A stretch of 64,000 nt of DNA, from contig JAOZVV010000002.1 in the NCBI GenBank assembly GCA_025869365.1, positions 11,495-75,494 on the forward strand, written 5' to 3'. This DNA comes from Pseudonocardia sp. (GTDB lineage Bacteria; Actinomycetota; Actinomycetes; Mycobacteriales; Pseudonocardiaceae). This document shows positions 1 through 64,000 of the stretch, piece after piece. A model generated the notes under the pieces. That model did not search any database, was not told the DNA's origin, and was given only the letters and a program-made list of their open reading frames with translations. The first letter of the stretch is position 1; every line of letters starts with the position of its first letter. The translations under genes and the position numbers were made by a program.

Positions 1-386
1 GTGGCCAGCCGCTCGGCGTGCATCGGGAGCTCGTCGGGCCAGGCGGCGACCAGGGCCCGGGAGGCGGCGCGGAGGTCGTCGAGCAGGGGGTCGAGGGCGG
101 CGTGGTCGTCGCTGAGCCCGGTCAGGTCCACGGCGGCACCGGCGTGCCGGGTGATCACCGGCCAGGCGACGGCGTCCTCGGCGTCGTGGTGGTGGTGGAT
201 CTCGGCGCACAGCCCGGCGACCCAGCGGTCGATCGCCTTCGCGCGCTTCTCGGAGATCCCCGCCCGCAGGTGGGCGAGCTGCTCGGCGAGGGCGGTGAGC
301 CGGTGCAGGTCCCCGCGCATCACGCGGTGCAGCAGGCGCAGGCCGGTGAGGTCCGGCAGGGCGGCGGTGGGGGCGGGGCGGGACAT
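1..386 (-). CDS. hemerythrin-like (HHE cation-binding) domain protein, N-terminal part only; the gene runs off the window edge
   Basis: Not in the ORF track (no stop inside the window). Reverse translation from ATG 386..384 gives MSRPAPTAALPDLTGLRLLHRVMRGDLHRL...CAEIHHHHDAEDAVAWPVITRH..., a His-rich H/HxxxE pattern typical of hemerythrin/HHE domains. GAGGAG Shine-Dalgarno (SD) at 397..392. Confidence 0.55.
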   Translation of the reverse strand, partial: MSRPAPTAALPDLTGLRLLHRVMRGDLHRLTALAEQLAHLRAGISEKRAKAIDRWVAGLCAEIHHHHDAEDAVAWPVITRHAGAAVDLTGLSDDHAALDPLLDDLRAASRALVAAWPDELPMHAERLA

Positions 387-569
387 CGGGGCTCCTCGTC
401 GGCGGTGGTGGGGCTACCGCCGCAGAGGGTCCCCCGGGTCGCTTGGCATCGGCTTGGAAGGCACTTTCGACGGCCGGACGTGATCGTCGAGACAGTTCTT
501 GACCGGCCGGCCAATCAAGGCGTAGACCTGTGGAGTCGTAGGAACACCGCTTCGAAGGAAGTGATCGTG

Positions 570-932
570 ATGACCGCGAAGGCGTGGACACGCTGGCAGG
601 ACTGGGCAGCCCTGGTGGTGGGCGTGCTGTTCGCCCTGTCCCCGATCGTGACGGACGCGGACCCGGGTGCCGCGTGGACCACCGTCGTGCTGGGGGTCCT
701 GCTGGCCCTCAGCGCGCTGTGGTCGCTCGCCCAGCCCGGATCCGTGACCAGTGAGTACACCCACGGCGTGCTCGGTGTGCTGATCTTCATCGCCCCGTGG
801 GTGATGAGCTTCAGCGACCTCGGCGGGGCGTCCTGGACGGCCTGGGTCGCCGGAGTCCTGACGGTCCTGGTGGCCGCCACCGCGCTCCCGGCCGCCAGCA
901 CCGCCCACCGTGGGCTGGCGGGCTCCCACTGA
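570..932 (+). CDS. small integral membrane protein, SPW-repeat-like
   Basis: Internal ATG of ORF 18..932 (aa 185), preceded by GAAGGAAG. MTAKAWTRWQDWAALVVGVLFALSPIV...IFIAPWVMSF... shows two repeated TM pairs with SPx/APW motifs. Confidence 0.65.
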   Translation: MTAKAWTRWQDWAALVVGVLFALSPIVTDADPGAAWTTVVLGVLLALSALWSLAQPGSVTSEYTHGVLGVLIFIAPWVMSFSDLGGASWTAWVAGVLTVLVAATALPAASTAHRGLAGSH

Positions 933-1043
933 GAAGGTAGGTGTCACCGGCTGGCACGAGCGGTTCGACGGCCGCGGCCTCCGGGCCGCGGCCGCCGCGT
1001 GCGTTCACCCGGCCCGTGCGGAGCTGCTCGTGAGGAGAACCCG

Positions 1044-1628
1044 ATGACCACCCCTGTCGACCCGGACGGCGGATCGGCCCGCGAGCGGATCCTCGCCGCC
1101 GCCGAGGAGCTGTTCGCGGCGCGCGGTTTCGACGCGACCCCCACCTCCCGGATCGCCGAGCGCGCCGGCGTCCCCAAGGGCCTGGTGCACTACTACTTCA
1201 CCCGCAAGCCGGACCTGCTGGGCGCGCTCGTCGAGCGGCTGCCCCGGGAGCGGGTGGACCGGGCCGCGGTGATCGTCCCGGGGGACGTCACGCAGAGCCT
1301 GTGCCGGCTCGTCGCGATGCTCGACGAGATGCTGGCCGCCTCGGCGACGCTGTCGCACCTGCTGTGGCGCGAGGCGGACACGCACCCCGCGGTGCGGGAC
1401 GCACTGCACGAGCGCTTCGACCGGCTCGTCGAGGTGATCCGGGACGTCGTCGTGGGGGCGCGGGAGGGTGACGAGCGCGGCGTCGAGACCGTCGCGCTGC
1501 TGCTCGCCTCGGCGGTGAGCTACCGGCACTCCGTCACCCGGCACGCGGGCGACGAGTCCGCGGCCAGGGCGGAGATGACCCGCGAGCTGCGCTTCCTCGC
1601 CGACGCACTCGACGCGGGCGTCAGCTGA
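1044..1628 (+). CDS. TetR family transcriptional regulator
   Basis: ORF 999..1628. ATG at aa 16 follows GAGGAG. N-terminal HTH ARERILAAAEELFAARGFDATPTSRIAERAGVPKGLVHYYF. Confidence 0.9.
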   Translation: MTTPVDPDGGSARERILAAAEELFAARGFDATPTSRIAERAGVPKGLVHYYFTRKPDLLGALVERLPRERVDRAAVIVPGDVTQSLCRLVAMLDEMLAASATLSHLLWREADTHPAVRDALHERFDRLVEVIRDVVVGAREGDERGVETVALLLASAVSYRHSVTRHAGDESAARAEMTRELRFLADALDAGVS

Positions 1629-1734
1629 GCGACGCGGACCCGCAGCGGTCTCGGGTCCGCGGGAGCGGCCCGGCTCGGGGGAGCCGGGCCGCGCCCGCGT
1701 CACCGGCGGGAGCGGATCCCGCCCTCGCCGGTGA

Positions 1735-3264
1735 TCAGCGTCCTGCGAAGGCGCCGGCCACCGTCGTCTGCACGGCGGGGATCTCTGCAGGCAGCAGGAA
1801 GCCGTCGTCGGCGAGGCGCTGGACCGCCGGAGCGATCGCGGCCCGATAACCGGCAGCGTCGCCGTAGCGCTGCTGCAGCTCGGCGGCCGGGATCGGTGCC
1901 CAGCCGCCGAAGTTGCCGCAGATCGCAGCGATGTCGGCGGTCGAGACCGGGGTGAGCACCGGCGGCTCGGCACGGGCGACCGCGTGCTCGACCTCCGCGA
2001 GCCGGACCCCGCCCACCGGGTTCGAGCGCTCGTCGACGCGGGGCAGCCGCACCTCGGTCGTGGGCAGCGGGTTCACCAGCGGGCCGGCGGCCGGGGCGGC
2101 CTCGAGCTCGAACACCGCGGAAGGCGGCAGCGCCGTGCCGAGGTTGCCCCCGGCGAGGTCCGCGAGCAGGGCGGACAGCAGGCCACGCAGGTACGGGCGA
2201 TCGTCGATCGGGTTGAGCGGGACGGGCGTGGAGTTGTTGCAGCCGAGCTTGTCGAAGGCGTAGCCGGGCGGCACCGCCGACTCGGGGGCGTGCGCCGCGG
2301 GCAGGTCGTAGCGCCGGACCCGTTCGGGAAGCGGCTCACCCAGCGAGACCGAGGCGCGCAGCCGGAAGTAGTCGGTGTACTTGACGACATCGACCAGTAC
2401 CGGGTCGCTGGCCGGGCGGCGGAGGATCTGCGGATAGGTCAGCGGGACACCGTCCGGACGAACGTACGGCTGCTGGGGTGCTCCGTCGTCGGCCATCTTG
2501 TTCACGGCGAGCCAGTTCCCCGCGGCGCTGACCAGGAACGCGCCGTCGAAGACGCCCCCGCCGGTGGCCGGGTCGGCATTGAACCCCTCGGCCAGGAACG
2601 TCGTCGCCATCCACGACGACTGGCTCAGACCGGAGAGCACCGCGGTCCGGAACGGCTCGACCCCCGCCGCGGCCAGCTCGGGCCGTCCGGTGCGAAGCGC
2701 CCGCCCGAAGTCACGGATCGTCGCCAGGCCGATCCCCTGCGCCTCGGCCGGCACCCCGGCCGCGATGCCGGTCTGCCACTGCACCCGTGCGTAGGCGAGC
2801 CGTGCCGTGTCGAGGAACCCGTTGCCCAACGTGCCGGGGTAGCTCGTCGTCGAGGGCTTGCCGCCCGCGGTGACCAGCGCGGGCTGGTCGGTGAGGAAGC
2901 CGAGCGTGGTCGGGTTCCCCCGGTTCTCCACATCCACCAGGACCGACGTCGTGCCGCCGGCGGGCAGCAGGACCTCGAACTCGGCCTCGTAGCCGATGCG
3001 GCCGTCGGGTCCGGCGGGCCGTGCGGCCAGCCCGACGACGTCCTCGGCAGGGTCCACCGCCCCGGTCAGCACGCCGTGCACCCGCCGGGTCCCGTCGGCG
3101 AGCACGTCGTTCCCGGCGACCCGGAGCTCGGTCACCTCCGACCTCAGTGCCGGGCCCGGGGCGGGGTCGGGAGTCGGCGGATCGGCTGTGCAGCCGGCCA
3201 GGACGGCGATGACCGCCGTCGCGACGACGACGGGCCTGACGAGCAGGCCGGGAAGGGTGGGCAC
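1735..3264 (-). CDS. secreted lipoprotein, uncharacterised (alpha/beta-hydrolase-like fold suspected)
   Basis: ORF 1735..3498. GTG at aa 79 has GGAGG upstream. Signal peptide with lipobox VPTLPGLLVRPVVVATAVIAVLAGC. Long Ala/Gly/Pro-rich mature part with an LSQSS motif. Confidence 0.7.
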   Translation of the reverse strand: MPTLPGLLVRPVVVATAVIAVLAGCTADPPTPDPAPGPALRSEVTELRVAGNDVLADGTRRVHGVLTGAVDPAEDVVGLAARPAGPDGRIGYEAEFEVLLPAGGTTSVLVDVENRGNPTTLGFLTDQPALVTAGGKPSTTSYPGTLGNGFLDTARLAYARVQWQTGIAAGVPAEAQGIGLATIRDFGRALRTGRPELAAAGVEPFRTAVLSGLSQSSWMATTFLAEGFNADPATGGGVFDGAFLVSAAGNWLAVNKMADDGAPQQPYVRPDGVPLTYPQILRRPASDPVLVDVVKYTDYFRLRASVSLGEPLPERVRRYDLPAAHAPESAVPPGYAFDKLGCNNSTPVPLNPIDDRPYLRGLLSALLADLAGGNLGTALPPSAVFELEAAPAAGPLVNPLPTTEVRLPRVDERSNPVGGVRLAEVEHAVARAEPPVLTPVSTADIAAICGNFGGWAPIPAAELQQRYGDAAGYRAAIAPAVQRLADDGFLLPAEIPAVQTTVAGAFAGR

Positions 3265-3487
3265 GATGCCTCCGGGTGTCGACGTTGACGATCCCCGGCG
3301 CTGGAGCACCGGGGAGGAGAAGCCGAGTCGCGCGGTCCACGGACCGGCGACTACTCGATGTGCGGATCGGAGTTCGAGCGCGATGCGCTCCGGGCGGCCC
3401 GGGACATCCCTGCCCGCTCCGCGTCGCGCTCGTCCTCGCCAGGTCTGCGTCGCGTCGGGGCGCGTCGCCTCCCTGCTCCGTGAGTGG

Positions 3488-3517
3488 CATATAAACAAAC
3501 ACTGGTTCGATAATCAA
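3488..3517 (-). promoter_or_regulatory. sigma-70-like promoter candidate (TTGATT-18 nt-TATATG) in an AT-rich patch
   Basis: Minus strand reads TTGATTatcgaaccagtgtttgttTATATG. It is the only AT-rich stretch in the 400-bp spacer upstream of the lipoprotein gene. Confidence 0.3.
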
Positions 3518-3554
3518 GTAGCCAGGAGATCGAGACAGCCTCGGATCCGGCGGT

Positions 3555-3591
3555 GAGGATCGGAGAAATCGGGCATCGGCACCGATTCCTC
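3555..3591 (-). terminator. nested hairpin downstream of the MFS gene (candidate intrinsic terminator)
   Basis: GAGGATCGG...CCGATTCCTC outer arms with an inner AATCGG/CCGATT stem. It lies 75 nt after the MFS stop. No clear U-tract. Confidence 0.35.
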
Positions 3592-3665
3592 GTCGCTCGC
3601 GGTGGACGTAAGTGACCGAACGTTTGGCTACGGGGCGCAGTCCCGGCCCGGTGTCGGTGGGCTGC

Positions 3666-4874
3666 TCACTCCGCCCGCGGCTCGTCCCGCACGGGAGTGA
3701 TCCCGATCGCGAGGGCCGGGGCGATCGCGGCCACCGCGAAGCCGACGGCGTAGCCGTACCCGCCGATGAGCGCGCCGAGTGCGACCGGCGCCACGGACGA
3801 CACGATGTTCTGCCCGGTGTTCTGGATCCCCAGGGCCTTGCCCGCCCAGGCGCTCCCGGCGATCTCGGCGACGGCGGTGAACGCGAGCCCGTTGTCCGCG
3901 ACGCTGACCACCGCCCCGACGGCCAGCGAGGTGATCGCCAGCCACGGCGCGACGAGATCCCCGAGCGCGAACGTCAGCAGGACGAGCGTCGCGCCGACGG
4001 CGAGCTGCCGCATCGGCCGCAGCCGCGAGCCGACCCGGTCCGACCACACGCCGCTCCCGATCCGGCCCGCCGCCCCGGCGATCTGCAGCACGGCGACGAA
4101 GGCGCCGGCGGCGGCCACTCCCCAGCCGTGCTCACGTACCAGGTACTCGGTGGAGAAGGCGGCGATCGCGAACTGCGGCACGACCAGCAGCGCGCTCGCC
4201 GAGTGGACCCGGAAGAGCAGCGGCGCGCCGTAGGGCGACCGTGCCTTCGCCTCGCCCTCGACGCGCGGCGGGCGGTAGGGGTCCGGGGCGAACACCGCCA
4301 CCAGGACGGACGAGAGCAGGCACAGTCCTGCCGGCAGTACCAGCGACGGGAACGCGCCCACGCTCGCGGCCAGGCTCGGCAGCGTCAGTCCCGCGATCCC
4401 GACGCCCAGGGGCTGCGCCGTCTGCCGGATGCCCATCGCGAGCCCGCGCTCGTCCCGCGGGAACCAGCCCATCACCATCCGCCCGCTGGCGGCGAACACG
4501 GAGGCGCCCGCCGCCCCGCCCGCCGCGAGCAGCGCGACCAGCAGTGCGGTCCCGGGATGCGGCAGGAACGCGACCAGCCCGACCGCGACGGCCTGGAGCG
4601 CGAGGCCACTCGCCATGATCCGGCGCTCGCCCCAGCGGTCCGCGGCGGCACCCCACAGGATCAGGGTCAGCAGCAGGCCGACGGTGGGTCCGGCGACGTA
4701 GAGGCCGGCCGCGGCGAGGGAGAGGTCGAGGGTGTCCCGCAGGGTCGGGACCAGGAACGGGAGACCGAAGACGAACGAGCAGGCCGAGGACTGCGCGAGC
4801 ACCCCGATCGCGAGGACGACCCACCTCCGTCGGGATCGCACCTGGTCCTTCGCGGTCGCGGGCGGGGTCGTCAT
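3666..4874 (-). CDS. MFS transporter
   Basis: 402-aa ORF with about 12 hydrophobic segments and the MFS loop motif GAAADRWGERR. Confidence 0.9.
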   Translation of the reverse strand: MTTPPATAKDQVRSRRRWVVLAIGVLAQSSACSFVFGLPFLVPTLRDTLDLSLAAAGLYVAGPTVGLLLTLILWGAAADRWGERRIMASGLALQAVAVGLVAFLPHPGTALLVALLAAGGAAGASVFAASGRMVMGWFPRDERGLAMGIRQTAQPLGVGIAGLTLPSLAASVGAFPSLVLPAGLCLLSSVLVAVFAPDPYRPPRVEGEAKARSPYGAPLLFRVHSASALLVVPQFAIAAFSTEYLVREHGWGVAAAGAFVAVLQIAGAAGRIGSGVWSDRVGSRLRPMRQLAVGATLVLLTFALGDLVAPWLAITSLAVGAVVSVADNGLAFTAVAEIAGSAWAGKALGIQNTGQNIVSSVAPVALGALIGGYGYAVGFAVAAIAPALAIGITPVRDEPRAE

Positions 4875-4922
4875 GAGTTCGGACCCTACGCGCCGGTATC
4901 GGATGCTGAGAATTCCGTCTCG

Positions 4923-5063
4923 CTATGCGAGATCCTGCTCGGTTCGGTCCCGCGTGTCGTGCAGGGGCAGCGGCGGCATCTTCCGTTCGAGCAGCGCCTT
5001 GACGACCGCTGTCACCGTCGCCAGGCCGACTATCGCCAGCACGATCCACACCATCACCGTCAT
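4923..5063 (-). CDS. small single-pass membrane protein (hypothetical)
   Basis: Internal ATG (aa 29) of ORF 4923..5147. MTVMVWIVLAIVGLATVTAVVKALLERKMPPLPLH... GGGAG upstream. No family recognised. Confidence 0.35.
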   Translation of the reverse strand: MTVMVWIVLAIVGLATVTAVVKALLERKMPPLPLHDTRDRTEQDLA

Positions 5064-5182
5064 CGCAGCTCCCGAGGCTGTTCGGTGGTCCGTTCGACGG
5101 GGTGAGACTAACGCCGGGGGTGTGTCCGGCCGACCCGGTCGGGGCAATGGAGTCGAACTGATGTTCGATCGCGCGTATCGTC

Positions 5183-5809
5183 GTGGTCATGGTGGTCGAT
5201 CTGGTGTGGCAGCCCTCACTGCTCGAGGGGCCGGGGGAGCCGGAGCTCGATCCGGGCTTCCACGGCCTGCGGCGACACGAGCTCGGTGAGGGCGCGTGGG
5301 TGGACGTGGTGCCCGGTTGGCTGGGCGGCGCCGGTGAGCTGTTCGAACGGCTGCTGGACGGTACGCCCTGGCAGGGTCGCGAGGTGCGCATGTACGAGCG
5401 GACGCTGCTCGAACCGCGGCTCACCCACCGCTGGTCGCGGTCCGAGGGGCTGCCCGAGCCGATCCTGGGTGAGATGGCGGACGTGCTGTCCGCCCACTAC
5501 GGCGAGGAGTTCACCCAGGTCGGGGCCAACCTCTACCGGGACGGCGCGGACAGCGTCGCCTGGCACGGGGACCGCGTGGCCCGCGAGCTGCCCCGGGCCA
5601 CGGTGGCGCTGGTGTCCCTCGGCGAGGTGCGGCCCTTCCGGCTCCGGCCCACCGGCGGCGGGATCTCGGTCGGGTTCCTGCCCGGCCCGGGAGACCTCCT
5701 GGTCATGGGCGGTACCTGCCAGCGCACCTGGCAGCACTCCGTCCCGAAGGTGCGTTCCGCCGGGGCCCGGATCAGCATCCAGTTCCGGCACGCCTGTCCC
5801 GGTCCGTGA
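5183..5809 (+). CDS. AlkB-like 2OG/Fe(II)-dependent dioxygenase
   Basis: 208 aa. HxD (AWHGD), distal His (WQHSVPK) and RxSxxFR (RISIQFR) motifs. Confidence 0.85.
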   Translation: MVMVVDLVWQPSLLEGPGEPELDPGFHGLRRHELGEGAWVDVVPGWLGGAGELFERLLDGTPWQGREVRMYERTLLEPRLTHRWSRSEGLPEPILGEMADVLSAHYGEEFTQVGANLYRDGADSVAWHGDRVARELPRATVALVSLGEVRPFRLRPTGGGISVGFLPGPGDLLVMGGTCQRTWQHSVPKVRSAGARISIQFRHACPGP

Positions 5810-5893
5810 CCGGCCGGCGATCGGGGCCCGTGCCCGTCGCCGGCCGGCAGGTCTCTCGCGATTGCGCCGTCGGGCGCTGGGTACCGTTGCCTC

Positions 5894-6526
5894 ATGGCGG
5901 AGCGGGCGGACGGGGGCCGAGGGATCGGCGCTGCGGTGCCCGAGCGTGAACGGTTGCTCGGGCTCGCCGCGGAGTACGTCCTGGAGCACGGGATCGCGGA
6001 CCTCACACTGCGCCGGCTCGGCTCCGCGATCGGCAGCAACAACCGGATGCTCCTGTACTACTTCGGGTCCAAGGAACAGCTGATCTCCCAAGCCCTGCTG
6101 GCGGCGTCGTACCGCTTCCCGACCTTCGCCGCCGCGTTGTCCGGGCTCGACGGGCCGGGCGCGCTGGCGGACCGTCTCGACGCGTGCTGGGCCGCCATCG
6201 CCGCGCCGGAGAACCGGCCGTTCGTCACGCTGTTCTTCGAGGTCTTCGGGGTCGCCGCGCACCGACCGGGCCGCTTCGACGAGTTCCTCACCCGGGTCGG
6301 CAACGACTGGACCAACGACGTCGCCCGGTCCCTGCGCACGGAAGGCCTGCCCGCCTCCGCCGCCCCGCCGATGGCGCGCGAGCTGGTCGCACTCTGGCGG
6401 GGCCTGCAGTTCGACCTGCTCTCCACCGGGGACGCGGAGACGGTGGCGGCCAGCCACACCGTCGCCGCCCGCGCGTTCGCCGAGCGCTGTGCGCGCCTCG
6501 GGGCGGGCACCCAGCCGGTCCGCTGA
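5894..6526 (+). CDS. TetR family transcriptional regulator
   Basis: HTH segment [43 protein letters not shown]. Confidence 0.85.
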
Positions 6527-6573
6527 CCGAACAGGGGGAGGACCGCGGGCCCGCGGGCGCATATCCTGCGGCG

Positions 6574-7188
6574 ATGCAGCGCAAGATCGGCGTCATGGGC
6601 GGCACGTTCGATCCCGTGCACAACGGGCACCTCGTCGCCGCCAGCGAGGTCGCCGACCGGTTCCAGCTGGACGAGGTGCTCTTCGTCCCCACCGGGGAGC
6701 CGTGGCAGAAGTCCGCGAAGTCCGTCAGCCCCGCGGAGGACCGCTACCTGATGACGGTCATCGCGACGGCCTCGAACCCGCGGTTCGGCACCAGCCGGGT
6801 CGACATCGAGCGCACGGGGCCGACCTACACGGCGGACACCCTCACCGACCTGGCTGCCGCGATGCCGGACGCCGAGCTCTACTTCATCACCGGTGCGGAC
6901 GCGCTGTCCCAGATCCTGTCCTGGCGCAAGGTCGAGGAGCTGTTCGAGCTCGCGCACTTCGTCGGTGTGACCCGGCCCGGGTACGAGCTGGCGGACACCC
7001 ATCTACCGGCCGGGTCCGTGACCCTCGTCGAGGTGCCGGCCATGGCGATCTCCTCGACGGACTGCCGGGAGCGCGTCGCCGAGGGACGGCCGGTCTGGTA
7101 CCTCGTGCCGGACGGCGTGGTCCAGTACATCTCGAAGCGGGGCCTCTACGCCTCGGACCGGCCGGCCGGCATCTCCTATCCCGCCTGA
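6574..7188 (+). CDS. nadD: nicotinate-nucleotide adenylyltransferase
   Basis: ATG at aa 131 of ORF 6184..7188. [20 protein letters not shown] (the (H/T)xGH motif) and a later ISSTDCR motif. Confidence 0.93.
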
Positions 7189-7331
7189 GCGGCACGCGGA
7201 CGCCCGGTCCGGCTGCCGCAGCCGGCCGACCCGCGCTTCCGGGCCCACGGGGCGCGGCTGCCACACTGGAACGGGCTGCACCCTCCGGTGGGCAGACCAG
7301 CGTGACGACGACGATCGGTACAGAAGGAGAC

Positions 7332-7745
7332 GTGACCTCAGTGGCGGCAACAGAAGTGGCACTCGAGATGGCCCGGGTGGCCGTGGCGGCCGCCGCCGAC
7401 AAGCTGGCCCAGAACATCACCGTGCTGGACGTGTCGGAGCAGCTCGTCATCACGGACCTGTTCGTGATCGCGTCCGCGCCGAACGAGCGCCAGGTGCAGG
7501 CCATCGTCGACGAGGTGGAGGAGAAGCTCCGCCTGCACGGTGTGAAGCCCACCCGCCGCGAGGGGGCCCGTGAGGGACGCTGGGTGCTGCTGGACTTCAC
7601 GGACATCGTGGTGCACGTGCAGCACACCGAGGAGCGCACCGTCTACGGCCTGGACCGGCTGTGGAAGGACTGCCCCCGGATCGAGTTCCCCGAGGCCCGG
7701 ACGGCGCCCGATGCGGACGACCCGGACGCGGTGATCGCCCCGTGA
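7332..7745 (+). CDS. rsfS: ribosome silencing factor RsfS (Iojap family)
   Basis: C-terminal 137 aa of ORF 6489..7745. GTG after GAAGGAGA. ...ITVLDVSEQLVITDLFVIASAPNERQVQAIVDEVEEKL...WVLLDFTDIVVHVQHTEER. Confidence 0.9.
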   Translation: MTSVAATEVALEMARVAVAAAADKLAQNITVLDVSEQLVITDLFVIASAPNERQVQAIVDEVEEKLRLHGVKPTRREGAREGRWVLLDFTDIVVHVQHTEERTVYGLDRLWKDCPRIEFPEARTAPDADDPDAVIAP

Positions 7746-8365
7746 GTCTGCGTCGCGTCGTCCTGCTGCGGCACGGGCAGACGGACTACAACGTGGCCGG
7801 ACGGATGCAGGGCCACCTGGACTCCCACCTCACCGAGGAGGGCCGCGCGCAGGCTCGCCGCGCCGCCCCGGTGATCGCCCGGATGTCCCTGGACCGCATG
7901 ATCAGCTCGGACCTCTGCCGGGCCGCGGACACCGCGGAGGAGATCTCCGCCGCCTCCGGGCTGGCGGTGAAGCTGGACCAGCGGCTGCGCGAGACACATC
8001 TCGGCGAGTGGCAGGGCCGCAGCGTCGGCGAGGTCGAGGTCGACTACCCGGGCGCGATCGCGGAGTGGCGCGGGGACCCGCGCTGGACCCCGCCCGGCGG
8101 CGAGTCGCGGCTGGACGTCGTGCAGCGCTCGCTGCCCGTCGTCCAGGAGATCGACGACGAGTACGCCGACGAGCCGGACGAGCAGTCCCTGCTGCTCGTG
8201 GCGCACGGCGGGATGATCGCCGGCATGGTCTGCGGGCTGCTGGCCCTGCCCGAGGCCACCTGGCCGATCATCGGCGGGATGGGCAACTGCAAGTGGGCCG
8301 TCGTCGCCCGGCGTGCGGACCACCCGCGCTGGCGGCTCTCCGGGTACAACATCGGTGTCACCTGA
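7742..8365 (+). CDS. histidine phosphatase family protein (glucosyl-3-phosphoglycerate phosphatase GpgP-like by synteny)
   Basis: GTG overlaps the rsfS stop (GTGA). RHG motif VVLLRHGQTDYN. Its position after rsfS matches the mycobacterial gpgP locus. Confidence 0.85.
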   Translation: MSLRRVVLLRHGQTDYNVAGRMQGHLDSHLTEEGRAQARRAAPVIARMSLDRMISSDLCRAADTAEEISAASGLAVKLDQRLRETHLGEWQGRSVGEVEVDYPGAIAEWRGDPRWTPPGGESRLDVVQRSLPVVQEIDDEYADEPDEQSLLLVAHGGMIAGMVCGLLALPEATWPIIGGMGNCKWAVVARRADHPRWRLSGYNIGVT

Positions 8366-9128
8366 CCTGTCCCCGCCCGGATCGTCGTCCGGGCCGCTCG
8401 TGCTCGTCCTGGGGGACTCCCTGGCCTTCCACGGGCCCGAGCGGGCGGAACCCGCGGATGATCCGCGGCTGTGGCCGAACGTCGCCGCCGCCGCGCTCGG
8501 CGGGCGGGCCGAGATCGTCGCGGGGATCGGGTGGACCGCCCGGCACGCCTGGACCGCCCTCACGCACGACCCCCGGGTCTGGGCGATGATGCCGCGGGTC
8601 GACGCCCTGGTGCTCGGCACGGGCGGGATGGACTCGCTCCCGTCGCCGCTGCCGACCGCCCTGCGCGAGCTCATCCCGGCGGTGCGCCCGGAGCGCGCCC
8701 GTCGCGTCGTGCGTGACGGCTACCTGCGTGCGCAACCCGCCCTGGCGCGGGCCCTCGCCCACCTCCCCGGGGGCGGTCCGGTCGCGCTGCCGCCGCGGCT
8801 CACCGTCTCCTACCTGCAACGATGCCGGGACGCGGTGCTCGCGCTACGGCCGGGGATCCCGGTCGTCGCGGCCCTGCCGTCGGTGCACCGCGCGGCCGTC
8901 TACGGGTGTGCGCACCCCGGTCGGGCCGCGACCGAGCAGGCCACGCGGGCGTGGGCGGCGAGCGCCGGCGCGCGCGTCCTGGACGTCGGGACGCTGGTCG
9001 CGGCGCACGTCCTGGGCGGGCACGGCAACCCCGACGGGATGCACTGGGGCTGGGCCGGGCACGGCCTCGTCGGCGCGACGCTCGGGGCGATCCTCGCTGG
9101 TGAGCTGGCAGACCGGGCCGGACAGTAG
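8355..9128 (+). CDS. SGNH/GDSL-like hydrolase/acyltransferase (OctT-like by synteny)
   Basis: GDS block LVLVLGDSLAF and a C-terminal DGMHW block. The start is uncertain (GTG 8355 overlaps the previous gene's end). Confidence 0.7.
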   Translation: MSPDLSPPGSSSGPLVLVLGDSLAFHGPERAEPADDPRLWPNVAAAALGGRAEIVAGIGWTARHAWTALTHDPRVWAMMPRVDALVLGTGGMDSLPSPLPTALRELIPAVRPERARRVVRDGYLRAQPALARALAHLPGGGPVALPPRLTVSYLQRCRDAVLALRPGIPVVAALPSVHRAAVYGCAHPGRAATEQATRAWAASAGARVLDVGTLVAAHVLGGHGNPDGMHWGWAGHGLVGATLGAILAGELADRAGQ

Positions 9129-9139
9129 GGTCGGCTGTC

Positions 9140-10009
9140 ATGCTCCCCTCGCCCGGCGCCGTGGTGCCCGTCGCCGTCGTGACCGACTCGACGACGGACC
9201 TCCCGCCCTCCGAGGTCGTCCGCAACTCCATCACGGTCGTGCCCCTCGAGGTCCGGCTGGGTGAGCGGACCGGCCGCGACGGCATCGACATCGGCCCGGG
9301 GGACCTCAGCGCCGCGCTCGCGGACCGGGCCCTGGAGGTCCAGACGTCCCGCCCGACGCCGGCGGCGTTCGTCGAGGTCTACCGCCGCCTGCTCGCGGGC
9401 GGCGCCCCGTCCGTGGTGTCCGTGCACCTGTCCCGCGAGCTCTCCGGGACCTGGGACGCGGCGCGCCTCGCCGCCGAGGAGATCGGCCCGGAGCGGGTGC
9501 GGGTCGTCGACTCCCGCGCGGTCGCGATGGGCCTCGGCTACGCGGTGCTGGCGGCGGTCAGGGCGGCGGAGGCCGGTGCCGCCGGGGCCGCGGTCGAGGA
9601 CGCCGCCGCGGCGGTCGCCGCCCGTTGCCGGGTGTTCTTCTGCGTCGACGACCTGGACCGGCTCCGCCGGGGCGGCCGGATCGGCGCGGCCACCGCCCTG
9701 CTCGGGACGGCGCTGGCGGTCAAGCCGATCCTGCACCTGTCCGAGGGGCGGATCAGGCCACTGGAGAAGGTACGGACCGCCGCGCGCGCCACCCAGCGGC
9801 TCCTCGAGCTCGCGGTGAAGGCCGCGGGTGAGGGTGCGGACCTGGCGGTGCACCATCTCGGTGCGGCGGAGCGGGCGGAGGAGCTGGCGGACCGCCTGCG
9901 GGAGCGGCTGCCCACGGCGTCGCGGCTGCTGGTGTCCGAGGTGGGCGCGGTGCTCGGGGCACACGTCGGGAACGGGACCCTCGGAGTGGTCGTGGTGCCG
10001 CGCGCCTAG
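9140..10009 (+). CDS. DegV family fatty-acid-binding protein
   Basis: 289 aa. VAVVTDSTTDLP... and ...GAHVGNGTLGVVV are characteristic DegV ends. Confidence 0.9.
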   Translation: MLPSPGAVVPVAVVTDSTTDLPPSEVVRNSITVVPLEVRLGERTGRDGIDIGPGDLSAALADRALEVQTSRPTPAAFVEVYRRLLAGGAPSVVSVHLSRELSGTWDAARLAAEEIGPERVRVVDSRAVAMGLGYAVLAAVRAAEAGAAGAAVEDAAAAVAARCRVFFCVDDLDRLRRGGRIGAATALLGTALAVKPILHLSEGRIRPLEKVRTAARATQRLLELAVKAAGEGADLAVHHLGAAERAEELADRLRERLPTASRLLVSEVGAVLGAHVGNGTLGVVVVPRA

Positions 10010-10180
10010 TGCGGGGTCGCCCGGGACGCGCCCGGGCGACGCGGCGGCGCGCAGCATGCCACAGCGCACCGACAGGAACACTCGATCCGGGTCGTCCGGG
10101 GGCGGATCGTCCACACCGGCTCCCGGTCATCCACAGGTCGGTATCTCGTCCGCGATCGGGGGCTACGCCGCCCTAGCGTC

Positions 10181-11353
10181 GTGTCCGTGGCCCGGCGCGC
10201 AGTCCCCTCCGTCCCCGGTACCCGGTTGGCCGCGGTTCTCGGGACGCCGCGGAGGACCCCGCTGGGCCGCCCGTACCCGGATCACGCCGAGACGCCCGCC
10301 CGTCCTGATCGGGACCGGCCTGGTCCTGAAGGTCCTGACGGCCCTGACGCTTCTGGCGGCCCTGATCCTGACCGCTCCGATCCCGGCCGCTCCGTCCCCG
10401 CCGAGGTGTCCGACCCGCCGACCGTGCCCATCCCGTTGCCCCTGCCCGTACCGAGGCCGCCGGCCGGGTCCGTCCCGACGGGGGAGCCGAGGTGGGACGG
10501 TCGGGCGGGGCTGTCCGGGCCGGACCCGGATACCGGAGGCCTTCCGGAGGAGGCCTCCTCCGGATCGGCCGGTCGTGTCCGTGCATCCGGCGGGCCCGCG
10601 GCGCGCCCGAACACGCTCGGGAGACTCACCCGCAGGTGGGTCCCCGAGGGCTGGCGTGGTGCGCGGCTGGATCCAGGGCGTCCGGGCGCGGTCGCCCTCG
10701 TGCTGGTCGCCGTGGTCGCGGCGGCCATCGCGGCGGTGGGGGTGTGGAGCGGACGGCCCCAGGCGGAGCCGGTCGGCGGACTGCCGGTGGTGGGGATCGA
10801 CACCACGATGCCGTCGGCGTCCGGCGTGCCGGCCACCGCCACCGCCACCGCCACCGGAGACCCTCCGGCTGCCGGCAGCACCACGGGAGGGCCGTCCGCC
10901 GCGCCGGGCGCGCAGCTCGTCGTCAGCGTCGCCGGGCGGGTCCGCAGGCCCGGGCTCGTCCGGGTGCCGGACGGGTCCCGGGTCGCCGACGTCCTCGAGG
11001 CCGCGGGAGGCGCCCTGCCCGATACGGACCTGGCGCCCCTCAACCTGGCCCGCCGCGTCGCGGACGGTGAGCAGGTGTCCGTCGGGGTCCCGGCCGCGGC
11101 GGACGCCGCCACCGCCGGGACCGCCGCATCCGGCGGCACGGGCGCGGCCGCCGCGACGGGCGGGAAGATCGATCTCAACTCCGCCTCGCTCGAACAGCTC
11201 GACGGGCTGCCCGGGGTCGGGCCGGTCACCGCGCAACGCATCCTCGACTGGCGCGTCCGCAACGGGCGATTCGCGCGGGTGGACCAGCTCCGCGAGGTCG
11301 AGGGAATCGGGGAGCGACGGTTCTCCCAGCTCAAGGACCAGGTGACGGTGTGA
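10181..11353 (+). CDS. comEA: ComEA family DNA-binding protein (Pro-rich N-terminus, one TM, C-terminal helix-hairpin-helix)
   Basis: C-terminus KIDLNSASLEQLDGLPGVGPVTAQRILDWRVRNGRFARVDQLREVEGIG. TM segment AVALVLVAVVAAAIAAV. The start codon is uncertain. Confidence 0.8.
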   Translation: MSVARRAVPSVPGTRLAAVLGTPRRTPLGRPYPDHAETPARPDRDRPGPEGPDGPDASGGPDPDRSDPGRSVPAEVSDPPTVPIPLPLPVPRPPAGSVPTGEPRWDGRAGLSGPDPDTGGLPEEASSGSAGRVRASGGPAARPNTLGRLTRRWVPEGWRGARLDPGRPGAVALVLVAVVAAAIAAVGVWSGRPQAEPVGGLPVVGIDTTMPSASGVPATATATATGDPPAAGSTTGGPSAAPGAQLVVSVAGRVRRPGLVRVPDGSRVADVLEAAGGALPDTDLAPLNLARRVADGEQVSVGVPAAADAATAGTAASGGTGAAAATGGKIDLNSASLEQLDGLPGVGPVTAQRILDWRVRNGRFARVDQLREVEGIGERRFSQLKDQVTV

Positions 11354-14046
11354 GCGGCATCGTCGCGCGGGCTGCGTCCGAGGCGCCGGACGAGGTGGAA
11401 CCGCGCATCCGGCCGGACCTGAGGCTCGTCCCCGCCGCCCTCGCCACCTGGGCCGTCGTCCTCGCCGGGGTCGTCGCCGGGCCTCTCGGCGGGATCGCGG
11501 GCGTCGCGCTCGCCACCGTCGGCCTGCTCGCGGCCCTGCTGAGGCTGCGCGACGGTGGTCGGGGCGACGGTCGCACGGGCGGTGGTGGTCGGCGTGGTCG
11601 TGGTCGGCGTGGTGGTCCGGGCGGTGGCGGTCGGGGCGGCGCCGGGCAGGACGGCCGTGAGGGCGGCCGGCGCGGGCCCGCGCTGCTCGCCGCCGCGGGC
11701 TGCGCACTCGCGGCCGGGGTCCTGATCACCGTGCACGCGGTGCAGGTGCAGGAGCACCCGTTGCGGGTCGCGGCCGAGCGGGGGTCGGCGGCGACCCTGC
11801 GCGTCCTGCTCACCGACGACCCGCACGTCCTCACCTCGCCCGGTTACGGGGCGACGCCGGGTGGGGACCGGGTGCTGGTGGCGGCGGAACTCGTGTCCAC
11901 CTCCGTCGGCGACGGCACCTGGACCTCGGGCGGCAGGGTACTGCTGATCGCCCCGGCCGAGGGCTGGCGCGAGCTGCTGCCGGGGCAGGAGGTCCGTGCG
12001 GAGGGGCTGCTCGTGCCCGCCCAGCGCCCGGATCTCACGATCGCGGTGCTCCGGGTCCGCGGCCCGGCCACGGAGGTGGGCCCGCCGCCGTGGTGGCAGA
12101 GCGCGGCGGGAACCCTGCGGGACGGCCTGCGCGACGCGGCCGCACGCGCGCTCCCGGAGGCGTCGGCGGGCCTGCTTCCCGGGCTCGCGGTGGGGGACAC
12201 CAGGAACCAGACCTCGGAGGTCGAGACGGACTTCCGGGCTGCGGGCCTCACCCATCTCACGGCGGTCTCGGGCGCGAACCTCGCCATCGTGGGCGGGGCC
12301 GTGCTGTTCCTGCTGCGCCGGGCCCACGCCGATCCCCGGCTCGCCGCCCTGTGCAGCGGCCTCGCGATCGTCGGGTTCGTGATCCTGGCCCGGCCCTCGC
12401 CGAGCGTCGTCCGCGCGGCCGTGATGGGCGGCGTGGTGCTGCTGGCCCTCGCGGCCGGCCGCGCGCGGTCCGCGCTCCCCGCGCTGGCCGTCGCCGTGCT
12501 CGTCCTGCTGGTGGTGGACCCGTCGCTCGCCGTCGACGCCGGGTTCGCCCTGTCGGTGCTGGCCACCGCCGCGCTCGTGCTCATCGCCCCCGGATGGGCC
12601 CGGGCCTTCGGGCGCCGCGGTGTGCCGCCGGGAGCGGCGGAGGCGCTCGCCGTCCCGGCCGCGGCCTGCGTGGTCACCGCACCGCTGATCGCAGGGCTCA
12701 GCGGCCAGGTCAGCCTGGTGACGGTCCTGGCCAACCTGGTCGTCGTCCCGGCCGTGGCACCGGCGACGGTGCTCGGGGTCCTCGCGGCGGTCCTGTCCCC
12801 GCTCGGTGCAGACCTCGCGACGGCGCTGGCCTGGGTCTCGACCCCCGCCGTCGGGTGGCTGGTCCTCGTCGCGGACCGCGCCGCCGCCGTGCCCGGGGGC
12901 GTGGTGACGTGGCCGGACGGGCTGCTCGGGGCGGGGTTGCTCGCCCTGGTCCTGCTCGTCCTGGTGCTGTTCTTCCGCTCGCCGCGGTGGCGGGCGCTGC
13001 TGCTGGCGGTCCTGGCCGGGCTGCTGCTCGTGCTGGTCCCCACCCGGGTGAGCCGGCCCGGCTGGCCGCCGGCCGGCTGGGCGGTGGTGGCCTGCGACGT
13101 CGGGCAGGGTGACGGGCTCGTGCTCGCCACCGGAACCCCCGGCTGGGCCGTGCTCGTAGACGCGGGGCCGGACGACGGCCTGATCGACGCCTGCCTGAGC
13201 CGGCTCGGCGTCCGCGGGCTGGCGCTGGTGGTGCTCAGCCACCTGCACGCGGACCACATCGGCGGGCTCACCGGGGCGCTGCGCGGCCGCGCGGTGTCCG
13301 GGATCGCCGTCGGGCCGGCGCGCGAGCCGCGATGGGCGTTCGACCGGGTCGCGCGGGAGGCGTCCGCGGCCGGCGCGCCGCTCGTCGAGCTGGACCGGGG
13401 GCGGCGGCTGACCTGGCCGGGTCTCGTCCTGGACGTCCTGGCCCCGGTGCACCCGGCCACGTACGTCGACCCCGAGGACGGCACCCAGGTCAACGACACC
13501 TCGGTCGTCCTGCGGGCGCAGACACCGGCGGGCAGCGTCCTGCTCACCGGGGACGTCGAGCTCGACGCGCAGGCCGACCTGCTCGCGTCCGGTTCACTCC
13601 TGCGCGCGGACGTGCTCAAGATCCCGCACCACGGCTCGCGGTACTCGAGCCTGCAGTTCCTCGCGGCCGTGGCGCCGCGGGCGGCGTTGGTCAGCGTGGG
13701 GGCGGGGAACAGCTACCGGCACCCGAACCCGGGGTTGCTGGAGGCCCTGACCCGGGCGGGGGTCGCCGTGCGCCGGACGGACCAGTCCGGGGACCTCGCC
13801 GTCGTCGCGGATCCGGGCACGCCGGCGAGCCCGCAGCTCGTCGCGCGGGGGAGTCCGTTGCCGGCCCCACGCCGACGCGGCCCGCCCCGGGGTCGGGACG
13901 GGCCGCGTCGGAGGCCGAACGGTGCGGGGTGCTCGCCGAGGTCGCTCAGCCCTCGAGGAAGGACAGCGCCTCGCGCACGGCCTTGCTGGTGGAGGGCACG
14001 GTCGCGGTGGGACCGACCTGGCCGGACACCGCGTCGAGGGTCTTGA
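11350..14046 (+). CDS. comEC: ComEC/Rec2 family competence channel with C-terminal metallo-beta-lactamase domain
   Basis: GTG overlaps the comEA stop. Polytopic membrane core. MBL motifs VVACDVGQGDG, LSHLHADHIGG, KIPHHGS. The 3' tail overlaps the convergent thrC-like gene. Confidence 0.85.
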   Translation: MSGIVARAASEAPDEVEPRIRPDLRLVPAALATWAVVLAGVVAGPLGGIAGVALATVGLLAALLRLRDGGRGDGRTGGGGRRGRGRRGGPGGGGRGGAGQDGREGGRRGPALLAAAGCALAAGVLITVHAVQVQEHPLRVAAERGSAATLRVLLTDDPHVLTSPGYGATPGGDRVLVAAELVSTSVGDGTWTSGGRVLLIAPAEGWRELLPGQEVRAEGLLVPAQRPDLTIAVLRVRGPATEVGPPPWWQSAAGTLRDGLRDAAARALPEASAGLLPGLAVGDTRNQTSEVETDFRAAGLTHLTAVSGANLAIVGGAVLFLLRRAHADPRLAALCSGLAIVGFVILARPSPSVVRAAVMGGVVLLALAAGRARSALPALAVAVLVLLVVDPSLAVDAGFALSVLATAALVLIAPGWARAFGRRGVPPGAAEALAVPAAACVVTAPLIAGLSGQVSLVTVLANLVVVPAVAPATVLGVLAAVLSPLGADLATALAWVSTPAVGWLVLVADRAAAVPGGVVTWPDGLLGAGLLALVLLVLVLFFRSPRWRALLLAVLAGLLLVLVPTRVSRPGWPPAGWAVVACDVGQGDGLVLATGTPGWAVLVDAGPDDGLIDACLSRLGVRGLALVVLSHLHADHIGGLTGALRGRAVSGIAVGPAREPRWAFDRVAREASAAGAPLVELDRGRRLTWPGLVLDVLAPVHPATYVDPEDGTQVNDTSVVLRAQTPAGSVLLTGDVELDAQADLLASGSLLRADVLKIPHHGSRYSSLQFLAAVAPRAALVSVGAGNSYRHPNPGLLEALTRAGVAVRRTDQSGDLAVVADPGTPASPQLVARGSPLPAPRRRGPPRGRDGPRRRPNGAGCSPRSLSPRGRTAPRARPCWWRARSRWDRPGRTPRRGS

Positions 14047-15217
14047 GCCCGTCTCCGGTGATGAGCAGGACGGTCTCGGCGTCCGGGTCGATCTTCCCGG
14101 CCTCGATGAGCTTCTTCGCCGTCGCGACGGTGACGCCACCGGCGGTCTCGGCGAAGACACCCTCGGTGCGGGCCAGCAGCCGGATGCCCTCGACGACCTC
14201 CTCGTCTGTGACGTGCCCGACCGCGCCTCCGGTGCGCCGCACCGAGTCCAGCACGTAGGGGCCGTCCGCGGGGTTGCCGATGGCGAGCGAGCGGGCGATC
14301 GTGTCCGGCTTGACCGGCTGGATCACGTCGTGGCCGTTCTCGAACGCCGCGGCGACGGGCGAGCAGCCCGTGGCCTGCGCCCCGAAGATCGTGTACGGGG
14401 TGTCCTCGACCAGGCCGAGCTTCACGAACTCCCCGAAGCCCTTGTCCACCTTCGTCAGCTGCGAACCGGAGGCGACCGGGATGACGATCTGCTGCGGGAG
14501 CCGCCAGCCGAGCTGCTCGGCGACCTCGTAGCCCAGGGTCTTGGACCCCTCCGCGTAGTAGGGCCGGACGTTGACGTTCACGAACGCCCAGTCCTCGTGC
14601 TCCGCGGCGAGTTCGGTCGCCAGGCGGTTGACGTCGTCGTAGTTGCCGTCGACGGCGAGCAGCGTGCCGCCGTAGACCGCGGTGGTGGTGATCTTCGCCT
14701 GTTCCAGGTTGGAGGGGATCAGCACGACCGAGTCCCAGCCGGCGCGGGCGGCGGCCGCGGCGACGGCGTTGGCGAGGTTGCCGGTGGAGGGGCAGCAGAG
14801 GACCTTGAAGCCGAGCTCGCGGGCGGCGGCGAGGGCGACCGCGACGACGCGGTCCTTGAACGAGTGCGTCGGGTTGCCGGTGTCGTCCTTGACCCAGAGC
14901 TTGCGGAGGCCGAGCTCGGCGGCCAGCCGGTCCGCCCGGATCAGGCGGGTCAGGCCGGGCTCGGTGTTCGGGATGTCCCGGACGTTCGCCGGCACCGGGA
15001 GGAGGTCCCGGTAGCGCCAGATCGACTCGGGGCCGGCCTCGATCGACTCGCGGGTGACCGTGGGGAAGTCGTAGGCCACCTCCAGCGGCCCGAAACACTG
15101 CGGACACGCGAACTCCGCGGCGAGCGGGATCTGGTGGCCGCACTCGCGGCAGGAGAGCGCGCGAGCGGGGCCGAGGTCGTACGACGTGCCGGCAGGGATG
15201 TCTGCAGTGAGAGTCAC
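13946..15217 (-). CDS. threonine synthase family PLP enzyme with N-terminal Zn-ribbon (possible MetM-type homocysteine synthase)
   Basis: 423 aa. CRECGHQ...CPQCFGPLEV ribbon. PLP-lysine motif NPTHSFKDR. A SAM-I riboswitch lies immediately upstream. Confidence 0.9.
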   Translation of the reverse strand: MTLTADIPAGTSYDLGPARALSCRECGHQIPLAAEFACPQCFGPLEVAYDFPTVTRESIEAGPESIWRYRDLLPVPANVRDIPNTEPGLTRLIRADRLAAELGLRKLWVKDDTGNPTHSFKDRVVAVALAAARELGFKVLCCPSTGNLANAVAAAAARAGWDSVVLIPSNLEQAKITTTAVYGGTLLAVDGNYDDVNRLATELAAEHEDWAFVNVNVRPYYAEGSKTLGYEVAEQLGWRLPQQIVIPVASGSQLTKVDKGFGEFVKLGLVEDTPYTIFGAQATGCSPVAAAFENGHDVIQPVKPDTIARSLAIGNPADGPYVLDSVRRTGGAVGHVTDEEVVEGIRLLARTEGVFAETAGGVTVATAKKLIEAGKIDPDAETVLLITGDGLKTLDAVSGQVGPTATVPSTSKAVREALSFLEG

Positions 15218-15223
15218 GAGATC

Positions 15224-15370
15224 TCCTCATCTGTCCCGCGTGGTTCGCGGGCCGGAATTGGCACCTGGTTCGTCGACGAGCACACACCGGACGTGTGTGC
15301 GCGGATCGTCGTTCGACGCCGGTTGCCGGGGTTTCAACGGGCCGTTCCCTCTACCCCTCTGGATGAGCCA
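15224..15370 (-). promoter_or_regulatory. SAM-I (S-box) riboswitch; the P1 3' strand overlaps the SD of the downstream thrC-like gene
   Basis: Minus strand: GCUCAUCCAGAGGGGUAGAGGGAACGGCCCGUUGAAACCCCGGCAACC...CAGGUGCCAAUUCCGGCC...ACAGAUGAGGAG, then 5 nt, then GUG. All conserved S-box core blocks are recognisable by eye. Confidence 0.85.
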
Positions 15371-15518
15371 TCTTCAGTTGTCCCGGGGCGGCGCGCGCGA
15401 GCGCAGACCGGTCCCGATGGCGAAGACGGTACGGCACGACTTTCGATCTGCGAAAGTCGGAGTCCCCGATGTGGGAGGCGGGTCACGATTCGTCGGCCCC
15501 GTGCGTCACGATGAGGGG

Positions 15519-16490
15519 GTGAGCCCCGCCGTGTCCCCTCCCGCCCCCGTGCAGCTGATCGTGGGCGAGGAGGAGCTGCTGGTCGAGCGGGCGGTGGGCG
15601 ACGTGCTGCGGGCCGCCCGCTCGGTGGATCCCGAGGCGGAGATCCGCCGGTTCCGTGCCTCGGAGATCAGCCCGGGGGAGCTGGCCGGTTTCCTGAGCCC
15701 GTCGTTGTTCGCCGAGGGCAGGGTCGTCGTGGTCGCGGCGGCGCACGAGGCGAACAAGGAGATGGCCGCGGCGCTCACCGCCTACGCGGACGACCCCGCC
15801 GAGGGCATCGTGCTGGTGGCGCTGCACGCGGGCGGGGCGCGGGGCAAGGCCCTCGGGGACGACCTGCGCAGGCGCGGCGCGCACGTCACCACCTGTGAGC
15901 GGATCACCCGGGCCGAGGCCCGCGCGGACTTCGTCCGGTCCGAGGTGCGCCGGGCGGGCGGTTCGATCAGCCCGGACGCCGTCGCGGCCCTGCTGGAGGC
16001 CGTCGGCTCGGACCTCCGCGAGCTCGCCGCGGCCACCGGCCAGCTCGTCGCGGACGCCGGCGGCGCGATCGACCTGCACGCCGTCCGCCGCTACCACCGC
16101 GGCCGGGCCGAGTCCTCGGGCTTCGCCGTCGCGGACAAGGCGGTGGCGGGGGACCGGTCCGGGGCGCTGGAGGCCTTGCGCTGGGCGCTCGTGCTGGGCG
16201 TCGCTCCCGTCCTGGTGGCGGACGCCCTGGCGGACGCGGTGCGCACGCTCGCGAAGGTCGGTGCCGCGGGGCGGGGTGACCCCAACCGGCTGGCCGGGGC
16301 GCTGGGGATGCCGCCCTGGAAGGTCCGCAAGGCCCAGGGGCAGGTCCGCTCGTGGCGGCCGGAGGGCCTCGCGGTCGCGATCGCGGCGACGGCGCAGGTC
16401 AACGCGGACGTCAAGGGTGCGGCCGCGGACTCGGGCTACGCCCTGGAACGAGCGGTCCTCGCGATCGTCGAGGCCCGCAACCCCCGCTGA
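15519..16490 (+). CDS. holA: DNA polymerase III subunit delta
   Basis: ORF 15186..16490. Conserved start region ...VQLIVGEEELLVERAV. Alternative GTG starts at 15471 (GGAG 8 nt upstream) and 15501. Confidence 0.85.
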   Translation: MSPAVSPPAPVQLIVGEEELLVERAVGDVLRAARSVDPEAEIRRFRASEISPGELAGFLSPSLFAEGRVVVVAAAHEANKEMAAALTAYADDPAEGIVLVALHAGGARGKALGDDLRRRGAHVTTCERITRAEARADFVRSEVRRAGGSISPDAVAALLEAVGSDLRELAAATGQLVADAGGAIDLHAVRRYHRGRAESSGFAVADKAVAGDRSGALEALRWALVLGVAPVLVADALADAVRTLAKVGAAGRGDPNRLAGALGMPPWKVRKAQGQVRSWRPEGLAVAIAATAQVNADVKGAAADSGYALERAVLAIVEARNPR

Positions 16491-16544
16491 TCCGCCGCTC
16501 GAGTGGCTCGAGCGGCGCCGGCTGGTGCTTGAGCGACTCGAGCG

Positions 16545-16598
16545 CCGGAGGCAGGTCGCGCACCGGAGGCACGCCAGGCACCGGAGGCACGACGAAGG
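16545..16598. repeat. imperfect 18-bp tandem repeat x3 (CCGGAGGCA-N9) in the holA/rpsT convergent spacer
   Basis: CCGGAGGCA recurs at 16545, 16563 and 16581. GCACCGGAGGCACG is duplicated exactly. Confidence 0.6.
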
Positions 16599-16623
16599 CG
16601 CCGCCCCATCGGGACGGCGCCTT
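16595..16623. terminator. GC-rich hairpin, candidate bidirectional terminator for rpsT and holA
   Basis: AAGGCGCCG-11 nt-CGGCGCCTT, a 9-bp perfect stem. It lies 18 nt beyond the rpsT stop. Confidence 0.55.
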
Positions 16624-16640
16624 GGTCAGGTGCTCAGAAC

Positions 16641-16904
16641 TTACGCGACGGCCTTCGCGCGCCGGGCCAGCGCCGACTTGCGGTTCGCGGCCTGGTTCTT
16701 GTGGATGACGCCCTTCGAGGCAGCCTTGTCCAGCGCCTTGGCGGCGGCCTTCTGGAGCTCCAGGGCCTTGTCGGTGTCACCGGCGTCGAGAGCCTCGCGG
16801 AAGTGCCGGACGGCCGTCTTCACGGAGGACTTGACCGCCTTGTTGCGCTGACGCGCCTTCTCGTTGGTCTTGACCCGCTTGATCTGGGACTTGATGTTCG
16901 CCAC
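16641..16904 (-). CDS. rpsT: 30S ribosomal protein S20
   Basis: GTG at aa 64 of ORF 16641..17093. [35 protein letters not shown]... Confidence 0.95.
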
Positions 16905-17101
16905 GCGATTTGCCTCGAGTCGTCGAAGATGTCTGCTGTTCGGGGCCCAGGCGACACCGAACTTGCACATCCGGTCGAGCACGCCGAGCACGCTTCTGCA
17001 CCATGCTAACAGCGACGACGACGCGCGGTTGAACCGCCCCGTTCCGGTGTGCGAGTGCTCCCGCGGTGCCGGGGCAGGTCCATGGTCGCACACGGTCCGC
17101 A

Positions 17102-17198
17102 GGGCCCGGACGCCGTCAGCAAGGGCCCGGACGCCGTCGGCAAGGACCCGGACGCCGTCGGCAAGGACCCGGACGCCGTCGGCAGGGACCCGGACGCG
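17102..17198. repeat. 21-bp tandem repeat, about 4.6 copies (GGGCCCGGACGCCGTCGGCAA-like)
   Basis: Units start at 17102, 17123, 17144, 17165 and 17186 with 0-2 mismatches. The array is intergenic, between divergent rpsT and the ATP-grasp operon. Confidence 0.9.
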
Positions 17199-17274
17199 CC
17201 CCGGTGAACGGGGACTCGGCCGATGTCACCGTGTGTGACGGTCGATCAGTCCGACCGTAACCCGCTCGTAGCAC

Positions 17275-18993
17275 GTGTCCGTATGGCTCCCCCTGCGCCG
17301 AGCGGTCAAGATTACCCACGTGAGCCGAGCAGTGGACCGCAGACCAGGCGCATCACGGGGTGCCCCCGTCAACCGCAACGGAGTCGAACGGACGGCGGAC
17401 TCGGCACTCTTCGACGGCTATCTCGAACCGGACCGCCCCCATCCGGACGCCTACGACGAGATGTTCGACGCCGACGGGACGGTCCGTGCCCCGTACCGCC
17501 AGCTCCACGACGCGATCGCCCCCACCGCGGCGGCGGACCTCACCGTCCGGTCCGAGGCGCTGGACCGCGCCTACCTGGACCAGGGCATCACGTTCTCGCT
17601 GTCCGGCAAGGAGCGTCCGTTCCCGCTGGACATCGTGCCGCGGGTGATCAGCTCGGCGGAGTGGAACAAGCTGCAGCGCGGCATCGTGCAGCGGGTGAAG
17701 GCGCTCGAGGCCTTCCTCGCCGACGTCTACGGGGACGCCCAGATCGTCCGGGACGGGGTGCTGCCGCGCCGGCTCATCACCAGCTGCGAGCACTTCAAGC
17801 GCTCCGCGCACCAGCTCAACCCGCCCAACGGCGTCCGCATCCACGTCGCCGGGATCGACCTGGTGCGGGACGCGGAAGGCACCTTCCGGGTGCTGGAGGA
17901 CAACCTGCGCAACCCGTCGGGGGTCTCCTACGTGATGGAGAACCGCCGGACGATGGCGCGCGTCTTCCCGGACCTGTTCACCCGCCAGCGGGTGCGCGCG
18001 GTCGGGGACTACTCCACCCACCTGCTGCACGCCCTGCGCGTCGCGGCCGCGCCGAACGTCGCGGATCCGACGGTCGTCGTGCTGACCCCCGGCGTCTACA
18101 ACTCCGCGTACTTCGAGCACTCGCTGCTCGCCCGGCAGATGGGTGTCGAGCTCGTCGAGGGGCGTGACCTGTTCTGCCGGGACAACATCGTCTACATGCG
18201 GACGACGGAGGGCGAGCAGCGCGTCGACGTCGTCTACCGCCGCATCGACGACGACTTCCTGGACCCGCTGCAGTTCAAGCCCACGAGCGTGCTCGGGGTC
18301 GCCGGGATCATGAACGCCGCCCGCGCCGGGAACGTGGTGATCGCGAACGCGGTCGGCAACGGCGTCGGCGACGACAAGCTCGTCTACACCTACGTCCCGG
18401 ACATGATCAAGTACTACCTCGACGAGAAGCCGGTCCTCCCCAACGTCTCGACGTTCCGGTGCTGGCTCGACGAGGAGTGCGGGCACGTCATCGACACCCT
18501 CGACGAGCTCGTCCTCAAACCCGTCGAGGGCTCCGGCGGCTACGGGATCCTGTTCGGCCCCAACGCCTCCCGGAAGGAGCTCGCCGACGCGCGCAAGTCC
18601 ATCCGGGCGGACCCGCGCGGCTGGATCGCCCAGCCCGTCGTCCAGCTCTCCACCGTCCCCACCCGGGTCGACGACCGGCTGGTCCCGCGGCACGTGGACC
18701 TGCGGCCCTTCGCGGTCAACGACGGCGAGAACGTGTTCGTCCTGCCCGGCGGCCTCACCCGGGTGGCCCTGCCGAAGGGCAGCCTCGTCGTCAACTCCAG
18801 CCAGGGCGGCGGGAGCAAGGACACCTGGGTGCTGGCCCCGAACCGCGCGCCGGAGGCCGAGCGGGAGCTCGGCCAGGCCGGTCTGGCGTCCCCGATCGGC
18901 CCGGTCCAGGCCCCGGCGGCCGAGCACGGCCCGGAGCTGACGATCGGCCAGCAACAGCAGCAACAGCAGCAACAGCAGGGATGTGACGACTAG
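17275..18993 (+). CDS. circularly permuted type-2 ATP-grasp protein (COG2308-like) with C-terminal poly-Gln tail
   Basis: ...YDEMFDADGTVRAPYRQL...QGITFSL...PFPLDIVPRVIS..EW..L.RGIVQRVKALEAFLADVYG... is family-typical. The start is uncertain (GTG 17275 or 17320). Confidence 0.88.
   Translation: MSVWLPLRRAVKITHVSRAVDRRPGASRGAPVNRNGVERTADSALFDGYLEPDRPHPDAYDEMFDADGTVRAPYRQLHDAIAPTAAADLTVRSEALDRAYLDQGITFSLSGKERPFPLDIVPRVISSAEWNKLQRGIVQRVKALEAFLADVYGDAQIVRDGVLPRRLITSCEHFKRSAHQLNPPNGVRIHVAGIDLVRDAEGTFRVLEDNLRNPSGVSYVMENRRTMARVFPDLFTRQRVRAVGDYSTHLLHALRVAAAPNVADPTVVVLTPGVYNSAYFEHSLLARQMGVELVEGRDLFCRDNIVYMRTTEGEQRVDVVYRRIDDDFLDPLQFKPTSVLGVAGIMNAARAGNVVIANAVGNGVGDDKLVYTYVPDMIKYYLDEKPVLPNVSTFRCWLDEECGHVIDTLDELVLKPVEGSGGYGILFGPNASRKELADARKSIRADPRGWIAQPVVQLSTVPTRVDDRLVPRHVDLRPFAVNDGENVFVLPGGLTRVALPKGSLVVNSSQGGGSKDTWVLAPNRAPEAERELGQAGLASPIGPVQAPAAEHGPELTIGQQQQQQQQQQGCDD
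18949..18978 (+). repeat. in-frame (CAG/CAA)10 microsatellite encoding Q10 near the C-terminus of the ATP-grasp protein
   Basis: cagcaacagcagcaacagcagcaacagcag is a 9-bp unit x3 plus one extra codon. The protein ends ...TIGQQQQQQQQQQGCDD. Confidence 0.9.
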
Positions 18994-19937
18994 TGCTCGC
19001 CCGCAACGCCGAGTCCCTCTACTGGATCGGGCGCTACGTGGAGCGTGCGGACGACACCGCCCGGATCCTCGACGTGTCCGTCCACCAGCTGCTCGAGGAC
19101 GCCACCATCGACGTCGACGCGGCCGCGCGCCGTCTCCTCGGCGTCCTCGGGATCGAGCCCGGCACCGAGGAGCCGCTCGACGCGTTCTCGCTGACCGAGG
19201 CGGTCGGCTATGCCGCGGACTCGCCCGGCTCGATCGTCTCGTCCCTGACCAGTGCCCGGGAGAACGCCCGCGGCGCCCGCGAGGTGGTCTCCTCCGAGAT
19301 GTGGGAGTGCCTCAACGCCACCTGGAACGCCCTGCCCGAGCGGCAGCGCTACGCCCGGTGGGTGGGCCCGCACGCGTTCTTCTCCTACGTGGAGGACCGC
19401 GCCGCGATGTTCTCCGGGCTCGCGGCGTCGACCATGAGCCGGGACGACAGCTGGCGCTTCTACCTGCTCGGCCGCTCCGTCGAGCGGGTCGACATGATCG
19501 TCCGGTTGCTGATGAGCCGCGTGTCGGACCGGATGAGCTCGCCGGGCTGGCTGCTCGTGCTGCGCTCCGCGGGCGCGCAGGACACCTACCTGCGGACCTA
19601 CCGCGGTGCCGTCGACGCCATCCGGGTCGTGCAGTTCATGCTGATGGACCGGCTGTTCCCGCGCTCGGTGTTCCACTCCCTCGCCGAGGCGGAGAGCTGC
19701 CTGCAGCAGCTGGACAACCGGCCCACCGCGCGGGTCGGGGCGAACGCGGAGGCGCTGCGGCTGCTCGGCCGCGCTCGCAGCGAGCTGGAGTTCCTCCGCC
19801 CGGAGGAGCTGCTCGACGACCTGCCGGCCCAGCTGCTGGGCCTGCAGGAATGCATCCGGGACGTCGGCGAGGCCGTGTCCCTGCAGTTCTTCCACGCCGC
19901 CCCCTGGGTCGCCTGGACGGCACCGGAGGTCGTGTGA
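18993..19937 (+). CDS. alpha-E domain protein (COG2307-like)
   Basis: MLARNAESLYWIGRYVERADDTARILDV... is the canonical N-terminus. GTG overlaps the upstream stop. Confidence 0.9.
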   Translation: MLARNAESLYWIGRYVERADDTARILDVSVHQLLEDATIDVDAAARRLLGVLGIEPGTEEPLDAFSLTEAVGYAADSPGSIVSSLTSARENARGAREVVSSEMWECLNATWNALPERQRYARWVGPHAFFSYVEDRAAMFSGLAASTMSRDDSWRFYLLGRSVERVDMIVRLLMSRVSDRMSSPGWLLVLRSAGAQDTYLRTYRGAVDAIRVVQFMLMDRLFPRSVFHSLAEAESCLQQLDNRPTARVGANAEALRLLGRARSELEFLRPEELLDDLPAQLLGLQECIRDVGEAVSLQFFHAAPWVAWTAPEVV

Positions 19938-20779
19938 TGGGTTGGCGGATCAGAGTCGTGCACGAGACCGGCTACCACTACAACGCGCCGGTCCACGAGA
20001 GCTACAACGAGGTGCGGCTGACCCCGCGCAGCGACGGCCACCAGAACGTGATCGTCAACCGCATCGAGACGGTGCCGGCCACCCGGTCCTACCGGTACGA
20101 GGACTACTGGGGCACCCAGGTCACGGCGTTCGACCTGCACGCCCCGCACACCGAGCTGCACGTCACCGGGACGTCGGTCGTGGAGACCGGCGACGAGGTC
20201 GAGCCGGTCGCCACGGCCACGTGGGAGGACCTCGCGAGCGAGCCCGTCCGGGACCGCTACACCGAGATGCTGGAGTTCACCGAGTACGTCACGAAGGACC
20301 CGGCGCTGACCGAGGTGGCCCGCGGGATCAAGCGCGCCAACGCCCCCGTCGACGCGGTGGCGGCCGCCTGCCGGTGGGTGCACGAGAACATGACCTACCA
20401 GGCCGGGACGACGGGCGTGCACACCTCGGCGCCCGAGGCCCTGGCGGCGGGCGAGGGCGTGTGCCAGGACTTCGTGCACCTCTCGCTGGTGCTGCTGCGC
20501 GAGATGGGCGTCCCGTCCCGGTACGTGTCCGGATACCTGTTGCCGCGCAAGGACACCGCGGTCGGTGAGACGGTCAGCGGGGAGAGCCACGCCTGGATCG
20601 AGGCCCGCACCGGCGGCTGGTGGGGATACGACCCGACGAACGACATGCGGATCGGCGAGCGTCACGTCTGGGTCGCGGTCGGGCGGGACTACGCGGACGT
20701 CTCGCCGATCAAGGGCATCTACTCCGGGGGCTCGGCCGAGGCCCTGGACGTCACCGTGGACATGACCCGGCTCGCCTGA
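19937..20779 (+). CDS. transglutaminase-like cysteine-protease-fold protein with N-terminal bacterial TGase domain
   Basis: ATG overlaps the upstream TGA. Catalytic-core motifs GEGVCQDFVHL ... SHAWIE ... YDPTN (Cys-His-Asp). Confidence 0.9.
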   Translation: MGWRIRVVHETGYHYNAPVHESYNEVRLTPRSDGHQNVIVNRIETVPATRSYRYEDYWGTQVTAFDLHAPHTELHVTGTSVVETGDEVEPVATATWEDLASEPVRDRYTEMLEFTEYVTKDPALTEVARGIKRANAPVDAVAAACRWVHENMTYQAGTTGVHTSAPEALAAGEGVCQDFVHLSLVLLREMGVPSRYVSGYLLPRKDTAVGETVSGESHAWIEARTGGWWGYDPTNDMRIGERHVWVAVGRDYADVSPIKGIYSGGSAEALDVTVDMTRLA

Positions 20780-20801
20780 GCGTTCCACGGGACCGGGGTG
20801 C

Positions 20802-21500
20802 TCAGGTGCCGGTCGTGCCCCGTTCCAGCCGGGTGAGCCGGGCGCGGATGTCCTCCAGGACGGTCCGCACCGGCGCGCTCAGCCCGGCGGCGGCCTGCTG
20901 GGTCCGCGTGAACGCGATGCCGGCGACGGCCGCGCCGACGGCCGTGCGCGCCGCCCTCCGGTCCACCCCGGTGGACGCGAGCGCGGCGCGGACCGGGTCC
21001 TCGGCCGGGCCGCCGGCCAGGCCGAGCAGCAGGTGCTCGCAGCCGATGTAGTTGTGCTCCAGGCGCACTGCCTCCTCCGTGGACCGGACGAGGGTGGACG
21101 CGAGGTCCGCGGGCGCCGCGCCCGCCCGCGCGGCGAGCCCGCGCGCCTCCGAGAGCAGGTCCGGCGGCTCGACCCCGAGCGCCGCGAGCACGGTGAGCGC
21201 GAGGTTCTCGCCCTCCGCGACGACGCCGGCGAGCAGGTCGACCGAGGTGGCCGGATTGTCCCGCTCCTCGCCCGCCCGCAGCGCGGAGCGGACGGCGGTG
21301 CGGGCGCGGGCCGTCATCCGGGTCCAGCCGGGCGTGTCCGCTTGCGGGTTCTCGGTCATGCGCGCTCCTTGCGGGCTCTCCCCGGTCGACGCCGACACCG
21401 CGTCGGCGAGGGCCCGCTGGCACACCGAGGAGACGGGGATCCCCGCCTCCCGCACGGCTGCGGCGAGCTCGTCGGGCAGGTACACGTTGATCTTCGGCAC
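20802..21500 (-). CDS. ribbon-helix-helix-like N-terminus fused to a Clp N-terminal (Clp_N repeat) domain
   Basis: GTG start with GGAG 6 nt upstream. MPKINVYLPDELAAAVREAGIPVSSVCQRALADAV is antitoxin/CopG-like. Later ...LEHNYIGCEHLLLGL and ...DLLAGVVAEGENLALTVL resemble Clp_N repeats. Confidence 0.7.
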   Translation of the reverse strand: MPKINVYLPDELAAAVREAGIPVSSVCQRALADAVSASTGESPQGARMTENPQADTPGWTRMTARARTAVRSALRAGEERDNPATSVDLLAGVVAEGENLALTVLAALGVEPPDLLSEARGLAARAGAAPADLASTLVRSTEEAVRLEHNYIGCEHLLLGLAGGPAEDPVRAALASTGVDRRAARTAVGAAVAGIAFTRTQQAAAGLSAPVRTVLEDIRARLTRLERGTTGT

Positions 21501-21516
21501 GGCGACTCCGGATCTG

Positions 21517-21538
21517 GGGTTATAGGTAGGGTTATAAT
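21517..21538. promoter_or_regulatory. direct repeat GGGTTATA-N4-GGGTTATA in an AT-rich patch; candidate operator and -10 (TATAAT) region
   Basis: ggggttataggtagggttataatc lies between the divergent RHH::Clp_N gene and the hydrolase gene. TATAAT is at 21533..21538. Confidence 0.35.
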
Positions 21539-21589
21539 CCCAGACGTGGCCCGTCGCAAGTGTCGGTCCCCGCCGCTACCGTGCGCCCC

Positions 21590-22342
21590 ATGACCGTCGT
21601 CCTCGTCCATGGGAACCCCGAGACCGCCGCCGTATGGGATCTCCTGGTCCCGCTGCTCGAGCCGTCGCCCGTCGTCCGGCTGTCCCCGCCGGGGTTCGGC
21701 GCGCCGGTTCCCGAGGGCTTCGGCGCCACGATGACCGAGTACCGGGACTGGTTGATCGACGAGCTCACCGGGATCGTCGCCCGGGAGGGCGCCGTGGATC
21801 TCGTGGGCCATGACTGGGGCGGCGGCCACGTGGTGAACGTCGCGATGGCCCGGCCGGACCTGCTGCGCAGCTGGGCGAGCGACGTCGTCGGCGTCTTCGA
21901 CCCGGAGTACGTGTGGCACGAGCTGGCGCAGGTGTGGCAGACGCCGGAGGCGGGCGAGCAGGCGGTGGCACGGATGGTCGCGGCGCCCGTCGGCGCCCGG
22001 GCGTCCGTCCTGGCCGGGCGGGGCATGGACGCGCGGGTGGCCGAGCGGGTCGCCGCGGGCATGGACGAGGCCATGGCGCAGAGCATCCTGCGGCTCTACC
22101 GCTCGGCGGCGCAGCCGGTGCTGGCCGAGGCGGGCAGGGACCTGGAGCAGGCCGCACGCCGGCCGGGACTCGCGATCCAGGCGTCGGAGGACCACATGGT
22201 CGGCACGGACGAGCAGCGGCTCCGTGCGGCGGCCCGGGCGGGCGCGCGGGTCGAGGTGCTCGACGGTCTCGGGCATTGGTGGATGGCCGAGGACCCGGCG
22301 CGTGGCGCGGCGGTGCTCAACCGGTTCTGGGCGGGCCTGTAG
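21590..22342 (+). CDS. alpha/beta hydrolase
   Basis: MTVVLVHGNPETAAVW... and nucleophile elbow VGHDWGG. An alternative GTG start is at 21560. Confidence 0.85.
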   Translation: MTVVLVHGNPETAAVWDLLVPLLEPSPVVRLSPPGFGAPVPEGFGATMTEYRDWLIDELTGIVAREGAVDLVGHDWGGGHVVNVAMARPDLLRSWASDVVGVFDPEYVWHELAQVWQTPEAGEQAVARMVAAPVGARASVLAGRGMDARVAERVAAGMDEAMAQSILRLYRSAAQPVLAEAGRDLEQAARRPGLAIQASEDHMVGTDEQRLRAAARAGARVEVLDGLGHWWMAEDPARGAAVLNRFWAGL

Positions 22343-22940
22343 GGCCGGGCAGGGGCAGGTCCGCCAGCGGGATGCCCTGTTCGAGCCGGGCCAGCACGGC
22401 GTCGAGGGTGTCGACGTAGCTGCGTCCGGGTTCGCGGGTGACGAGGGACTGCGCGGCGAGCCGCGCCCCGGTCACCACTCCGGCGAAGAGCTGGACGTCC
22501 AGGCCTCCGGGGTCGAGGCCGAGGCCCTCCGCGATCTTCGTGGCCACCTGGTCCACGCCCAGGCCGTTGCGCTCGCGCACCGCCGCGGCGATCTCCGGCA
22601 CCGTGCGCGCCAACCCCATCCGGATCTCCTCGAGCTCGCGCTTCTCCGGGTCCAGCCGTCCGAACGCCGTCGCCAGGCCCCGGCGGAACGCGCTGAGGAG
22701 CGGGGTGCCGGCGGGCAGCTCGTCGAAGGCCTCCGCCATCAACGGGTCCACGTCGTCGAACAGGACGACGTCCTCCTTGGTGGGGAAGTAGCGGAAGAAC
22801 GTGCTGCGCGAGACCTCGGCCGCGGCGGCGATGTCGTCGACGGTCGTGGCGGCCCAGCCGCGGTCCCGGAAGAGCCGCAGCGCGTGGGCCTGGAGCTCGG
22901 CACGGGTCCGGGCCTTCTTCCGTTCGCGCAGGCCGGTCAT
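22317..22940 (-). CDS. TetR family transcriptional regulator
   Basis: RERKKARTRAELQAHALRLFRDRGWAATTVDDIAAAAEVSRSTFFRYFPTKEDV. Confidence 0.9.
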   Translation of the reverse strand: MTGLRERKKARTRAELQAHALRLFRDRGWAATTVDDIAAAAEVSRSTFFRYFPTKEDVVLFDDVDPLMAEAFDELPAGTPLLSAFRRGLATAFGRLDPEKRELEEIRMGLARTVPEIAAAVRERNGLGVDQVATKIAEGLGLDPGGLDVQLFAGVVTGARLAAQSLVTREPGRSYVDTLDAVLARLEQGIPLADLPLPGPTGPPRTG

Positions 22941-23022
22941 CGGAGGAGTATGACACCCCGGTCCGAAGTGGGACTGAATATCAACTGAGACTGAGTGTCA
23001 TATTTGGTGCTAACCTGGTGGC

Positions 23023-24579
23023 ATGACGCAGACACAGCAGGACGTCCTGGTGGTGGGGGCGGGGCCGACCGGTCTCACGGCGGCGGTGACGCTCGCGCGC
23101 TGGGGAGTGCGCGTCCGGGTCGTGGACGCGGCCGCCGGCCCGTCGGCCGGGTCGCGGGGCAAGGGCCTGCAGCCCCGCACCCTCGAGGTGCTGGACGGCC
23201 TCGGTGTCACCTCCGGGCTCGTCACCCTCGGCCGGTTCCGGATGCCGATGCGGCGCTACGTCTCCGCGGAGGACCGCACCGGCACGGTCGCGGACCTGCA
23301 CCCCGGCGCCGAGCCGACGCCGGACAGCCCGTACGCGCGCCCGCTGCTGCTGCCGCAGTGGCGGACCGAGCAGGTGCTCCGCGAGCGGCTCGCCGAGCTC
23401 GGGGTGGAGGTGGCGTGGGGCTCGCGCGTCACGGACCTCGCGCAGGACGCGGACGGGGTGAGCGTCACGTTCGAGGGCGGTGACACCGCGACGGCCTCCT
23501 TCGTCATCGGGTGCGACGGCGGCGGCAGCACGGTGCGCCGGCTCGTGGGCGTCGACTTCCTCGGCGAGACCCACGAGGGCGTCCGGATGCTGCTCGGCGA
23601 CGTCGTCCTGGAGGGGCTGGACCGGGACGCCTGGCACGTCTGGGGCTCGCGCGCGCACCCGTTCGTCGGCCTCTGCCCGTTGCCGGCCACCGAGACGTTC
23701 CAGCTGCAGGTCGCGCTCGCGCCGGACGGGCCGGCGCCGGAGGCGGGCCTCGAGAGCTTCCAGGCCGCGATCGACGACGTCGTCGCCGGCGTCCGGATCC
23801 GGGAGGTCAGGTGGGCGTCGCGCTGGCGGCTCAACGTCCGGATGGTGGACCGCTACCGGGCCGGCCGGGTGTTCCTCGCCGGGGACGCCGCGCACGTGCA
23901 CTCCCCGGCCGGGGCCCAGGGCATGAACACGGGCATCCAGGACGCGGCCAACCTCGGCTGGAAGCTCGCCCACGTCCTCGCCGGGGCGGATGCCGGGCTG
24001 CTGGACACCTACGAGGCCGAACGGCTCCCGGTCGCGGCGGACGTCCTGGGCCTCTCGACGCTGCTCACCGGCCGCCGGCTCGGCGAGCGCGGGGCGGAGG
24101 GCGAACGGGCGCTCCAGCTCGGTGTCACCTACCGCGGCGGGCCGCTCGCGCCGGAATCCGGGGGATCCGATTCCGGGGGATCCGATTCATGGGGGCCCGA
24201 TTCCGAGGTACAGGGCCCGCGGCCGGGCGACCGCGCGCCGGACGCGCCCGTCCGCACCGCCGCGGGCGTGCCGGTGCGCCTGTTCGACCTCCAGCGGGGC
24301 CCGCACTGGACCCTGCTGGGCTTCGGGGTGCGGCCGCCGGTCGTCGGCGGTCCGGTGCGCACCGTCGCGATCGGCGGCCCGGATCCGGACGTCCTGGACA
24401 CCGACGGGAACGCCGGGACGGCCTACGGCGCCTCCGACGGCGAGCTGGTCGCGATCCGTCCGGACGGGCACGTCGGCCTGCGCGGCCCGGACGCCGGCGA
24501 GATCGTGACCCGGCTGACGAGCCTCCTGCCGCCCACGCTCACCACGCCCGGTACGGCCCGGACCGCCAGTTCGGTGTGA
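23023..24579 (+). CDS. FAD-dependent aromatic-ring monooxygenase (PheA/TfdB-like)
   Basis: DVLVVGAGPTGLTAA dinucleotide fold and the GDAAHVHSPAGAQGMNTGIQDA motif. C-terminal thioredoxin-like extension. Confidence 0.9.
   Translation: MTQTQQDVLVVGAGPTGLTAAVTLARWGVRVRVVDAAAGPSAGSRGKGLQPRTLEVLDGLGVTSGLVTLGRFRMPMRRYVSAEDRTGTVADLHPGAEPTPDSPYARPLLLPQWRTEQVLRERLAELGVEVAWGSRVTDLAQDADGVSVTFEGGDTATASFVIGCDGGGSTVRRLVGVDFLGETHEGVRMLLGDVVLEGLDRDAWHVWGSRAHPFVGLCPLPATETFQLQVALAPDGPAPEAGLESFQAAIDDVVAGVRIREVRWASRWRLNVRMVDRYRAGRVFLAGDAAHVHSPAGAQGMNTGIQDAANLGWKLAHVLAGADAGLLDTYEAERLPVAADVLGLSTLLTGRRLGERGAEGERALQLGVTYRGGPLAPESGGSDSGGSDSWGPDSEVQGPRPGDRAPDAPVRTAAGVPVRLFDLQRGPHWTLLGFGVRPPVVGGPVRTVAIGGPDPDVLDTDGNAGTAYGASDGELVAIRPDGHVGLRGPDAGEIVTRLTSLLPPTLTTPGTARTASSV
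24157..24201 (+). repeat. 15-bp in-frame tandem repeat x3 (SGGSD SGGSD SWGPD) inside the monooxygenase gene
   Basis: tccgggggatccgat tccgggggatccgat tcatgggggcccgat. Confidence 0.85.
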
Positions 24580-24639
24580 TCCGCACGGGGGTGCCGGTCG
24601 GCGCAGGAGCTCCTGCCGCGCAGCCGGACCCGGTGCGGC

Positions 24640-27501
24640 TCACGCTCCGCGTTCGTGCAGCCACACGGCGATCTGGGTCCTGCTGGCGAGCCCGAGCTTG
24701 GTCAGGACACTGCGGACGTGGGACTCCACCGTCCGCACCGAGAGGAAGAGCCGCCCCGCGATCTGCTGGTTGGTCAGCGCCTGCCCGATGAGCTCCGCGA
24801 CCTCGAACTCCCGCTCGGTCAGCCCACCCGGGCGGCCGGTCGGGCGGGTGCTCGTCGGACCGGATCCGTCCGCCAGGGCGACCGCCCTGGCCAGGGGGCC
24901 GGGCATGTCGAGTCGCCGCAGCCCGTCGGCCGCCTCCAGGGCGAGGCGGCGGGCCCGTCCCGGGGCGTCGCCCGCGAGGGACTCGGCGAGTCCGAGGCGG
25001 CCCAGCGCCGCGAACGGCCTCGCGCCGATGCGGTCGTCCACGGTGACCCCGCGGGCGAAGTGCTCGGCGGCCAGGGCGCGGTCGCCGAAGGTCAGGGCCA
25101 GCTGCCCGAGGTGGTACTCGTTCGAGCCGGCGGCGAAGGGTGAACCGCCGCCGTCCCCCGCGCACCAGGGCGCGACGGGGAGCAGCAGGCGGTAGCACTC
25201 GCGCGCGACCTCGTCGTCACCGACGGCGACGGCGGCGACGCCGATCTGGGTGATCGTTCCGGCCCACCGCGGGCCGAGTGGCGTCCGGCGGGGCACATCC
25301 CGCAAGTCGGCGAACTCGGCCCGGGCGCTGGTGAGATCGCCCCGGACGGCGTGGATCACCGGCAGGGACGCCCGGACCAGCGGGATCTGCGGGATCGCGT
25401 CGATCGCGGCGAGTGAGTCGGGCAGGAACTCCGCCGGGTCGCCACGAAGCAGCCCGAGCTGCACGTGCAGGGCGTGGTGCATCCCGATCATCGAGATGTC
25501 TCCCACGCGGTCGGCCAGGACGCGCGCCTCGCCGGCCCTGGCCCGGGCGACGTCGAACTGTCCGGCGAAGAGGCCGACGGCGGAACGCATGCGCAGGGCG
25601 TGCCAGCGGGCGACGGGGGAGGAGCGGCGGTCGGCGATCCTGTCCACGTCCGCGATCGCCTGCTGCACGGCGAGCATGTCGCCGCGCTGGAAGGCGAGGT
25701 CGGCCTGCCAGAGGTGTCCCCACAGGGCGCCCATCGTGGTGGCGGCGGATGCCCCGAGCTCGACGGCTCGGGCGGCGAGCTCGGCCCGTTGCTCGATCGC
25801 CTGCGGATAGCTGAGGACGAAGTGTCGAGCGGCGATCGTCTCGAGCTCGGCCTGCCGGTCGTCCGAGGCCCGCGCGGTGGCCAGGGCCTCCGCGGAGAGC
25901 GCCTCCGGGGTGGGGTCGGTGCCGGGGCCGCCGTCCTGGGGCGACTCGGCGGCCGCGACGGCGCACAGCGCCAGCAGCCGCGCTCGTCTGCTGATCTCCG
26001 AGGCGGGCAGGGCCGCGAGGGCACGACGGCACATCCCGCCGGTGATCCGGGCGGTGTCGAAGGAGCCGATGCCTTGGGGGACAAGGGCGAAATCGGCCAT
26101 CAGGTCCGGGCGTCCGGCGCGTTCGGCGAGGTCCAGCCCGGCCGTGCACGAACCGAGTGCGTCGCCGAGGCGTCCAGCCGCCCATTCGAACCGGGCCACG
26201 ACCAGGAGCCGCTCGGCGAGCTCGGTGTCCGTGGCGTCCAGCGATCGGGCCGACTCCAGGGCGAGGCGGCCCAGCTCGACGCCGCGGTCGGGCATCAGCG
26301 TCTGGCCGGCCGCCGCTCGCGCCGCGAGGTCCCGACACCGGGCCGCGGCCTCGGGCCCTTCGACGCGGGACCAGTGGACCGCGGCCGGTCCCGCCATCAG
26401 GGAGTCCCCGGTCCGTTCCAGTGCGGCGGCGACGCAGGCGTGGGCCCGAGCCCGCTCGGCGGGCCCGAGCTCGGTGACGATGGCGTCGCGGACGAGGGCG
26501 TGGTTGAAGGCCAGCCCGGTGACGCCGAAGTGCAGGATCCCGGCCCGGACCGCGGCCGCGAGGTGGTCGCTCACCTCCTGGACCGGGCGGCCGAGGGCGT
26601 CGGCGAGCAGCCCGGGTGCCAGCCGCTCACCCAGCACCGCCGCGGTCGCGATCGTGCGGTGCACGGGTTCGGGCAGCGCTCGGTAGGACGCCACGAGCAC
26701 CGCCCGCCAGGTCGGCCGCTCGGCCAGGACGGCGGCGATGTCCGCCCCCGGCCGGGGGACCTCCATCGTCAGGGTGCGGATGTAGAAGGGATTGCCGCCC
26801 GTCCTGCGGACGAGGTCCTCGGCGTGCCGGGACCACGTCCGCGTCTGCGGGTCCGCGGCCAGCCAGGTCGCGACGGACTCCGCCGCGAGGCCCGGGAGCG
26901 GGACGTGCACGGTGCCGGGCGCACGGAGCAGTTCGGGGACCACGCGGCCGAACGTGGACCGGTCGAGGTCGTCCTCGCGGGCCGTGGCGACGAGCAGCAC
27001 CCGTTCTGCGGCGATCTCCGGGAGCACCCGGCGCACCAGGTCGAGCGACAGCGGGTCCGCCCAGTGCAGGTCCTCCAGGACGACGGCCAGCCCGGCGTCC
27101 GCCGCCCGGGCGGCGAGGAGAGCCGCGACGGCGTCCGCGAGCCGCAGCCGTGCGCCGTCGTCGGCATCGACGTCCTGGGCGGCGTCGAGGATCTGCGTCA
27201 GCCCGGTGACGCTGCGCGCCACCCGGCGCCAGGGCCACAGCGGCGGCGCGCCCGGGTCGTCCATGCACCAGCCGCGGGCGATGCTCATCCCGAGTGCCGA
27301 CGCCTGGTCGGACAGCGCCTGGGCCAGGTGGCTCTTCCCGATCCCGGCCTCGCCCGTGAGCAGGACGAGCCGGCCCGCGCCGTCCAGGGCGCTGCGGCAC
27401 GCCGCATCCAGGCGCGCCAGCTCGGTCCGACGACCCGGAACGGACAGCACGGGGGCACGGTAGCGCCGGGGCGGGTTCAGTGGCGGCGTCCGTGGCAGCA
27501 C
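24640..27501 (-). CDS. large ATP-binding LuxR-family regulator (LAL/MalT-like)
   Basis: 953 aa. Walker A LLTGEAGIGKSHL. Long helical-repeat middle region. C-terminal LuxR HTH LTEREFEVAELIGQALTNQQIAGRLFLSVRTVESHV. Confidence 0.9.
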   Translation of the reverse strand: MLPRTPPLNPPRRYRAPVLSVPGRRTELARLDAACRSALDGAGRLVLLTGEAGIGKSHLAQALSDQASALGMSIARGWCMDDPGAPPLWPWRRVARSVTGLTQILDAAQDVDADDGARLRLADAVAALLAARAADAGLAVVLEDLHWADPLSLDLVRRVLPEIAAERVLLVATAREDDLDRSTFGRVVPELLRAPGTVHVPLPGLAAESVATWLAADPQTRTWSRHAEDLVRRTGGNPFYIRTLTMEVPRPGADIAAVLAERPTWRAVLVASYRALPEPVHRTIATAAVLGERLAPGLLADALGRPVQEVSDHLAAAVRAGILHFGVTGLAFNHALVRDAIVTELGPAERARAHACVAAALERTGDSLMAGPAAVHWSRVEGPEAAARCRDLAARAAAGQTLMPDRGVELGRLALESARSLDATDTELAERLLVVARFEWAAGRLGDALGSCTAGLDLAERAGRPDLMADFALVPQGIGSFDTARITGGMCRRALAALPASEISRRARLLALCAVAAAESPQDGGPGTDPTPEALSAEALATARASDDRQAELETIAARHFVLSYPQAIEQRAELAARAVELGASAATTMGALWGHLWQADLAFQRGDMLAVQQAIADVDRIADRRSSPVARWHALRMRSAVGLFAGQFDVARARAGEARVLADRVGDISMIGMHHALHVQLGLLRGDPAEFLPDSLAAIDAIPQIPLVRASLPVIHAVRGDLTSARAEFADLRDVPRRTPLGPRWAGTITQIGVAAVAVGDDEVARECYRLLLPVAPWCAGDGGGSPFAAGSNEYHLGQLALTFGDRALAAEHFARGVTVDDRIGARPFAALGRLGLAESLAGDAPGRARRLALEAADGLRRLDMPGPLARAVALADGSGPTSTRPTGRPGGLTEREFEVAELIGQALTNQQIAGRLFLSVRTVESHVRSVLTKLGLASRTQIAVWLHERGA

Positions 27502-27577
27502 TGAGGCGGCGCGGCCGGGACCCGCGCACGATCGGCGCAGGGTCCCGCCCCGGGGTCCGGTAGGTCAGGAGGAACCC

Positions 27578-27925
27578 ATGTACCTGCAGATCATCACGTT
27601 CGACGGGCCCCGCAGCGCCGCTGTCGTCGAGGCGGCGCGGCGGGCCGGCCGTGAGCGGATCGCGCCACTGGTCGAGGCCAACCCCGAGCTCAGGGCGGGG
27701 TTGCTCGGTGGTTTCCGGGCGGTCGGGCCGGACGGCGCGGAATGCGTGGTGCAGCTCGCCCGCGACGCCGCGGCTCTCGACACCCTGGAGCAGGTGGTGA
27801 TGTCCTCCGAGCTCCTTCCCGGGGAGGACCCGGCCCTGTTGTCCGGGCCGAGCCGGGCGGAGCGCTACGTCGTCTCGGACGCCTTCGGGCCGCTGTCCGA
27901 GCTCGTGGCCGGGGCGGAGCGATGA
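27578..27925 (+). CDS. hypothetical protein (possibly dimeric alpha/beta-barrel)
   Basis: Strong SD CAGGAGGA 5 nt before the ATG. High GC3. 115 aa beginning MYLQIITFDGPRS... No motif recognised. Confidence 0.6.
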   Translation: MYLQIITFDGPRSAAVVEAARRAGRERIAPLVEANPELRAGLLGGFRAVGPDGAECVVQLARDAAALDTLEQVVMSSELLPGEDPALLSGPSRAERYVVSDAFGPLSELVAGAER

Positions 27926-28512
27926 GCGCCGCGGCCGAGAACGTCGGCACGCCGGCCCCGGCCCGCACGGCCGGGCGGTGGACGGTCGTGCCGGCGGACA
28001 GCCGGGTCCGGTTCCGTGTCCGGGACAAGCTCGTGGCGACGGTCCACGGCTCCCTGCCGATCGAGGAGGGCGCGGCGGTCCTCGACGGCGACGGTGAGGT
28101 GACGCGCGCCTGGATCGGCCTGGCGGTGCCGGGAATCGCGACGGGGAACGCCCACCGGGACAGGGACCTGCAGAAACCGGGGCTCCTCGACGCCGCGTCG
28201 TTCCCCTCGGTCAGGGTCGAGGTGGAGGCCCGGTCGTCCGTCGCGACCGGGAGCACGGCGCGGGCCGTCGTCCACGCCCGCGGCCGCTCCGCACCGCTGG
28301 ACCTGACCGTCGAGACCGTCGCGGTCGACGCCACGGCCGCCGACACCTCCGCGGACCGGGCAGGGGTCCGGGTGACGGGCCGGCTGGACCGGACCCCGCT
28401 GGAGATCAGGGCACCGTCGTTCGTCATCGGCCGGTTCCTCGACCTCGAGGCCGACCTGATCTTCCGTCGGCAGCCGGACGACGACGATCCGGACGGCCGG
28501 GAAGGGCGCTGA
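27922..28512 (+). CDS. YceI-like domain protein
   Basis: ATGA overlap with the upstream gene. ...WTVVPADSRVRFRVRDKLVATVHGSL... and ...GNAHRDRDLQKPGLLDAASFPS... match the YceI pattern. Confidence 0.75.
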   Translation: MSAAAENVGTPAPARTAGRWTVVPADSRVRFRVRDKLVATVHGSLPIEEGAAVLDGDGEVTRAWIGLAVPGIATGNAHRDRDLQKPGLLDAASFPSVRVEVEARSSVATGSTARAVVHARGRSAPLDLTVETVAVDATAADTSADRAGVRVTGRLDRTPLEIRAPSFVIGRFLDLEADLIFRRQPDDDDPDGREGR

Positions 28513-28555
28513 CGGGAGCCTTGGCCGGACCGGCCGGGCGTCCTACCGTGGGCCG

Positions 28556-29173
28556 ATGCGCAGCGACGACGTGCGGGAGGTGGCCCAGGTCTGCACCTCG
28601 GCGCTGAGTCACATGCTGGAACGCGCCCGGGATCCCGGCACGGACTGGGCGGCGCGCGCGGGGGATCTCGACATGAGTGTGGCCGAGGTCGTGGCCCACA
28701 CCGGGCAGCGGGTGCTGCTGTTGGCGACGGACCTGGCCGGCGGCCCGGCGGGCCTCGGCACGGTGGAGGTGCGGATCACCGCGCACGCCCCGCCCGCGGC
28801 CCTGGTGGCGACGGTCCGCACCGCGGCCGAGGTGCTGGCCGCCGTGCTGGACGCCACCCCGGAGGACGCCCGCGGTTTCCATCCGGACGGCCTCTCGGAC
28901 CCCTCCGGCTTCGCCGCGCTGGCGTGCGACGAGATGCTGGTGCACACCGACGACGCCGCGCACGGCCTCGGCGTGTCCTTCGTCCCGGACCCGCACCTGG
29001 CCGCCCGGGTCCTGCGCCGGCTCTTCCCGTGGGCGCCGCGACACGAGCTCTCCTGGCCGACGCTGCGCTGGGCGAACGGCCGGTCCCCGCTGGGGGACCG
29101 GCCCCGTCAGGAGTCCTGGCGGCCGCTCTGCGTGCCGCTGACGGAGTGGGACGGGGCCAGGCCCGTGCCCTAG
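28556..29173 (+). CDS. DinB/mycothiol-maleylpyruvate-isomerase N-terminal-like protein
   Basis: 205 aa. AEVVAHTGQ... / ...DEMLVHTDD... is a His-containing four-helix pattern. This is a weak assignment. Confidence 0.55.
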   Translation: MRSDDVREVAQVCTSALSHMLERARDPGTDWAARAGDLDMSVAEVVAHTGQRVLLLATDLAGGPAGLGTVEVRITAHAPPAALVATVRTAAEVLAAVLDATPEDARGFHPDGLSDPSGFAALACDEMLVHTDDAAHGLGVSFVPDPHLAARVLRRLFPWAPRHELSWPTLRWANGRSPLGDRPRQESWRPLCVPLTEWDGARPVP

Positions 29174-29192
29174 GCCGAGCCGGCCGGGGCGG

Positions 29193-30152
29193 TCAGAGCG
29201 CGGCTTCGCCCGCGCGGTCCACGCGGTGGTGGAAGCGTTCGCCGGCCTTGCCGCCCAGCACGGCGCCGATGAGCGTGACGACGACCGCGACGGCCAGCGC
29301 GACCAGCCCGCCGGCGGTGAAGGTGCTGTCCGGCAACGCGATCCCGGGCAGCCGCTCGGCGAACCCGGCCTGCGTGCCCGCGATCGCGGTCCCGATCGTG
29401 GCGGCGACGGTGACGATGAACCCGATCACCCAGGTCGTCACGCCGTTGCGGGCGCCGTCGAAGCGGGCGAGCCGGCCCGCGACGTAGCCGCCGGCCAGGT
29501 AGGACAGGAACAGGATCGCGACGGCGACGATGCCGCCGACCAGCCCGACCGTCTGCACGTCCGCGCTGACCCCGTTGCCGCTCACCGCGTTGCCCAGGTC
29601 CGGGCCCGCGCCGGTGAGGGCCGCGACGCCCGTCGCGATCGCCGCGAGGATCACCGTGAGCCCGACGGCGACGATCCAGCCGAAGAACGCGCAGCCGATC
29701 TTGAGCCCGCCGAAGCGCTCGTACTGGTGGACGCGCGCGGCGGTGAGCGCGCCGCGGCCGGTGTAGTGGCGGTCGAGCTCGACGGTGTCGTCCGTGGTCC
29801 CGGTGGGGGCGCTGCGGAAGGCCCGCCGGTCCACGGGCACGTGCAGGTGCCCGGCCTTGTCCCCGGGGGCCGCCCCGGCGAGCGGCACCATGCGTGCCCC
29901 GCCGAAGCTCGGCTTGACCACGCCCCAGGCGGGCGCGCCGTCGGGACCGGGGAGCACCTTCGTCAACCGGCCCAGCGACCCGCCCTCCCGGCCGCGCACC
30001 GTGTGCCCGACGAGCGAATCCGGGCTCGCGGTGGGGTGCGCGAGCGGCGTGGTGGCCCCGGTCGCGGACGATCCGGTGTCCGTGGGTGCGTCGCGGACTG
30101 GGGCCCCCGGTGCGCCGTCGACAGAGCTCGTCCTGTCCGCCGGTGTCGTCAT
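29193..30152 (-). CDS. PRC-barrel domain protein with C-terminal multi-TM domain
   Basis: ATG at aa 13 of ORF 29193..30188. ...VRGREGGSLGRLTKVLPGPDGAPAWGVVKP..ARMVPLAGA... is followed by about 4 TM helices. Confidence 0.7.
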   Translation of the reverse strand: MTTPADRTSSVDGAPGAPVRDAPTDTGSSATGATTPLAHPTASPDSLVGHTVRGREGGSLGRLTKVLPGPDGAPAWGVVKPSFGGARMVPLAGAAPGDKAGHLHVPVDRRAFRSAPTGTTDDTVELDRHYTGRGALTAARVHQYERFGGLKIGCAFFGWIVAVGLTVILAAIATGVAALTGAGPDLGNAVSGNGVSADVQTVGLVGGIVAVAILFLSYLAGGYVAGRLARFDGARNGVTTWVIGFIVTVAATIGTAIAGTQAGFAERLPGIALPDSTFTAGGLVALAVAVVVTLIGAVLGGKAGERFHHRVDRAGEAAL

Positions 30153-30274
30153 GGGGCCGTGTACCCGGGCGTGCGCTCGCTCACACATGGTCCACGTGCG
30201 AGGCCCGTACCGCGCACGTGGGACGATGGACGGGTCCCGTAGCTGAATGGATCCCCCCGGAAATTGGATACTGA

Positions 30275-32116
<1,842 letters not shown>

Positions 32117-32190
32117 GAGGGCACGGCTCACTGCTGAACCGGGAGCCGGGGAGGCAGGGCCGTGGGGGTGGCTGGCTGTCGCGGTGGTGG

Positions 32191-32290
32191 TGGGAGCTGG
32201 GGCTGTGCTGGGAGCTGGGCCTGGAGTGGGAGCCTGGCCGGGGTGGGAGCTGGATCTGGGGTGGGAGCTTGTGCTGGGAGCTGGGCTGCG
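32191..32290. repeat. degenerate 13-19-bp repeat array (TGGGAGCTGG core x6) in the lepA/MarR convergent spacer
   Basis: The core recurs at about 32191, 32210, 32227, 32244, 32262 and 32275. Confidence 0.7.
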
Positions 32291-32300
32291 GGGCGGGGAG

Positions 32301-32801
32301 TCAGACTGCGTGGTCGACGGGGGTGGAGAGTTCCTCGAGCAGATCGGCGAGTTGACTTCGTTCCGGGGTCCGGGCGCTGCCGAGGGCGTTGCCGACGCGC
32401 CGCTCGATCGCCCCGCACACCCGCTCGACCACCGCTCTACCGTCCGTGGCGAGGTGGACGAGCACCCGTCTTCGGTCCACCGGGTCTCCCTGGCGGTACG
32501 CCAGACGCTGGGTCACCAGCCGGTCGACGACGCGGGTGGCGGTGGGGGCGGGGAGAGCGGTGTGCGTGGCGATCTCGCCCATGCTGCGGCCACCGCCGCG
32601 GGCGAGCATCAACAGGACCCGCCAGCCGTCACGACTGACGCCCTCGGCCGAGGTGACCGGGTGCAGTGCCGTCGCAACGGCTCGCTCCACCCGGTCGAGG
32701 AGCTCGACGAGGCCAGGGACGCGCGGCGCCGGTATCAGAGGCGTCGGGACCGGGGAGGGGACCCCGCGACCCGACGCCTGCCGACTCACAGGTTCAGACA
32801 C
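32301..32801 (-). CDS. MarR family transcriptional regulator
   Basis: C-terminal part of ORF 32301..33593. ...WRVLLMLARGGGRSMGEIATHTALPAPTATRVVDRLVTQRLAYRQGDPVDRRRVLVHLATDG. The start is uncertain (GTG 32801 or 32789, ATG 32873). Confidence 0.8.
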   Translation of the reverse strand: MSEPVSRQASGRGVPSPVPTPLIPAPRVPGLVELLDRVERAVATALHPVTSAEGVSRDGWRVLLMLARGGGRSMGEIATHTALPAPTATRVVDRLVTQRLAYRQGDPVDRRRVLVHLATDGRAVVERVCGAIERRVGNALGSARTPERSQLADLLEELSTPVDHAV

Positions 32802-32890
32802 GGTGACCGACTGTACTGAAGAACTGCGCCGTTTGCCCCTCTGTCCAGGAAAAAGGCCGAACCTCACGCTCATCCTGTGAGCGTTCGATC

Positions 32891-33856
32891 TCAGCGCGTG
32901 AGCACGATCTTGCCGGCGGTCTCGCCGTCGAGCATCGTCCGGAACGCCTCGTCTGCCCGTTCCATCGGCACCTCGAGCCCGATCTCCGGCGTGATCGAGG
33001 CGTTCGCGACGAAGGCGAGGAGATCCGCGAGCTCCTGGCGGGTGCCCATCGTCGAGCCCTCCACGCGCAGCTGGAGGAAGAACAGCCGCTGCAGGTCCGC
33101 ACCCGGGTTCGGCCCGCTCGTCGACCCGCAGACGATGATCGCGCCACCCGGTCGCAGGGCGCGCATGGAGTGCTTCCACGTGGCGTCGCCGACGGACTCG
33201 AAGACCGCGTCGACCTTGCCGGGCAACCGGGCGCCGGACTCGAAGACCTGGTGCGCGCCCAGCTTCTCGGCGAGTGCCCGCTTCTCCTCTGTGCGGCCGG
33301 TGACCCACACCCGCATCCCGGCGGCCTTGCCGAGCTGGACCAGGGCCGTCGACACCCCGCCGGAGGCGCCCTGGACGAGCATGGTCTGGCCGGGCTTGAG
33401 ACCGGACTTGGTGAACAGCATGCGGTACGCGGTGAGCCAGGCGGTGCCCATGACGGACGCCTGCACCGCGGTGAGCCCCGCGGGCTTCGGCACGGCGTTG
33501 CGGGCGGGCACGACGATCGTGTCCGCCATCGAGCCCTGGTGCTTCTCGGTGAGCAGCGTGCGCTTGGGGTCCAGCGTCTCGTCCCCGCTCCACGCCGGGT
33601 CGCCGATGATCGAGTGCAGGACGACCTCGGTGCCGTCCTCCAGCGTCCCGGCGCCGTCGCAGCCCAGGATCATGGGGAACTGCTCGGGCTTGATCCCGAC
33701 CCCGCGCAGCGTCCAGATGTCGTGCATGTTGAGGCTGGCGGCGGTCACCGTGACCTTCACCCAGCCTTCGGGGACCTCGGGATCCGGACGCTCCCCGACG
33801 GTCAGCGAGTCGAGCGGAGCGTCGGCGTTGGGCTCTGCGGCATAGACAGCGAACAT
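32891..33856 (-). CDS. zinc-type alcohol dehydrogenase / quinone oxidoreductase (MDR superfamily)
   Basis: 321 aa. ...LNMHDIWTLRG....PMILGCDGAG... and Rossmann motif VQGASGGVSTALVQL. Confidence 0.9.
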   Translation of the reverse strand: MFAVYAAEPNADAPLDSLTVGERPDPEVPEGWVKVTVTAASLNMHDIWTLRGVGIKPEQFPMILGCDGAGTLEDGTEVVLHSIIGDPAWSGDETLDPKRTLLTEKHQGSMADTIVVPARNAVPKPAGLTAVQASVMGTAWLTAYRMLFTKSGLKPGQTMLVQGASGGVSTALVQLGKAAGMRVWVTGRTEEKRALAEKLGAHQVFESGARLPGKVDAVFESVGDATWKHSMRALRPGGAIIVCGSTSGPNPGADLQRLFFLQLRVEGSTMGTRQELADLLAFVANASITPEIGLEVPMERADEAFRTMLDGETAGKIVLTR

Positions 33857-33900
33857 GTACCGGAATCTAGTCGGCCCGGCAGCGGGATACCGTGTGAGCC

Positions 33901-34077
33901 GTGTGGCGGGCCGTTGCGGACTGGTGGGACTCGGTCGAGCTGTGGGTGACCCAGCTCGCGTTCCCGTTCCAGGTGCTGCTCGCGCTCGTCGTGGTGCTGC
34001 CGGTGTGCTGGTTCGCCGCCGCGGCGATCGACCGGGTGGTGGGCGTCGTCCTCACCGCCGTCCGCCGCCGGCCCTGA
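33901..34077 (+). CDS. candidate 58-aa membrane protein (below the ORF-track cutoff)
   Basis: Hand translation gives VWRAVADWWDSVELWVTQLAFPFQVLLALVVVLPVCWFAAAAIDRVVGVVLTAVRRRP*. It has high GC3, one or two TM segments, an in-frame TGA just upstream and a weak SD. Confidence 0.3.
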   Translation: MWRAVADWWDSVELWVTQLAFPFQVLLALVVVLPVCWFAAAAIDRVVGVVLTAVRRRP

Positions 34078-34121
34078 GCATCCGCGGCGACCGCCCGATG
34101 CGGCGGGCGGGCGGGTACTGA

Positions 34122-35015
34122 TCAGGGAGCCAGGTCCCGCCACTGGCCGATGGGCTCGCGGTCCGTCGGGCCGGTGGCGACGCCCGCGAGCGCGGACAGC
34201 ACCTCGGAGCACCCGTCGTCGATCAGCGCGGTGGCGAGCGGGTCCCCGCGCGTCTCGCCGCGGTTCACGATCACCACCGGCACGTCGAGCTTCTTGGCGT
34301 GCTTGACGAACCGCAGCCCGGACATGACGGTCAGCGACGACCCGGCGACGAGCAGCGCGCCGTCCCGCGGGACCAGCGCGTCGACCATCGCGTAGGCCCT
34401 GGTCACGCGTTCCTTGGGGACGTTCTCGCCGAAGAACACGACGTCCGGTTTGAGGGCCCCGCCGCAGGACTCGCACGCGGCGAGCCGGAAGCCGTCCGTC
34501 GTCTCCAGCACGGCGTCGCCGTCCGGGGCGGTCTCGATCCCCGGCCCGACCGCGTCCACGAATCCCGGGTTCAGCTCCTCGAAGCGGGCCTGGAGCACCT
34601 CCCGCGGGCTGATCTGCCTGCAGCCCAGGCAGATCACGTCCGCGATGCGCCCGTGCAGGTCGATCAGCGCCCGGCTGCCGGCGGTGCCGTGCAGCCCGTC
34701 GACGTTCTGGGTGATGAGCCCGTGCAGCGTCCCGGCCCGCTCCAGCGTGGCCAGCGCGTGGTGCCCCGGGTTCGGTACGGCGCGGCGCATCCGGGCCCAG
34801 CCGACGTGGCTGCGCGCCCAGTAGCGACGCTGTGCGGTCTCACCGGAGACGAACTCGCCGTAGGTCATCGGGCGGCGCGGCGGCGAGCCCGGGCCGCGGT
34901 AGTCCGGGATGCCGGAGTCCGTGCTCATGCCCGCTCCGGTCAGTGCCACGAGCGGCCGGTCGCGGAGGATCTCCAGGGCCCGCCCGACCTGGGAGGCGGC
35001 GGTGTTCGTCGGCAC
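34122..35015 (-). CDS. NAD-dependent protein deacylase, Sir2 family
   Basis: GAGMSTDSGIPDYRG, QNVDGLH, Zn-ribbon CLGC...CESC. Confidence 0.9.
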   Translation of the reverse strand: MPTNTAASQVGRALEILRDRPLVALTGAGMSTDSGIPDYRGPGSPPRRPMTYGEFVSGETAQRRYWARSHVGWARMRRAVPNPGHHALATLERAGTLHGLITQNVDGLHGTAGSRALIDLHGRIADVICLGCRQISPREVLQARFEELNPGFVDAVGPGIETAPDGDAVLETTDGFRLAACESCGGALKPDVVFFGENVPKERVTRAYAMVDALVPRDGALLVAGSSLTVMSGLRFVKHAKKLDVPVVIVNRGETRGDPLATALIDDGCSEVLSALAGVATGPTDREPIGQWRDLAP

Positions 35016-35072
35016 GGGACCCAGGATAGGTGCCGCGTCGCGCCGGTGCCCCCCGCGGACCGGCCGGGCGGG

Positions 35073-35849
35073 TCAGCCCGGGGTGACCCACGAGGGCGTC
35101 CGCTTCTCACCGAACGCGCGGATCCCCTCCTGGCCCTCCTCACCCGCGAAGTACCCGGCGGACAGGGCGTTCATCTCGGCGAAGTCCTCCGCCATCGACG
35201 CCGGGTGCTCACGGCGCAGGATCTCCTTCGTCCCGGCCAGCGCTCCCGGCGCGCCGAGCGCGAGCATGCCGGTGTAGCGGGCCACCTCCGCGTCGACGTC
35301 CTCGGCCGGGACCGCGCTGTTGATCAGGCCGATCTCCTTGGCGCGCACCGCGTCGAACGTCTCGCCGGTGAGGAACAGTTCGTGCGCGGCGCGGGGGAGC
35401 AGCCGCGGCAGCACCGTCACGGAGATGACGGCCGGGACGACGCCGATCCGCACCTCCGTGAAGGCGAACGTCGCCTTCTCGGCCGCGACGGCGATGTCGC
35501 ACGCCGCGACGATCCCGACCCCGCCCGCCCTGGCCGGTCCGGTGAGCCGGGCGACGACGGGCTTCGGCGACGTCCACAGCGTCTCGAGGATGCGCGGGAC
35601 CTCCGTGACACCCTGCTGCTGCGCACCCGCGCCCCTCGATTCCTTGAGGTCCATGCCCGCGCAGAAGACGCTGCCGCTGTGGGTCAGCACGATCACCCGC
35701 ACCGCGTCGTCCGCGATCACCGCGTCGAGGTGGGCGATCAGCTCGCGACGCAGCTGCGCGGAGAGCGCGTTGCGGTTCGCGGGGGAGTCGAGGGTGATCG
35801 TGGCGATCCCGGCCTCGGTGTCGAGCCGGACGAGAGAATCGGTGGTCAC
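35073..35849 (-). CDS. enoyl-CoA hydratase/isomerase (crotonase) family
   Basis: GTG at aa 258 of ORF 35073..36620. ...ATITLDSPANRNALS...VFCAGMDLKE... Confidence 0.9.
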   Translation of the reverse strand: MTTDSLVRLDTEAGIATITLDSPANRNALSAQLRRELIAHLDAVIADDAVRVIVLTHSGSVFCAGMDLKESRGAGAQQQGVTEVPRILETLWTSPKPVVARLTGPARAGGVGIVAACDIAVAAEKATFAFTEVRIGVVPAVISVTVLPRLLPRAAHELFLTGETFDAVRAKEIGLINSAVPAEDVDAEVARYTGMLALGAPGALAGTKEILRREHPASMAEDFAEMNALSAGYFAGEEGQEGIRAFGEKRTPSWVTPG

Positions 35850-35980
35850 GTCCGGGCACGTTACGCGGCGGCGCCCCCGGGCCGGGCCCTCGTGGCGGCT
35901 GCTCCGGACGGCGCCTTCACGAACGGTCGTATGGGCGCGATGATGAGGTCTCGCTCGACGACGAGGTCGGGAGGAGTGCG

Positions 35981-36949
35981 ATGTCCAGCACCGTGCACGG
36001 GGTCGCGTGGGACGCCGGGGGGTTCTCGCTCGCCGGTGTCCCGGAGGCCGAGCGCGAGGAGCTGTGGGAGCACGTCGTCTCGGAGACCCACGTCGGGATG
36101 TCCCTGCGCTTCGCCGCGGACCGCCCGCGACGCCCCTTCCACGGCGCCGTCCGCCGGCGTCGCGTCGGTGACCTCTCCCTCGTCGACGCGGAGTGCGACC
36201 CGTGCGGAGGGACGCGGGGACGGTCCCGGATCGCCGGCTCGGAGGACGACCTCGTCGCGGTCCTGGTGACCCGCTCGGGTGGGGAGCTGCTGGCCCGGGG
36301 AGAGGCCCAGGCGGACCTGCGGCCCGGCAGCCTGCTGATCTGGGAGAGCCACCGGCCCGCCCGGTTCGCCGTCCGGGGGCGGTTCGCCAAGCGGACCCTG
36401 ATCGCCCGCCGCACCGCGCTCGACGAGGTGCTCGGCCGCGGCTGGTCCGTCGGGGAACGCATACCGTCCCCGGCCTCGCCCGCGGCCCGGATCCTCGTCG
36501 ACTACCTCGACGTCCTCGCGGGCGCGGACCCGCTCCCGCCCTCGGCCGCGGGCCCGGCCCGCAACGCCGCACTGGAGCTGTTCGCGGGGCTGATCCGCTC
36601 CGGGACGGACGAGCCCGCACCCGCTCCGGCCCCGGCGCTGCGCACCGCCATGGAGGCGTGGATCGACCGGAACCTGCAGAGCGGGGAGGTCACCCCGGCC
36701 GCCATCGCCGCGGCGCACGGGGTCTCGGTGCGCACGGTCTACCGGACGTTCGAACCCACCGGGGACACCGTCGGCGCGCTCGTCCGGGCCCGGCGGCTGG
36801 CGCGGGCCCGGGGCGAGCTGCGCGCGGGTGTCACGCCGATCTCGCTGATCGCGCGGCGCTGGGGGTTCGCGGACTCCAGCCACTTCTCCCGGGCGTTCAA
36901 GGCCAGGTACGGCCGCTCGCCGAGCGACTACCGCGCCGAGGTGGGCTGA
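35981..36949 (+). CDS. AraC family transcriptional regulator
   Basis: C-terminal HTH pair ...IAAAHGVSVRTVYRTF... / ...IARRWGFADSSHFSRAFKARYGRSPSDYR. Confidence 0.85.
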   Translation: MSSTVHGVAWDAGGFSLAGVPEAEREELWEHVVSETHVGMSLRFAADRPRRPFHGAVRRRRVGDLSLVDAECDPCGGTRGRSRIAGSEDDLVAVLVTRSGGELLARGEAQADLRPGSLLIWESHRPARFAVRGRFAKRTLIARRTALDEVLGRGWSVGERIPSPASPAARILVDYLDVLAGADPLPPSAAGPARNAALELFAGLIRSGTDEPAPAPAPALRTAMEAWIDRNLQSGEVTPAAIAAAHGVSVRTVYRTFEPTGDTVGALVRARRLARARGELRAGVTPISLIARRWGFADSSHFSRAFKARYGRSPSDYRAEVG

Positions 36950-37031
36950 GCGGGAAGCCGGCTGGCATGAACGGGCCGGTACGCGGCAGGGATGTGCATG
37001 CCGAGGGCCGCCGGACTCCGCAGGATCAAGA

Positions 37032-37045
37032 GTGACCCGGGTCAC
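37032..37045. promoter_or_regulatory. perfect 14-bp palindrome GTGACCCGGGTCAC, 24 nt upstream of the LLM gene start
   Basis: Seen directly in the sequence. It lies between the AraC stop and the LLM ATG. Confidence 0.3.
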
Positions 37046-37068
37046 CTCGACGATGCGGAGAGCCGAGC

Positions 37069-38316
37069 ATGAAATCGATCTTCTTCCACCTGATGCCCTA
37101 CCGGGACCTCCCGGCCGACTTCGAGGAGCGCTACGAGAGCATCTGGATCACCCCGCCGAACACCGAGCTCTGCGACCCGCGGAAGGTCGCGCAGTACTAC
37201 CAGTGGAACCTCGACGAGCTGGAGCTGGCGGACCGCCTCGGCTTCGACGGCGTCGGCGTCAACGAGCACCACCAGAACGGCTACGGCTTCATGGCCTCGC
37301 CGAACCTGATGGCCGCCGCGCTCGCCCGCCGGACCCCGAACAACTCGGCGATCATGGTGCTGGGCAACACGTTGGCGCTCTACGCGCCCGCGACCCGCGT
37401 CGCGGAGGAGTTCGCGATGCTGGACGTGCTGTCCAACGGGCGGCTCGCCGCGGGCTTCCCCGTCGGCACCTCCATGGACGTCAACTTCTGCTACGGCGTC
37501 CCGCCCACCCAGACCCGGCCGCGGTTCCGCGAGGCCGAGGAGCTGATCATCAAGGCGTGGACCCAGCAGGGCCCGTTCGCGTTCAACGGCCGCTACAACC
37601 AGCTTCGCTACGTCAACCCCTGGCCCCAGACCCTGCAGAAGCCGCACCCGCCCGTCTGGCTGGCCGGCGGCGGCTCCGTCGAGACGTGGGAGCTGGCCGC
37701 GAGCAAGAACTACACCTACAGCTACCTGAGCTTCTTCGGCGCGAAGTTCGGCAAGAAGCTCATGGACGGCTTCTGGGCCAAGATGGACGAGCTCGGCATC
37801 GACAGGAACCCGTTCCGGGCGGGGTTCGCGCAGCAGATCTGCGTCTCCGAGACCGACGAGCGGGCGGAGAAGGAGTACCTCGAGCACGTCACGTACTTCT
37901 TCAACAAGTGCCTGCACATCCCGCCGTACTTCTTCGAGGCGCCGGGCTACCGCACGCGGAAGTCGACCGAGTTCGCGATCAAGACCAACCAGCCCGGCGC
38001 GATCGCCGCGGCCGCCGCGCTGGAGAAGAACTGGAAGACCCTCAACGAGGAGGGCTTCATCATCGCGGGCAGCCCCTCGACCGTCGCGGACCGGCTGATC
38101 GAGGTCGCGAAGACGCTGCGGGTGGGCAACCTGCACGCGCTTCTGCAGATCGGCTCGATGCCGCACGAGCTGACCAAGAAGAACATCACGCTGTTCGCCG
38201 AGGAGGTCATGCCGCGGATCCGGCACGTGTGGGACGCCGAGGGGTGGACCCACGAGTGGTGGCCGAGCGGTGCGGCGAACCGCGCGGTGACCGAGCCGTC
38301 CGGCGCGCAGGCCTGA
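37069..38316 (+). CDS. luciferase-like (LLM class) flavin-dependent monooxygenase
   Basis: 415 aa. MKSIFFHLMPY...GFDGVGVNEHHQNGYGFMASPNLMAAALA... Confidence 0.9.
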   Translation: MKSIFFHLMPYRDLPADFEERYESIWITPPNTELCDPRKVAQYYQWNLDELELADRLGFDGVGVNEHHQNGYGFMASPNLMAAALARRTPNNSAIMVLGNTLALYAPATRVAEEFAMLDVLSNGRLAAGFPVGTSMDVNFCYGVPPTQTRPRFREAEELIIKAWTQQGPFAFNGRYNQLRYVNPWPQTLQKPHPPVWLAGGGSVETWELAASKNYTYSYLSFFGAKFGKKLMDGFWAKMDELGIDRNPFRAGFAQQICVSETDERAEKEYLEHVTYFFNKCLHIPPYFFEAPGYRTRKSTEFAIKTNQPGAIAAAAALEKNWKTLNEEGFIIAGSPSTVADRLIEVAKTLRVGNLHALLQIGSMPHELTKKNITLFAEEVMPRIRHVWDAEGWTHEWWPSGAANRAVTEPSGAQA

Positions 38317-38330
38317 GAGGGGTGGAGCAG

Positions 38331-39125
38331 ATGACCACGACACAGAGCCCCGTCGACGAGCGGATCGTCCAGGTCGGGCCCATCGCGGCGCGTGTCCTCG
38401 TCGCGGGGACCGGCGAGCCGCTGCTGTTCCTGCACGGTGCGGGCGGGCTGTTCTGGGACCCGTTCCTCGACGCGCTGGCACGCGAGCACACCGTGTACGC
38501 CGTCGAGCACCCCGGCGCGAACGTGTCCGAGGACCTCGACCACCTGCCCGGGATCTGGGAGCTCGTCCTGTTCTACGACGAGCTGCTGGACACCCTCGGG
38601 CTGGACTCCGTCCGCGTCGTCGGGCACTCGTTCGGCGGGATGGTCGCCGCGGAGCTGGCGGCCAACAGCCCGAAGCGGGTGTCGCGGCTGGTGCTGATCG
38701 CGCCGATCGGGTTCTGGCGCGAGGACCACCCGGTCCCGGACATCGCCGGGATCCCGCCGGAGACGCTGCCCGGGCTGGTCCTCGCGGATCCGGCGAGCCC
38801 GCTGGCCGCGATGCTGACCCCGCCCGCGGACGACCCGCAGGCGCTGTTCGAGGCGGCCATGCGGATGGCGAGTGTCCTGCACTTCATCTGGCCCATCCCG
38901 GACAAGGGCCTCGACCGGCGGATCCACCGGGTCTCGGCCCCGGTCCTGCTCGTGTGGGGTGAGCGGGACCGGCTCGTCGACCCGGTCTACGCCGAGGAGT
39001 TCACCTCCCGGCTGCGGGACTCCCGGCTCGTCACGATCCCGGACGCCGGGCACCTGCCCCAGCTCGAGCAGGGTGCCGCCGTGGTCGCGCCGGTGCTCGG
39101 CTTCCTGGCCGGAAAGGACAGCTGA
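38331..39125 (+). CDS. alpha/beta hydrolase
   Basis: C-terminal 264 aa of ORF 37032..39125. LLFLHGAGG, GHSFGG nucleophile elbow, ...DAGHLPQLE. Confidence 0.85.
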   Translation: MTTTQSPVDERIVQVGPIAARVLVAGTGEPLLFLHGAGGLFWDPFLDALAREHTVYAVEHPGANVSEDLDHLPGIWELVLFYDELLDTLGLDSVRVVGHSFGGMVAAELAANSPKRVSRLVLIAPIGFWREDHPVPDIAGIPPETLPGLVLADPASPLAAMLTPPADDPQALFEAAMRMASVLHFIWPIPDKGLDRRIHRVSAPVLLVWGERDRLVDPVYAEEFTSRLRDSRLVTIPDAGHLPQLEQGAAVVAPVLGFLAGKDS

Positions 39126-39126
39126 C

Positions 39127-40071
39127 ATGCCGTTGCACCCGCAGGTGGAGGCGCTGCTCGCCCAGATGGCCGCCGAGGGTGCCCCGGCGCCGGAGAGCCT
39201 GACCGTCGCGCAGAACCGCGCGATCCTCACGGACCTCGCCGCGCTGTCCGGCGAGCCCGAGGAGGTCGCCGAGGTCACGGACGTCGCGGCGCCCGGACCG
39301 GGCGGGGACATCCCGATCCGGGTCTACCGCCCGGCCGGTGACGGGCCCGGCGCGGGATCGGCCCGGCCCGCGCTCGTCTACTACCACGGCGGCGGCTGGG
39401 TGATCGGGGACATCGCCTCGCACGACGCGCTCTGCCGGCTCCTGGCCAACCGCTCCGGCTGCGTCGTCGCCTCCGTGGACTACCGGCTCGCGCCCGAGCA
39501 CCGGTTCCCCGCGGCCGTCGACGACGCGTACGCGGCCGCGGTCTGGGCGGCGGAGAAGATCGGCGAGTTCGGCGGCGACGGGTCCCGGCTCGCGGTCGGC
39601 GGGGACAGCGCGGGCGGGAACCTCGCCGCCGTGGTCGCGCAGCTGGCGAAGGCCCGTGGCGGCCCGCGGATCTCCTACCAGCTGCTCGTCTACCCCGCGA
39701 TCGACCGGCTCGACGACAGCCCGTCGATGCACGAGAACGCGCTCGGTCCGTTGCTGACGCGGTCGTGGATCGAGTGGTTCTACGGCTGCTACCTCACCTC
39801 CCCGGACGACGGCCTGGACACCCGGGTGTCCCCGGGCCGGGCGGAGGACCTCTCCGGGCTGCCGCCCGCGCTCGTCGTCACCGCGGAGTTCGACCCGATC
39901 CGCGACCAGGGGGCGGCGTACGCGGCCCGGCTGCGGGAGGCGGGCGTCGACGCGGAGCACCTGCCGTGCGCGGGCATGATCCACGGGTTCTTCCAGATGA
40001 CCGGGGTCCTGGACACGGCGACGGAGGTGGTGGACCACGCGGCCGCGGTGCTGCGCCGGGCGCTGGCGTAG
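39127..40071 (+). CDS. esterase/lipase, hormone-sensitive-lipase family
   Basis: ATG at aa 86 of ORF 38872..40071. HGGGW oxyanion motif, GDSAGG nucleophile, C-terminal ...MIHGF. Confidence 0.9.
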   Translation: MPLHPQVEALLAQMAAEGAPAPESLTVAQNRAILTDLAALSGEPEEVAEVTDVAAPGPGGDIPIRVYRPAGDGPGAGSARPALVYYHGGGWVIGDIASHDALCRLLANRSGCVVASVDYRLAPEHRFPAAVDDAYAAAVWAAEKIGEFGGDGSRLAVGGDSAGGNLAAVVAQLAKARGGPRISYQLLVYPAIDRLDDSPSMHENALGPLLTRSWIEWFYGCYLTSPDDGLDTRVSPGRAEDLSGLPPALVVTAEFDPIRDQGAAYAARLREAGVDAEHLPCAGMIHGFFQMTGVLDTATEVVDHAAAVLRRALA

Positions 40072-40078
40072 CGGAGCC

Positions 40079-42079
40079 CTAGTCGGGCACGGGCGGGCGG
40101 GACTCCGCGCGGACGTCCCGCCCGTCGCCGCTGTAGGCGCGGGCCTGCAGGCTGAACAGCTCCTCGTAGGTCCCGCGGGCCGCCATGAGCTCGTCGTGGG
40201 TGCCCTGCTCGACGAGCCGGCCCTGCTCCAGGACGACGATCCGGTCCGCGTGCCGGACGTTGGCGAGGCGGTGGGTGACCAGCACCGTGATCCGCCCCGC
40301 GTTCCCGGCCGACATCTCCTGCAGCGCCCGGAACACCGCGTGTTCCGCCCGGGCGTCCATCGCCGCCGTCGGCTCGTCCGCGACGACGAGCGGTGCGTCC
40401 CGGTAGAGCCCGCGCGCCACGCTCATCCGCTGCCACTGCCCGCCGGAGAGGTCCCGGCCCTCCTGGAAGGCGCGGGAGAGCACGGTCGCGAGGCCCGCGG
40501 GCAGCGCGGCCAGCACGGCGTCCGCGCCGGAGCGTGCCGTCGCGTCCGCGAACACGACGTCGTCCGGGTCGGGACGGTCCAGCCGGCCGATCCGGACGTT
40601 GTTCTCCGCGGTGATCGGCCAGCGCACCGGATCCTGCAGCACGACGGCGACCCGGTCGTGCAGCTCGCGGGCCGGGACGTCACCGGTCCGGACGCCGTTC
40701 CACGTCACGCTCCCCGTGTCCGGCAGGTACAGGCCCGTGATCAGCTTGGCGAGCGTGGACTTGCCCGAGCCGTTCTCGCCGACGAGCGCCACCACCTCGC
40801 CCCGGTGCAGGGTCAGGTCGATACCGGCGAGCGCGTCGGCCTCCTGGCCCGGGTACCGGAAGCCGACGTCGCGCAGCTCGATGGTCGACGGATCCCCGGC
40901 CAGCGACGCCGTCGCCGCGGGCCTGCTGCGGGTGCGTACGTCCGCGAGGCAGCGCTGGTGCAGGTCGATGTAGAACCCCGCCTCGAACAGCTGGTTCGAC
41001 GAGAAGACCGTGCTGGTGATGGCTGCCGTCGCGGTGCGCATCGCGATCACCGCCGTCCCCGCCAGCGGGAGCGGGAGGCCGCCCGCGTAGAGCAGCAGGC
41101 CCAGCGCCACGTAGCCGACGGCGATGCCGACGCCGGACAGGGCCCGGCCCGCCGTCGCGACGACGTTCCGCCGCCGGCCGAGCCGGACGGACTCGGCGGT
41201 GAGCTCGTCGGCGATCCGCCGGTGCTCGGCGAGCAGCACGTCCTGGGCCGTGAACGCGCGGACCTCGGCCGCGTTCTCCCGCCGCGCGATCAGTTCGCCG
41301 CTGACCTCCAGGCGTCGCATCCGCGACGTCATCCGGACGAACGAGCCGAACGACAGCTGTGCCTGCCGCACGCTCGCCCAGGCCTGCGGGACCGCGGCGA
41401 GCAGCACCGCCGGCGCCAGCACCGGGTGCAGCACCCCCGCGGTGACGACGGCGGCCACCACCGAGATCAGCGAGGAGACCAGGTCACCGGTGGTCCGGAC
41501 GCCCTGCCGGATCTTCATGGGGGTCTGCTGGGTCGCGCGGTCGATGAGCTGGGTGAGGTCCGCGTCGTCGAACGCGACGAGCTCCAGCTCGATCAGTGCG
41601 GCGTAGAGCTCCACCTGCGCCTGCCGCTCGACCAACGGCACCAGCGCCGCCTCGGCGGCACCGGACGCCGCGTCGAGCAGGCCCCGGCCGACCAGCGCCG
41701 CGACGACGACCGCGATCGACGGCAGTGCGGCGACGACCCGCTCCGGCGTGGGCCCCTCCGCCAGCAGGTCCGTGAACACGCTCGCGGTGGCCAACAGGCC
41801 GAACGCCGAGACGACGCCCGAGACGAGCCGGACGACCCCGGACAGCACCGTGAGCCGGCGGGACGAGCGCCAGGCCCAGCGCACCAGCGTGCCCGCGACC
41901 TGCGGCGCCCGCCGGGCGACGGTCCGGATCTTCGCGTTCGCGACCTGTTCGTAGCCCTCGGCCCAGTACGGGGTCTCCAGGTCGTCGACGCCGATCAGCG
42001 GGGTCTTCGGCGCGGAATCGTCCACCCGACGGAGTATGCGGGTTGCGGGACCGTTCCCCGTGGCGCGAAGGCCTCTCAC
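40079..42079 (-). CDS. ABC exporter, fused permease/ATPase
   Basis: N-terminal 6-TM domain. Walker A GENGSGKST, signature LSGGQWQR, Walker B LVVADEP. The start is uncertain. Confidence 0.9.
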   Translation of the reverse strand: MRGLRATGNGPATRILRRVDDSAPKTPLIGVDDLETPYWAEGYEQVANAKIRTVARRAPQVAGTLVRWAWRSSRRLTVLSGVVRLVSGVVSAFGLLATASVFTDLLAEGPTPERVVAALPSIAVVVAALVGRGLLDAASGAAEAALVPLVERQAQVELYAALIELELVAFDDADLTQLIDRATQQTPMKIRQGVRTTGDLVSSLISVVAAVVTAGVLHPVLAPAVLLAAVPQAWASVRQAQLSFGSFVRMTSRMRRLEVSGELIARRENAAEVRAFTAQDVLLAEHRRIADELTAESVRLGRRRNVVATAGRALSGVGIAVGYVALGLLLYAGGLPLPLAGTAVIAMRTATAAITSTVFSSNQLFEAGFYIDLHQRCLADVRTRSRPAATASLAGDPSTIELRDVGFRYPGQEADALAGIDLTLHRGEVVALVGENGSGKSTLAKLITGLYLPDTGSVTWNGVRTGDVPARELHDRVAVVLQDPVRWPITAENNVRIGRLDRPDPDDVVFADATARSGADAVLAALPAGLATVLSRAFQEGRDLSGGQWQRMSVARGLYRDAPLVVADEPTAAMDARAEHAVFRALQEMSAGNAGRITVLVTHRLANVRHADRIVVLEQGRLVEQGTHDELMAARGTYEELFSLQARAYSGDGRDVRAESRPPVPD

Positions 42080-42148
42080 CGGAGCACCGATGAGCTCGGC
42101 ACGGGGCCGGTCGTCCCTTCCTCCGTACCGACCCGGCTCGGACCGCGC

Positions 42149-42580
42149 TCAGATCGCGAAGAGCTGATCCGGGTCCGCGAACGCCTTGAACTCCAGGGCG
42201 TTCCCCGAGGGATCGAGGAGGAACATCGTGTGCTGCTCACCGGGCTCGCCCGCGAAGCGGACGTAGGGCTCGATCACGAACCGGGTTCCGACGCCTCGTA
42301 GCCGCTCGGCGAGCGCGGTGAACTCCGGGACGCCGAGGACGATCCCGAAGTGCGGCACCGGGACCTGGTGCCCGTCGACCGAGCTGTGACCGGCCGTCGC
42401 GGCGCCCGGGGTGTATCCCGGGACCTCGTGGGTCACGACCTGGTGGCCGTGGACGTCCCAGTCCGTCCAGCGTTCGGCCGAGCGGCCGCGGGCGAAGCCG
42501 AGGACCTCGCCGTAGAAGCGCCGGGCCTCGTCGATGTCCGCGACGGGGACGGCGAGGTGGAAGGGCGGCCGGTCGCTCAC
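42149..42580 (-). CDS. VOC/glyoxalase family protein
   Basis: GTG at aa 93 of ORF 42149..42856, in GTGA overlap with the upstream gene. [23 protein letters not shown]... Confidence 0.8.
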
Positions 42581-42786
42581 GCCGTGGGCCGCTCGAACGT
42601 GATGAGCAGGCCGTCGACGCCGCCCGGGCCGACGCGGCCCTTCACGTCCGCGCTGGTGATCGTCTTGAGCTGCCAGCCGTCGTCCGCCTCCTTGTTGAGC
42701 ACCTTCTCGAGCTTGTCGTCGGAGAGCTTGCCGCCCATCAGGCTCTCGCGGAGCTGGACCACCTTGTACTCGAATCGCCGTGCCAT
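42577..42786 (-). CDS. DUF4177-like small protein
   Basis: ATG at aa 20 of ORF 42577..42843. [43 protein letters not shown]... Confidence 0.65.
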
Positions 42787-42862
42787 GGGTTCGAGGATGC
42801 CAGGCGCGGACCGGACGTGGCGGGGTTCGTCCCGTGCCCTCACGATCCTGCGGCACCCCGGC

Positions 42863-44203
42863 TCACCCCGTGCACATCAGCACCGGGGGCGGTCGGCGGC
42901 GGGGTGTACGCCCGCGGTCGATCCAGGACGGCGGGACGAACTCCGGCAGCCCGCCGACCATCCGTACCTCCCAGCGGGAGTGGTGGACCAGCCTGTGGTG
43001 CACCGCGCAGAGCATGACCAGGTTGCCGAGCACGGTCTCCCCGCCGTGCTGCCATTCGTGCACGTGGTGGACCTCGCACCAGGAGGGCGGGCGGTCGCAG
43101 CCGCCGTCGCGGGTGGTGACCGCGCGGCGCAACCCGTTCGGGACGATGCGGTGACGGCGGCCGACATCGAGCGGGACGCCGGTGCTGTCGAGCACGACGG
43201 GGACGACCGTGGCGTCGCACGCGAGATGGCGGAGCGCCTCGGGGGTGAGCGTGCCGCCGAACTCCAGGGTGGCCGCGCGGCAGCGCCGCTCCAGGTCCTC
43301 CAGTCGCACGGTCACGACCAGCTGGGGACGGCGGCCGCCGGTCGTGGCCGGTCGCCCCCGCGAGAGCACCTGTCCGCACGCCTTGGCGAGGGCGTCGGCC
43401 TGGCGCTGCGGGATCGTGCGCTCGTCGTCCGCGTCCCGGGGGGCGGCACCGGCGTCGATGGTGGCGGCGATGGCGTCGAACATCGCGGCGTCGTCGAAGC
43501 GGCCGCTCAGCTTCCCGCCGGGCCGGTTGCCGAACCGGCTGATCCGCAACTCGTCGACCTGTGGTCGGGGGCCGTCGTCCGAGGGCTCCGGGCCGTCCTG
43601 GTCCAGGATCTCGATGAGCTGGGTGCCCCACGTGTGCAGTTCGGTGGGGGTGTAGATCGCGGCCTTCGCGGCGAGCCGTGCCTCGGCGCCCGCCCAGGTC
43701 TCGGGCGACAGACGTCGGGCGGGCCCGGTGTCCAGGACCCTCGCGATCACCTCGACGTGGCGCAGCCCGGCATCGCCGGACGCGAACACGCCTGCCGTGG
43801 CAGGCAGCCGGGCCGGGCGCTCGGCGCCGTCGAGGCTGATGGTGGGGCACACGGAGTCTGCGGCGACCACCCGGCGGCGGGCCTCGAACCGCTCCCAGCG
43901 GAGCAGGTCCGAGAGCGCCCCCGCGGAGGAGCGGTAGCCGCGCTCGGCGAACGTGCCGCGGCGCTGCAGGTCTGCCACGCCCTCGACCATCAACCGGTCC
44001 AGGCCTCGCCGGGCCTCCTCAGCGGCGCCGAGCATCGCGGCCACCGCGTCCGCCCCGGCGCCCGGACCGCTGACCGCGGCGAGCTGCGCGACCGCCTCGA
44101 CGAGGTGCACGCGCGCCACCTCGACCCTGCGCTCCTGCGCGGTGTCGACGGGGCTCCGGTCCATACCGCGATCATAGACGAACATATGTTCGAGCAACGG
44201 CAT
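42863..44203 (-). CDS. DUF222-type HNH endonuclease (REP13E12-like family)
   Basis: The N-terminal helical DUF222 region resembles this family. C-terminal HNH ...CDRPPSWCEVHHVHEWQHGGETVLGNLVMLCAVHHRLVH. The start is ambiguous among three Met codons. Confidence 0.85.
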   Translation of the reverse strand: MPLLEHMFVYDRGMDRSPVDTAQERRVEVARVHLVEAVAQLAAVSGPGAGADAVAAMLGAAEEARRGLDRLMVEGVADLQRRGTFAERGYRSSAGALSDLLRWERFEARRRVVAADSVCPTISLDGAERPARLPATAGVFASGDAGLRHVEVIARVLDTGPARRLSPETWAGAEARLAAKAAIYTPTELHTWGTQLIEILDQDGPEPSDDGPRPQVDELRISRFGNRPGGKLSGRFDDAAMFDAIAATIDAGAAPRDADDERTIPQRQADALAKACGQVLSRGRPATTGGRRPQLVVTVRLEDLERRCRAATLEFGGTLTPEALRHLACDATVVPVVLDSTGVPLDVGRRHRIVPNGLRRAVTTRDGGCDRPPSWCEVHHVHEWQHGGETVLGNLVMLCAVHHRLVHHSRWEVRMVGGLPEFVPPSWIDRGRTPRRRPPPVLMCTG

Positions 44204-44393
44204 ATCACCGCAGGTGAGCGGCCGCTCGGCGCATCGTCGATCAGGCGGCTCCGGCTCGGCTCCGAAGCTGCCGGGACCGGTCGTCGCTCTGCTTCACCGT
44301 TCCTCACGCCGGATACCGGCCGGCGCCTGAGGGGGTCGAGTGCCCGATCGATCATGTGCCGCTGCGAGAGATCGGCAACGCGTGGTCTTCCGC

Positions 44394-44891
44394 TCAGTCG
44401 GGCCCGCGGCGCCGGTACCACGGTCTCGCCGGCTCGTCGGGCACCGGCGGGCCGGGCGCGGGCCCCAGCGCCAGCTCCGAGGCCTGCTGGGCGAGGATCT
44501 CCAACTGCGCCGTGACGTCGGCATGGGCCGGGTCGAGCGCCGCCTGCTCCGCGATCGTCGCGGCCTGCGTGACCGCGGCGGAGAAGGAGATCCGGGTGTC
44601 GTCGAGGCGGCGGGCGATCCGCTTGGCCGGGGCCTCGCGGATCCGGAACCTGGCCGGCTCGATCGAGTCCCCGACCGTCGCGAGCCTGCGGACCGCGCCC
44701 AGCTCGCCGTCCAGCTGCCCGGCGATCGTGCCGAGCCAGTCGCGGGCGGGGCTCGGCGGGATCGCGGAGACGATCCGGCGGAAACGGGCGACCGAGTTCT
44801 CGCAGTCCGCGACGTAGCCGTTCCGGTACCGGGACAGGGGGACCGGGGGCGGGTCGGGCTGGGAACGCGGCACGGGGACAGGGTGCCTCAT
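44394..44891 (-). CDS. hypothetical protein (165 aa)
   Basis: C-terminal part of ORF 44394..45662. High GC3 in this frame, whereas the overlapping + frame is Arg/Gly/Asp junk. MRHPVPVPRSQPDPPPVPLSRYRNGYVADCENSVARFRRIV... No family recognised. Confidence 0.55.
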   Translation of the reverse strand: MRHPVPVPRSQPDPPPVPLSRYRNGYVADCENSVARFRRIVSAIPPSPARDWLGTIAGQLDGELGAVRRLATVGDSIEPARFRIREAPAKRIARRLDDTRISFSAAVTQAATIAEQAALDPAHADVTAQLEILAQQASELALGPAPGPPVPDEPARPWYRRRGPD

Positions 44892-44931
44892 GCCCGCCCG
44901 CCGGGACTCGGCGAGGCGGGAGGCCGAGGTC

Positions 44932-44953
44932 TCCTCGCCACCGGTGGCGAGGA
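44932..44953. promoter_or_regulatory. perfect 22-bp palindrome TCCTCGCCACC|GGTGGCGAGGA in a divergent promoter region
   Basis: Read directly from the sequence. It is centred in the 93-bp spacer between the two divergent hypothetical genes. Confidence 0.45.
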
Positions 44954-44984
44954 GAATCCGGCGTCCGCGATCCGAGGAGTCCCC

Positions 44985-45617
44985 ATGACCGACCCCTGGG
45001 CCGAGCTCGTCGACGGCCCGAGTCCCCGCGACCCGTTCGGTGACCTCGAGGAGATCGCGCGTCCCGCCTTCGAGGTACGCCTCGACGGCTCCGAGTTCAC
45101 CTGGGCCGAACACGCGTGGCGCGCGATCGGCGGCGCGGGGCTGCTCGCTGCCCGGAGCGAGACCGAGCGTGCGGTGACGGTGCTCCGGATGGTGGCGCTG
45201 AGCGTCTTCTACCGGGAGTTCGCGGCGCGGGCGTTCGGCGAGGGCGGGCCGGGGGAGTGGGAGATCGACCCCGACCTGGCCGTCGGTGACTACCCGCGGA
45301 TCCACCCGGTCCTGCTCGGCGCGCTGGCGGAGCGGCGGGGGATCTCGATCGACAGCGGGATCGACGAGGACTACGAGCACGGTGCCACGGCCGTGGCCCT
45401 GGACGGACTGGTGCGGTCCGAGTACCGGACCGTGGTCGACGTGGTGCGGCGGGCGGAGGCGAGGAACGTGGTGTGGGCGTCGCTCTGGAGAACGTCCGAA
45501 CCGGACGTCGTGTACCCCCTCGACGGCGCCGCCGTGACCGACGTCGACGACGCGGACATCACCGTGGAGATGCAGATGGCCCGAGTGTGGCTCGAGAGCG
45601 GCGCGGTGCTGCGCTGA
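44985..45617 (+). CDS. hypothetical protein (210 aa)
   Basis: ATG preceded by GAGGAG (44974..44979). High GC3. MTDPWAELVDGPSPRDPFGDLEEIARPAFEVRLDG... No family recognised. Confidence 0.6.
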   Translation: MTDPWAELVDGPSPRDPFGDLEEIARPAFEVRLDGSEFTWAEHAWRAIGGAGLLAARSETERAVTVLRMVALSVFYREFAARAFGEGGPGEWEIDPDLAVGDYPRIHPVLLGALAERRGISIDSGIDEDYEHGATAVALDGLVRSEYRTVVDVVRRAEARNVVWASLWRTSEPDVVYPLDGAAVTDVDDADITVEMQMARVWLESGAVLR

Positions 45618-45768
45618 CTGCTCCGTCCGGGCCCGGGACCGGCACGGAGTGTGCATCGCCACGTGATGGATCCATCAGTTCGGGTGATATGTCTCGTTCC
45701 CTGTGATGAGCATCGGGGGCGACCCGATAGGGCATACGGAAGGCGCGACGAGCACTCGGAGGAACGGC

Positions 45769-46476
45769 ATGGCCATGGCCACACGGACGGACCAGGCGAC
45801 GACGGTCGTCGGCACGGAGGCCGCCGGCCCGGCGTACCTGCAGCTCCGGGCCCTGGCCACCCCCGCCGCGGGGGCGAACGGTCACCGCCTGCGGAAGGCG
45901 CTCGACGCGGTGCAGGACCTGCCGGACGCGTCGAGCTGGGCCGCCTCGGCCGTCGACGAACTCGTCTTCGGCACCCACCAGCAGCAGTGGCGTCGGGCGA
46001 TGTCGCAACTCGCGCTCGTCGACCACGCCGTGCGGTATGCGGGACGGGCCGGCTCGGCGGACGTCCGGGTCGCCCGCGTCGTCGACTTCTGCGCGGCGGC
46101 AGCGTCGTTCGAGCGTTTCGCCGGGTACCTGGGCGAGGGGGGTGAGCGGCGCCGCGGGCCCTTCAAACCCGCCGAGCAGGCGGCCGTCGACCGGATCGGG
46201 GGCGCCGTGCTCGTCGACGGGAGCCGCCCCCGCACCGCGGCCGCCGCCTCGGCCGCGGCCGATCACCTGCGGTTCCTGGGCTACGCGGCACAGATCGACG
46301 CCGCCTTCCGCCCGCTCGGGGTCACCTTGCAGATCGGGGACGACCGGGCCGCCCTGGCCGCCCGGCTCACGGACCTGCAGGACGCGGGGGCCGCGGTGGT
46401 CGAGGTGCTGGCCGCCCGGGCCGCGGTGCTGGAGAACCGGACGTCCTCGCCGGTGCCGCCGCAGCGTTCGGAGTGA
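45769..46476 (+). CDS. hypothetical Ala-rich protein (235 aa)
   Basis: ATG at aa 23 of ORF 45703..46476, after GGAGGA. The opposite-strand ORF is Arg-rich junk. No family recognised. Confidence 0.55.
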   Translation: MAMATRTDQATTVVGTEAAGPAYLQLRALATPAAGANGHRLRKALDAVQDLPDASSWAASAVDELVFGTHQQQWRRAMSQLALVDHAVRYAGRAGSADVRVARVVDFCAAAASFERFAGYLGEGGERRRGPFKPAEQAAVDRIGGAVLVDGSRPRTAAAASAAADHLRFLGYAAQIDAAFRPLGVTLQIGDDRAALAARLTDLQDAGAAVVEVLAARAAVLENRTSSPVPPQRSE

Positions 46477-46537
46477 GCTGACCGGCCTCCGGAGCCGGGC
46501 CGCCGCAGGAAAGGCGCGACGACCCGGCCACGGGACG

Positions 46538-48073
46538 TCAGCCGCCGGCGACCGACGCCACCTCGCCCACGGGCGAGATCGAGTCCTGCCTGCACGCCGC
46601 CAGGGCATCGACCAGACCGGACAGCGAACGGTCCCGTGTGTCGCCGAACCCGAACCCGATCTCGGCGACCGCCGCGATCGCCTCCTCGACCTTCGCGTGT
46701 CCGGAGTCGGTGAGCACGGCGAGTGTCGTCCTGCCGTCCACCGGGTGCGGTTTGCGCACGACCCAGTTCTCCGTCTCCAGCCGGTTGACCACGTAGTTGC
46801 ACCGGGCCGGGCTGATGAGCAGGCGTTCGGCCATCTTGCCCAGGGGGCTGCTGTGGTCCGGGGCCATGGCGAGGTGCAGCAACGCAGAGTGCTCGGTGAT
46901 CGAGAGCCCGGGCTGCTTGAGCGCGGTGCGGACCACCTCGGAGACGCGTTCGTGGGTCCGGAACAGTGACATGAACGCGCTCATCGCGGTCGCCGACGGC
47001 CAGCCGAGCTCGGCCCACCGGGCCTTGTCCTGCGCCACGACGTCGTCCTCGGACCGCGCCGCCGCTCGGGACGCCGGCGTGACGGGCGACGCCGAACCGT
47101 TCGCGGAGGACGCGGAGCGCCTGCCGAGCGGATCGATCAGGTCCGCGGCGTCGCCGTCCAGGTTGGTGATCGCCAGCATCGGGGTGGTGATGCCGTTGTC
47201 CACGTACTCCTGGATCCGCGCGCGGCACGTGGCCGCGTCGCCGTGGATGAACAGCTCGTCGACCAGCGAGTCCGGGATGGCGGCGAGGGCGGCCTTGCGG
47301 TCCCCGGCCTTCCACGCACCCCACATGTCCGCCAGCTCGTCGCCGCGGCCGAGCCACTGGTGGAACTTCGCGTAGGCGTCGACGTTGAGGTAGGCGGCGA
47401 TCGCCCGCTTCGCGTGGGTGCGGACGCGCTCGATGTCGTCGGAGCACACCACGAACAGCCGCGCGACGATCTCGGGCTCGGTGGTGCGGCCCTCGTGGAC
47501 GTACGGCACGACCTTGAGCACGTCGGCGGGGGAGAGCCAGTTCAGGATGGCCCCGTCCGCCTTCCTGCCCGCGAGCCGGAGCATGCCCGGCCGGAGACCG
47601 GCGATCAGCACCTTGGGCCGGGTGGCCGGGGTGATCCCGAGGCGGAAGCCCTTGATCGTGAAGCTGGGCGTTTCCATGTCGACCTTGTCGCCGCTGAACG
47701 CCCGGTCGAGGAAAGTGACGACGTCCCGGACCCGGCCGTAGGGATCGACGAAGGGCACGCCGTTCCAGCGTTCGACGATCACGTCCGACGACGAGCCCAC
47801 ACCGAGCAGGACCTGACTGTCCGTCGCGTCGGCGAGTGAGGCGGCGCTCATCGCCAGCAGCGCGGGCGAGCGCGTGTAGGCCGGGGTGATCGCGGTGCCG
47901 AGGCGCAGGCCCGGGTAGCGCTGGGCCGTGAGGGCGAGCGGGGTGAAGGCGTCGCTGCCGTTCACCTCGCTGCTCCACACGTCCGTGTAGCCGGCGACCA
48001 CCGCCTTGTCGATGACCGCGGCGTGGTCCTTGAGCGAGCGGCCGTCCAGCGGGACCGACAGTCCGTAGTTCAC
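46538..48073 (-). CDS. fusion protein: LLM-class (F420/flavin) oxidoreductase N-domain plus MarR-type winged-helix C-domain
   Basis: A single 511-aa frame. Residues 1 to about 325 (MNYGLSVPLDG...GYTDVWSSEVNGSDAFT...) are LLM-like. About 30 aa form a Ser/Ala linker. Residues from about 350 to 511 (...ITEHSALLHLAMAPDHSSPLGKMAERLLISPARCNYVVNRLETENWVVRKPHPVDGRTTLAVLTDSG) are MarR-like. AAGGAG lies 6 nt before the GTG. Confidence 0.8.
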   Translation of the reverse strand: MNYGLSVPLDGRSLKDHAAVIDKAVVAGYTDVWSSEVNGSDAFTPLALTAQRYPGLRLGTAITPAYTRSPALLAMSAASLADATDSQVLLGVGSSSDVIVERWNGVPFVDPYGRVRDVVTFLDRAFSGDKVDMETPSFTIKGFRLGITPATRPKVLIAGLRPGMLRLAGRKADGAILNWLSPADVLKVVPYVHEGRTTEPEIVARLFVVCSDDIERVRTHAKRAIAAYLNVDAYAKFHQWLGRGDELADMWGAWKAGDRKAALAAIPDSLVDELFIHGDAATCRARIQEYVDNGITTPMLAITNLDGDAADLIDPLGRRSASSANGSASPVTPASRAAARSEDDVVAQDKARWAELGWPSATAMSAFMSLFRTHERVSEVVRTALKQPGLSITEHSALLHLAMAPDHSSPLGKMAERLLISPARCNYVVNRLETENWVVRKPHPVDGRTTLAVLTDSGHAKVEEAIAAVAEIGFGFGDTRDRSLSGLVDALAACRQDSISPVGEVASVAGG

Positions 48074-49309
48074 TCAGTGCTCCTTCGTCGTGTGCTGTCG
48101 CCGGGTGTCCGGTCCCTGCATTACCTGCGTGTTCTCCAGCTCGGCGATCCGCTCGTCGTCGAGCTTCAGGACCTCGCGCAGTACGGTTCTGTTGTCGGCG
48201 CCCAGCTCGTGCGCCCGTAGGTCGAGCTCCTCGTGTCCGGCGAAACGGATGGGCAACCCCGGGACGGTGACGGTGCCCCACACCTCGTCGGCCACCTCGC
48301 GGACGACCCGCCGCGCGACATTGTGCGGGTGGTTCACGGCCTCGGGAACGGTGTGGATGAGCTCGGCCGCCACCCGGTGCTCGTTGAGCACCCGGACCGC
48401 CTCGGTCGGTTCCTCGAAGGTCGCGAGCCAGTCCTCGATGAGTCCGACCAGCTCGGGGCGCCGGCTCGACCGGTCGACGTTGGTCGCGTAGCGCGGGTCG
48501 AGGCCGAGTTCGGGCCTGCCCATCGCTCCGGCCAGCCGTGGCCAGTCCGCGGGTGAGACGCAGGCGATGAACAGGTACCGGTCCCGGCAGCGGAAGAACC
48601 CGGCCGGACAGACCGTCGCGTGGTAGTTCCCGCTCGGCTCCGGCACCTGGGTCCCGCCGGAACCGCTGTACGCCTGGATGTTGATCTCGTGGAACGCCAT
48701 GTAGGTGTCGAGCAGGGACACCTGCACCCACCTGCCCTCACCGGTCCGCTCACGTTGGAACAGCGCCGCCGACACGCCGCCGAAGCCGTAGACCCCGGTC
48801 GCCGCATCCCCCATCGCCGGGCCGGGCAGCATCGGCGGACCCCCGACCGGCCCGCTCACGTGGGCGACCCCGGACATGGCGGCGCCGATCGTGTCGTAGC
48901 CGGGCTTGTGGGACAGCGGGCCGCCGTAGCCGAGCCCGGTCACGGAGCAGAGGACCAGCCGCGGGTTGGCCCCGTGCAGGACGTCCCAGCCCAGCCCCAT
49001 CTCCTCGAGCACCCCGGGCCGGAAGCTCTCCACCAGGACGTCCGCCCGCCTGGCCAGGTCGAGGATCAGCTCGCGGCCCTCGGCGGCCCGGAAGTCCACG
49101 CAGACGCTGCGCTTGCCCCGGTTCGCCTGGATGAAGTAGCCGGAGCGCCCGTCGCGGACGTAGGGCAGGTTCCGGGCCGGGTCGCCGTCCGGCGCGGGCT
49201 CGACCTTGATCACGTCCGCGCCGTACTCGGCCATCAGCTGGGCGACGGTCGGGCCCGCGAGCACGCGCGCCATCTCGACGACGAGCACGCCGTCCATCGG
49301 GCCGCTCAC
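48074..49309 (-). CDS. CoA transferase, family III (CaiB/BaiF)
   Basis: GTG in GTGA overlap with the upstream gene. ...VVEMARVLAGPTVAQLMAEYGADVIKVEP...GKRSVCVD... Confidence 0.9.
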   Translation of the reverse strand: MSGPMDGVLVVEMARVLAGPTVAQLMAEYGADVIKVEPAPDGDPARNLPYVRDGRSGYFIQANRGKRSVCVDFRAAEGRELILDLARRADVLVESFRPGVLEEMGLGWDVLHGANPRLVLCSVTGLGYGGPLSHKPGYDTIGAAMSGVAHVSGPVGGPPMLPGPAMGDAATGVYGFGGVSAALFQRERTGEGRWVQVSLLDTYMAFHEINIQAYSGSGGTQVPEPSGNYHATVCPAGFFRCRDRYLFIACVSPADWPRLAGAMGRPELGLDPRYATNVDRSSRRPELVGLIEDWLATFEEPTEAVRVLNEHRVAAELIHTVPEAVNHPHNVARRVVREVADEVWGTVTVPGLPIRFAGHEELDLRAHELGADNRTVLREVLKLDDERIAELENTQVMQGPDTRRQHTTKEH

Positions 49310-50919
49310 GCGCTGCCTGCCATCCGGACGCCGTCCCGCCCGACGTGGACGTGGGCGCGTTCGCGATCCCACGCGTCGCCGGTGCCCTGCTCCCGCAGCG
49401 GCCGCTTGCGGATCTTGCCGCTCGGGGTCCGCTCCAGCTCGTCGATGACGCGGATGTACCTCGGCACCATGAAGTGCGGCAACCGTTCCGCCGCCCAGAC
49501 GATCAGGTCGGTCGGATCCAGCGGCCGGCCGGGTCGCAGGACCACCGCCGCGAGCACCTCGTGCTCGGAGGCGCCCGGGACGCCCACCACCGCGCTCTCG
49601 AACACCGCGGGATGGGCGTTCAGCACCGACTCGACATCGGCGGACGGCACGTTCTCACCGCGCCGGCGGATCGCGTCGCCGAGCCGGTCGACGTAGATGT
49701 ACTGCCCGTCGGTGTCGACGTACATGGCGTCCCCGGTGTGGTACCAGCCGCCGCGCCAGGCCGTGGCCGTCTCCTCCGGCATCCCGAGGTACTCGCTCAT
49801 CATGATCGCCGGCTGCGAGGTCCGGACGACCAGCTCACCGGTCGCGCCGTCGGGGACGGGGGTGTCCTCGGCGTCGACGATCCGGGTCTGCAACTCCGGG
49901 CGCGGCCATCCGCACCCGCCGGGCCGCGCCTGCCCGAAGCCGGCGGTGAACACCGTGCCGGCCTCGGTGGAGCCGTAACCGGTCCCGATCTCCACGTCGA
50001 AGCGGGCGGCGAAGTCCGCGGCCTCCTGCAGCACCGGGGCGATGAAGAGCCGCGAGAACGAGTTCTCCGCGTCGTCGGCGCGCCGCGGCTGCTGGTGGAG
50101 GAAGGTCGCCATGGCGACGACGAGCAGGGCGTAGGTGCAGTCGTGCCGCGCGGCGTCCGCCCAGAAGGTCTCTCCCCGGAACCGGGGCGCGATGTAGGCG
50201 GTCGCCCCGCCGATCAGGGCGTTGTAGACCCCGGCCCACTGCCCACCCACGTGGAACAGGGGCAGCACGACCATCGCGGTGTCGTCGGCGTTCGCGGCCC
50301 CCAACAGCTGCGGCGCGCCGTAGGTGTAGGCGTGCGCCTGGCTGACCACCACACCCTTGGACCTGCCGGTGGTGCCGGAGGTGTACATCAATGCCATCGG
50401 GTCCGTGCCGTCGACGGCCGGGAGCCCCCCGGGGATCCCGGCGTCGTCGAGCAGGGTCGCGGGGGCGACGGCGATCCGTCCCGAGGTGGTGACGGAGGCG
50501 GACCCCCGGACCACCACGGTCCGGACGGCGGTGCCCTCCGACGCGGCGAGGAAACGGTCGAGGTAGGCGGCCTCCACGACCGCGGCCGTGGCTCCCGAGT
50601 CCTGGATCTGCCGGGCGAGCACCGCACCGTGGTACGCGGTGTTGACCGGTACCTCGACCATCCCGCCGCTGGCGAGGCCCAACCAGGTCAGCGCGCCGTC
50701 CACCGTGTTGTCGGTCATCGTGAGGACCCGCCCGCCCGGGCCGACGACGTCCAGCAGCGCGCCCGCCCGGCGGCGCGCGGTGTCCCACACCTCGCTGCTG
50801 GTCAGGGACGTCGTGTCGTCCAGGAGCGAGGGGTGATCCGGCGATGTCGCCGCCGCGCGCGCCAGGACCTGCGGGACGGTCCGCTCCGGGATCGGCGGGA
50901 GGAGCAGGCCCTCGCTCAT
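49306..50919 (-). CDS. AMP-dependent synthetase/ligase (acyl-CoA synthetase)
   Basis: ATG at aa 161 of ORF 49306..51399. AMP motif MYTSGTTGRSKGVV, and ...GWYHTGD... Confidence 0.9.
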   Translation of the reverse strand: MSEGLLLPPIPERTVPQVLARAAATSPDHPSLLDDTTSLTSSEVWDTARRRAGALLDVVGPGGRVLTMTDNTVDGALTWLGLASGGMVEVPVNTAYHGAVLARQIQDSGATAAVVEAAYLDRFLAASEGTAVRTVVVRGSASVTTSGRIAVAPATLLDDAGIPGGLPAVDGTDPMALMYTSGTTGRSKGVVVSQAHAYTYGAPQLLGAANADDTAMVVLPLFHVGGQWAGVYNALIGGATAYIAPRFRGETFWADAARHDCTYALLVVAMATFLHQQPRRADDAENSFSRLFIAPVLQEAADFAARFDVEIGTGYGSTEAGTVFTAGFGQARPGGCGWPRPELQTRIVDAEDTPVPDGATGELVVRTSQPAIMMSEYLGMPEETATAWRGGWYHTGDAMYVDTDGQYIYVDRLGDAIRRRGENVPSADVESVLNAHPAVFESAVVGVPGASEHEVLAAVVLRPGRPLDPTDLIVWAAERLPHFMVPRYIRVIDELERTPSGKIRKRPLREQGTGDAWDRERAHVHVGRDGVRMAGSA

Positions 50920-51677
50920 GCGGACCGCTCGGTGGCGAAGGCGGCGTGCCGCTCCTTCTTCTCCGGGGTGTCGCTGAGCATGAACAGGCGGTACTGGTCG
51001 ACCCGCAGCGCGGCGGCCAGCGGCATCTCGGCGGCCTGGGAGAGGGACTCCTTCGCCAACCGCTGGGCTGCCGCGGGCGCGGCGGCCAGGGCCTGGGCGA
51101 TCTCGTCGGCCCGCGCCGCGAGGGAGTCCTTCGGGACGATCTCCGAGACCAGCCCGATGCGCAGCGCGAGCTCGGCGGGAATCTTCTCGCCCAGCATGAC
51201 CAGGCGGTTCGCCCAGGTCGGGCCGACCTTCCGCAGGAGCCGGCTCATCCCGCCGGCGCCGGGGACGATGCCGAGCGCGACCTGGGGCAGGAAGAACTTG
51301 GCGTCCTCGGCCACGATCGCGATGTCCGCGGCGAGGACGAGCTCGACGCCGGCCCCGACGCACCAGCCCTGCGCCGCGACGACCACCGGCTTCGGGCACG
51401 CGGCGACGGACTCGAGGCCGCCGCTCTCCCGGGTGGCGAGGTGGGCGAGCAGGTCGTCCCCGGAGTGGGTGTTCGGGTCCTTCAGGTCCGCACCGGCGCA
51501 GAAGGCACGCCCCACGGCGTCGAGGACGACGACCCGGACGTCGTCGTCGGCCGAGGCCGCGGTGAAGGCGCGGCCCACGCCGTCGGTCAGCTCGGCGTTG
51601 ACGGCGTTGAGGTTGTCCGGCCGGTTCAGGGTGACGCGGGCAACGGGGCCGGAGATTTCGTAGGACACGAGTGACAT
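50916..51677 (-). CDS. enoyl-CoA hydratase/isomerase family
   Basis: C-terminal 253 aa of ORF 50916..52529. ...VARVTLNRPDNLNAV...AFCAGADLKD... ATGA overlap with the ligase gene. Confidence 0.9.
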   Translation of the reverse strand: MSLVSYEISGPVARVTLNRPDNLNAVNAELTDGVGRAFTAASADDDVRVVVLDAVGRAFCAGADLKDPNTHSGDDLLAHLATRESGGLESVAACPKPVVVAAQGWCVGAGVELVLAADIAIVAEDAKFFLPQVALGIVPGAGGMSRLLRKVGPTWANRLVMLGEKIPAELALRIGLVSEIVPKDSLAARADEIAQALAAAPAAAQRLAKESLSQAAEMPLAAALRVDQYRLFMLSDTPEKKERHAAFATERSA

Positions 51678-51712
51678 CGGAGGATGCCGCCTTTCGAGGA
51701 GAACGGAGGAGG

Positions 51713-52564
51713 TCAGGACGTCTGCTGGCGCGGGTCGAGCTCGCGGCGGAGGGCGTCTCCGACCGCGATGAAGCAGTAGGCGGTCAGGACGATGGCGAGG
51801 CCCGGTGCGAACACCTGGACCGGCGCCGTCGCCATGTGGCCGTAGGCCTGGCCGAGCATCGAGCCCCAGCTGGAGGTCGGCGGCTGGACGCCGAGACCGA
51901 GGAAGCTGAGACTCGCCTCGGCGAGCAGTGCGGTACTCATCAACAGGGACATCTGGATCACCACGGGTGCGATCGCGTTCGGCAGGACGTGCCGCACGGC
52001 CACCCGGAGGGGATGGGAGCCGTAGGTGATCGCGGCCGGGACGTAGAGGCGTTCGCGGGTCGACAGCGTCTGACCGCGGATCAGCCGCGCGACGTTGGGG
52101 GCGAAGACGATGCCGATCGCGCACATCGCCGTCACCAGGCCGGGGCCGACGACACCGGTCACCCCGATCGCGAGCACGAGCGCGGGAAAGGCGAGGACGG
52201 TGTCGAGCACCCGGCGCAGGACGATGTCGACGACGCCGCCCGCGAAACCGGCCGCGAGGCCCAGGGGCAGCCCGATCGCGACGGCCACGCCCATCGCGAG
52301 GACCGACGCGACCAGCGAGGCCCGCGCGCCGTAGAGCAGCCGGGAGAGCACATCGCGTCCGAGATCGTCGGTGCCCAGGGGCGCCGCCGCGGACGGTGCC
52401 GCCAACCGGTTGCCGATGTCCTGGACCGCGGGATCGTGCGGCGCGATCAGGGGGGCGAGCAGGGCGACGAGCACGAGCAGCACGAGTACCGCCGCCGCGA
52501 CGATCGCGGCCTTCTCCTCGTGACGCCACCGCGCCAGCACCTGGCGGAGCCGTTCGGTCCTCAT
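51713..52564 (-). CDS. ABC transporter permease (DppC/OppC-like)
   Basis: 283 aa. ...PLGTDDLGRDVLSRLLYGAR... motif. Confidence 0.9.
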   Translation of the reverse strand: MRTERLRQVLARWRHEEKAAIVAAAVLVLLVLVALLAPLIAPHDPAVQDIGNRLAAPSAAAPLGTDDLGRDVLSRLLYGARASLVASVLAMGVAVAIGLPLGLAAGFAGGVVDIVLRRVLDTVLAFPALVLAIGVTGVVGPGLVTAMCAIGIVFAPNVARLIRGQTLSTRERLYVPAAITYGSHPLRVAVRHVLPNAIAPVVIQMSLLMSTALLAEASLSFLGLGVQPPTSSWGSMLGQAYGHMATAPVQVFAPGLAIVLTAYCFIAVGDALRRELDPRQQTS

Positions 52565-53589
52565 GAGAGCCGGATCCTCGGGTCGATCCGCCGGTAGAGG
52601 ATCTCGACGATCGCGTTCGCGACCAGCACGATCACCGCCATGACCAGGACGACGGCCTGGATCACGGGGTAGTCGCGCTGGTTCACGGCATCGATCACGA
52701 GCGTCCCCATCCCGGGGATGGCGAACACCACCTCGACGACGACGGTCCCGCCGACGAGCCGGTTGATGAGCAGGCCGAGCACGGTGACGATCGGGACCCC
52801 CGCGTTGCGCAGCGCATGCCGGAGCAGCAGCGCCGAGCGGGAGATCCCCTTCGACCGCGCCATCCGGATGTAGTCCGCCGTCAGGACTTCGAGCAGGGCC
52901 CCGCGCAGCTGCCGCGCCACCTCCGCGACCCCCGCCGCGCCCAGTGCGAGCGTCGGCAGGATCGCGAAGCGCAGGAACTCGCCGAGCCCGTCACCGGCCT
53001 GGGAGAAGCCCGTGGCCGGGAACCAGGGGTTCCACAGGGCGAAGAGCGTGACGAGGACGAGCCCGAGCCAGAAGTTCGGGATCGCGATGCCGAGGGTGGC
53101 GACCCCGGTGACGATCCGTCCCGACGGCCGCTCGGCCCGCATGGCGCCGATGATCCCGGCCGCCATGCCGACGACGATCGCGAGCACGAGCGAACAGGCG
53201 ACCAGCGACAGCGTCACCGGCAGGCGCTGGGCGATCAGCCCGGCGACGCTCTGCCCCGAGTAGAGCGAGGTTCCGAAGTCTCCCTGCACCGCCGAGAGGG
53301 CCCAGCCGCCGTACTGCACGAGCAGCGGCTGGTCCAGCCCGAGCTGGGCCCGGATCTCGGCGAGCCGCTCCGGTGTCGCGTTCTCACCGGCGATCGCCGT
53401 CGCCGGGTCGCCCGGGACGAGCTTGATCAGGAGGAAGGCGACGAACGTCGCGAGGACCAGGGTGGCGAGGAAGGCGCCGATCCGCAGCGCCACCGTGCGC
53501 AGCGCGAGCGCCCGCCGGTTCGGCGCCCGGGCCCCGTCCCGCCGCGGCTCGGGCCGCAGCGAGACGGGAGGCAGGGAGACCGTGGACAT
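52561..53589 (-). CDS. ABC transporter permease (DppB/OppB-like)
   Basis: C-terminal 342 aa of ORF 52561..55686. ...LIKLVPGDPA... and ...YIRMARSKGISRS... motifs. Confidence 0.9.
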   Translation of the reverse strand: MSTVSLPPVSLRPEPRRDGARAPNRRALALRTVALRIGAFLATLVLATFVAFLLIKLVPGDPATAIAGENATPERLAEIRAQLGLDQPLLVQYGGWALSAVQGDFGTSLYSGQSVAGLIAQRLPVTLSLVACSLVLAIVVGMAAGIIGAMRAERPSGRIVTGVATLGIAIPNFWLGLVLVTLFALWNPWFPATGFSQAGDGLGEFLRFAILPTLALGAAGVAEVARQLRGALLEVLTADYIRMARSKGISRSALLLRHALRNAGVPIVTVLGLLINRLVGGTVVVEVVFAIPGMGTLVIDAVNQRDYPVIQAVVLVMAVIVLVANAIVEILYRRIDPRIRLS

Positions 53590-55109
53590 CAGGCCCCGCT
53601 GCCCTTTGCCAGGAACGCCACCTTCGGCTTGCCCAGCAGGCTGGCCGTGTAGCCCGTCACCGACTTCGAGTAGGCGGTGACGTCGCCGCGGAAGTACAGC
53701 GGCGCGTACGGCGCGAAGTCCGCGATGAGCTTGTCCGCCTTGGCGTACGCGGCGGACCGGGCGGCCAGGTCCTGGGTGGCCACGGCCTGCGTCAGGATCT
53801 CGTCGAGGCCGGGCACCGCGACCTTGCCGGGGTTCTGGTAGCTCGCCGCCCCGAAGAGCCGCGAGTACGTCTGTCCCGGGTCGGGCCGACCGGACCAGGC
53901 GTACTGGGCGGCGTTGGTGGCCTGCTTCTCGAAGTAGTTCGACACGCCCTGGTTGGTGTCCATCGACGTGACCTTGTAGTCGATCCCGATCTGGGCGAGC
54001 TGCGAGCGGATGATCTCGTTGCGCCTGATCTCCAGGGGCGACGACGTGCAGACCGACGTGATCGTCACGCCGTTCGCGTAGCCGGCTTCGGCCATCAGCT
54101 GCTTGGCCTTGGCCACGTCGTGCGGCCACACCGAGGCGTTGGCCTTGTCGTAGGCCCAGTGGGACGACGGCAGCGGCTGCCGGGCGGGCTCGCCCTCGCC
54201 GTTCACCGTGCCGGCGATGATCTCGTCCCGGTCCAGCGCGAGGTTGATCGCCTGCCGCACCCGCACGTCGTCCAGCGGCTTCTGGGCCAGGTTGAAGTAG
54301 AGCATGTCGAACCAGAGGCCGACGTTGCTCTCGACGGTCAGCTTGTCGTTGCCCTTGAGCTGCGGGATGTCGTTGGCGTCGAGGTTGTCCGCGAAGTCGA
54401 CCTGGCCGGACATCAGCGCGTTCGCCGCCGCCTTGGGGTCGGTGATGACGCGCAACGTCAGGTTCTCCATCGGCGGCGCCTCGCCGTAGTAGTTCGGGTT
54501 GCGCTTGAGGACCAGCCGGTCGCCCGGGCTGTAGCTGACGAACGAGTACGGTCCGGCGCCGACCGGCTTCTGCGCGAAGTCCGGGTTGGCCGCGGCGGCG
54601 GGAACGACCATGCCGGCGCGGTCCGCGAGCACCAGCACGAGTGAGGAGTCCGGCGTCTTCTGCCGCAGGAGGACCGTGGTGGCGTCGGGTGCCTCCACCG
54701 AGGTGACGTTCGCGAGGTCGGCCTTGTTCGTCTGGGTCTTGTACCGGTCGAGGCTCGCCTTGACCGCGGCGGCGTCGAGCACGGTGCCGTCGGAGAACTT
54801 CAGGCCCGGGCGGAGGGTGAGCTTCAGCGTCGTCGGGTCCGGGAAGGACCACTCGGTCGCCAGACCGGGAGCGGCCTCCATCGTCTTCGGGTCGAAGTCG
54901 ACGAGCGTGGCGTACAGCGGGTAGAGCGAGACGTGGTCGGTACCCGACGGCCCCGCCTGCGGGTCGAGGGACGAGGGGTTGGTGTTGATCGCGACCGTGA
55001 GGGTCGAGTCGGCCTGTCCGCCGCCCTGCGCCGGTGCGCCGCAGGCGGCCGTCGCCACGAGCGCGACGCCGAGCAGCCCGAGTGAGCTTCGGCGCAGGAG
55101 AGCGGACAT
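53589..55109 (-). CDS. ABC transporter substrate-binding lipoprotein, family 5 (peptide/nickel type)
   Basis: ATG at aa 87 of ORF 53589..55367. Signal peptide plus lipobox LLGVALVATAAC. Confidence 0.9.
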   Translation of the reverse strand: MSALLRRSSLGLLGVALVATAACGAPAQGGGQADSTLTVAINTNPSSLDPQAGPSGTDHVSLYPLYATLVDFDPKTMEAAPGLATEWSFPDPTTLKLTLRPGLKFSDGTVLDAAAVKASLDRYKTQTNKADLANVTSVEAPDATTVLLRQKTPDSSLVLVLADRAGMVVPAAAANPDFAQKPVGAGPYSFVSYSPGDRLVLKRNPNYYGEAPPMENLTLRVITDPKAAANALMSGQVDFADNLDANDIPQLKGNDKLTVESNVGLWFDMLYFNLAQKPLDDVRVRQAINLALDRDEIIAGTVNGEGEPARQPLPSSHWAYDKANASVWPHDVAKAKQLMAEAGYANGVTITSVCTSSPLEIRRNEIIRSQLAQIGIDYKVTSMDTNQGVSNYFEKQATNAAQYAWSGRPDPGQTYSRLFGAASYQNPGKVAVPGLDEILTQAVATQDLAARSAAYAKADKLIADFAPYAPLYFRGDVTAYSKSVTGYTASLLGKPKVAFLAKGSGA

Positions 55110-55126
55110 CGTTGTCCGGAAGGGGG

Positions 55127-56197
55127 TCACGAGCGTGCCTTTCGGAGGGAAGGGGTCGTGGGCAGTGCCGTCGTGCCCGGGCCGGTGGTGCCCGGGCCGG
55201 TGATGCCGGGATCGGTCGTGCCGGGATCGGTCGTGGTGGGGCTCGTCGCGCCGGTGGGTACGAGCAGATGGCAGGACGCCGCGTGGTCCGGCGCCACGAG
55301 CTCCACCGTGGGTTCGACCACGGCACACTCGTCGAGGGCCAGCGGGCACCGGGGATGGAACCGGCATCCCGAGGGGGGATCCGCCGGGTCCGGGATCTCC
55401 CCACGGACGGGTCGGGCCTGCCCGATGCCGGGTTCGGCGCGGGGGAGAGAGGACAGCAGCCCCTGGGTGTAGGGGTGCTGTGGGTTCTCGAGGACCGATC
55501 GCGCCGGACCCGCCTCGACGATCTGGCCCAGGTACAGCACCGCGACCCGGTCCGCGATGTAGGGGAGGAGCGCGATGTCATGGGTGATGAAGACGTAGGT
55601 GAGCTCGCGTTCCGCCCGGAGCTCGACGAGCAGGTTGACGATCTCGGCCTGGAGCGAGACGTCCAGCGCGGAGACCGCCTCGTCACAGATCACCAGGCGA
55701 GGACGCGAGATGAGCGCTCGGGCGATCGCGATCCGCTGCCGCTGCCCGCCGGAGAGCTGATGCGGGAACCGCTCCTGCAGCGGACCCTCGAGGCCGACAC
55801 GGTCCAGCATCTCACCCGCCCTCGCCCGGGCCTCCCGCGCGGACGTTCCGGCGACGACCAGGGGTTCGGCGACCGACTCACGCACCCGCCAACGGGGGTC
55901 GAGGGAGGATCCCGCGTCCTGCGGGATGAACTGCATGCGGTGGCGTTCCCGGCGGAGTGCAGCGCCCTTGAGGTCGTCCCAGCGCAGGCCGTCGAAGTCG
56001 ATCCGACCGGTGGTGTGCGGCACCAACCGCAGCAGCGCGCTCGCGACCGTCGACTTGCCGGATCCGGACTCCCCGATGACGGCGAGGGTCTGACCCGCGT
56101 CGAGGTCGAAGTCGATGTGGTCGACGGCCCGCAGCCGACCCCGCCCGACCCGGTACTCCACGGTCAGGTCCCGGACCGACAGCAGCGGCGCGCTCAC
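55127..56197 (-). CDS. ABC transporter ATP-binding protein (DppF/OppF-like) with Thr/Pro/Gly-rich C-terminal tail
   Basis: GTG at aa 157 of ORF 55127..56665, in GTGA overlap. GESGSGKST, LSGGQRQR, oligopeptide C-terminal domain ...PPSGCRFHPRCP... Confidence 0.9.
   Translation of the reverse strand: MSAPLLSVRDLTVEYRVGRGRLRAVDHIDFDLDAGQTLAVIGESGSGKSTVASALLRLVPHTTGRIDFDGLRWDDLKGAALRRERHRMQFIPQDAGSSLDPRWRVRESVAEPLVVAGTSAREARARAGEMLDRVGLEGPLQERFPHQLSGGQRQRIAIARALISRPRLVICDEAVSALDVSLQAEIVNLLVELRAERELTYVFITHDIALLPYIADRVAVLYLGQIVEAGPARSVLENPQHPYTQGLLSSLPRAEPGIGQARPVRGEIPDPADPPSGCRFHPRCPLALDECAVVEPTVELVAPDHAASCHLLVPTGATSPTTTDPGTTDPGITGPGTTGPGTTALPTTPSLRKARS
55173..55247 (-). repeat. 15-bp in-frame tandem repeat x5 encoding a (T/G)T(D/G)PG tail
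   Basis: The + strand reads gtgcccgggccggtg x2, (a/g)tgccgggatcggtc x2, gtggtggggctcgtc. Confidence 0.85.
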
Positions 56198-57177
56198 GCG
56201 ACGACCCCGGCCGGCTCGGCCGCCCGGATGCAGCGCACGCTCCGGCCGGGGAGCAGCGGGGTGAGGACCTGCGGCTCGCCGCAGACGTCCTGTGCTTCCC
56301 GGCAGCGCGGCTTGAACAGGCATCCGCTCGGGGTGGTGGACGGCGAGGGCACGCGTCCGGGGATGACGTCGAGGTGCTCGTCCCACCCGTCGATCCGGGG
56401 CCGGGCCGCCATCAGACGTGCGGTGTAGGGGTGCCGCGGCCGGTCGAGGACCTCGGCCGTCGGGCCGATCTCGACGACCTCGCCCGCGTACATCGTGACG
56501 ACGTCGTCGCAGACGGCACCGACGGCGCCGAGGTCGTGGGTGATGAGCAGGACCGAGATCCCGTCCTCGTCGCAGAGGGTGCGGAGCAGGCGCAGGATCT
56601 GGGCCTGGATGGTGAGGTCCAGTGCCGTCGTGGGTTCGTCCGCGACGAGCAGGCGGGGCCGGCACGCGATGGCGGCGGCGATCATGGCCCGCTGACGCAG
56701 GCCGCCCGAGAGCTCGTGCGGATAGCGCCGGAACCGGTTGGCCGGGTCCGGCATCCCGACCCGTCCGAGCACCTCGATGGCCCGCTCCCGGGCCGCGGCC
56801 CGGCCCAGGCCGTCGTGCACCCTGATCGTCTCGGTCACCTGGGTGCCGATCGTGAGCAGCGGGTTCAGCGCGGTCATCGGGTCCTGGAAGATCATCCCGA
56901 GGCGGGAGCCGCGTAGCCCGTTCGCCTCCGGCTCCGTCAGACCCACGAGTTCGGTGCCCGCGAACACGGCGCTGCCGGCGACGGTGGTGGTGTCCGGGTC
57001 GTGCAGGCCCAGCAGAGCCAGGCCGGTTGCGGTCTTGCCGCTGCCCGACTCACCGACCAGCCCGACCATCCGGCCCTCGCCGACTTCGAACGACGCGTCG
57101 CGGACGGCGGCGTGACGGCCGCTGCGCGACTCGAACACCACCGACAGGCGATCGACGGTGAGGCATGTGCCCGCCAT
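56194..57177 (-). CDS. ABC transporter ATP-binding protein (DppD/OppD-like)
   Basis: 327 aa. [18 protein letters not shown], ...[10 protein letters not shown]... GGAGG SD upstream. Confidence 0.9.
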
Positions 57178-57204
57178 TGGGCAACCTCCATGGTGTGGAT
57201 CACT

Positions 57205-57246
57205 TCAGACTTTAAAGATATTGGTTCAAGTCTGTAGCGATGTCAA
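57205..57246 (-). promoter_or_regulatory. promoter candidate (perfect TTGACA -35) overlapped by the 7-bp inverted repeat CAGACTT-N15-AAGTCTG
   Basis: Minus strand reads TTGACAtcgctaCAGACTTgaaccaatatctttaAAGTCTGaag. It is an AT-rich patch about 30-70 nt upstream of the operon's first gene. Confidence 0.4.
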
Positions 57247-57503
57247 CAGCCATGATGGCTCGGATGGACGTGACCGCGCTCCGCGTCGTCGATCGACCGG
57301 CCGTCGTCGCAGGTCAGCAGGGGTGGGGGAGACCACAGAGGGTAGTCGGAAATCGATTCATCACGCAACGGAGTGCGCCCACTCGCCTCCTCGGCACCCC
57401 TCGGACCGGGCCGGAACCCGTCGTCCCGAACCTGTCACATCCTCCCGGCCCCGCGGGTCACCCCTGTGGGCCGCCCACACGGGGCGGACACGAGGAGGAC
57501 ACG

Positions 57504-57959
57504 ATGAAGGCTCGGATGACCAATCCCGCGATGGTGCTGCCGGATGCGTTGACGGCACTGCTCGCGCTGGGCGAGGCGGCGACGGCGGGCACCGTCCCCG
57601 GCACGACCCACCAGCTGATCCACCTGAGGGTGAGCCAGATCAACGGCTGCAGCTTCTGCGTCGACATGCACGCGAGGGAGCTCAAGGAGGCAGGGGAGAA
57701 GGACGAGCGGATCTGGGGCGTCGGGGCCTGGCGGGAGTCGCCCTACTTCAGCGACGCGGAACGCGCCGCCCTGGCGCTCGCCGAGTGCGTGACCCGCCTG
57801 GCGGACCGGCCGGATCCCGTCCCCGACGCGGTCTGGGACGACGCCGCCGACCACTACGACGAGAAGGAGCTCTCGTCGCTGCTGCTCTCGATCGGGGCGA
57901 TCAACGTGTTCAACCGGCTCAACGCCGCGGTCCGGCAGCCGGCCGGTGCCACCTGGTGA
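57504..57959 (+). CDS. carboxymuconolactone decarboxylase / AhpD-like family protein
   Basis: ATG at aa 89 of ORF 57240..57959, after GAGGAGGA. ...LIHLRVSQINGCSFCVDMH... CxxC motif. Confidence 0.85.
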   Translation: MKARMTNPAMVLPDALTALLALGEAATAGTVPGTTHQLIHLRVSQINGCSFCVDMHARELKEAGEKDERIWGVGAWRESPYFSDAERAALALAECVTRLADRPDPVPDAVWDDAADHYDEKELSSLLLSIGAINVFNRLNAAVRQPAGATW

Positions 57960-58016
57960 GGCCGGTCACCCGACGCCGGGCCGGAGCTCGTCGGCGACCG
58001 ACCCCGCACCCGGGCC

Positions 58017-58673
58017 TCAGCGCGGAACCGACCGGCCGAGCCGCGCCGCGAGCTCCGCCGCCTGCGCGTGCGCCTCCGCGAGCTCGGCTCGGCCACGGTC
58101 GCGCTGATCCGCCAGCGCGGGCACGGTCTCGGCGAGCGTGAGACTCGTGGTGATCACCGAGACCGCCATCCCGAGGGACGTACCCAGGATGATCCGCAGC
58201 ATCGGGACGGCGTGGTCCCACCCCTCCGTGGGCGTCCCGGCGTCGTAGGACGCGCCCCGGCTCGTGACGACGACGGCCGGGCGCCCCCTGAGCGGTTGGG
58301 TGTCCGTGTCGAACGGCGCCGTGACCCCGGGGACGTGGACGTGGTCGATCCAGGCCTTGAGCGTCGACGGCACGGAGTAGTTGTAGAGCGGCGCCCCGAC
58401 CAGCAGGACGTCCGCGGCGAGCAGTTCGTCGAGGATCTCCTGCTGCACCCGCTCCGCCTCGGCCGGCGGTGCGGCGTCCGCGGGTCGCAGCCGCGGCGCC
58501 CAGTGCAGGTCCGCGTCCCGCAGGTGCGGTAGCGGATCCCGGTGCAGGTCCCGCCGGATCACCGTGCGCTCCGGTCCGAGGCCGGTCCATGCCTCCGCGA
58601 AGGCGCGGGTGATCGACCGTGAGCGGGACCTCCGCAGGTCGGCAGACGAGTCGAGGTGCAGCAGGGTGGGCAT
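58017..58673 (-). CDS. azoR: FMN-dependent NADH-azoreductase
   Basis: MPTLLHLDSSA......VGAPLYNYSVPSTLKAWIDHV... Confidence 0.85.
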   Translation of the reverse strand: MPTLLHLDSSADLRRSRSRSITRAFAEAWTGLGPERTVIRRDLHRDPLPHLRDADLHWAPRLRPADAAPPAEAERVQQEILDELLAADVLLVGAPLYNYSVPSTLKAWIDHVHVPGVTAPFDTDTQPLRGRPAVVVTSRGASYDAGTPTEGWDHAVPMLRIILGTSLGMAVSVITTSLTLAETVPALADQRDRGRAELAEAHAQAAELAARLGRSVPR

Positions 58674-58692
58674 GATCGGCGACGTTACGCGC

Positions 58693-59487
58693 TCACTCCC
58701 GCGACGCCTTCGCCCGCGGACCCAGGTGCATGCCCGCGTCCGACACCATCGTCGTGCCCGTCATGTGCACCGCGCCCTCGTCCGCCAGGAAGACGACCGC
58801 GGTGGCGATGTCCTCCGGTGTCCCGGCCCGCTGCAGCGGCGTGATGCGCTCCTGGGAGGCGACCATCTCGTCGAAGCGGTCCGCACCGAGCGGGCCGGAG
58901 AACCAGCGGGTGCCGATGAAGCCGGGGCACACGGCGTTGACCCGGATCTCCGGGGCGAGCGCTCGGGCCAGGGAGAGCGTCATCGTGTTGAGCGCGCCCT
59001 TGGAGGCGGCGTAGGCGATCGAGGTGCCGATGCCCTGGAGACCGCCGATCGAGGAGACGTTCACGATCGCGCCGTAGCCCTGCTCCTTCATGGCCGGGGT
59101 GACCGCCCGCACCATCTGGAACGGTCCGACGACGTTGGTGCGGTAGATCGCCCGGAAATCGTCCGCGTCGAGTCCCTCGAGGTCCTCGTGGGCGACCATC
59201 TTGGTCCGGCCCGCGTTGTTGACCAGCACGTCGACCCGCCCCCAGCGCTCCAGGACGTCCGCGACGAGCCGGCGGCAGTCCGCGTCGTCGCCCACGTCCC
59301 CCTGGATCGCGACGGCCTCGACGCCCGCCTCGCGGCACTGCGCGGCCGTCGCCTCGGCCTCGTCGACGCTCTTCGAGTAGTTGACGACCACCGTGGCGCC
59401 GCGGGCGGCGAGCCCGTGGCACACGGCGGCCCCGAGGCCCGTCGCACCGCCGGTGACGATCGCGACCTTGCCGGTCATGGAGCCCAT
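58693..59487 (-). CDS. SDR family oxidoreductase
   Basis: C-terminal 264 aa of ORF 58693..59916. TGGATGLG, NNAG, YAASK motifs. Its ATG shares 1 nt with the upstream stop. Confidence 0.9.
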   Translation of the reverse strand: MGSMTGKVAIVTGGATGLGAAVCHGLAARGATVVVNYSKSVDEAEATAAQCREAGVEAVAIQGDVGDDADCRRLVADVLERWGRVDVLVNNAGRTKMVAHEDLEGLDADDFRAIYRTNVVGPFQMVRAVTPAMKEQGYGAIVNVSSIGGLQGIGTSIAYAASKGALNTMTLSLARALAPEIRVNAVCPGFIGTRWFSGPLGADRFDEMVASQERITPLQRAGTPEDIATAVVFLADEGAVHMTGTTMVSDAGMHLGPRAKASRE

Positions 59488-60953
59488 CAGCTGCTTCCTT
59501 CCAGTGCTGCGGACGTGATCCGTTCGGCGCGCAGGGCGCCGCGGCGGACCTTGCCCGCGTCGTTGCGGACGGGCGCGTCGACGAGTTCGACGCTGCGGGG
59601 GATCTTGTAGCGGGTCAGGTGCGTGGCCAGGTACTGCAGCAACGCGGCCTCGTCGAGCCCGCCGGGGGCGTCGACGACGGCGTGCACGCGCTGGCCCAGG
59701 TCCTCGTCCGGGAGGCCGATCACGGCGTTGGAGCGGACGCCGGGGAACCCGTCGATCGCCGCCTCGACCTCGGCCGGGTACACGTTGGCGCCCCCGGAGA
59801 TGATCATGTCCGTACGGCGGTCCGCCAGGAAGAGGTAGCCCTCGGCGTCGAGGTGGCCCATGTCCCCGATCCACTCCCAGCCGTCCGCGTCGTACTGCGG
59901 CGTGCCGCCGATGCACTCGTAGGTGGAGCCGGGGCCGTTCTCCGGGAGCATGTAGACGTCGCCGACCTCACCCGGCGGCAGCTCCCGCCGGTCCGGGCCG
60001 AGGATCTTGACCTGGAACCCCTCCATCGCCCGGCCCACCGAGCCCGGGTGCTCCAGCCACTCCGTCCCGGAGATCCAGCACGCGCCGTTGCCCTCGGTAC
60101 CACCGAAGATCTCGCACACGACGTCCCCGCCGACCCACTCGATCCACGCCCGCTTCAACCAGGGCGGGCAGGCGGACGCGGTGTGCAGCACCGTCCGGAG
60201 CGAGGACAGGTCGTACCGCGCCTTGACCTCGTCGGGCAGCTTCCAGATGCGCTGCATCATGGTCGGGACCATGGTCGTGTAGGTGATCCGCTCGCGGGCG
60301 ATCGTCGCGAGCACGGTCTCGGCGTCGAAGCGGGGCAGCACGGTCACCGGGTTGCCGAGGACCATCGCCAACGACGAGAACAGGAACGGCCCGTTGTGGT
60401 AGAGCGGGCCCTGCACCAGATGACGCCCGTCCGGTGCCATCTCGACGATCGGCTCCCCGGGATCGAACTCGCCGGGATCCCTGGACACGATGATCTTGGG
60501 ACGGCCGGTGGTCCCGCCCGACGCGAGCGCCTTCCACCGCGGCGGCACCCGCTCGGGCAGCGGCCCGTCGGGCAGTGCGGGATCGGGCTCGTGGCCGATC
60601 GGCAGGGTGGGGAAGCCGGGGACCTCGTCCGGACCGACGATGACGGCCGGGTCGACCAGCGCCACCAGCGCGTCCCGCTCCGCCGCGGGCATCCGCCAGG
60701 AGATCGGCAGCGGGGTCGCACCGAGCTTCCACGCCGCGAAGGCCGTCTCGTGTACCGCCGTGGAGTTCGGCAGCGCGATCATCACGAACGATCCCTCGCC
60801 GACCCCGCGGCGTTCGAGGTCGCGCGCGAGCCGGTTGGTCCGCGAGTCCAGCTCGGCCCAGGTCAGGGTCGTCCGGTCGTCGGACAGTGCGGTCTCGTCG
60901 GGCTTTCGCTCCGCCCAGTACGCCGGGATGCTGCCGATCGGCATCGTCGCCAC
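59487..60953 (-). CDS. AMP-dependent synthetase/ligase
   Basis: 488 aa. ...ASGGTTGRPKII... AMP motif and ...IGDMGHLD... Confidence 0.9.
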   Translation of the reverse strand: MATMPIGSIPAYWAERKPDETALSDDRTTLTWAELDSRTNRLARDLERRGVGEGSFVMIALPNSTAVHETAFAAWKLGATPLPISWRMPAAERDALVALVDPAVIVGPDEVPGFPTLPIGHEPDPALPDGPLPERVPPRWKALASGGTTGRPKIIVSRDPGEFDPGEPIVEMAPDGRHLVQGPLYHNGPFLFSSLAMVLGNPVTVLPRFDAETVLATIARERITYTTMVPTMMQRIWKLPDEVKARYDLSSLRTVLHTASACPPWLKRAWIEWVGGDVVCEIFGGTEGNGACWISGTEWLEHPGSVGRAMEGFQVKILGPDRRELPPGEVGDVYMLPENGPGSTYECIGGTPQYDADGWEWIGDMGHLDAEGYLFLADRRTDMIISGGANVYPAEVEAAIDGFPGVRSNAVIGLPDEDLGQRVHAVVDAPGGLDEAALLQYLATHLTRYKIPRSVELVDAPVRNDAGKVRRGALRAERITSAALEGSS

Positions 60954-61250
60954 ACCCCCACCCTGACCCGGGGAGCGGCCGGTGACAAGACCCTGACTGA
61001 ACGAACGTTAAGAGTCGGCCGGATCCGGGTCCCGCTTCGGCCCGGAACGCCGTCGGCGGACCTTTGCTCTGCGCACACCGACGCGCCACCCGTGCCGGGC
61101 GGGTGTGATCACCGTTCGTGACCCGTGGCAGCCGTCCGTGACCGCATCGGGGGTCGGAATCGGTGATCACGGGGGTCGCCGGCACGGGTGGTGCGTGGGC
61201 GTGCGCAGAGCAAGGCTCCCCGCGGGGCTCGCCCGACCCGAGGGGGGAGA

Positions 61251-62504
61251 ATGGCGCAGCAGTCGAGAAGAAGGAGTGTGGACGCGGTGACGGGGACCAC
61301 CAGGCCGCTCGAAGGCCTGCACATCGTGGAGTGCGCGAGCTTCGTGGCCGGCCCCACGGGTGGGATGACGCTGGCGCAGCTCGGCGCGGACGTCGTGCGG
61401 ATCGACCCCGTCGGCGGCGGGAGCGACCACCTGCGCTGGCCGGTGGCCCGGGACGGCGAGAGCTACTACTGGGCGTCGCTCAACAAGGGCAAGCGTTCGG
61501 TCGCGGTGGACATGCGCTCGGACGAGGGACGCGAGCTGGTCACCGCGCTGATCGCGGCACCCGGCGAGGACCGCGGGGTGCTGATCGACAACGTCGTCGG
61601 GCGCCGGTGGATGTCCCACGAGGCCCTCGCGGCGACCCGCCCGGACCTGATCCACGTGCGCGTCCAGGGCTATCCGGACGGCCGCCCGGCCGTCGACTAC
61701 ACGGTCAACGCCGAGGTGGGGATCCCGCAGATCACCGGCACCGAGGAGGGCGGGGCACCGGTCAACCACGTGCTCCCGGCCTGGGACCTGGTGACCGGCC
61801 TCAGCGTCTCGACGGGTGTGCTGGCCGCGCTGCACAAGCGCGCGCGGACCGGGGAGGGCGCGTTCATCGAGCTGGCCCTGTCCGACGTCGCGCTGGCCGG
61901 GGTCGCGAACCTCGGCTGGCTGTCGGAGTCCGAGGAGCGCGGGCACGAGCGCCCGCGGCACGGCAACCACGTCTACGGCAGCTTCGGCGTGGACTTCGCC
62001 TGCTCGGACGGGCAGCGGGTCATGGTCGTCGCGCTGACGGAGGGCCAGTGGTCCGCGCTGCGGAAGGTCACCGGCACCGAGGCGGTGTTCACGGCGCTCG
62101 AGGCGGCACTGGACGCGGACCTCACGCAGGAGTCCGAGCGCTACCGCCTCCGGGAGACCATCGCGGCCGTCCTGCGTCCCTGGTTCTCGACGCGGGACCT
62201 CAAGCAGGTCAGCGACGAGCTCGACGCCGCCCGCGTGCTGTGGGGCCGCTACCAGGGGATGACCGACGTCGTCGCGCAGCACCGGCGGGGCGTGCACGCG
62301 ATCCTCGAGGACATGGCGCTGCCCGGCTCCGGGGTCGCGGCGATCACCGCCCGGTCGCCCCTGCGCTTCGACGGCGACCGCGGCCCCGCCGGGCGGGTCC
62401 CGTTGCTCGGCCGGGACACCGAGGAGGTGCTCGCGGAGATCCTCGGGCTGGGCTCCGCCGAGATCGGCGGGCTGCGGGAGCGCGGCGTCATCGGCGCCCC
62501 CTGA
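61251..62504 (+). CDS. CoA transferase, family III
   Basis: ATG at aa 22 of ORF 61188..62504, after GGGGGAGA. ...LHIVECASFVAGPTGGMTLAQLGADVVRIDP...NKGKRSVAVD... Confidence 0.9.
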   Translation: MAQQSRRRSVDAVTGTTRPLEGLHIVECASFVAGPTGGMTLAQLGADVVRIDPVGGGSDHLRWPVARDGESYYWASLNKGKRSVAVDMRSDEGRELVTALIAAPGEDRGVLIDNVVGRRWMSHEALAATRPDLIHVRVQGYPDGRPAVDYTVNAEVGIPQITGTEEGGAPVNHVLPAWDLVTGLSVSTGVLAALHKRARTGEGAFIELALSDVALAGVANLGWLSESEERGHERPRHGNHVYGSFGVDFACSDGQRVMVVALTEGQWSALRKVTGTEAVFTALEAALDADLTQESERYRLRETIAAVLRPWFSTRDLKQVSDELDAARVLWGRYQGMTDVVAQHRRGVHAILEDMALPGSGVAAITARSPLRFDGDRGPAGRVPLLGRDTEEVLAEILGLGSAEIGGLRERGVIGAP

Positions 62505-62526
62505 CCGGGCGGGTGCGCGGCCGGGC

Positions 62527-63999
62527 TCAGTCCCCGGCCGCGCCGACGGGCCGTGGTGCCGGGTTCGCGAGCTCCGGTTCCGCGGGTTCCGCCGGTTCCG
62601 GGGCACGGTCCCGGCTCCGCCGCGACGCGATCACGACCCCGATCGCCGCGGCGACCACCCCGGTGGCGCCCGCGAAGAGCCAGCTGTGCCGGAAGTTCGC
62701 GAGGCCGGGGGAGTCCCCGATCAGCAGGACCAGGATCGCCGTGCCCAGCACCGTGCCGACCTGCCGGCAGGTGTTGACCATCGACGAGCCGGAGCCCCAG
62801 CGCGCCGCGGGCAGCACCGTGGCCACGATCCCGGACAGGCTGGGCATGAGCAGCCCGACGCCGAGGCCGGTCAGCAGCTGGCCGGGCAGCATCGCGGTGA
62901 GGTAGGCGGGCTCGACGCCCATCCGCCACAGCCACACGCCCACGCCGAGCGCGAACGAGACCCCGCCGGCCACCATCATCGGCCCCGCGCCGAACCGGTG
63001 GTTCAACGACCCGCCGAGCCGCGCCACGATCACGACCACGAGCGGGCCGGGCGCGAGCGACAGCCCGGCGGTCAGCGCCGAGTCGCCCCAGATGCCGGTC
63101 AGGAACGCGACGTTGCCGAGCAGCATCGCCGCGAACCCGGACGAGTAGACGGCCATCGCGACGCAGGCGAGCCAGAACGTCGGCACCCTCAGCGCGGGCA
63201 GGTCCATGATCGGTGCCGGGTGCCGGGTGGAGCGCCACGGCACCCAGGTCAGCGCCAGCAGCGCGAGCCCGAACGCGACGAGCACCCCCGGGCTCGCCCA
63301 GCCGTCCTCGGGCGCCTTGACCAGCGCGTAGGCGAGCGCGCCGACGCCGAGCAGCAGCCCGGCCGCGCCGAGCAGGTCCGGCACCCCGGTGCGGGCGTCC
63401 CGGAACTCCCGCAGCACCCGCGGCCCGACCACGAGCGTGACCAGGCAGATCGGCAGGTTGACCAGGAACACCCAGCGCCAGGACGCCTCGACGAGCAGCC
63501 CGCCCACCGGCGGCCCCAGCGCGGCCGCGATCGCGCCGACGGACGCCCAGGTCCCGACCGCGACCGAGCGCCGCTCCGCCGGGAACGCGGCGAGGAGCAG
63601 CGCCAGTGACGTCGGCATGATCAGCGCGGCGCCGGCGGCCTGCAGCATCCGGAACACGACGAGCAGCCACACCGATCCCGCGAGGGCGCAGGCCGCCGAG
63701 GCGAGGGTGAAGGTCGCCACGCCGAGCAGGAACAGCCGCCTGCGGCCGAACCGGTCCGCCAGCCGTCCGGCCGGGGCGAGGAACGCCGCGAACACGACGG
63801 TGTAGGCGTTGAGCACCCAGGACAGGTTCGCGATCCCGGCGTCCGGGAAGTCCGCCCGGATCGCGGGGAACGCGATCGCGACGATGAAGAGGTCCAGCGT
63901 GGCGAGGAACGCCGCGGTGGAGACGACGAGCAGGGTCGCCCCGGGCCGCGCTGCTGAGTTCACCTGAGCAACGTAGCTCGCCGGGGGTGCCCGGCTCAA
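62527..63999 (-). CDS. MFS transporter, DHA2 (14-TM, EmrB/QacA-like)
   Basis: 490-aa ORF. ...TLDLFIVAIAFPAI... and ...LAGRLADRFGRRRLFL... motifs. The start is uncertain: TTG at 63999 touches the window edge, and GTG at 63966 is an alternative. Confidence 0.85.
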   Translation of the reverse strand: MSRAPPASYVAQVNSAARPGATLLVVSTAAFLATLDLFIVAIAFPAIRADFPDAGIANLSWVLNAYTVVFAAFLAPAGRLADRFGRRRLFLLGVATFTLASAACALAGSVWLLVVFRMLQAAGAALIMPTSLALLLAAFPAERRSVAVGTWASVGAIAAALGPPVGGLLVEASWRWVFLVNLPICLVTLVVGPRVLREFRDARTGVPDLLGAAGLLLGVGALAYALVKAPEDGWASPGVLVAFGLALLALTWVPWRSTRHPAPIMDLPALRVPTFWLACVAMAVYSSGFAAMLLGNVAFLTGIWGDSALTAGLSLAPGPLVVVIVARLGGSLNHRFGAGPMMVAGGVSFALGVGVWLWRMGVEPAYLTAMLPGQLLTGLGVGLLMPSLSGIVATVLPAARWGSGSSMVNTCRQVGTVLGTAILVLLIGDSPGLANFRHSWLFAGATGVVAAAIGVVIASRRSRDRAPEPAEPAEPELANPAPRPVGAAGD

Positions 64000-64000
64000 G

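What the first reader, a model, noticed from the sequence alone, without database searches (positions are those of the whole stretch)
13946..15370. SAM-I riboswitch controlling a Zn-ribbon threonine-synthase homologue inserted between comEC and holA (MetM-type candidate)
A textbook S-box precedes the gene: GCUCAUCCAGAG...GAGGGA..GGCCCGUUGAAACCCCGGCAACC...GGUGCCAAUUCCGGCC...ACAGAUGAG. Its P1 3' strand overlaps the GAGGAG SD, implying a translational OFF switch.

SAM control makes little sense for a true threonine synthase. It fits a methionine-branch enzyme. As I recall, Streptomyces work described ThrC-family MetM making homocysteine from O-phosphohomoserine with a sulfur-carrier partner, MetO. 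No small carrier gene is adjacent here. As I recall the equivalent mycobacterial locus, it lacks such a gene at this position, which would make this an insertion into a conserved backbone.
Basis: partly seen in the sequence, partly recalled or inferred. Interest (0 to 1): 0.6.

Follow-up and report, generated by a model that had tools for sequence, protein, structure and literature searches.

The report
SAM-riboswitch-controlled MetM gene without its carrier
A SAM-sensing RNA switch in a Pseudonocardia genome controls a gene labelled "threonine synthase" that belongs to the MetM family, which makes the methionine precursor homocysteine; the pathway was published for Streptomyces in 2024, so this copy is ordinary, except that it has no sulfur-carrier gene of its own.

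Summary
Rfam's SAM-I model hits 15224-15369(-) at 82.4 bits (cut-off 44.4). The aptamer's 3' P1 strand runs into the GAGGAG ribosome-binding site, 5 nt before the GTG of a 423-aa ThrC-family gene (13946-15217, -).

The protein is not the housekeeping threonine synthase. The genome has a separate hom-thrC-thrB operon. The window protein is 36% identical to that ThrC and 67% identical to the Streptomyces metM product. It sits in a well-separated clade with Streptomyces metM.

Riboswitch, gene and divergent holA are conserved in all 80 Pseudonocardiales loci fetched, so the placement is old and family-wide.

No metO lies nearby. Pseudonocardiaceae keep only the CysO-type carrier, in mec-cysO-cysM. 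In this assembly that operon falls in a contig break.

Best reading: a SAM-repressed, probably translationally controlled MetM-type homocysteine synthase. It likely borrows CysO as sulfur donor.

The system is already published (Hasebe et al. 2024). This scan has noted it 229 times, once in another Pseudonocardia with the same arrangement. Interest is low. The only open point is the shared carrier.

The parts
15224..15369 (-). SAM-I (S-box) riboswitch aptamer, P1-P4 complete, with a long P3 insertion
   Evidence: RF00162 at 82.4 bits, E 6.6e-18, model positions 1-108 of 108. nhmmer finds the homologous element upstream of the gene in 80/80 Pseudonocardiales, 29/29 other Actinomycetes and 80/80 Streptomyces loci.
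15223..15228 (-). Shine-Dalgarno GAGGAG; its first three bases belong to the P1 3' strand GAUGAG
   Evidence: Read from the sequence. The same fusion AGAUGAG-GAG... with a start codon 5-14 nt later occurs in 80/80 relatives. No terminator-like site was found.
13946..15217 (-). metM-type gene: a ThrC-family PLP enzyme and predicted homocysteine synthase, 423 aa, GTG start, stop codon included
   Evidence: PALP 235 bits and TIGR00260 282 bits. 67% identity to Streptomyces MetM against 36% to the genome's own ThrC. The MetM clade has 99 SH-aLRT support.
15095..15151 (-). N-terminal Cys4 motif (C23, C26, C38, C41; CxxC-x11-CxxC), a putative zinc ribbon that canonical ThrC lacks
   Evidence: Translation. 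Conserved in Streptomyces MetM and in 174/189 orthologues. No Pfam domain matched it, so zinc binding is inferred.
14855..14857 (-). Codon of Lys121 in the SFKDR motif, the predicted PLP Schiff-base lysine
   Evidence: It aligns with the same motif in the genome's own ThrC and in Streptomyces MetM. The [ST]FKDR motif is present in 189/189 orthologues.
11350..14046 (+). comEC, convergent flank; its open frame runs 101 nt into the 3' end of metM
   Evidence: Pfam Competence plus Lactamase_B domains, the last ending at residue 784 of 898. Syntenic in most of the 80 loci.
15519..16490 (+). holA (DNA polymerase III delta), the divergent flank
   Evidence: Pfam DNA_pol3_delta_C. Present divergently in 79 of the 80 loci; the remaining locus is cut short.

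Best explanation
The gene encodes a MetM-type homocysteine synthase. This is a threonine-synthase-fold PLP enzyme that takes O-phospho-L-homoserine, made by the hom-thrC-thrB operon's ThrB, and replaces the phosphate with sulfur to give homocysteine. It provides a second route to homocysteine beside the genome's MetX/MetY route. Its leader is a SAM-I riboswitch. When SAM is plentiful the aptamer closes helix P1, whose 3' strand contains the first half of the ribosome-binding site. Initiation at the GTG 5 nt downstream is then blocked, which makes this a translational OFF switch. Pseudonocardiaceae have no MetO. The sulfur donor is therefore most likely the thiocarboxylate of CysO from the mec-cysO-cysM operon, charged by the MoeZ-type E1/rhodanese. 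What is shown: the aptamer, the P1/SD overlap, orthology to Streptomyces metM, the presence of ThrB and MoeZ, and CysO being the only carrier of this kind in the family. What is inferred: the enzyme's activity, the direction and level of regulation, and the use of CysO.
For: Aptamer. Only 6 nt separate the aptamer from the start codon, no terminator is found, and the P1/SD fusion is conserved in 80/80 loci. Orthology: 67% identity over 412 aa to the gene that follows a SAM riboswitch and precedes metO in Streptomyces. MetM and ThrC form separate clades, at 99 and 97 SH-aLRT, on long branches. A separate hom-thrC-thrB operon exists. The riboswitch accompanies the gene in every locus fetched: 80 Pseudonocardiales, 29 from other families and 80 Streptomyces. 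PMC12172450 reports that S. albulus metM carries an upstream SAM riboswitch. PMC13759103 lists MetM, MetO, Mec and MoeZ as experimentally supported. For the carrier, 79 of 80 other Pseudonocardiaceae genomes have a carrier 57-66% identical to MetO. All 14 of those examined lie in mec-cysO-cysM, and they group with Streptomyces CysO rather than MetO at 96 SH-aLRT. Among 301 Actinomycetes genomes, 28 lack any such carrier. Only three of those 28 have a MetM orthologue, all in incomplete assemblies, and this genome is one of them. A MoeZ-type ThiF-plus-rhodanese gene is present.
Against: No activity was measured, and the primary paper (Hasebe et al. 2024) could not be read here. This assembly contains no CysO/MetO-type gene at all. 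Its presence is inferred from a contig that ends inside cysM, where relatives have cysO next door. Simple thermodynamic folding does not give a clear ON/OFF pair: the SD is mostly paired in every modelled state. CysO is common in Actinomycetes with or without MetM, so co-occurrence is weak evidence that MetM uses it. The protein scores above NCBIfam's cut-off for thrC.
Confidence: 0.8

Rival explanations
1. The enzyme is a MetM-type homocysteine synthase that needs no carrier in these lineages. It takes free sulfide directly, which would make it an O-phosphohomoserine sulfhydrylase and would explain the loss of metO.
For: No metO lies next to the gene in 80/80 Pseudonocardiales loci or in 19 of 29 loci from other Actinomycetes families. 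This assembly shows no carrier gene.
Against: Every reasonably complete MetM-bearing genome sampled keeps at least one CysO/MetO-family carrier. The genome also has a MoeZ-type activator. The missing carrier in this assembly is accounted for by a contig break inside cysM.
Confidence: 0.15
2. It is a genuine second threonine synthase (ThrC2), and the SAM riboswitch balances threonine against methionine flux at the O-phosphohomoserine branch point.
For: TIGR00260 scores 282 bits against a cut-off of 167. The closest solved structures are all threonine synthases, with E 1e-48 to 1e-52.
Against: The protein is 36% identical to the genome's own ThrC but 67% identical to Streptomyces MetM. The two clades are separate. 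A complete hom-thrC-thrB operon already exists. In many lineages the orthologues are fused into an operon with a sulfur carrier. PMC13759103 lists the Streptomyces member as a homocysteine synthase with experimental evidence.
Confidence: 0.03
3. The riboswitch acts on transcription, through Rho-dependent termination or altered mRNA stability, and not on translation initiation.
For: Folding does not produce a clearly accessible SD in the modelled SAM-free state. Rho-dependent riboswitch control is known in other bacteria (this rests on my own knowledge).
Against: The aptamer ends 6 nt before the start codon and there is no intrinsic terminator. The P1 3' strand is physically part of the SD in 80/80 relatives. 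That is the classic arrangement for translational control, although secondary Rho effects are not excluded.
Confidence: 0.1

Closest known systems
MetM/MetO (with MoeZ and Mec) O-phospho-L-homoserine route to homocysteine in Streptomyces albulus (Hasebe, Adachi, Maruyama, Hamano 2024, Appl Environ Microbiol 90:e01247-24; seen here only through PMC12172450 and PMC13759103)
   Same: Same ThrC-fold enzyme family: 67% identity to Streptomyces orthologues, the same Cys4 N-terminus and the same PLP-lysine motif. A SAM-I riboswitch sits directly upstream. ThrB supplies the substrate, and a MoeZ-type activator is present.
   Different: No metO follows the gene, and no MetO orthologue was found in the 80 other Pseudonocardiaceae genomes sampled, whose best-matching carrier, in all 14 cases examined, is a CysO-type gene in mec-cysO-cysM. 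The gene lies between comEC and holA, whereas in Streptomyces it lies with metO next to cold-shock-protein-like and chaperonin-like ORFs (not family-checked). The activity of this member is untested.
CysM/CysO/Mec/MoeZ thiocarboxylate-dependent cysteine synthesis of Mycobacterium tuberculosis (named from my own knowledge of the literature)
   Same: The chemistry has the same logic: a PLP enzyme replaces the phosphate of an O-phospho amino acid with sulfur from a GG-tailed carrier thiocarboxylate. The same mec-cysO-cysM operon is present in the genus, and CysO is the proposed donor here.
   Different: The enzyme has a different fold subfamily (CysM/CysK type against ThrC type). The substrate is O-phosphoserine, not O-phosphohomoserine. 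Rfam found no riboswitch on mec-cysO-cysM.
Canonical threonine synthase ThrC (TIGR00260; PDB 2D1F, 6CGQ, 1UIM)
   Same: Same PLP fold type II, the same predicted substrate (O-phosphohomoserine), and a score above the thrC HMM cut-off.
   Different: It has an extra Cys4 N-terminus of about 60 aa, is only 36% identical, forms a separate clade, lies outside the hom-thrC-thrB operon, and is under SAM control.
SAM-I riboswitch, RF00162 (S-box)
   Same: Full-length match to the four-helix aptamer with a conserved core, located in the 5' leader of a sulfur-metabolism gene.
   Different: There is no terminator/antiterminator platform like that of the Bacillus S-box. P1 itself carries half of the SD. 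P3 carries an insertion of about 50 nt.

Membership tests
SAM-I riboswitch (RF00162) | Covariance-model score above Rfam's gathering threshold over the whole model | tested here: met
   82.4 bits against 44.4, model positions 1-108 of 108, E 6.6e-18
SAM-I riboswitch (RF00162) | Lies in the 5' leader, on the same strand, of a methionine/sulfur-metabolism gene, and is conserved there in relatives | tested here: met
   It ends 6 nt before the start codon. It is found upstream of the orthologue in all 189 fetched loci. Rfam confirmed it in two Streptomyces loci.
SAM-I riboswitch (RF00162) | Binds SAM and changes gene expression | not testable with these tools
   Needs in-line probing or ITC, plus reporter assays
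MetM homocysteine synthase | Orthology to the characterised Streptomyces MetM, separate from ThrC | tested here: met
   67% identity to the Streptomyces riboswitch-metM-metO gene. The MetM clade has 99 and the ThrC clade 97 SH-aLRT support. The S. albulus sequence itself was not among the loci fetched.
MetM homocysteine synthase | ThrC-fold PLP enzyme with the Schiff-base lysine | tested here: met
   PALP 235 bits. SFKDR with K121 is conserved in 189/189 orthologues.
MetM homocysteine synthase | Dedicated carrier gene metO adjacent | tested here: not met
   No MetO hit in the window, in this genome, or in the 80 Pseudonocardiales loci. The family's carriers are CysO orthologues. Adjacency is also missing in 19 of 29 loci from other families, so it is not universal in the clade.
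MetM homocysteine synthase | Carrier-activating and carrier-processing partners (MoeZ, Mec) and a CysO/MetO-type carrier somewhere in the genome | tested here: inconclusive
   A MoeZ-type ThiF-plus-rhodanese gene is present. mec and cysO are absent from the assembly, but contig C58 ends inside cysM, where same-genus genomes have mec-cysO-cysM.
MetM homocysteine synthase | Substrate supply: homoserine kinase makes O-phosphohomoserine | tested here: met
   thrB scores 187.9 bits and lies directly after thrC on C157
MetM homocysteine synthase | Converts O-phosphohomoserine plus carrier thiocarboxylate to homocysteine | not testable with these tools
   Needs an enzyme assay or complementation
Canonical threonine synthase (ThrC) | Score above the TIGR00260 cut-off | tested here: met
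   282 bits against 167. The model does not separate MetM from ThrC.
Canonical threonine synthase (ThrC) | Groups with bona fide ThrC, is the genome's threonine-pathway copy, and lies in hom-thrC-thrB | tested here: not met
   A separate hom-thrC-thrB operon lies on C157. The window protein falls outside the ThrC clade.

The most novel reading that the evidence does not exclude
In Pseudonocardiaceae, and apparently in several other actinobacterial families with a solitary metM, a single sulfur-carrier protein, CysO, would feed two different PLP enzymes. CysM would use it for cysteine and MetM for homocysteine. Only the methionine branch would be gated by SAM, at the level of the enzyme and not of the carrier. 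The dedicated MetO of Streptomyces would then be a lineage-specific duplicate and not a requirement of the pathway.
Probability: 0.5. Interest if true: 0.4.

Novelty: new member of a known kind. Interest (0 to 1): 0.2.

Why it matters
Databases, including NCBIfam's thrC model, still call this protein a threonine synthase. Methionine-pathway reconstructions for Pseudonocardia and relatives will therefore miss a SAM-regulated second route to homocysteine. The one point beyond re-annotation is the carrier. The family keeps MetM but has only CysO. If CysO serves both enzymes, the MetM pathway needs fewer dedicated parts than first described, and cysteine and methionine synthesis share a sulfur-delivery step. 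That would be a modest refinement of a 2024 discovery, not a new system.

Tried and rejected
The primary paper (Hasebe et al. 2024) could not be read by PMC id or DOI. An attempt to fetch Rodionov et al. 2004 by a PMC id recalled from memory found nothing held, and the GapMind 2026 supplements were not held. What is said about MetM biochemistry therefore rests on citing papers.

A text search for earlier reports of an S-box before a Streptomyces thrC-like gene found nothing.

A Pfam ThiS search of this genome found only the thiamine ThiS (next to thiO) and a MoaD-like gene next to moaA. I do not favour either as the MetM partner, because neither resembles MetO or CysO. A MoaD-type donor is not excluded.

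Unconstrained and constrained RNA folding gave no clear ON/OFF conformers: z-score -0.27, with the SD largely paired in all states. The case for translational control is therefore positional and comparative, not energetic.

Consensus promoter and terminator scans found nothing.

GC3-based gene calling was useless at this GC content.

The careful IQ-TREE run did not finish in the time allowed, so the trees cited are quick searches with SH-aLRT support only.
Full report
**1. The observation**

The window comes from a Pseudonocardia genome: the nearest loci are P. lutea and P. oroxyli, at 92% protein identity.

Rfam's SAM-I model RF00162 gives one hit, at 15224-15369 on the minus strand. It scores 82.4 bits against a gathering score of 44.4, with E 6.6e-18, and covers all 108 model positions with a roughly 50-nt insertion in P3.

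Six nucleotides downstream starts the ORF 13946-15217(-), which encodes 423 aa from a GTG. The closest relatives have ATG at the homologous position.

The protein matches PALP (235 bits) and NCBIfam thrC TIGR00260 (282 bits, cut-off 167). It carries CxxC-x11-CxxC at residues 23-41.

The flanking genes are ComEC (Competence plus metallo-beta-lactamase domains) and HolA.

**2. Which enzyme it is**

The genome holds a second, higher-scoring thrC (307 bits, 365 aa). It sits between homoserine dehydrogenase and homoserine kinase on contig C157.

The window protein is 36% identical to that ThrC. It is 67% identical over 412 residues to the gene that, in two Streptomyces genomes, follows a SAM-I riboswitch (74-78 bits) and precedes a 91-aa GG-tailed carrier. 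The Cys4 motif and the SFKDR lysine motif are both conserved in that alignment.

That Streptomyces gene is 85-97% identical to 80 named Streptomyces loci. All 80 carry riboswitch, gene and carrier. This is the metM-metO arrangement.

PMC13759103 lists MetM, MetO, Mec and MoeZ of Streptomyces as experimentally supported. PMC12172450 states that S. albulus metM has an upstream SAM riboswitch. Both cite Hasebe et al. 2024.

In a quick maximum-likelihood tree of 34 sequences, 25 MetM-type proteins form one group (SH-aLRT 99) and six canonical ThrC proteins form another (97). The two groups are joined by long branches. The window protein sits inside a Pseudonocardiaceae subclade (support 100).

The closest solved structures are all ordinary threonine synthases. 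No MetM structure is available by sequence search.

**3. Conservation and placement**

All 80 Pseudonocardiales loci fetched have the riboswitch directly upstream of the gene. All but one truncated locus have a divergent holA. comEC is convergent downstream in most of them, sometimes with 1-3 kb of other DNA in between.

In a sample of 300 other Actinomycetes genomes, most have an orthologue at 66-77% identity. Twenty-nine of 29 such loci have the riboswitch.

The sampled genomes of a second family in the same order show only ThrC-level similarity. In two of them comEC abuts holA directly.

The position between comEC and holA is therefore a family-wide feature of Pseudonocardiaceae and not a recent insertion.

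**4. The switch**

The aptamer's 3' P1 strand GAUGAG overlaps the GAGGAG site (15228-15223), which lies 5 nt before the GTG. There is no room for a terminator, and none is found.

In all 80 relatives AGAUGAG runs straight into GAGGAG or GAGGAAAGGA, with a start codon 5-14 nt further on. This supports SAM-dependent occlusion of the ribosome-binding site.

Folding calculations did not help. The SD is mostly paired whether P1 is forced or blocked. The direction and the level of control therefore remain inferred from position.

**5. The missing carrier**

tblastn with Streptomyces MetO finds nothing in this assembly (best E 0.13) and nothing in the 80 related loci. The Pfam ThiS model finds only the thiamine ThiS and a MoaD-like gene.

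Yet 79 of 80 other Pseudonocardiaceae genomes, including both from the same genus, have a carrier 57-66% identical to MetO. In all 14 cases examined it lies in mec-cysO-cysM.

Streptomyces has this operon too, in addition to metO. In a tree of the carriers, those next to cysM and those next to metM separate on one branch (SH-aLRT 96). The Pseudonocardiaceae carriers fall with Streptomyces CysO. The family therefore has CysO but no MetO.

In this assembly (90% complete, 200 contigs), contig C58 ends inside cysM. Only CysM residues 139-316 are present, at the last bases of the contig. mec and cysO are missing altogether. The apparent absence of any carrier is thus an assembly break and not evidence of loss.

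A MoeZ-type ThiF-plus-rhodanese gene is present.

Across 301 Actinomycetes genomes, 28 lack a CysO/MetO-type carrier. Only three of those 28 have a MetM orthologue: this genome and two assemblies that are 84-86% complete. A solitary metM with a single CysO-level carrier also recurs in several other families.

**6. Pathway context**

The genome also has metY-metX. MetM is therefore a second route to homocysteine. Rfam finds no riboswitch on metY-metX, nor on mec-cysO-cysM of the two same-genus genomes. The MetM branch is the one placed under SAM control.

**7. Verdict**

This is an ordinary Pseudonocardia member of the published riboswitch-controlled MetM system.

This scan has noted the same system 229 times in at least 216 genomes. 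One earlier report on another Pseudonocardia has the same comEC/holA placement and also proposes CysO as the carrier.

What remains open, and only modestly interesting, is whether CysO really serves MetM or the enzyme uses sulfide.

**Unpublished genomes**

The tallies include genomes flagged as unpublished: G006, G014, G023, G029, G031, G035, G042, G262, G304, G338 and G362. Loci L096 (G035) and L102 (G262) are among the 29 loci. Loci L126 (G338) and L133 (G362) are among the 14 carrier contexts and the rows of the tree. None of the conclusions depends on these genomes alone.

Noticed in passing
G000 contig C119: 23775-23871(-) and 24078-24197(+) (loci L010, L249): A SAM-I riboswitch and a SAM-IV riboswitch lie back to back about 200 bp apart on opposite strands. 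The SAM-I element precedes a sarcosine/N-methyltryptophan-oxidase-like gene, an unusual target for SAM control. The SAM-IV element precedes a CysK/CBS-like PALP gene.
   Followed up: partly
G000 contig C16: 84131-84225(-) (L009) and 68382-68497(+) (L248): A third SAM-I riboswitch precedes a peptide/nickel-type ABC substrate-binding protein, possibly a methionine or peptide importer. A strong SAM-IV hit (109 bits) lies 16 kb away, and its target gene was not examined.
   Followed up: partly
window 13946-14046: The comEC open frame runs 101 nt into the 3' end of the convergent metM gene. ComEC's last Pfam domain ends at residue 784 of 898, and in relatives the ComEC alignment mostly stops outside metM, so the tail looks like read-through of GC-rich antisense DNA. 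The scan has already noted this separately.
   Followed up: partly
window 15370-15392 (-), and the same position in L011-L090: A leader motif of the form CACAAC(U/C)G(A/C)AUA(C/U)(C/G)G, directly 5' of P1, is conserved across nearly all 80 Pseudonocardiales loci. Many loci have a TANNNT-like hexamer a few bases further upstream. It may mark the transcription start or an extra regulatory contact; I have no explanation.
   Followed up: no
G000 contig C93: about 28400-28711(+) (L092 1430-1740): The MoaD-like GG-tailed protein next to moaA begins with about five tandem copies of a threonine-rich hexapeptide (TRTATT-like), an odd low-complexity N-terminus for a sulfur carrier.
   Followed up: no
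G000 contig C140: 13339-14322(+) (L003): A third, distant ThrC-like paralogue scores 122 bits to TIGR00260, below the cut-off. It has counterparts in a same-genus genome and in a genome of another family of the order, and forms its own long-branched group in the tree. Its function was not examined.
   Followed up: no
G000 contig C125: 22920-25368(+) (L241): The metY-metX pair for the O-acetylhomoserine route to homocysteine is present, and no Rfam family was detected on locus L241, which starts about 1.5 kb upstream of metY. SAM control in this genome therefore falls on MetM and not on the classical route.
   Followed up: partly

What the first reader, a model, noticed from the sequence alone, without database searches (positions are those of the whole stretch)
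17275..20779. Translationally coupled circularly-permuted ATP-grasp / alpha-E / transglutaminase-like operon: a conserved system of unknown function
Three genes are linked by overlapping stop/start codons (TAGTG and TGATG). Together they encode the COG2308-type permuted ATP-grasp, the alpha-E domain protein and a Cys-His-Asp transglutaminase/protease-fold protein.

As I recall, comparative genomics from the Aravind group's amidoligase survey predicted this triad to be a peptide-ligation/modification or peptide-tagging system. In other phyla it is sometimes linked to the Anbu proteasome homologue. No substrate or phenotype is established. In this window the same triad sits next to rpsT, as I recall for M. 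tuberculosis (Rv2411c-Rv2409c).

Here it carries extra oddities: a repeat array upstream, a poly-Q tail, and a Clp_N-domain gene convergent downstream.
Basis: partly seen in the sequence, partly recalled or inferred. Interest (0 to 1): 0.7.

Follow-up and report, generated by a model that had tools for sequence, protein, structure and literature searches.

The report
Permuted ATP-grasp, alpha-E, transglutaminase-like operon
This is an ordinary Pseudonocardia copy of a widespread three-gene enzyme set (the M. tuberculosis Rv2411c-Rv2409c type) whose job is still unknown; its glutamine-repeat tail is shared across the Actinomycetota sampled and suggests an experiment.

Summary
Three co-directional genes, joined by 1-nt stop/start overlaps (TAGTG, TGATG), encode three proteins:
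- a circularly permuted ATP-grasp (Pfam E 1e-158 to 3e-163);
- an Alpha-E protein (E 2e-81);
- a transglutaminase-like protein with an intact Cys-His-Asp triad.

rpsT lies divergently upstream, with the same synteny and overlaps as in an M. tuberculosis contig.

This is the known triad of unknown function, and an Anbu proteasome homologue joins it in 9 of 80 sampled loci, none of them actinobacterial. I found no published substrate.

The three "oddities" differ in weight:
- **21-nt repeat array:** strain-specific and absent from the closest relative.
- **Clp_N gene:** not conserved next to the triad.
- **Poly-Q tail:** not local. It occurs in 25 of 31 Actinomycetota loci, including M. tuberculosis, and in 0 of 49 loci from other phyla. 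Its codons are mixed CAA/CAG.

Two further lines bear on function. Published transcriptomes show nitrogen-starvation induction of homologues in Pseudomonas, Burkholderia and M. smegmatis. Domain fusions link the ligase to Alpha-E, transglutaminase-like, GCS2 and glutaminase domains.

My best reading is a nitrogen-limitation-responsive module that makes and breaks amide bonds on a glutamate or gamma-glutamyl-type substrate. The locus is a new member of a known kind, of moderate interest.

The parts
16641..16904 (-). rpsT (ribosomal protein S20), divergent upstream neighbour. It is synteny context, not part of the system.
   Evidence: Pfam Ribosomal_S20p 4.6e-29. The same holA-rpsT(-)-triad order is seen in Mycobacterium, Rhodococcus, Nocardia and Cellulomonas loci and in the M. 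tuberculosis contig L087.
17101..17197 (.). Tandem repeat of 21 nt, 4.6 copies (unit AGGACCCGGACGCCGTCGGCA). It is a strain-specific minisatellite in the rpsT/operon intergenic region and is not a conserved part of the system.
   Evidence: TRF score 166, 96% matches. There are no copies elsewhere in the window. It is absent from the closest relative L081 and from L083-L086. RNA folding is no better than shuffles, z = +0.98. The 41-aa ORF that runs through it (17082..17207) is not conserved.
17255..17319 (+). Conserved upstream block, a putative promoter or operator. It contains a GlnR-box-like GTAAC-n6-GTAGC (17257-17272) and the near-palindrome GGTCAAGATTACC.
   Evidence: The block is nearly invariant in five Pseudonocardia loci, while the rest of the intergenic region is not. 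The GlnR-like match has 1 mismatch, but such matches are not enriched in the window: 19 found against 27 expected. The consensus promoter scan found nothing. Any function here is inferred only.
17320..18993 (+). Circularly permuted ATP-grasp ligase (COG2308 type, Rv2411c orthologue). GTG 17320 is the likely start; the longest ORF begins at 17275.
   Evidence: Pfam CP_ATPgrasp_2 3.2e-163 and CP_ATPgrasp_1 1.2e-158. E 6e-156 to PDB 3N6X over residues 58-520 of the longest ORF. It is 74% identical over the best aligned segment to the homologues in two Mycobacterium loci.
18835..18990 (+). C-terminal tail of the ATP-grasp, specific to Actinomycetota. Layout: linker, then a conserved GPELT motif (18928-18942), then Gln x10 (18949-18978), then GCDD.
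   Evidence: The tail follows the end of the catalytic core (KDTWVL). A Q-run of 4 or more occurs in 115 of 119 Pseudonocardiales homologues, and the GP[ED][LM][TS] motif in 111. A Q-run of 4 or more occurs in 25 of 31 Actinomycetota loci against 0 of 49 other loci. The M. tuberculosis tail ends ...QQPQQQQQQQQQQAFH. CAA codons make up 3 of 10 in the tract against 5 of 290 elsewhere in the window (p = 0.0014), and 59 of 189 against 52 of 375 across 24 loci (p = 2e-6). AF2 gives it low confidence or disorder.
18993..19937 (+). Alpha-E protein (Rv2410c orthologue). It is all-helical and an internal duplication of a module of about 140 residues. Each half carries a GRxxER motif: E17-R18 at 19041-19046 and E164-R165 at 19482-19487.
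   Evidence: Pfam Alpha-E 2.3e-81. The ER motifs are conserved in 74-75 of 75 homologues. hhalign of the N-half against the C-half gives probability 99.2%, E 1e-19. No PDB relative was found by sequence, profile or Foldseek. It is fused to the ATP-grasp in 48 of 149 cluster representatives.
19937..20779 (+). Transglutaminase-like Cys-His-Asp enzyme (Rv2409c orthologue). Catalytic residues: Cys176 (20462-20464), His218 (20588-20590), Asp232 (20630-20632).
   Evidence: Pfam Bact_transglu_N 2.6e-21 and Transglut_core 1.1e-21. E 2.8e-14 to PDB 3ISR, a putative cysteine protease. The triad is conserved in 62-63 of 64 homologues across phyla.
20802..21500 (-). Convergent pair: a Clp_N-domain protein (20802..21359) and a 48-aa CcdA-like ribbon-helix-helix protein (21356..21500). 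They are neighbours, not part of the system.
   Evidence: Pfam Clp_N 2.2e-10 and CcdA 5e-5. No Clp_N homologue lies next to the triad in any of the 80 genome loci. Among Pseudonocardia relatives it is present only in P. pini (L083) and absent in L081, L085 and L086.

Best explanation
The region is the Pseudonocardia orthologue of the M. tuberculosis Rv2411c-Rv2410c-Rv2409c operon. It belongs to the widespread triad of permuted ATP-grasp, Alpha-E and transglutaminase-like genes.

**Shown**
- The three proteins are made from one translationally coupled message.
- The cysteine enzyme keeps all its catalytic residues, and the ligase matches its Pfam models over their full length and is closely similar to the solved structure 3N6X.
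- In many other genomes the ligase is physically fused to Alpha-E.

**Inferred mechanism**
- The ATP-grasp enzyme uses ATP to activate a carboxylate as an acyl-phosphate and joins it to an amine, forming an amide or peptide bond.
- Alpha-E, a duplicated helical protein with two Glu-Arg motifs, is its obligate non-catalytic partner, acting as a substrate adaptor or regulator.
- The Cys-His-Asp transglutaminase-like enzyme hydrolyses or transfers the same kind of bond. The set is therefore a make-and-break pair, like the synthetase/amidase of E. coli glutathionylspermidine synthetase.
- Fusions to GCS2 ligases and to glutaminase point to a glutamate or gamma-glutamyl-type substrate.
- Homologues in three genera are induced by nitrogen starvation, which points to a role under nitrogen limitation.
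- Whether the acceptor is a small molecule or a protein is not known.

The poly-Q tail is a conserved, flexible, actinobacterial addition to the ligase. It most likely presents a short docking or substrate-like motif to a partner.
For: **Identity**
- PDB relatives are 3N6X (E 6e-156) and 3ISR.
- Orthology and synteny with M. tuberculosis: the P0417 cluster is named M. tuberculosis and is 551 aa long. L087 reads holA, rpsT(-), ATP-grasp, Alpha-E, transglutaminase-like, with overlaps at 6656 and 7633.

**Functional coupling**
- The triad order is conserved in 80 loci across phyla.
- Among 149 cluster representatives there are 48 ATP-grasp+Alpha-E fusions and one ATP-grasp+transglutaminase-like fusion.
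- The Cys-His-Asp triad is conserved in 62-63 of 64 homologues, and both ER motifs in 74-75 of 75.

**Chemistry**
- The Yersinia orthologue releases orthophosphate from ATP (PMC6376114).
- Six GCS2+ATP-grasp fusions and one glutaminase+ankyrin+ATP-grasp fusion exist.

**Physiology**
- P. putida PP_2685-2688 is induced on nitrate compared with ammonium, listed among candidate nitrogen-sensitive promoters (PMC8050072).
- B. cenocepacia I35_5080-83 depends on NtrC and sigma-54 (PMC5491218).
- M. smegmatis msmeg_4570 and msmeg_4569 are 3.3-3.5-fold higher in wild type than in a glnR mutant under nitrogen starvation (PMC4222082). MSMEG_4572 is holA, so 4570 and 4569 are the ATP-grasp and Alpha-E genes by synteny.

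**Tail**.
Against: - No substrate, product or phenotype is known for any member.
- Co-expression pull-downs using Yersinia Anbu as bait detected no specific interaction with the other operon proteins. Interactions among the three triad proteins themselves were not tested.
- Rv2411c lysate did not make GABA-trehalose. This excludes only that one reaction.
- The nitrogen link in Actinomycetota rests on one microarray study and on assigning locus tags by synteny. The GlnR-like box in this window is no better than chance.
- The GCS2 and glutaminase fusions lie in more distant family members (39-45% identity) and may not share the substrate of this subfamily.
- A paralogous M. tuberculosis transglutaminase-like protein, Rv2569c, has been reported as a secreted protease that cleaves host E-cadherin (PMC11081392). 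That does not fit an intracellular make-and-break cycle.
- The structure predictions were too poor to support any docking of the tail (pLDDT 50.6).
Confidence: 0.55

Rival explanations
1. **Protein or peptide tagging system (Iyer/Aravind model).** The ATP-grasp ligates amino-acid or peptide tags, such as poly-Glu as made by TTL or RimK, onto target proteins. The transglutaminase-like enzyme is the peptidase that removes the tags. Where Anbu is present, it degrades or de-tags the marked proteins.
For: - The prediction is published (PMC3495828; PMC6376114).
- A proteasome-family gene is linked in 9 of 80 loci.
- The transglutaminase-like fold commonly acts on proteins.
- The long disordered tail on the actinobacterial ligase could be a protein-protein docking element.
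Against: - No tagged protein has ever been reported.
- Anbu showed no peptidase activity and no complex with the operon proteins.
- No small conserved tag gene is present. The only small ORF nearby, in the repeat array, is not conserved.
- GCS2 and glutaminase fusions resemble small-molecule pathways such as glutathione synthesis.
- The closest solved structure was deposited as a putative glutathionylspermidine synthase.
Confidence: 0.25
2. **The poly-Q tail is a tethered substrate or switch.** The transglutaminase-like enzyme deamidates, transamidates or cleaves the Gln run of the ligase. Gln-to-Glu conversion would resemble Dop acting on the C-terminal Gln of Pup. This would switch ligase activity or assembly according to nitrogen status.
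For: - Transglutaminase-fold enzymes act on Gln side chains (established family chemistry).
- The Q-run is conserved in 25 of 31 Actinomycetota loci and absent from 49 others. It is also present in M. tuberculosis.
- Interspersed CAA/CAG codons are consistent with selection to keep the Gln run while avoiding slippage.
- A conserved GPELT motif precedes the run.
- Every actinobacterial locus with a Q-run and enough downstream sequence also has the transglutaminase-like gene.
Against: - The evidence is purely correlative. The transglutaminase-like gene is equally present in phyla whose ligase has no tail, so the tail cannot be its primary substrate.
- A Deinococcus locus has a long Ser/Gln-rich tail but no transglutaminase-like gene within 4.7 kb.
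- Arthrobacter and some Acidimicrobiia lack the Q-run yet keep the triad.
- AF2 gave no confident contact for the tail.
- A Q-run could instead be a spacer or a helix-forming oligomerisation element.
Confidence: 0.15
3. **The local oddities form one extended system.** The repeat array would encode a repeated precursor peptide (41-aa ORF, GPDAVGK heptads) that the ATP-grasp modifies, and the Clp_N protein would be a dedicated partner.
For: - The ORF 17082..17207 lies on the same strand just upstream of the ligase.
- Its reading frame has G or C at all seven third positions of the repeat unit (read directly).
- Its repeats contain Lys and Asp, as in graspetide cores.
Against: - The array and its ORF are absent from the closest relative, whose Alpha-E is 98% identical, and from four other Pseudonocardia loci.
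- Third-position GC of a repeated unit is not independent evidence for coding.
- Clp_N is absent next to the triad in all 80 genome loci and in 3 of 4 distinct Pseudonocardia relatives.
Confidence: 0.03

Closest known systems
M. tuberculosis Rv2411c-Rv2410c-Rv2409c (M. smegmatis MSMEG_4570-4568 by synteny)
   Same: Same three domains, order, 1-nt stop/start overlaps and divergent rpsT/holA neighbours. The ligase also has a poly-Q tail. The ligase is 73-74% identical over the best aligned segment to the homologues in three other Mycobacterium loci.
   Different: Different genus. Tail details differ: there is no GPELT motif in mycobacteria, where the Q-run is preceded by a Q/P-rich stretch. Downstream neighbours also differ. 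The mycobacterial operon is equally uncharacterised.
Anbu operon of Proteobacteria, Cyanobacteria and Acidobacteria (Yersinia bercovieri, Pseudomonas; Valas and Bourne 2008; Piasecka et al. 2018)
   Same: ATP-grasp, Alpha-E and transglutaminase-like genes in the same order. The ligase is about 50-55% identical. ATP hydrolysis has been shown for the Yersinia ligase, and the operon is induced by nitrogen starvation.
   Different: There is no Anbu (proteasome-like) fourth gene here or in any actinobacterial locus sampled. The proteobacterial ligases end 2-20 residues after KDTWVL and have no poly-Q tail.
E. coli glutathionylspermidine synthetase/amidase (Gss) and bifunctional glutathione synthetase GshF (from established knowledge of these enzymes)
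   Same: The logic is the same. An ATP-dependent amide ligase is paired with a papain-like Cys-His amidase that reverses the bond (Gss), or a gamma-glutamyl ligase is fused to an ATP-grasp for sequential peptide synthesis (GshF, compare the GCS2+ATP-grasp fusions). PDB 3N6X was deposited as a putative glutathionylspermidine synthase.
   Different: The ATP-grasp here is circularly permuted. The amidase has a transglutaminase fold rather than a CHAP domain and is a separate protein. Alpha-E has no counterpart. No substrate has been shown.
TTL and RimK polyglutamylases with their reversing peptidases
   Same: These are ATP-grasp ligases that add amino acids to protein carboxylates. The Aravind group's model treats the triad as an analogous tag-and-remove system.
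   Different: They belong to a different ATP-grasp clade. No target protein is known. The adjacency to rpsT is divergent synteny only and is not evidence that S20 is a target.
Pup-Dop-PafA pupylation (Actinobacteria)
   Same: It is actinobacterial, couples a carboxylate-amine ligase with a deamidase, and depends on a C-terminal Gln that is converted to Glu. This is conceptually close to the 'poly-Q switch' reading.
   Different: PafA and Dop have the glutamine-synthetase/GCS2-like fold, not the ATP-grasp fold. Pup is a separate small protein, and no such gene is present here.

Membership tests
Circularly permuted ATP-grasp (Pfam PF04174/PF14403; COG2308) | Full-length match to the family models above the curated cut-offs | tested here: met
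   543.5 and 527.8 bits against cut-offs of 32 and 23.1, covering model positions 1-374/374 and 1-332/332.
Circularly permuted ATP-grasp (Pfam PF04174/PF14403; COG2308) | Close similarity to a solved member of the family | tested here: met
   E 6.1e-156 to 3N6X_A over 463 residues.
Circularly permuted ATP-grasp (Pfam PF04174/PF14403; COG2308) | ATP-dependent carboxylate-amine ligase activity | not testable with these tools
   The only data are phosphate release from ATP by the Yersinia orthologue (PMC6376114).
Alpha-E (Pfam PF04168; COG2307) | Full-length Pfam match and the conserved Glu-Arg motif | tested here: met
   274.2 bits against a cut-off of 20.8, model positions 1-294/294. E17-R18 and E164-R165 are conserved in 74-75 of 75 homologues. 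The two halves are homologous.
Transglutaminase-like superfamily with bacterial N-terminal region (PF01841 + PF08379; COG1305) | Both domains present, with an intact Cys-His-Asp triad | tested here: met
   77.5 and 76.6 bits. C176, H218 and D232 align with the triad motifs of 3ISR and are conserved in 62-63 of 64 homologues.
Transglutaminase-like superfamily with bacterial N-terminal region (PF01841 + PF08379; COG1305) | Demonstrated peptidase, amidase or transamidase activity | not testable with these tools
The paralogue Rv2569c has been reported as a protease (PMC11081392).
ATP-grasp / Alpha-E / transglutaminase-like triad system (Iyer et al. 2009; 'Anbu operon' core) | Three genes adjacent, co-directional and in this order, conserved across phyla | tested here: met
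   Window layout. The same order is seen in the great majority of 80 loci.
ATP-grasp / Alpha-E / transglutaminase-like triad system (Iyer et al. 2009; 'Anbu operon' core) | Fourth gene encoding Anbu (a proteasome beta-like protein). This is optional and defines the Anbu-operon subtype only. | tested here: not met
   The gene after the transglutaminase-like gene here is a convergent Clp_N gene. Anbu was found in 9 of 80 loci, none of them actinobacterial. The window is therefore the Anbu-less subtype.
Rv2411c-Rv2409c orthologous group (Actinomycetota subtype) | holA-rpsT(-) upstream synteny, overlapping stop/start codons, and a C-terminal poly-Q tail on the ligase | tested here: met
   Window. 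M. tuberculosis contig L087 and tail. Other Actinomycetota.
Graspetide/RiPP-type ATP-grasp cluster (considered because of the repeat ORF upstream) | A conserved precursor-peptide gene next to the ligase | tested here: not met
   ORF 17082..17207 and its repeat array are absent from all five related Pseudonocardia loci.
GlnR nitrogen regulon (Actinomycetota) | A GlnR box (GTnAC-n6-GnAAC) in the promoter, plus GlnR-dependent induction | tested here: inconclusive
   One 1-mismatch site lies at 17257-17272 in the conserved upstream block, but such sites are not enriched in the window: 19 found against 27 expected. GlnR dependence is known only for the M. smegmatis orthologues.

The most novel reading that the evidence does not exclude
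The conserved poly-Q tail of the actinobacterial ligase may be a built-in glutamine substrate or switch for the operon's own transglutaminase-like enzyme. The tail occurs in 25 of 31 Actinomycetota loci, including M. tuberculosis Rv2411c, and in 0 of 49 loci from other phyla. Gln-to-Glu deamidation, transamidation or clipping of the tail would control the ligase according to nitrogen status. This would be an intramolecular counterpart of the Gln-to-Glu activation of Pup by Dop. It would also be the first defined substrate for any member of this triad, which was first described in 2008-2009.
Probability: 0.15. Interest if true: 0.75.

Novelty: new member of a known kind. Interest (0 to 1): 0.45.

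Why it matters
The triad is one of the most widespread bacterial gene sets still without a function. At least 2,682 representatives of 50%-identity clusters match the ligase at E below 1e-30, and M. tuberculosis carries it. This window adds only another orthologue.

The comparison it prompted gives three practical handles:
- **Condition:** nitrogen limitation appears to be a shared inducing condition in Pseudomonas, Burkholderia and M. smegmatis, so it is the condition under which to look for a phenotype.
- **Chemistry:** fusions to Alpha-E, GCS2 and glutaminase narrow the likely chemistry to glutamate or gamma-glutamyl amide bonds.
- **Substrate candidate:** the actinobacterial poly-Q tail sits on the ligase, whose operon also encodes a glutamine-directed enzyme fold. 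The idea can be tested in vitro with intact-mass spectrometry.

If any of these pays off in M. smegmatis or M. tuberculosis, it would assign a function to Rv2411c-Rv2409c and, by extension, to the Anbu operons.

Tried and rejected
1. **Repeat array as a precursor peptide or regulatory array.** Rejected. It is absent from the closest relatives, has no dispersed copies and shows no RNA structure signal (z = +0.98).
2. **Clp_N/RHH pair as system partners.** Rejected. They are not conserved next to the triad.
3. **Rfam scan of 16400-21700.** Only a sub-threshold chance snoRNA match.
4. **Consensus promoter and terminator scan.** Nothing useful.
5. **GlnR-box search.** One plausible site was found, but such sites are not enriched, so it remains only a lead.
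6. **Alpha-E structure.** The AF2 model is mediocre (pLDDT 64.8, pTM 0.68). Foldseek against the PDB gave no hit below E 0.4. phmmer and a 63-sequence profile against PDB sequences gave nothing credible.
7. **AF2 of the full ligase, to see whether the tail docks.** The model is too poor to interpret (pLDDT 50.6, pTM 0.38). The alignment contained only Pseudonocardiales sequences.
8. **NCBIfam.** No curated model matches any of the three proteins.
9. **Crude clustering of neighbours in the 80 loci.** No further universally conserved partner emerged. ORF calling in high-GC DNA was noisy, so this is weak negative evidence.
10. **Iyer et al. 2009 (PMC3268129).** It could not be read. Its content is cited only through papers that quote it.
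11. **Pfam census of all 149 representatives in one call.** It was replaced by a local Alpha-E profile plus targeted Pfam scans.
12. **rpsT adjacency as a functional clue (an S20-modifying RimK analogue).** Not supported. The genes are divergent, and the adjacency is seen in 8 of the 31 actinobacterial GTDB loci, besides the Pseudonocardia relatives and the M. tuberculosis contig.

Full report
**1. What is in the sequence**

The window has about 73% G+C. The Alpha-E protein is 100% identical to one from a Pseudonocardia sp. metagenome-assembled genome. The ligase is 93% identical to its best database hit and 87-88% identical to named Pseudonocardia species.

Three + strand ORFs occupy 17275..18993, 18993..19937 and 19937..20779.
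- The stop TAG (18991-18993) of gene 1 shares its G with the GTG start of gene 2.
- The stop TGA (19935-19937) of gene 2 shares its A with the ATG start of gene 3.

Pfam assigns the following:
- Gene 1: CP_ATPgrasp_2 and CP_ATPgrasp_1 (3.2e-163 and 1.2e-158, full model length).
- Gene 2: Alpha-E (2.3e-81, full length).
- Gene 3: Bact_transglu_N plus Transglut_core (2.6e-21 and 1.1e-21).

The wider neighbourhood is the usual actinobacterial backbone. It reads DegV, comEC, a PLP enzyme (-), holA, rpsT (-), the triad, Clp_N (-), an RHH gene (-), a hydrolase, a TetR regulator and further genes, then lepA.

The one correction concerns the start of gene 1.
- In the nearest relative (L081) the stretch upstream of the consensus start has GCG in place of the GTG and contains an in-frame TGA.
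- The Pseudonocardia relatives start at an ATG that reads ATT in this window (17311).
- The invariant GTG at 17320 is the probable start.

**2. The three proteins look functional and work together**

- **Ligase.** It matches the solved Methylobacillus protein 3N6X, deposited as a putative glutathionylspermidine synthase, at E 6e-156.
- **Transglutaminase-like protein.** It matches the putative cysteine protease 3ISR. Its Cys176, His218 and Asp232 are conserved in 62-63 of 64 homologues from many phyla.
- **Alpha-E.** It has two Glu-Arg motifs (E17-R18 and E164-R165), conserved in 74-75 of 75 homologues. Its two halves are homologous to each other (hhalign probability 99.2%, E 1e-19), so it is an internal duplication. 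No solved structure resembles it by sequence, profile or fold, although my model was only moderate (pLDDT 64.8).

The gene order ATP-grasp, Alpha-E, transglutaminase-like recurs in nearly all of 80 genome loci spread over Actinomycetota, Bacteroidota, Planctomycetota, Acidobacteriota, Pseudomonadota, Verrucomicrobiota and others.

I surveyed the best 149 representatives of 50%-identity clusters for domain fusions:

| Fusion partner of the ATP-grasp | Representatives |
|---|---|
| Alpha-E | 48 |
| Transglutaminase-like module | 1 |
| GCS2 carboxylate-amine ligase | 6 |
| Glutaminase plus ankyrin repeats | 1 |

The Alpha-E and transglutaminase-like fusions argue for physical cooperation. The GCS2 fusions recall the two-ligase glutathione enzyme GshF. 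The glutaminase fusion points to glutamate or glutamine chemistry.

**3. Comparison with M. tuberculosis and with Anbu operons**

A mycobacterial query retrieved a 551-aa protein whose cluster members are named M. tuberculosis. Its contig reads comEA, comEC, holA, rpsT (-), ATP-grasp (5001-6656), Alpha-E (6656-7633), transglutaminase-like (7633-8472). The synteny and the 1-nt overlaps are the same as here.

The rpsT/holA adjacency appears in 8 of the 31 actinobacterial GTDB loci: Mycobacterium, Rhodococcus, Nocardia, Cellulomonas and two uncultured lineages. It also appears in the Pseudonocardia relatives. The genes are divergent, so I read this as inherited synteny and not as a functional link.

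A proteasome-family gene follows the triad in Pseudomonas and Glaciimonas loci. It occurs in 9 of 80 loci overall, none of them actinobacterial.

**4. The three 'oddities'**

(a) **Repeat array.** The 21-nt array (17101-17197) is real and far beyond chance. It is missing from the closest relative, whose Alpha-E is 98% identical, and from four other Pseudonocardia loci. It has no dispersed copies and no RNA-structure signal. A 41-aa ORF with GPDAVGK repeats runs through it and looked briefly like a precursor peptide, but it is not conserved. I regard the array as a strain-specific minisatellite.

(b) **Clp_N gene.** With its small RHH partner, it is absent next to the triad in all 80 loci. It is present in only one of the distinct Pseudonocardia relatives. 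It is incidental.

(c) **Poly-Q tail.** This is the opposite of a local oddity.
- After the end of the catalytic core (KDTWVL), 115 of 119 Pseudonocardiales homologues carry a tail of 40-79 residues containing a Gln run, most often of 8-9. In 111 of them a GP[ED][LM][TS] motif precedes it.
- A run of at least 4 Gln is present in 25 of 31 Actinomycetota loci: Kribbella, Mycobacterium, Rhodococcus (19 Gln), Nocardia, Actinoplanes, Microbacterium, Cellulomonas, Nocardioides and some Acidimicrobiia.
- It is present in 0 of 49 loci from other phyla, where the protein ends 2-20 residues after KDTWVL. Fisher p is about 1e-14.
- 120 mycobacterial homologues mostly have runs of 5-6, and the M. tuberculosis protein has 10.
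- The tract uses CAA far more than the surrounding genes do. In this window it is 3 of 10 against 5 of 290 (p = 0.0014). Across 24 loci it is 59 of 189 against 52 of 375 (p = 2e-6). This pattern is expected if the amino-acid run is kept while slippage-prone pure CAG repeats are avoided.
- Many tails end in Cys. This is a by-product of an ATGCTGA/GTGCTGA overlap with the Alpha-E start.

I found no paper describing the tail, but the searchable library is limited.

**5. What is known about function**

- The Aravind group's model is a peptide ligase whose tags are removed by the transglutaminase-like peptidase.
- Experimentally, the Yersinia ligase releases phosphate from ATP. Anbu shows no peptidase activity, and pull-downs with Anbu as bait detected no specific complex.
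- Rv2411c lysate did not make GABA-trehalose.
- The paralogue Rv2569c has been reported as a protease cleaving host E-cadherin.
- Expression data agree across three genera:
  - P. putida PP_2685-2688 is induced on nitrate compared with ammonium, among candidate nitrogen-sensitive promoters.
  - B. cenocepacia I35_5080-83 is strongly dependent on NtrC and sigma-54.
  - M. smegmatis msmeg_4570 and msmeg_4569 depend on GlnR under nitrogen starvation. MSMEG_4572 is holA, so these are the ligase and Alpha-E genes by synteny.
- In this window a GlnR-like box lies in a conserved upstream block, but the match is no better than chance.

**6. Best explanation and rivals**

I commit to a nitrogen-limitation-responsive module that makes and breaks amide bonds.
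- The ATP-grasp, with Alpha-E as obligate partner, ligates a carboxylate to an amine.
- The Cys-His-Asp enzyme hydrolyses or transfers that bond.
- The substrate is probably a glutamate or gamma-glutamyl-type compound.

What is shown is the identity of the genes, their coupling, the conserved catalytic residues, the fusions and the expression pattern of homologues. What is inferred is the chemistry, the substrate and the role of Alpha-E.

Rivals:
- Protein tagging remains open, at about 0.25.
- The most novel reading is that the poly-Q tail is a tethered substrate or switch for the transglutaminase-like enzyme. I put this at about 0.15. It is attractive chemically, but the support is only correlative. 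The transglutaminase-like gene is just as conserved where no tail exists, and one Deinococcus locus has a Q/S-rich tail without that gene nearby.
- The idea that the repeat array and Clp_N belong to the system is rejected.

**7. Verdict**

The finding is accurate, and the operon is an ordinary orthologue of a known but uncharacterised system. It is a new member of a known kind. Its interest lies in the open question itself and in the practical handles listed above, not in anything unique to this window. Interest 0.45.

Noticed in passing
window 17255-17345: A block of about 90 nt spanning the operon start is nearly invariant in five Pseudonocardia loci, while the rest of the intergenic region diverges. 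It holds a near-palindrome, GGTCAAGAT(G/T)ACC, and a run of codons that end in A (CGA, GCA, AGA, CCA). It may be an operator or 5' regulatory element, or a leaderless start. There is no Rfam match.
   Followed up: partly
window 17311-17322: The consensus ATG start of the ligase in related Pseudonocardia reads ATT in this window. The conserved GTG three codons downstream (17320) is the likely start.
   Followed up: partly
L081 3280-5001 (Pseudonocardia sp. T1-2H, GCA_038039215.1): In the closest relative the ligase gene is split between two reading frames (ORFs 3308..4096 and 3280..5001) and was not called as a gene. This is either a frameshift pseudogene or an assembly error. Some database entries (P0051, P0083) are also frameshifted in or before the tail.
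   Followed up: no
window 18993-19937: Alpha-E is an internal duplication. Residues 8-143 align to about 155-297, each half carrying a GRxxERAD/ExTAR motif (hhalign probability 99.2%). No solved structure is related to it.
   Followed up: yes
P0266, P0291, P0296, P0300, P0302, P0367 (representatives): Distant family members fuse the permuted ATP-grasp to a GCS2 carboxylate-amine ligase (six cases). One fuses it to an EF-hand, a glutaminase and ankyrin repeats.
   Followed up: partly
L040 4675-6500 (Deinococcus sp. MAG): This is the only non-actinobacterial ligase with a long tail. The tail is 156 residues, rich in Ser-Gln repeats, and no transglutaminase-like gene lies within the locus. An Aeromicrobium ligase (L063) has a (Thr-Gln)n run instead of poly-Q.
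   Followed up: no
L012-L025 and other actinobacterial loci, ligase/Alpha-E junction: Many actinobacterial ligase tails end in Cys. The Alpha-E start ATGCTGA/GTGCTGA is read as ..TGC TGA in the ligase frame, giving an overlap of about 8 nt instead of the 1-nt overlap seen here.
   Followed up: partly
window 20802-21500 (-): A 48-aa CcdA-like ribbon-helix-helix gene overlaps the start of a 185-aa Clp_N-domain gene (ATGA overlap at 21356-21359). The pair resembles a small two-gene module of unknown function. P. pini has a Clp_N gene at the same position.
   Followed up: no
window 16545-16591: A second small tandem repeat lies between the convergent holA and rpsT genes. It has period 18 (9-nt sub-period) and 2.6 copies.
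   Followed up: no
L042, L044, L077 and L043, L048, L050, L051, L057, L066, L072, L080: Many non-actinobacterial loci carry a second, divergent ATP-grasp copy (30-37% identical) close to the first, some with its own Alpha-E gene. The system is therefore often duplicated in tandem.
   Followed up: no
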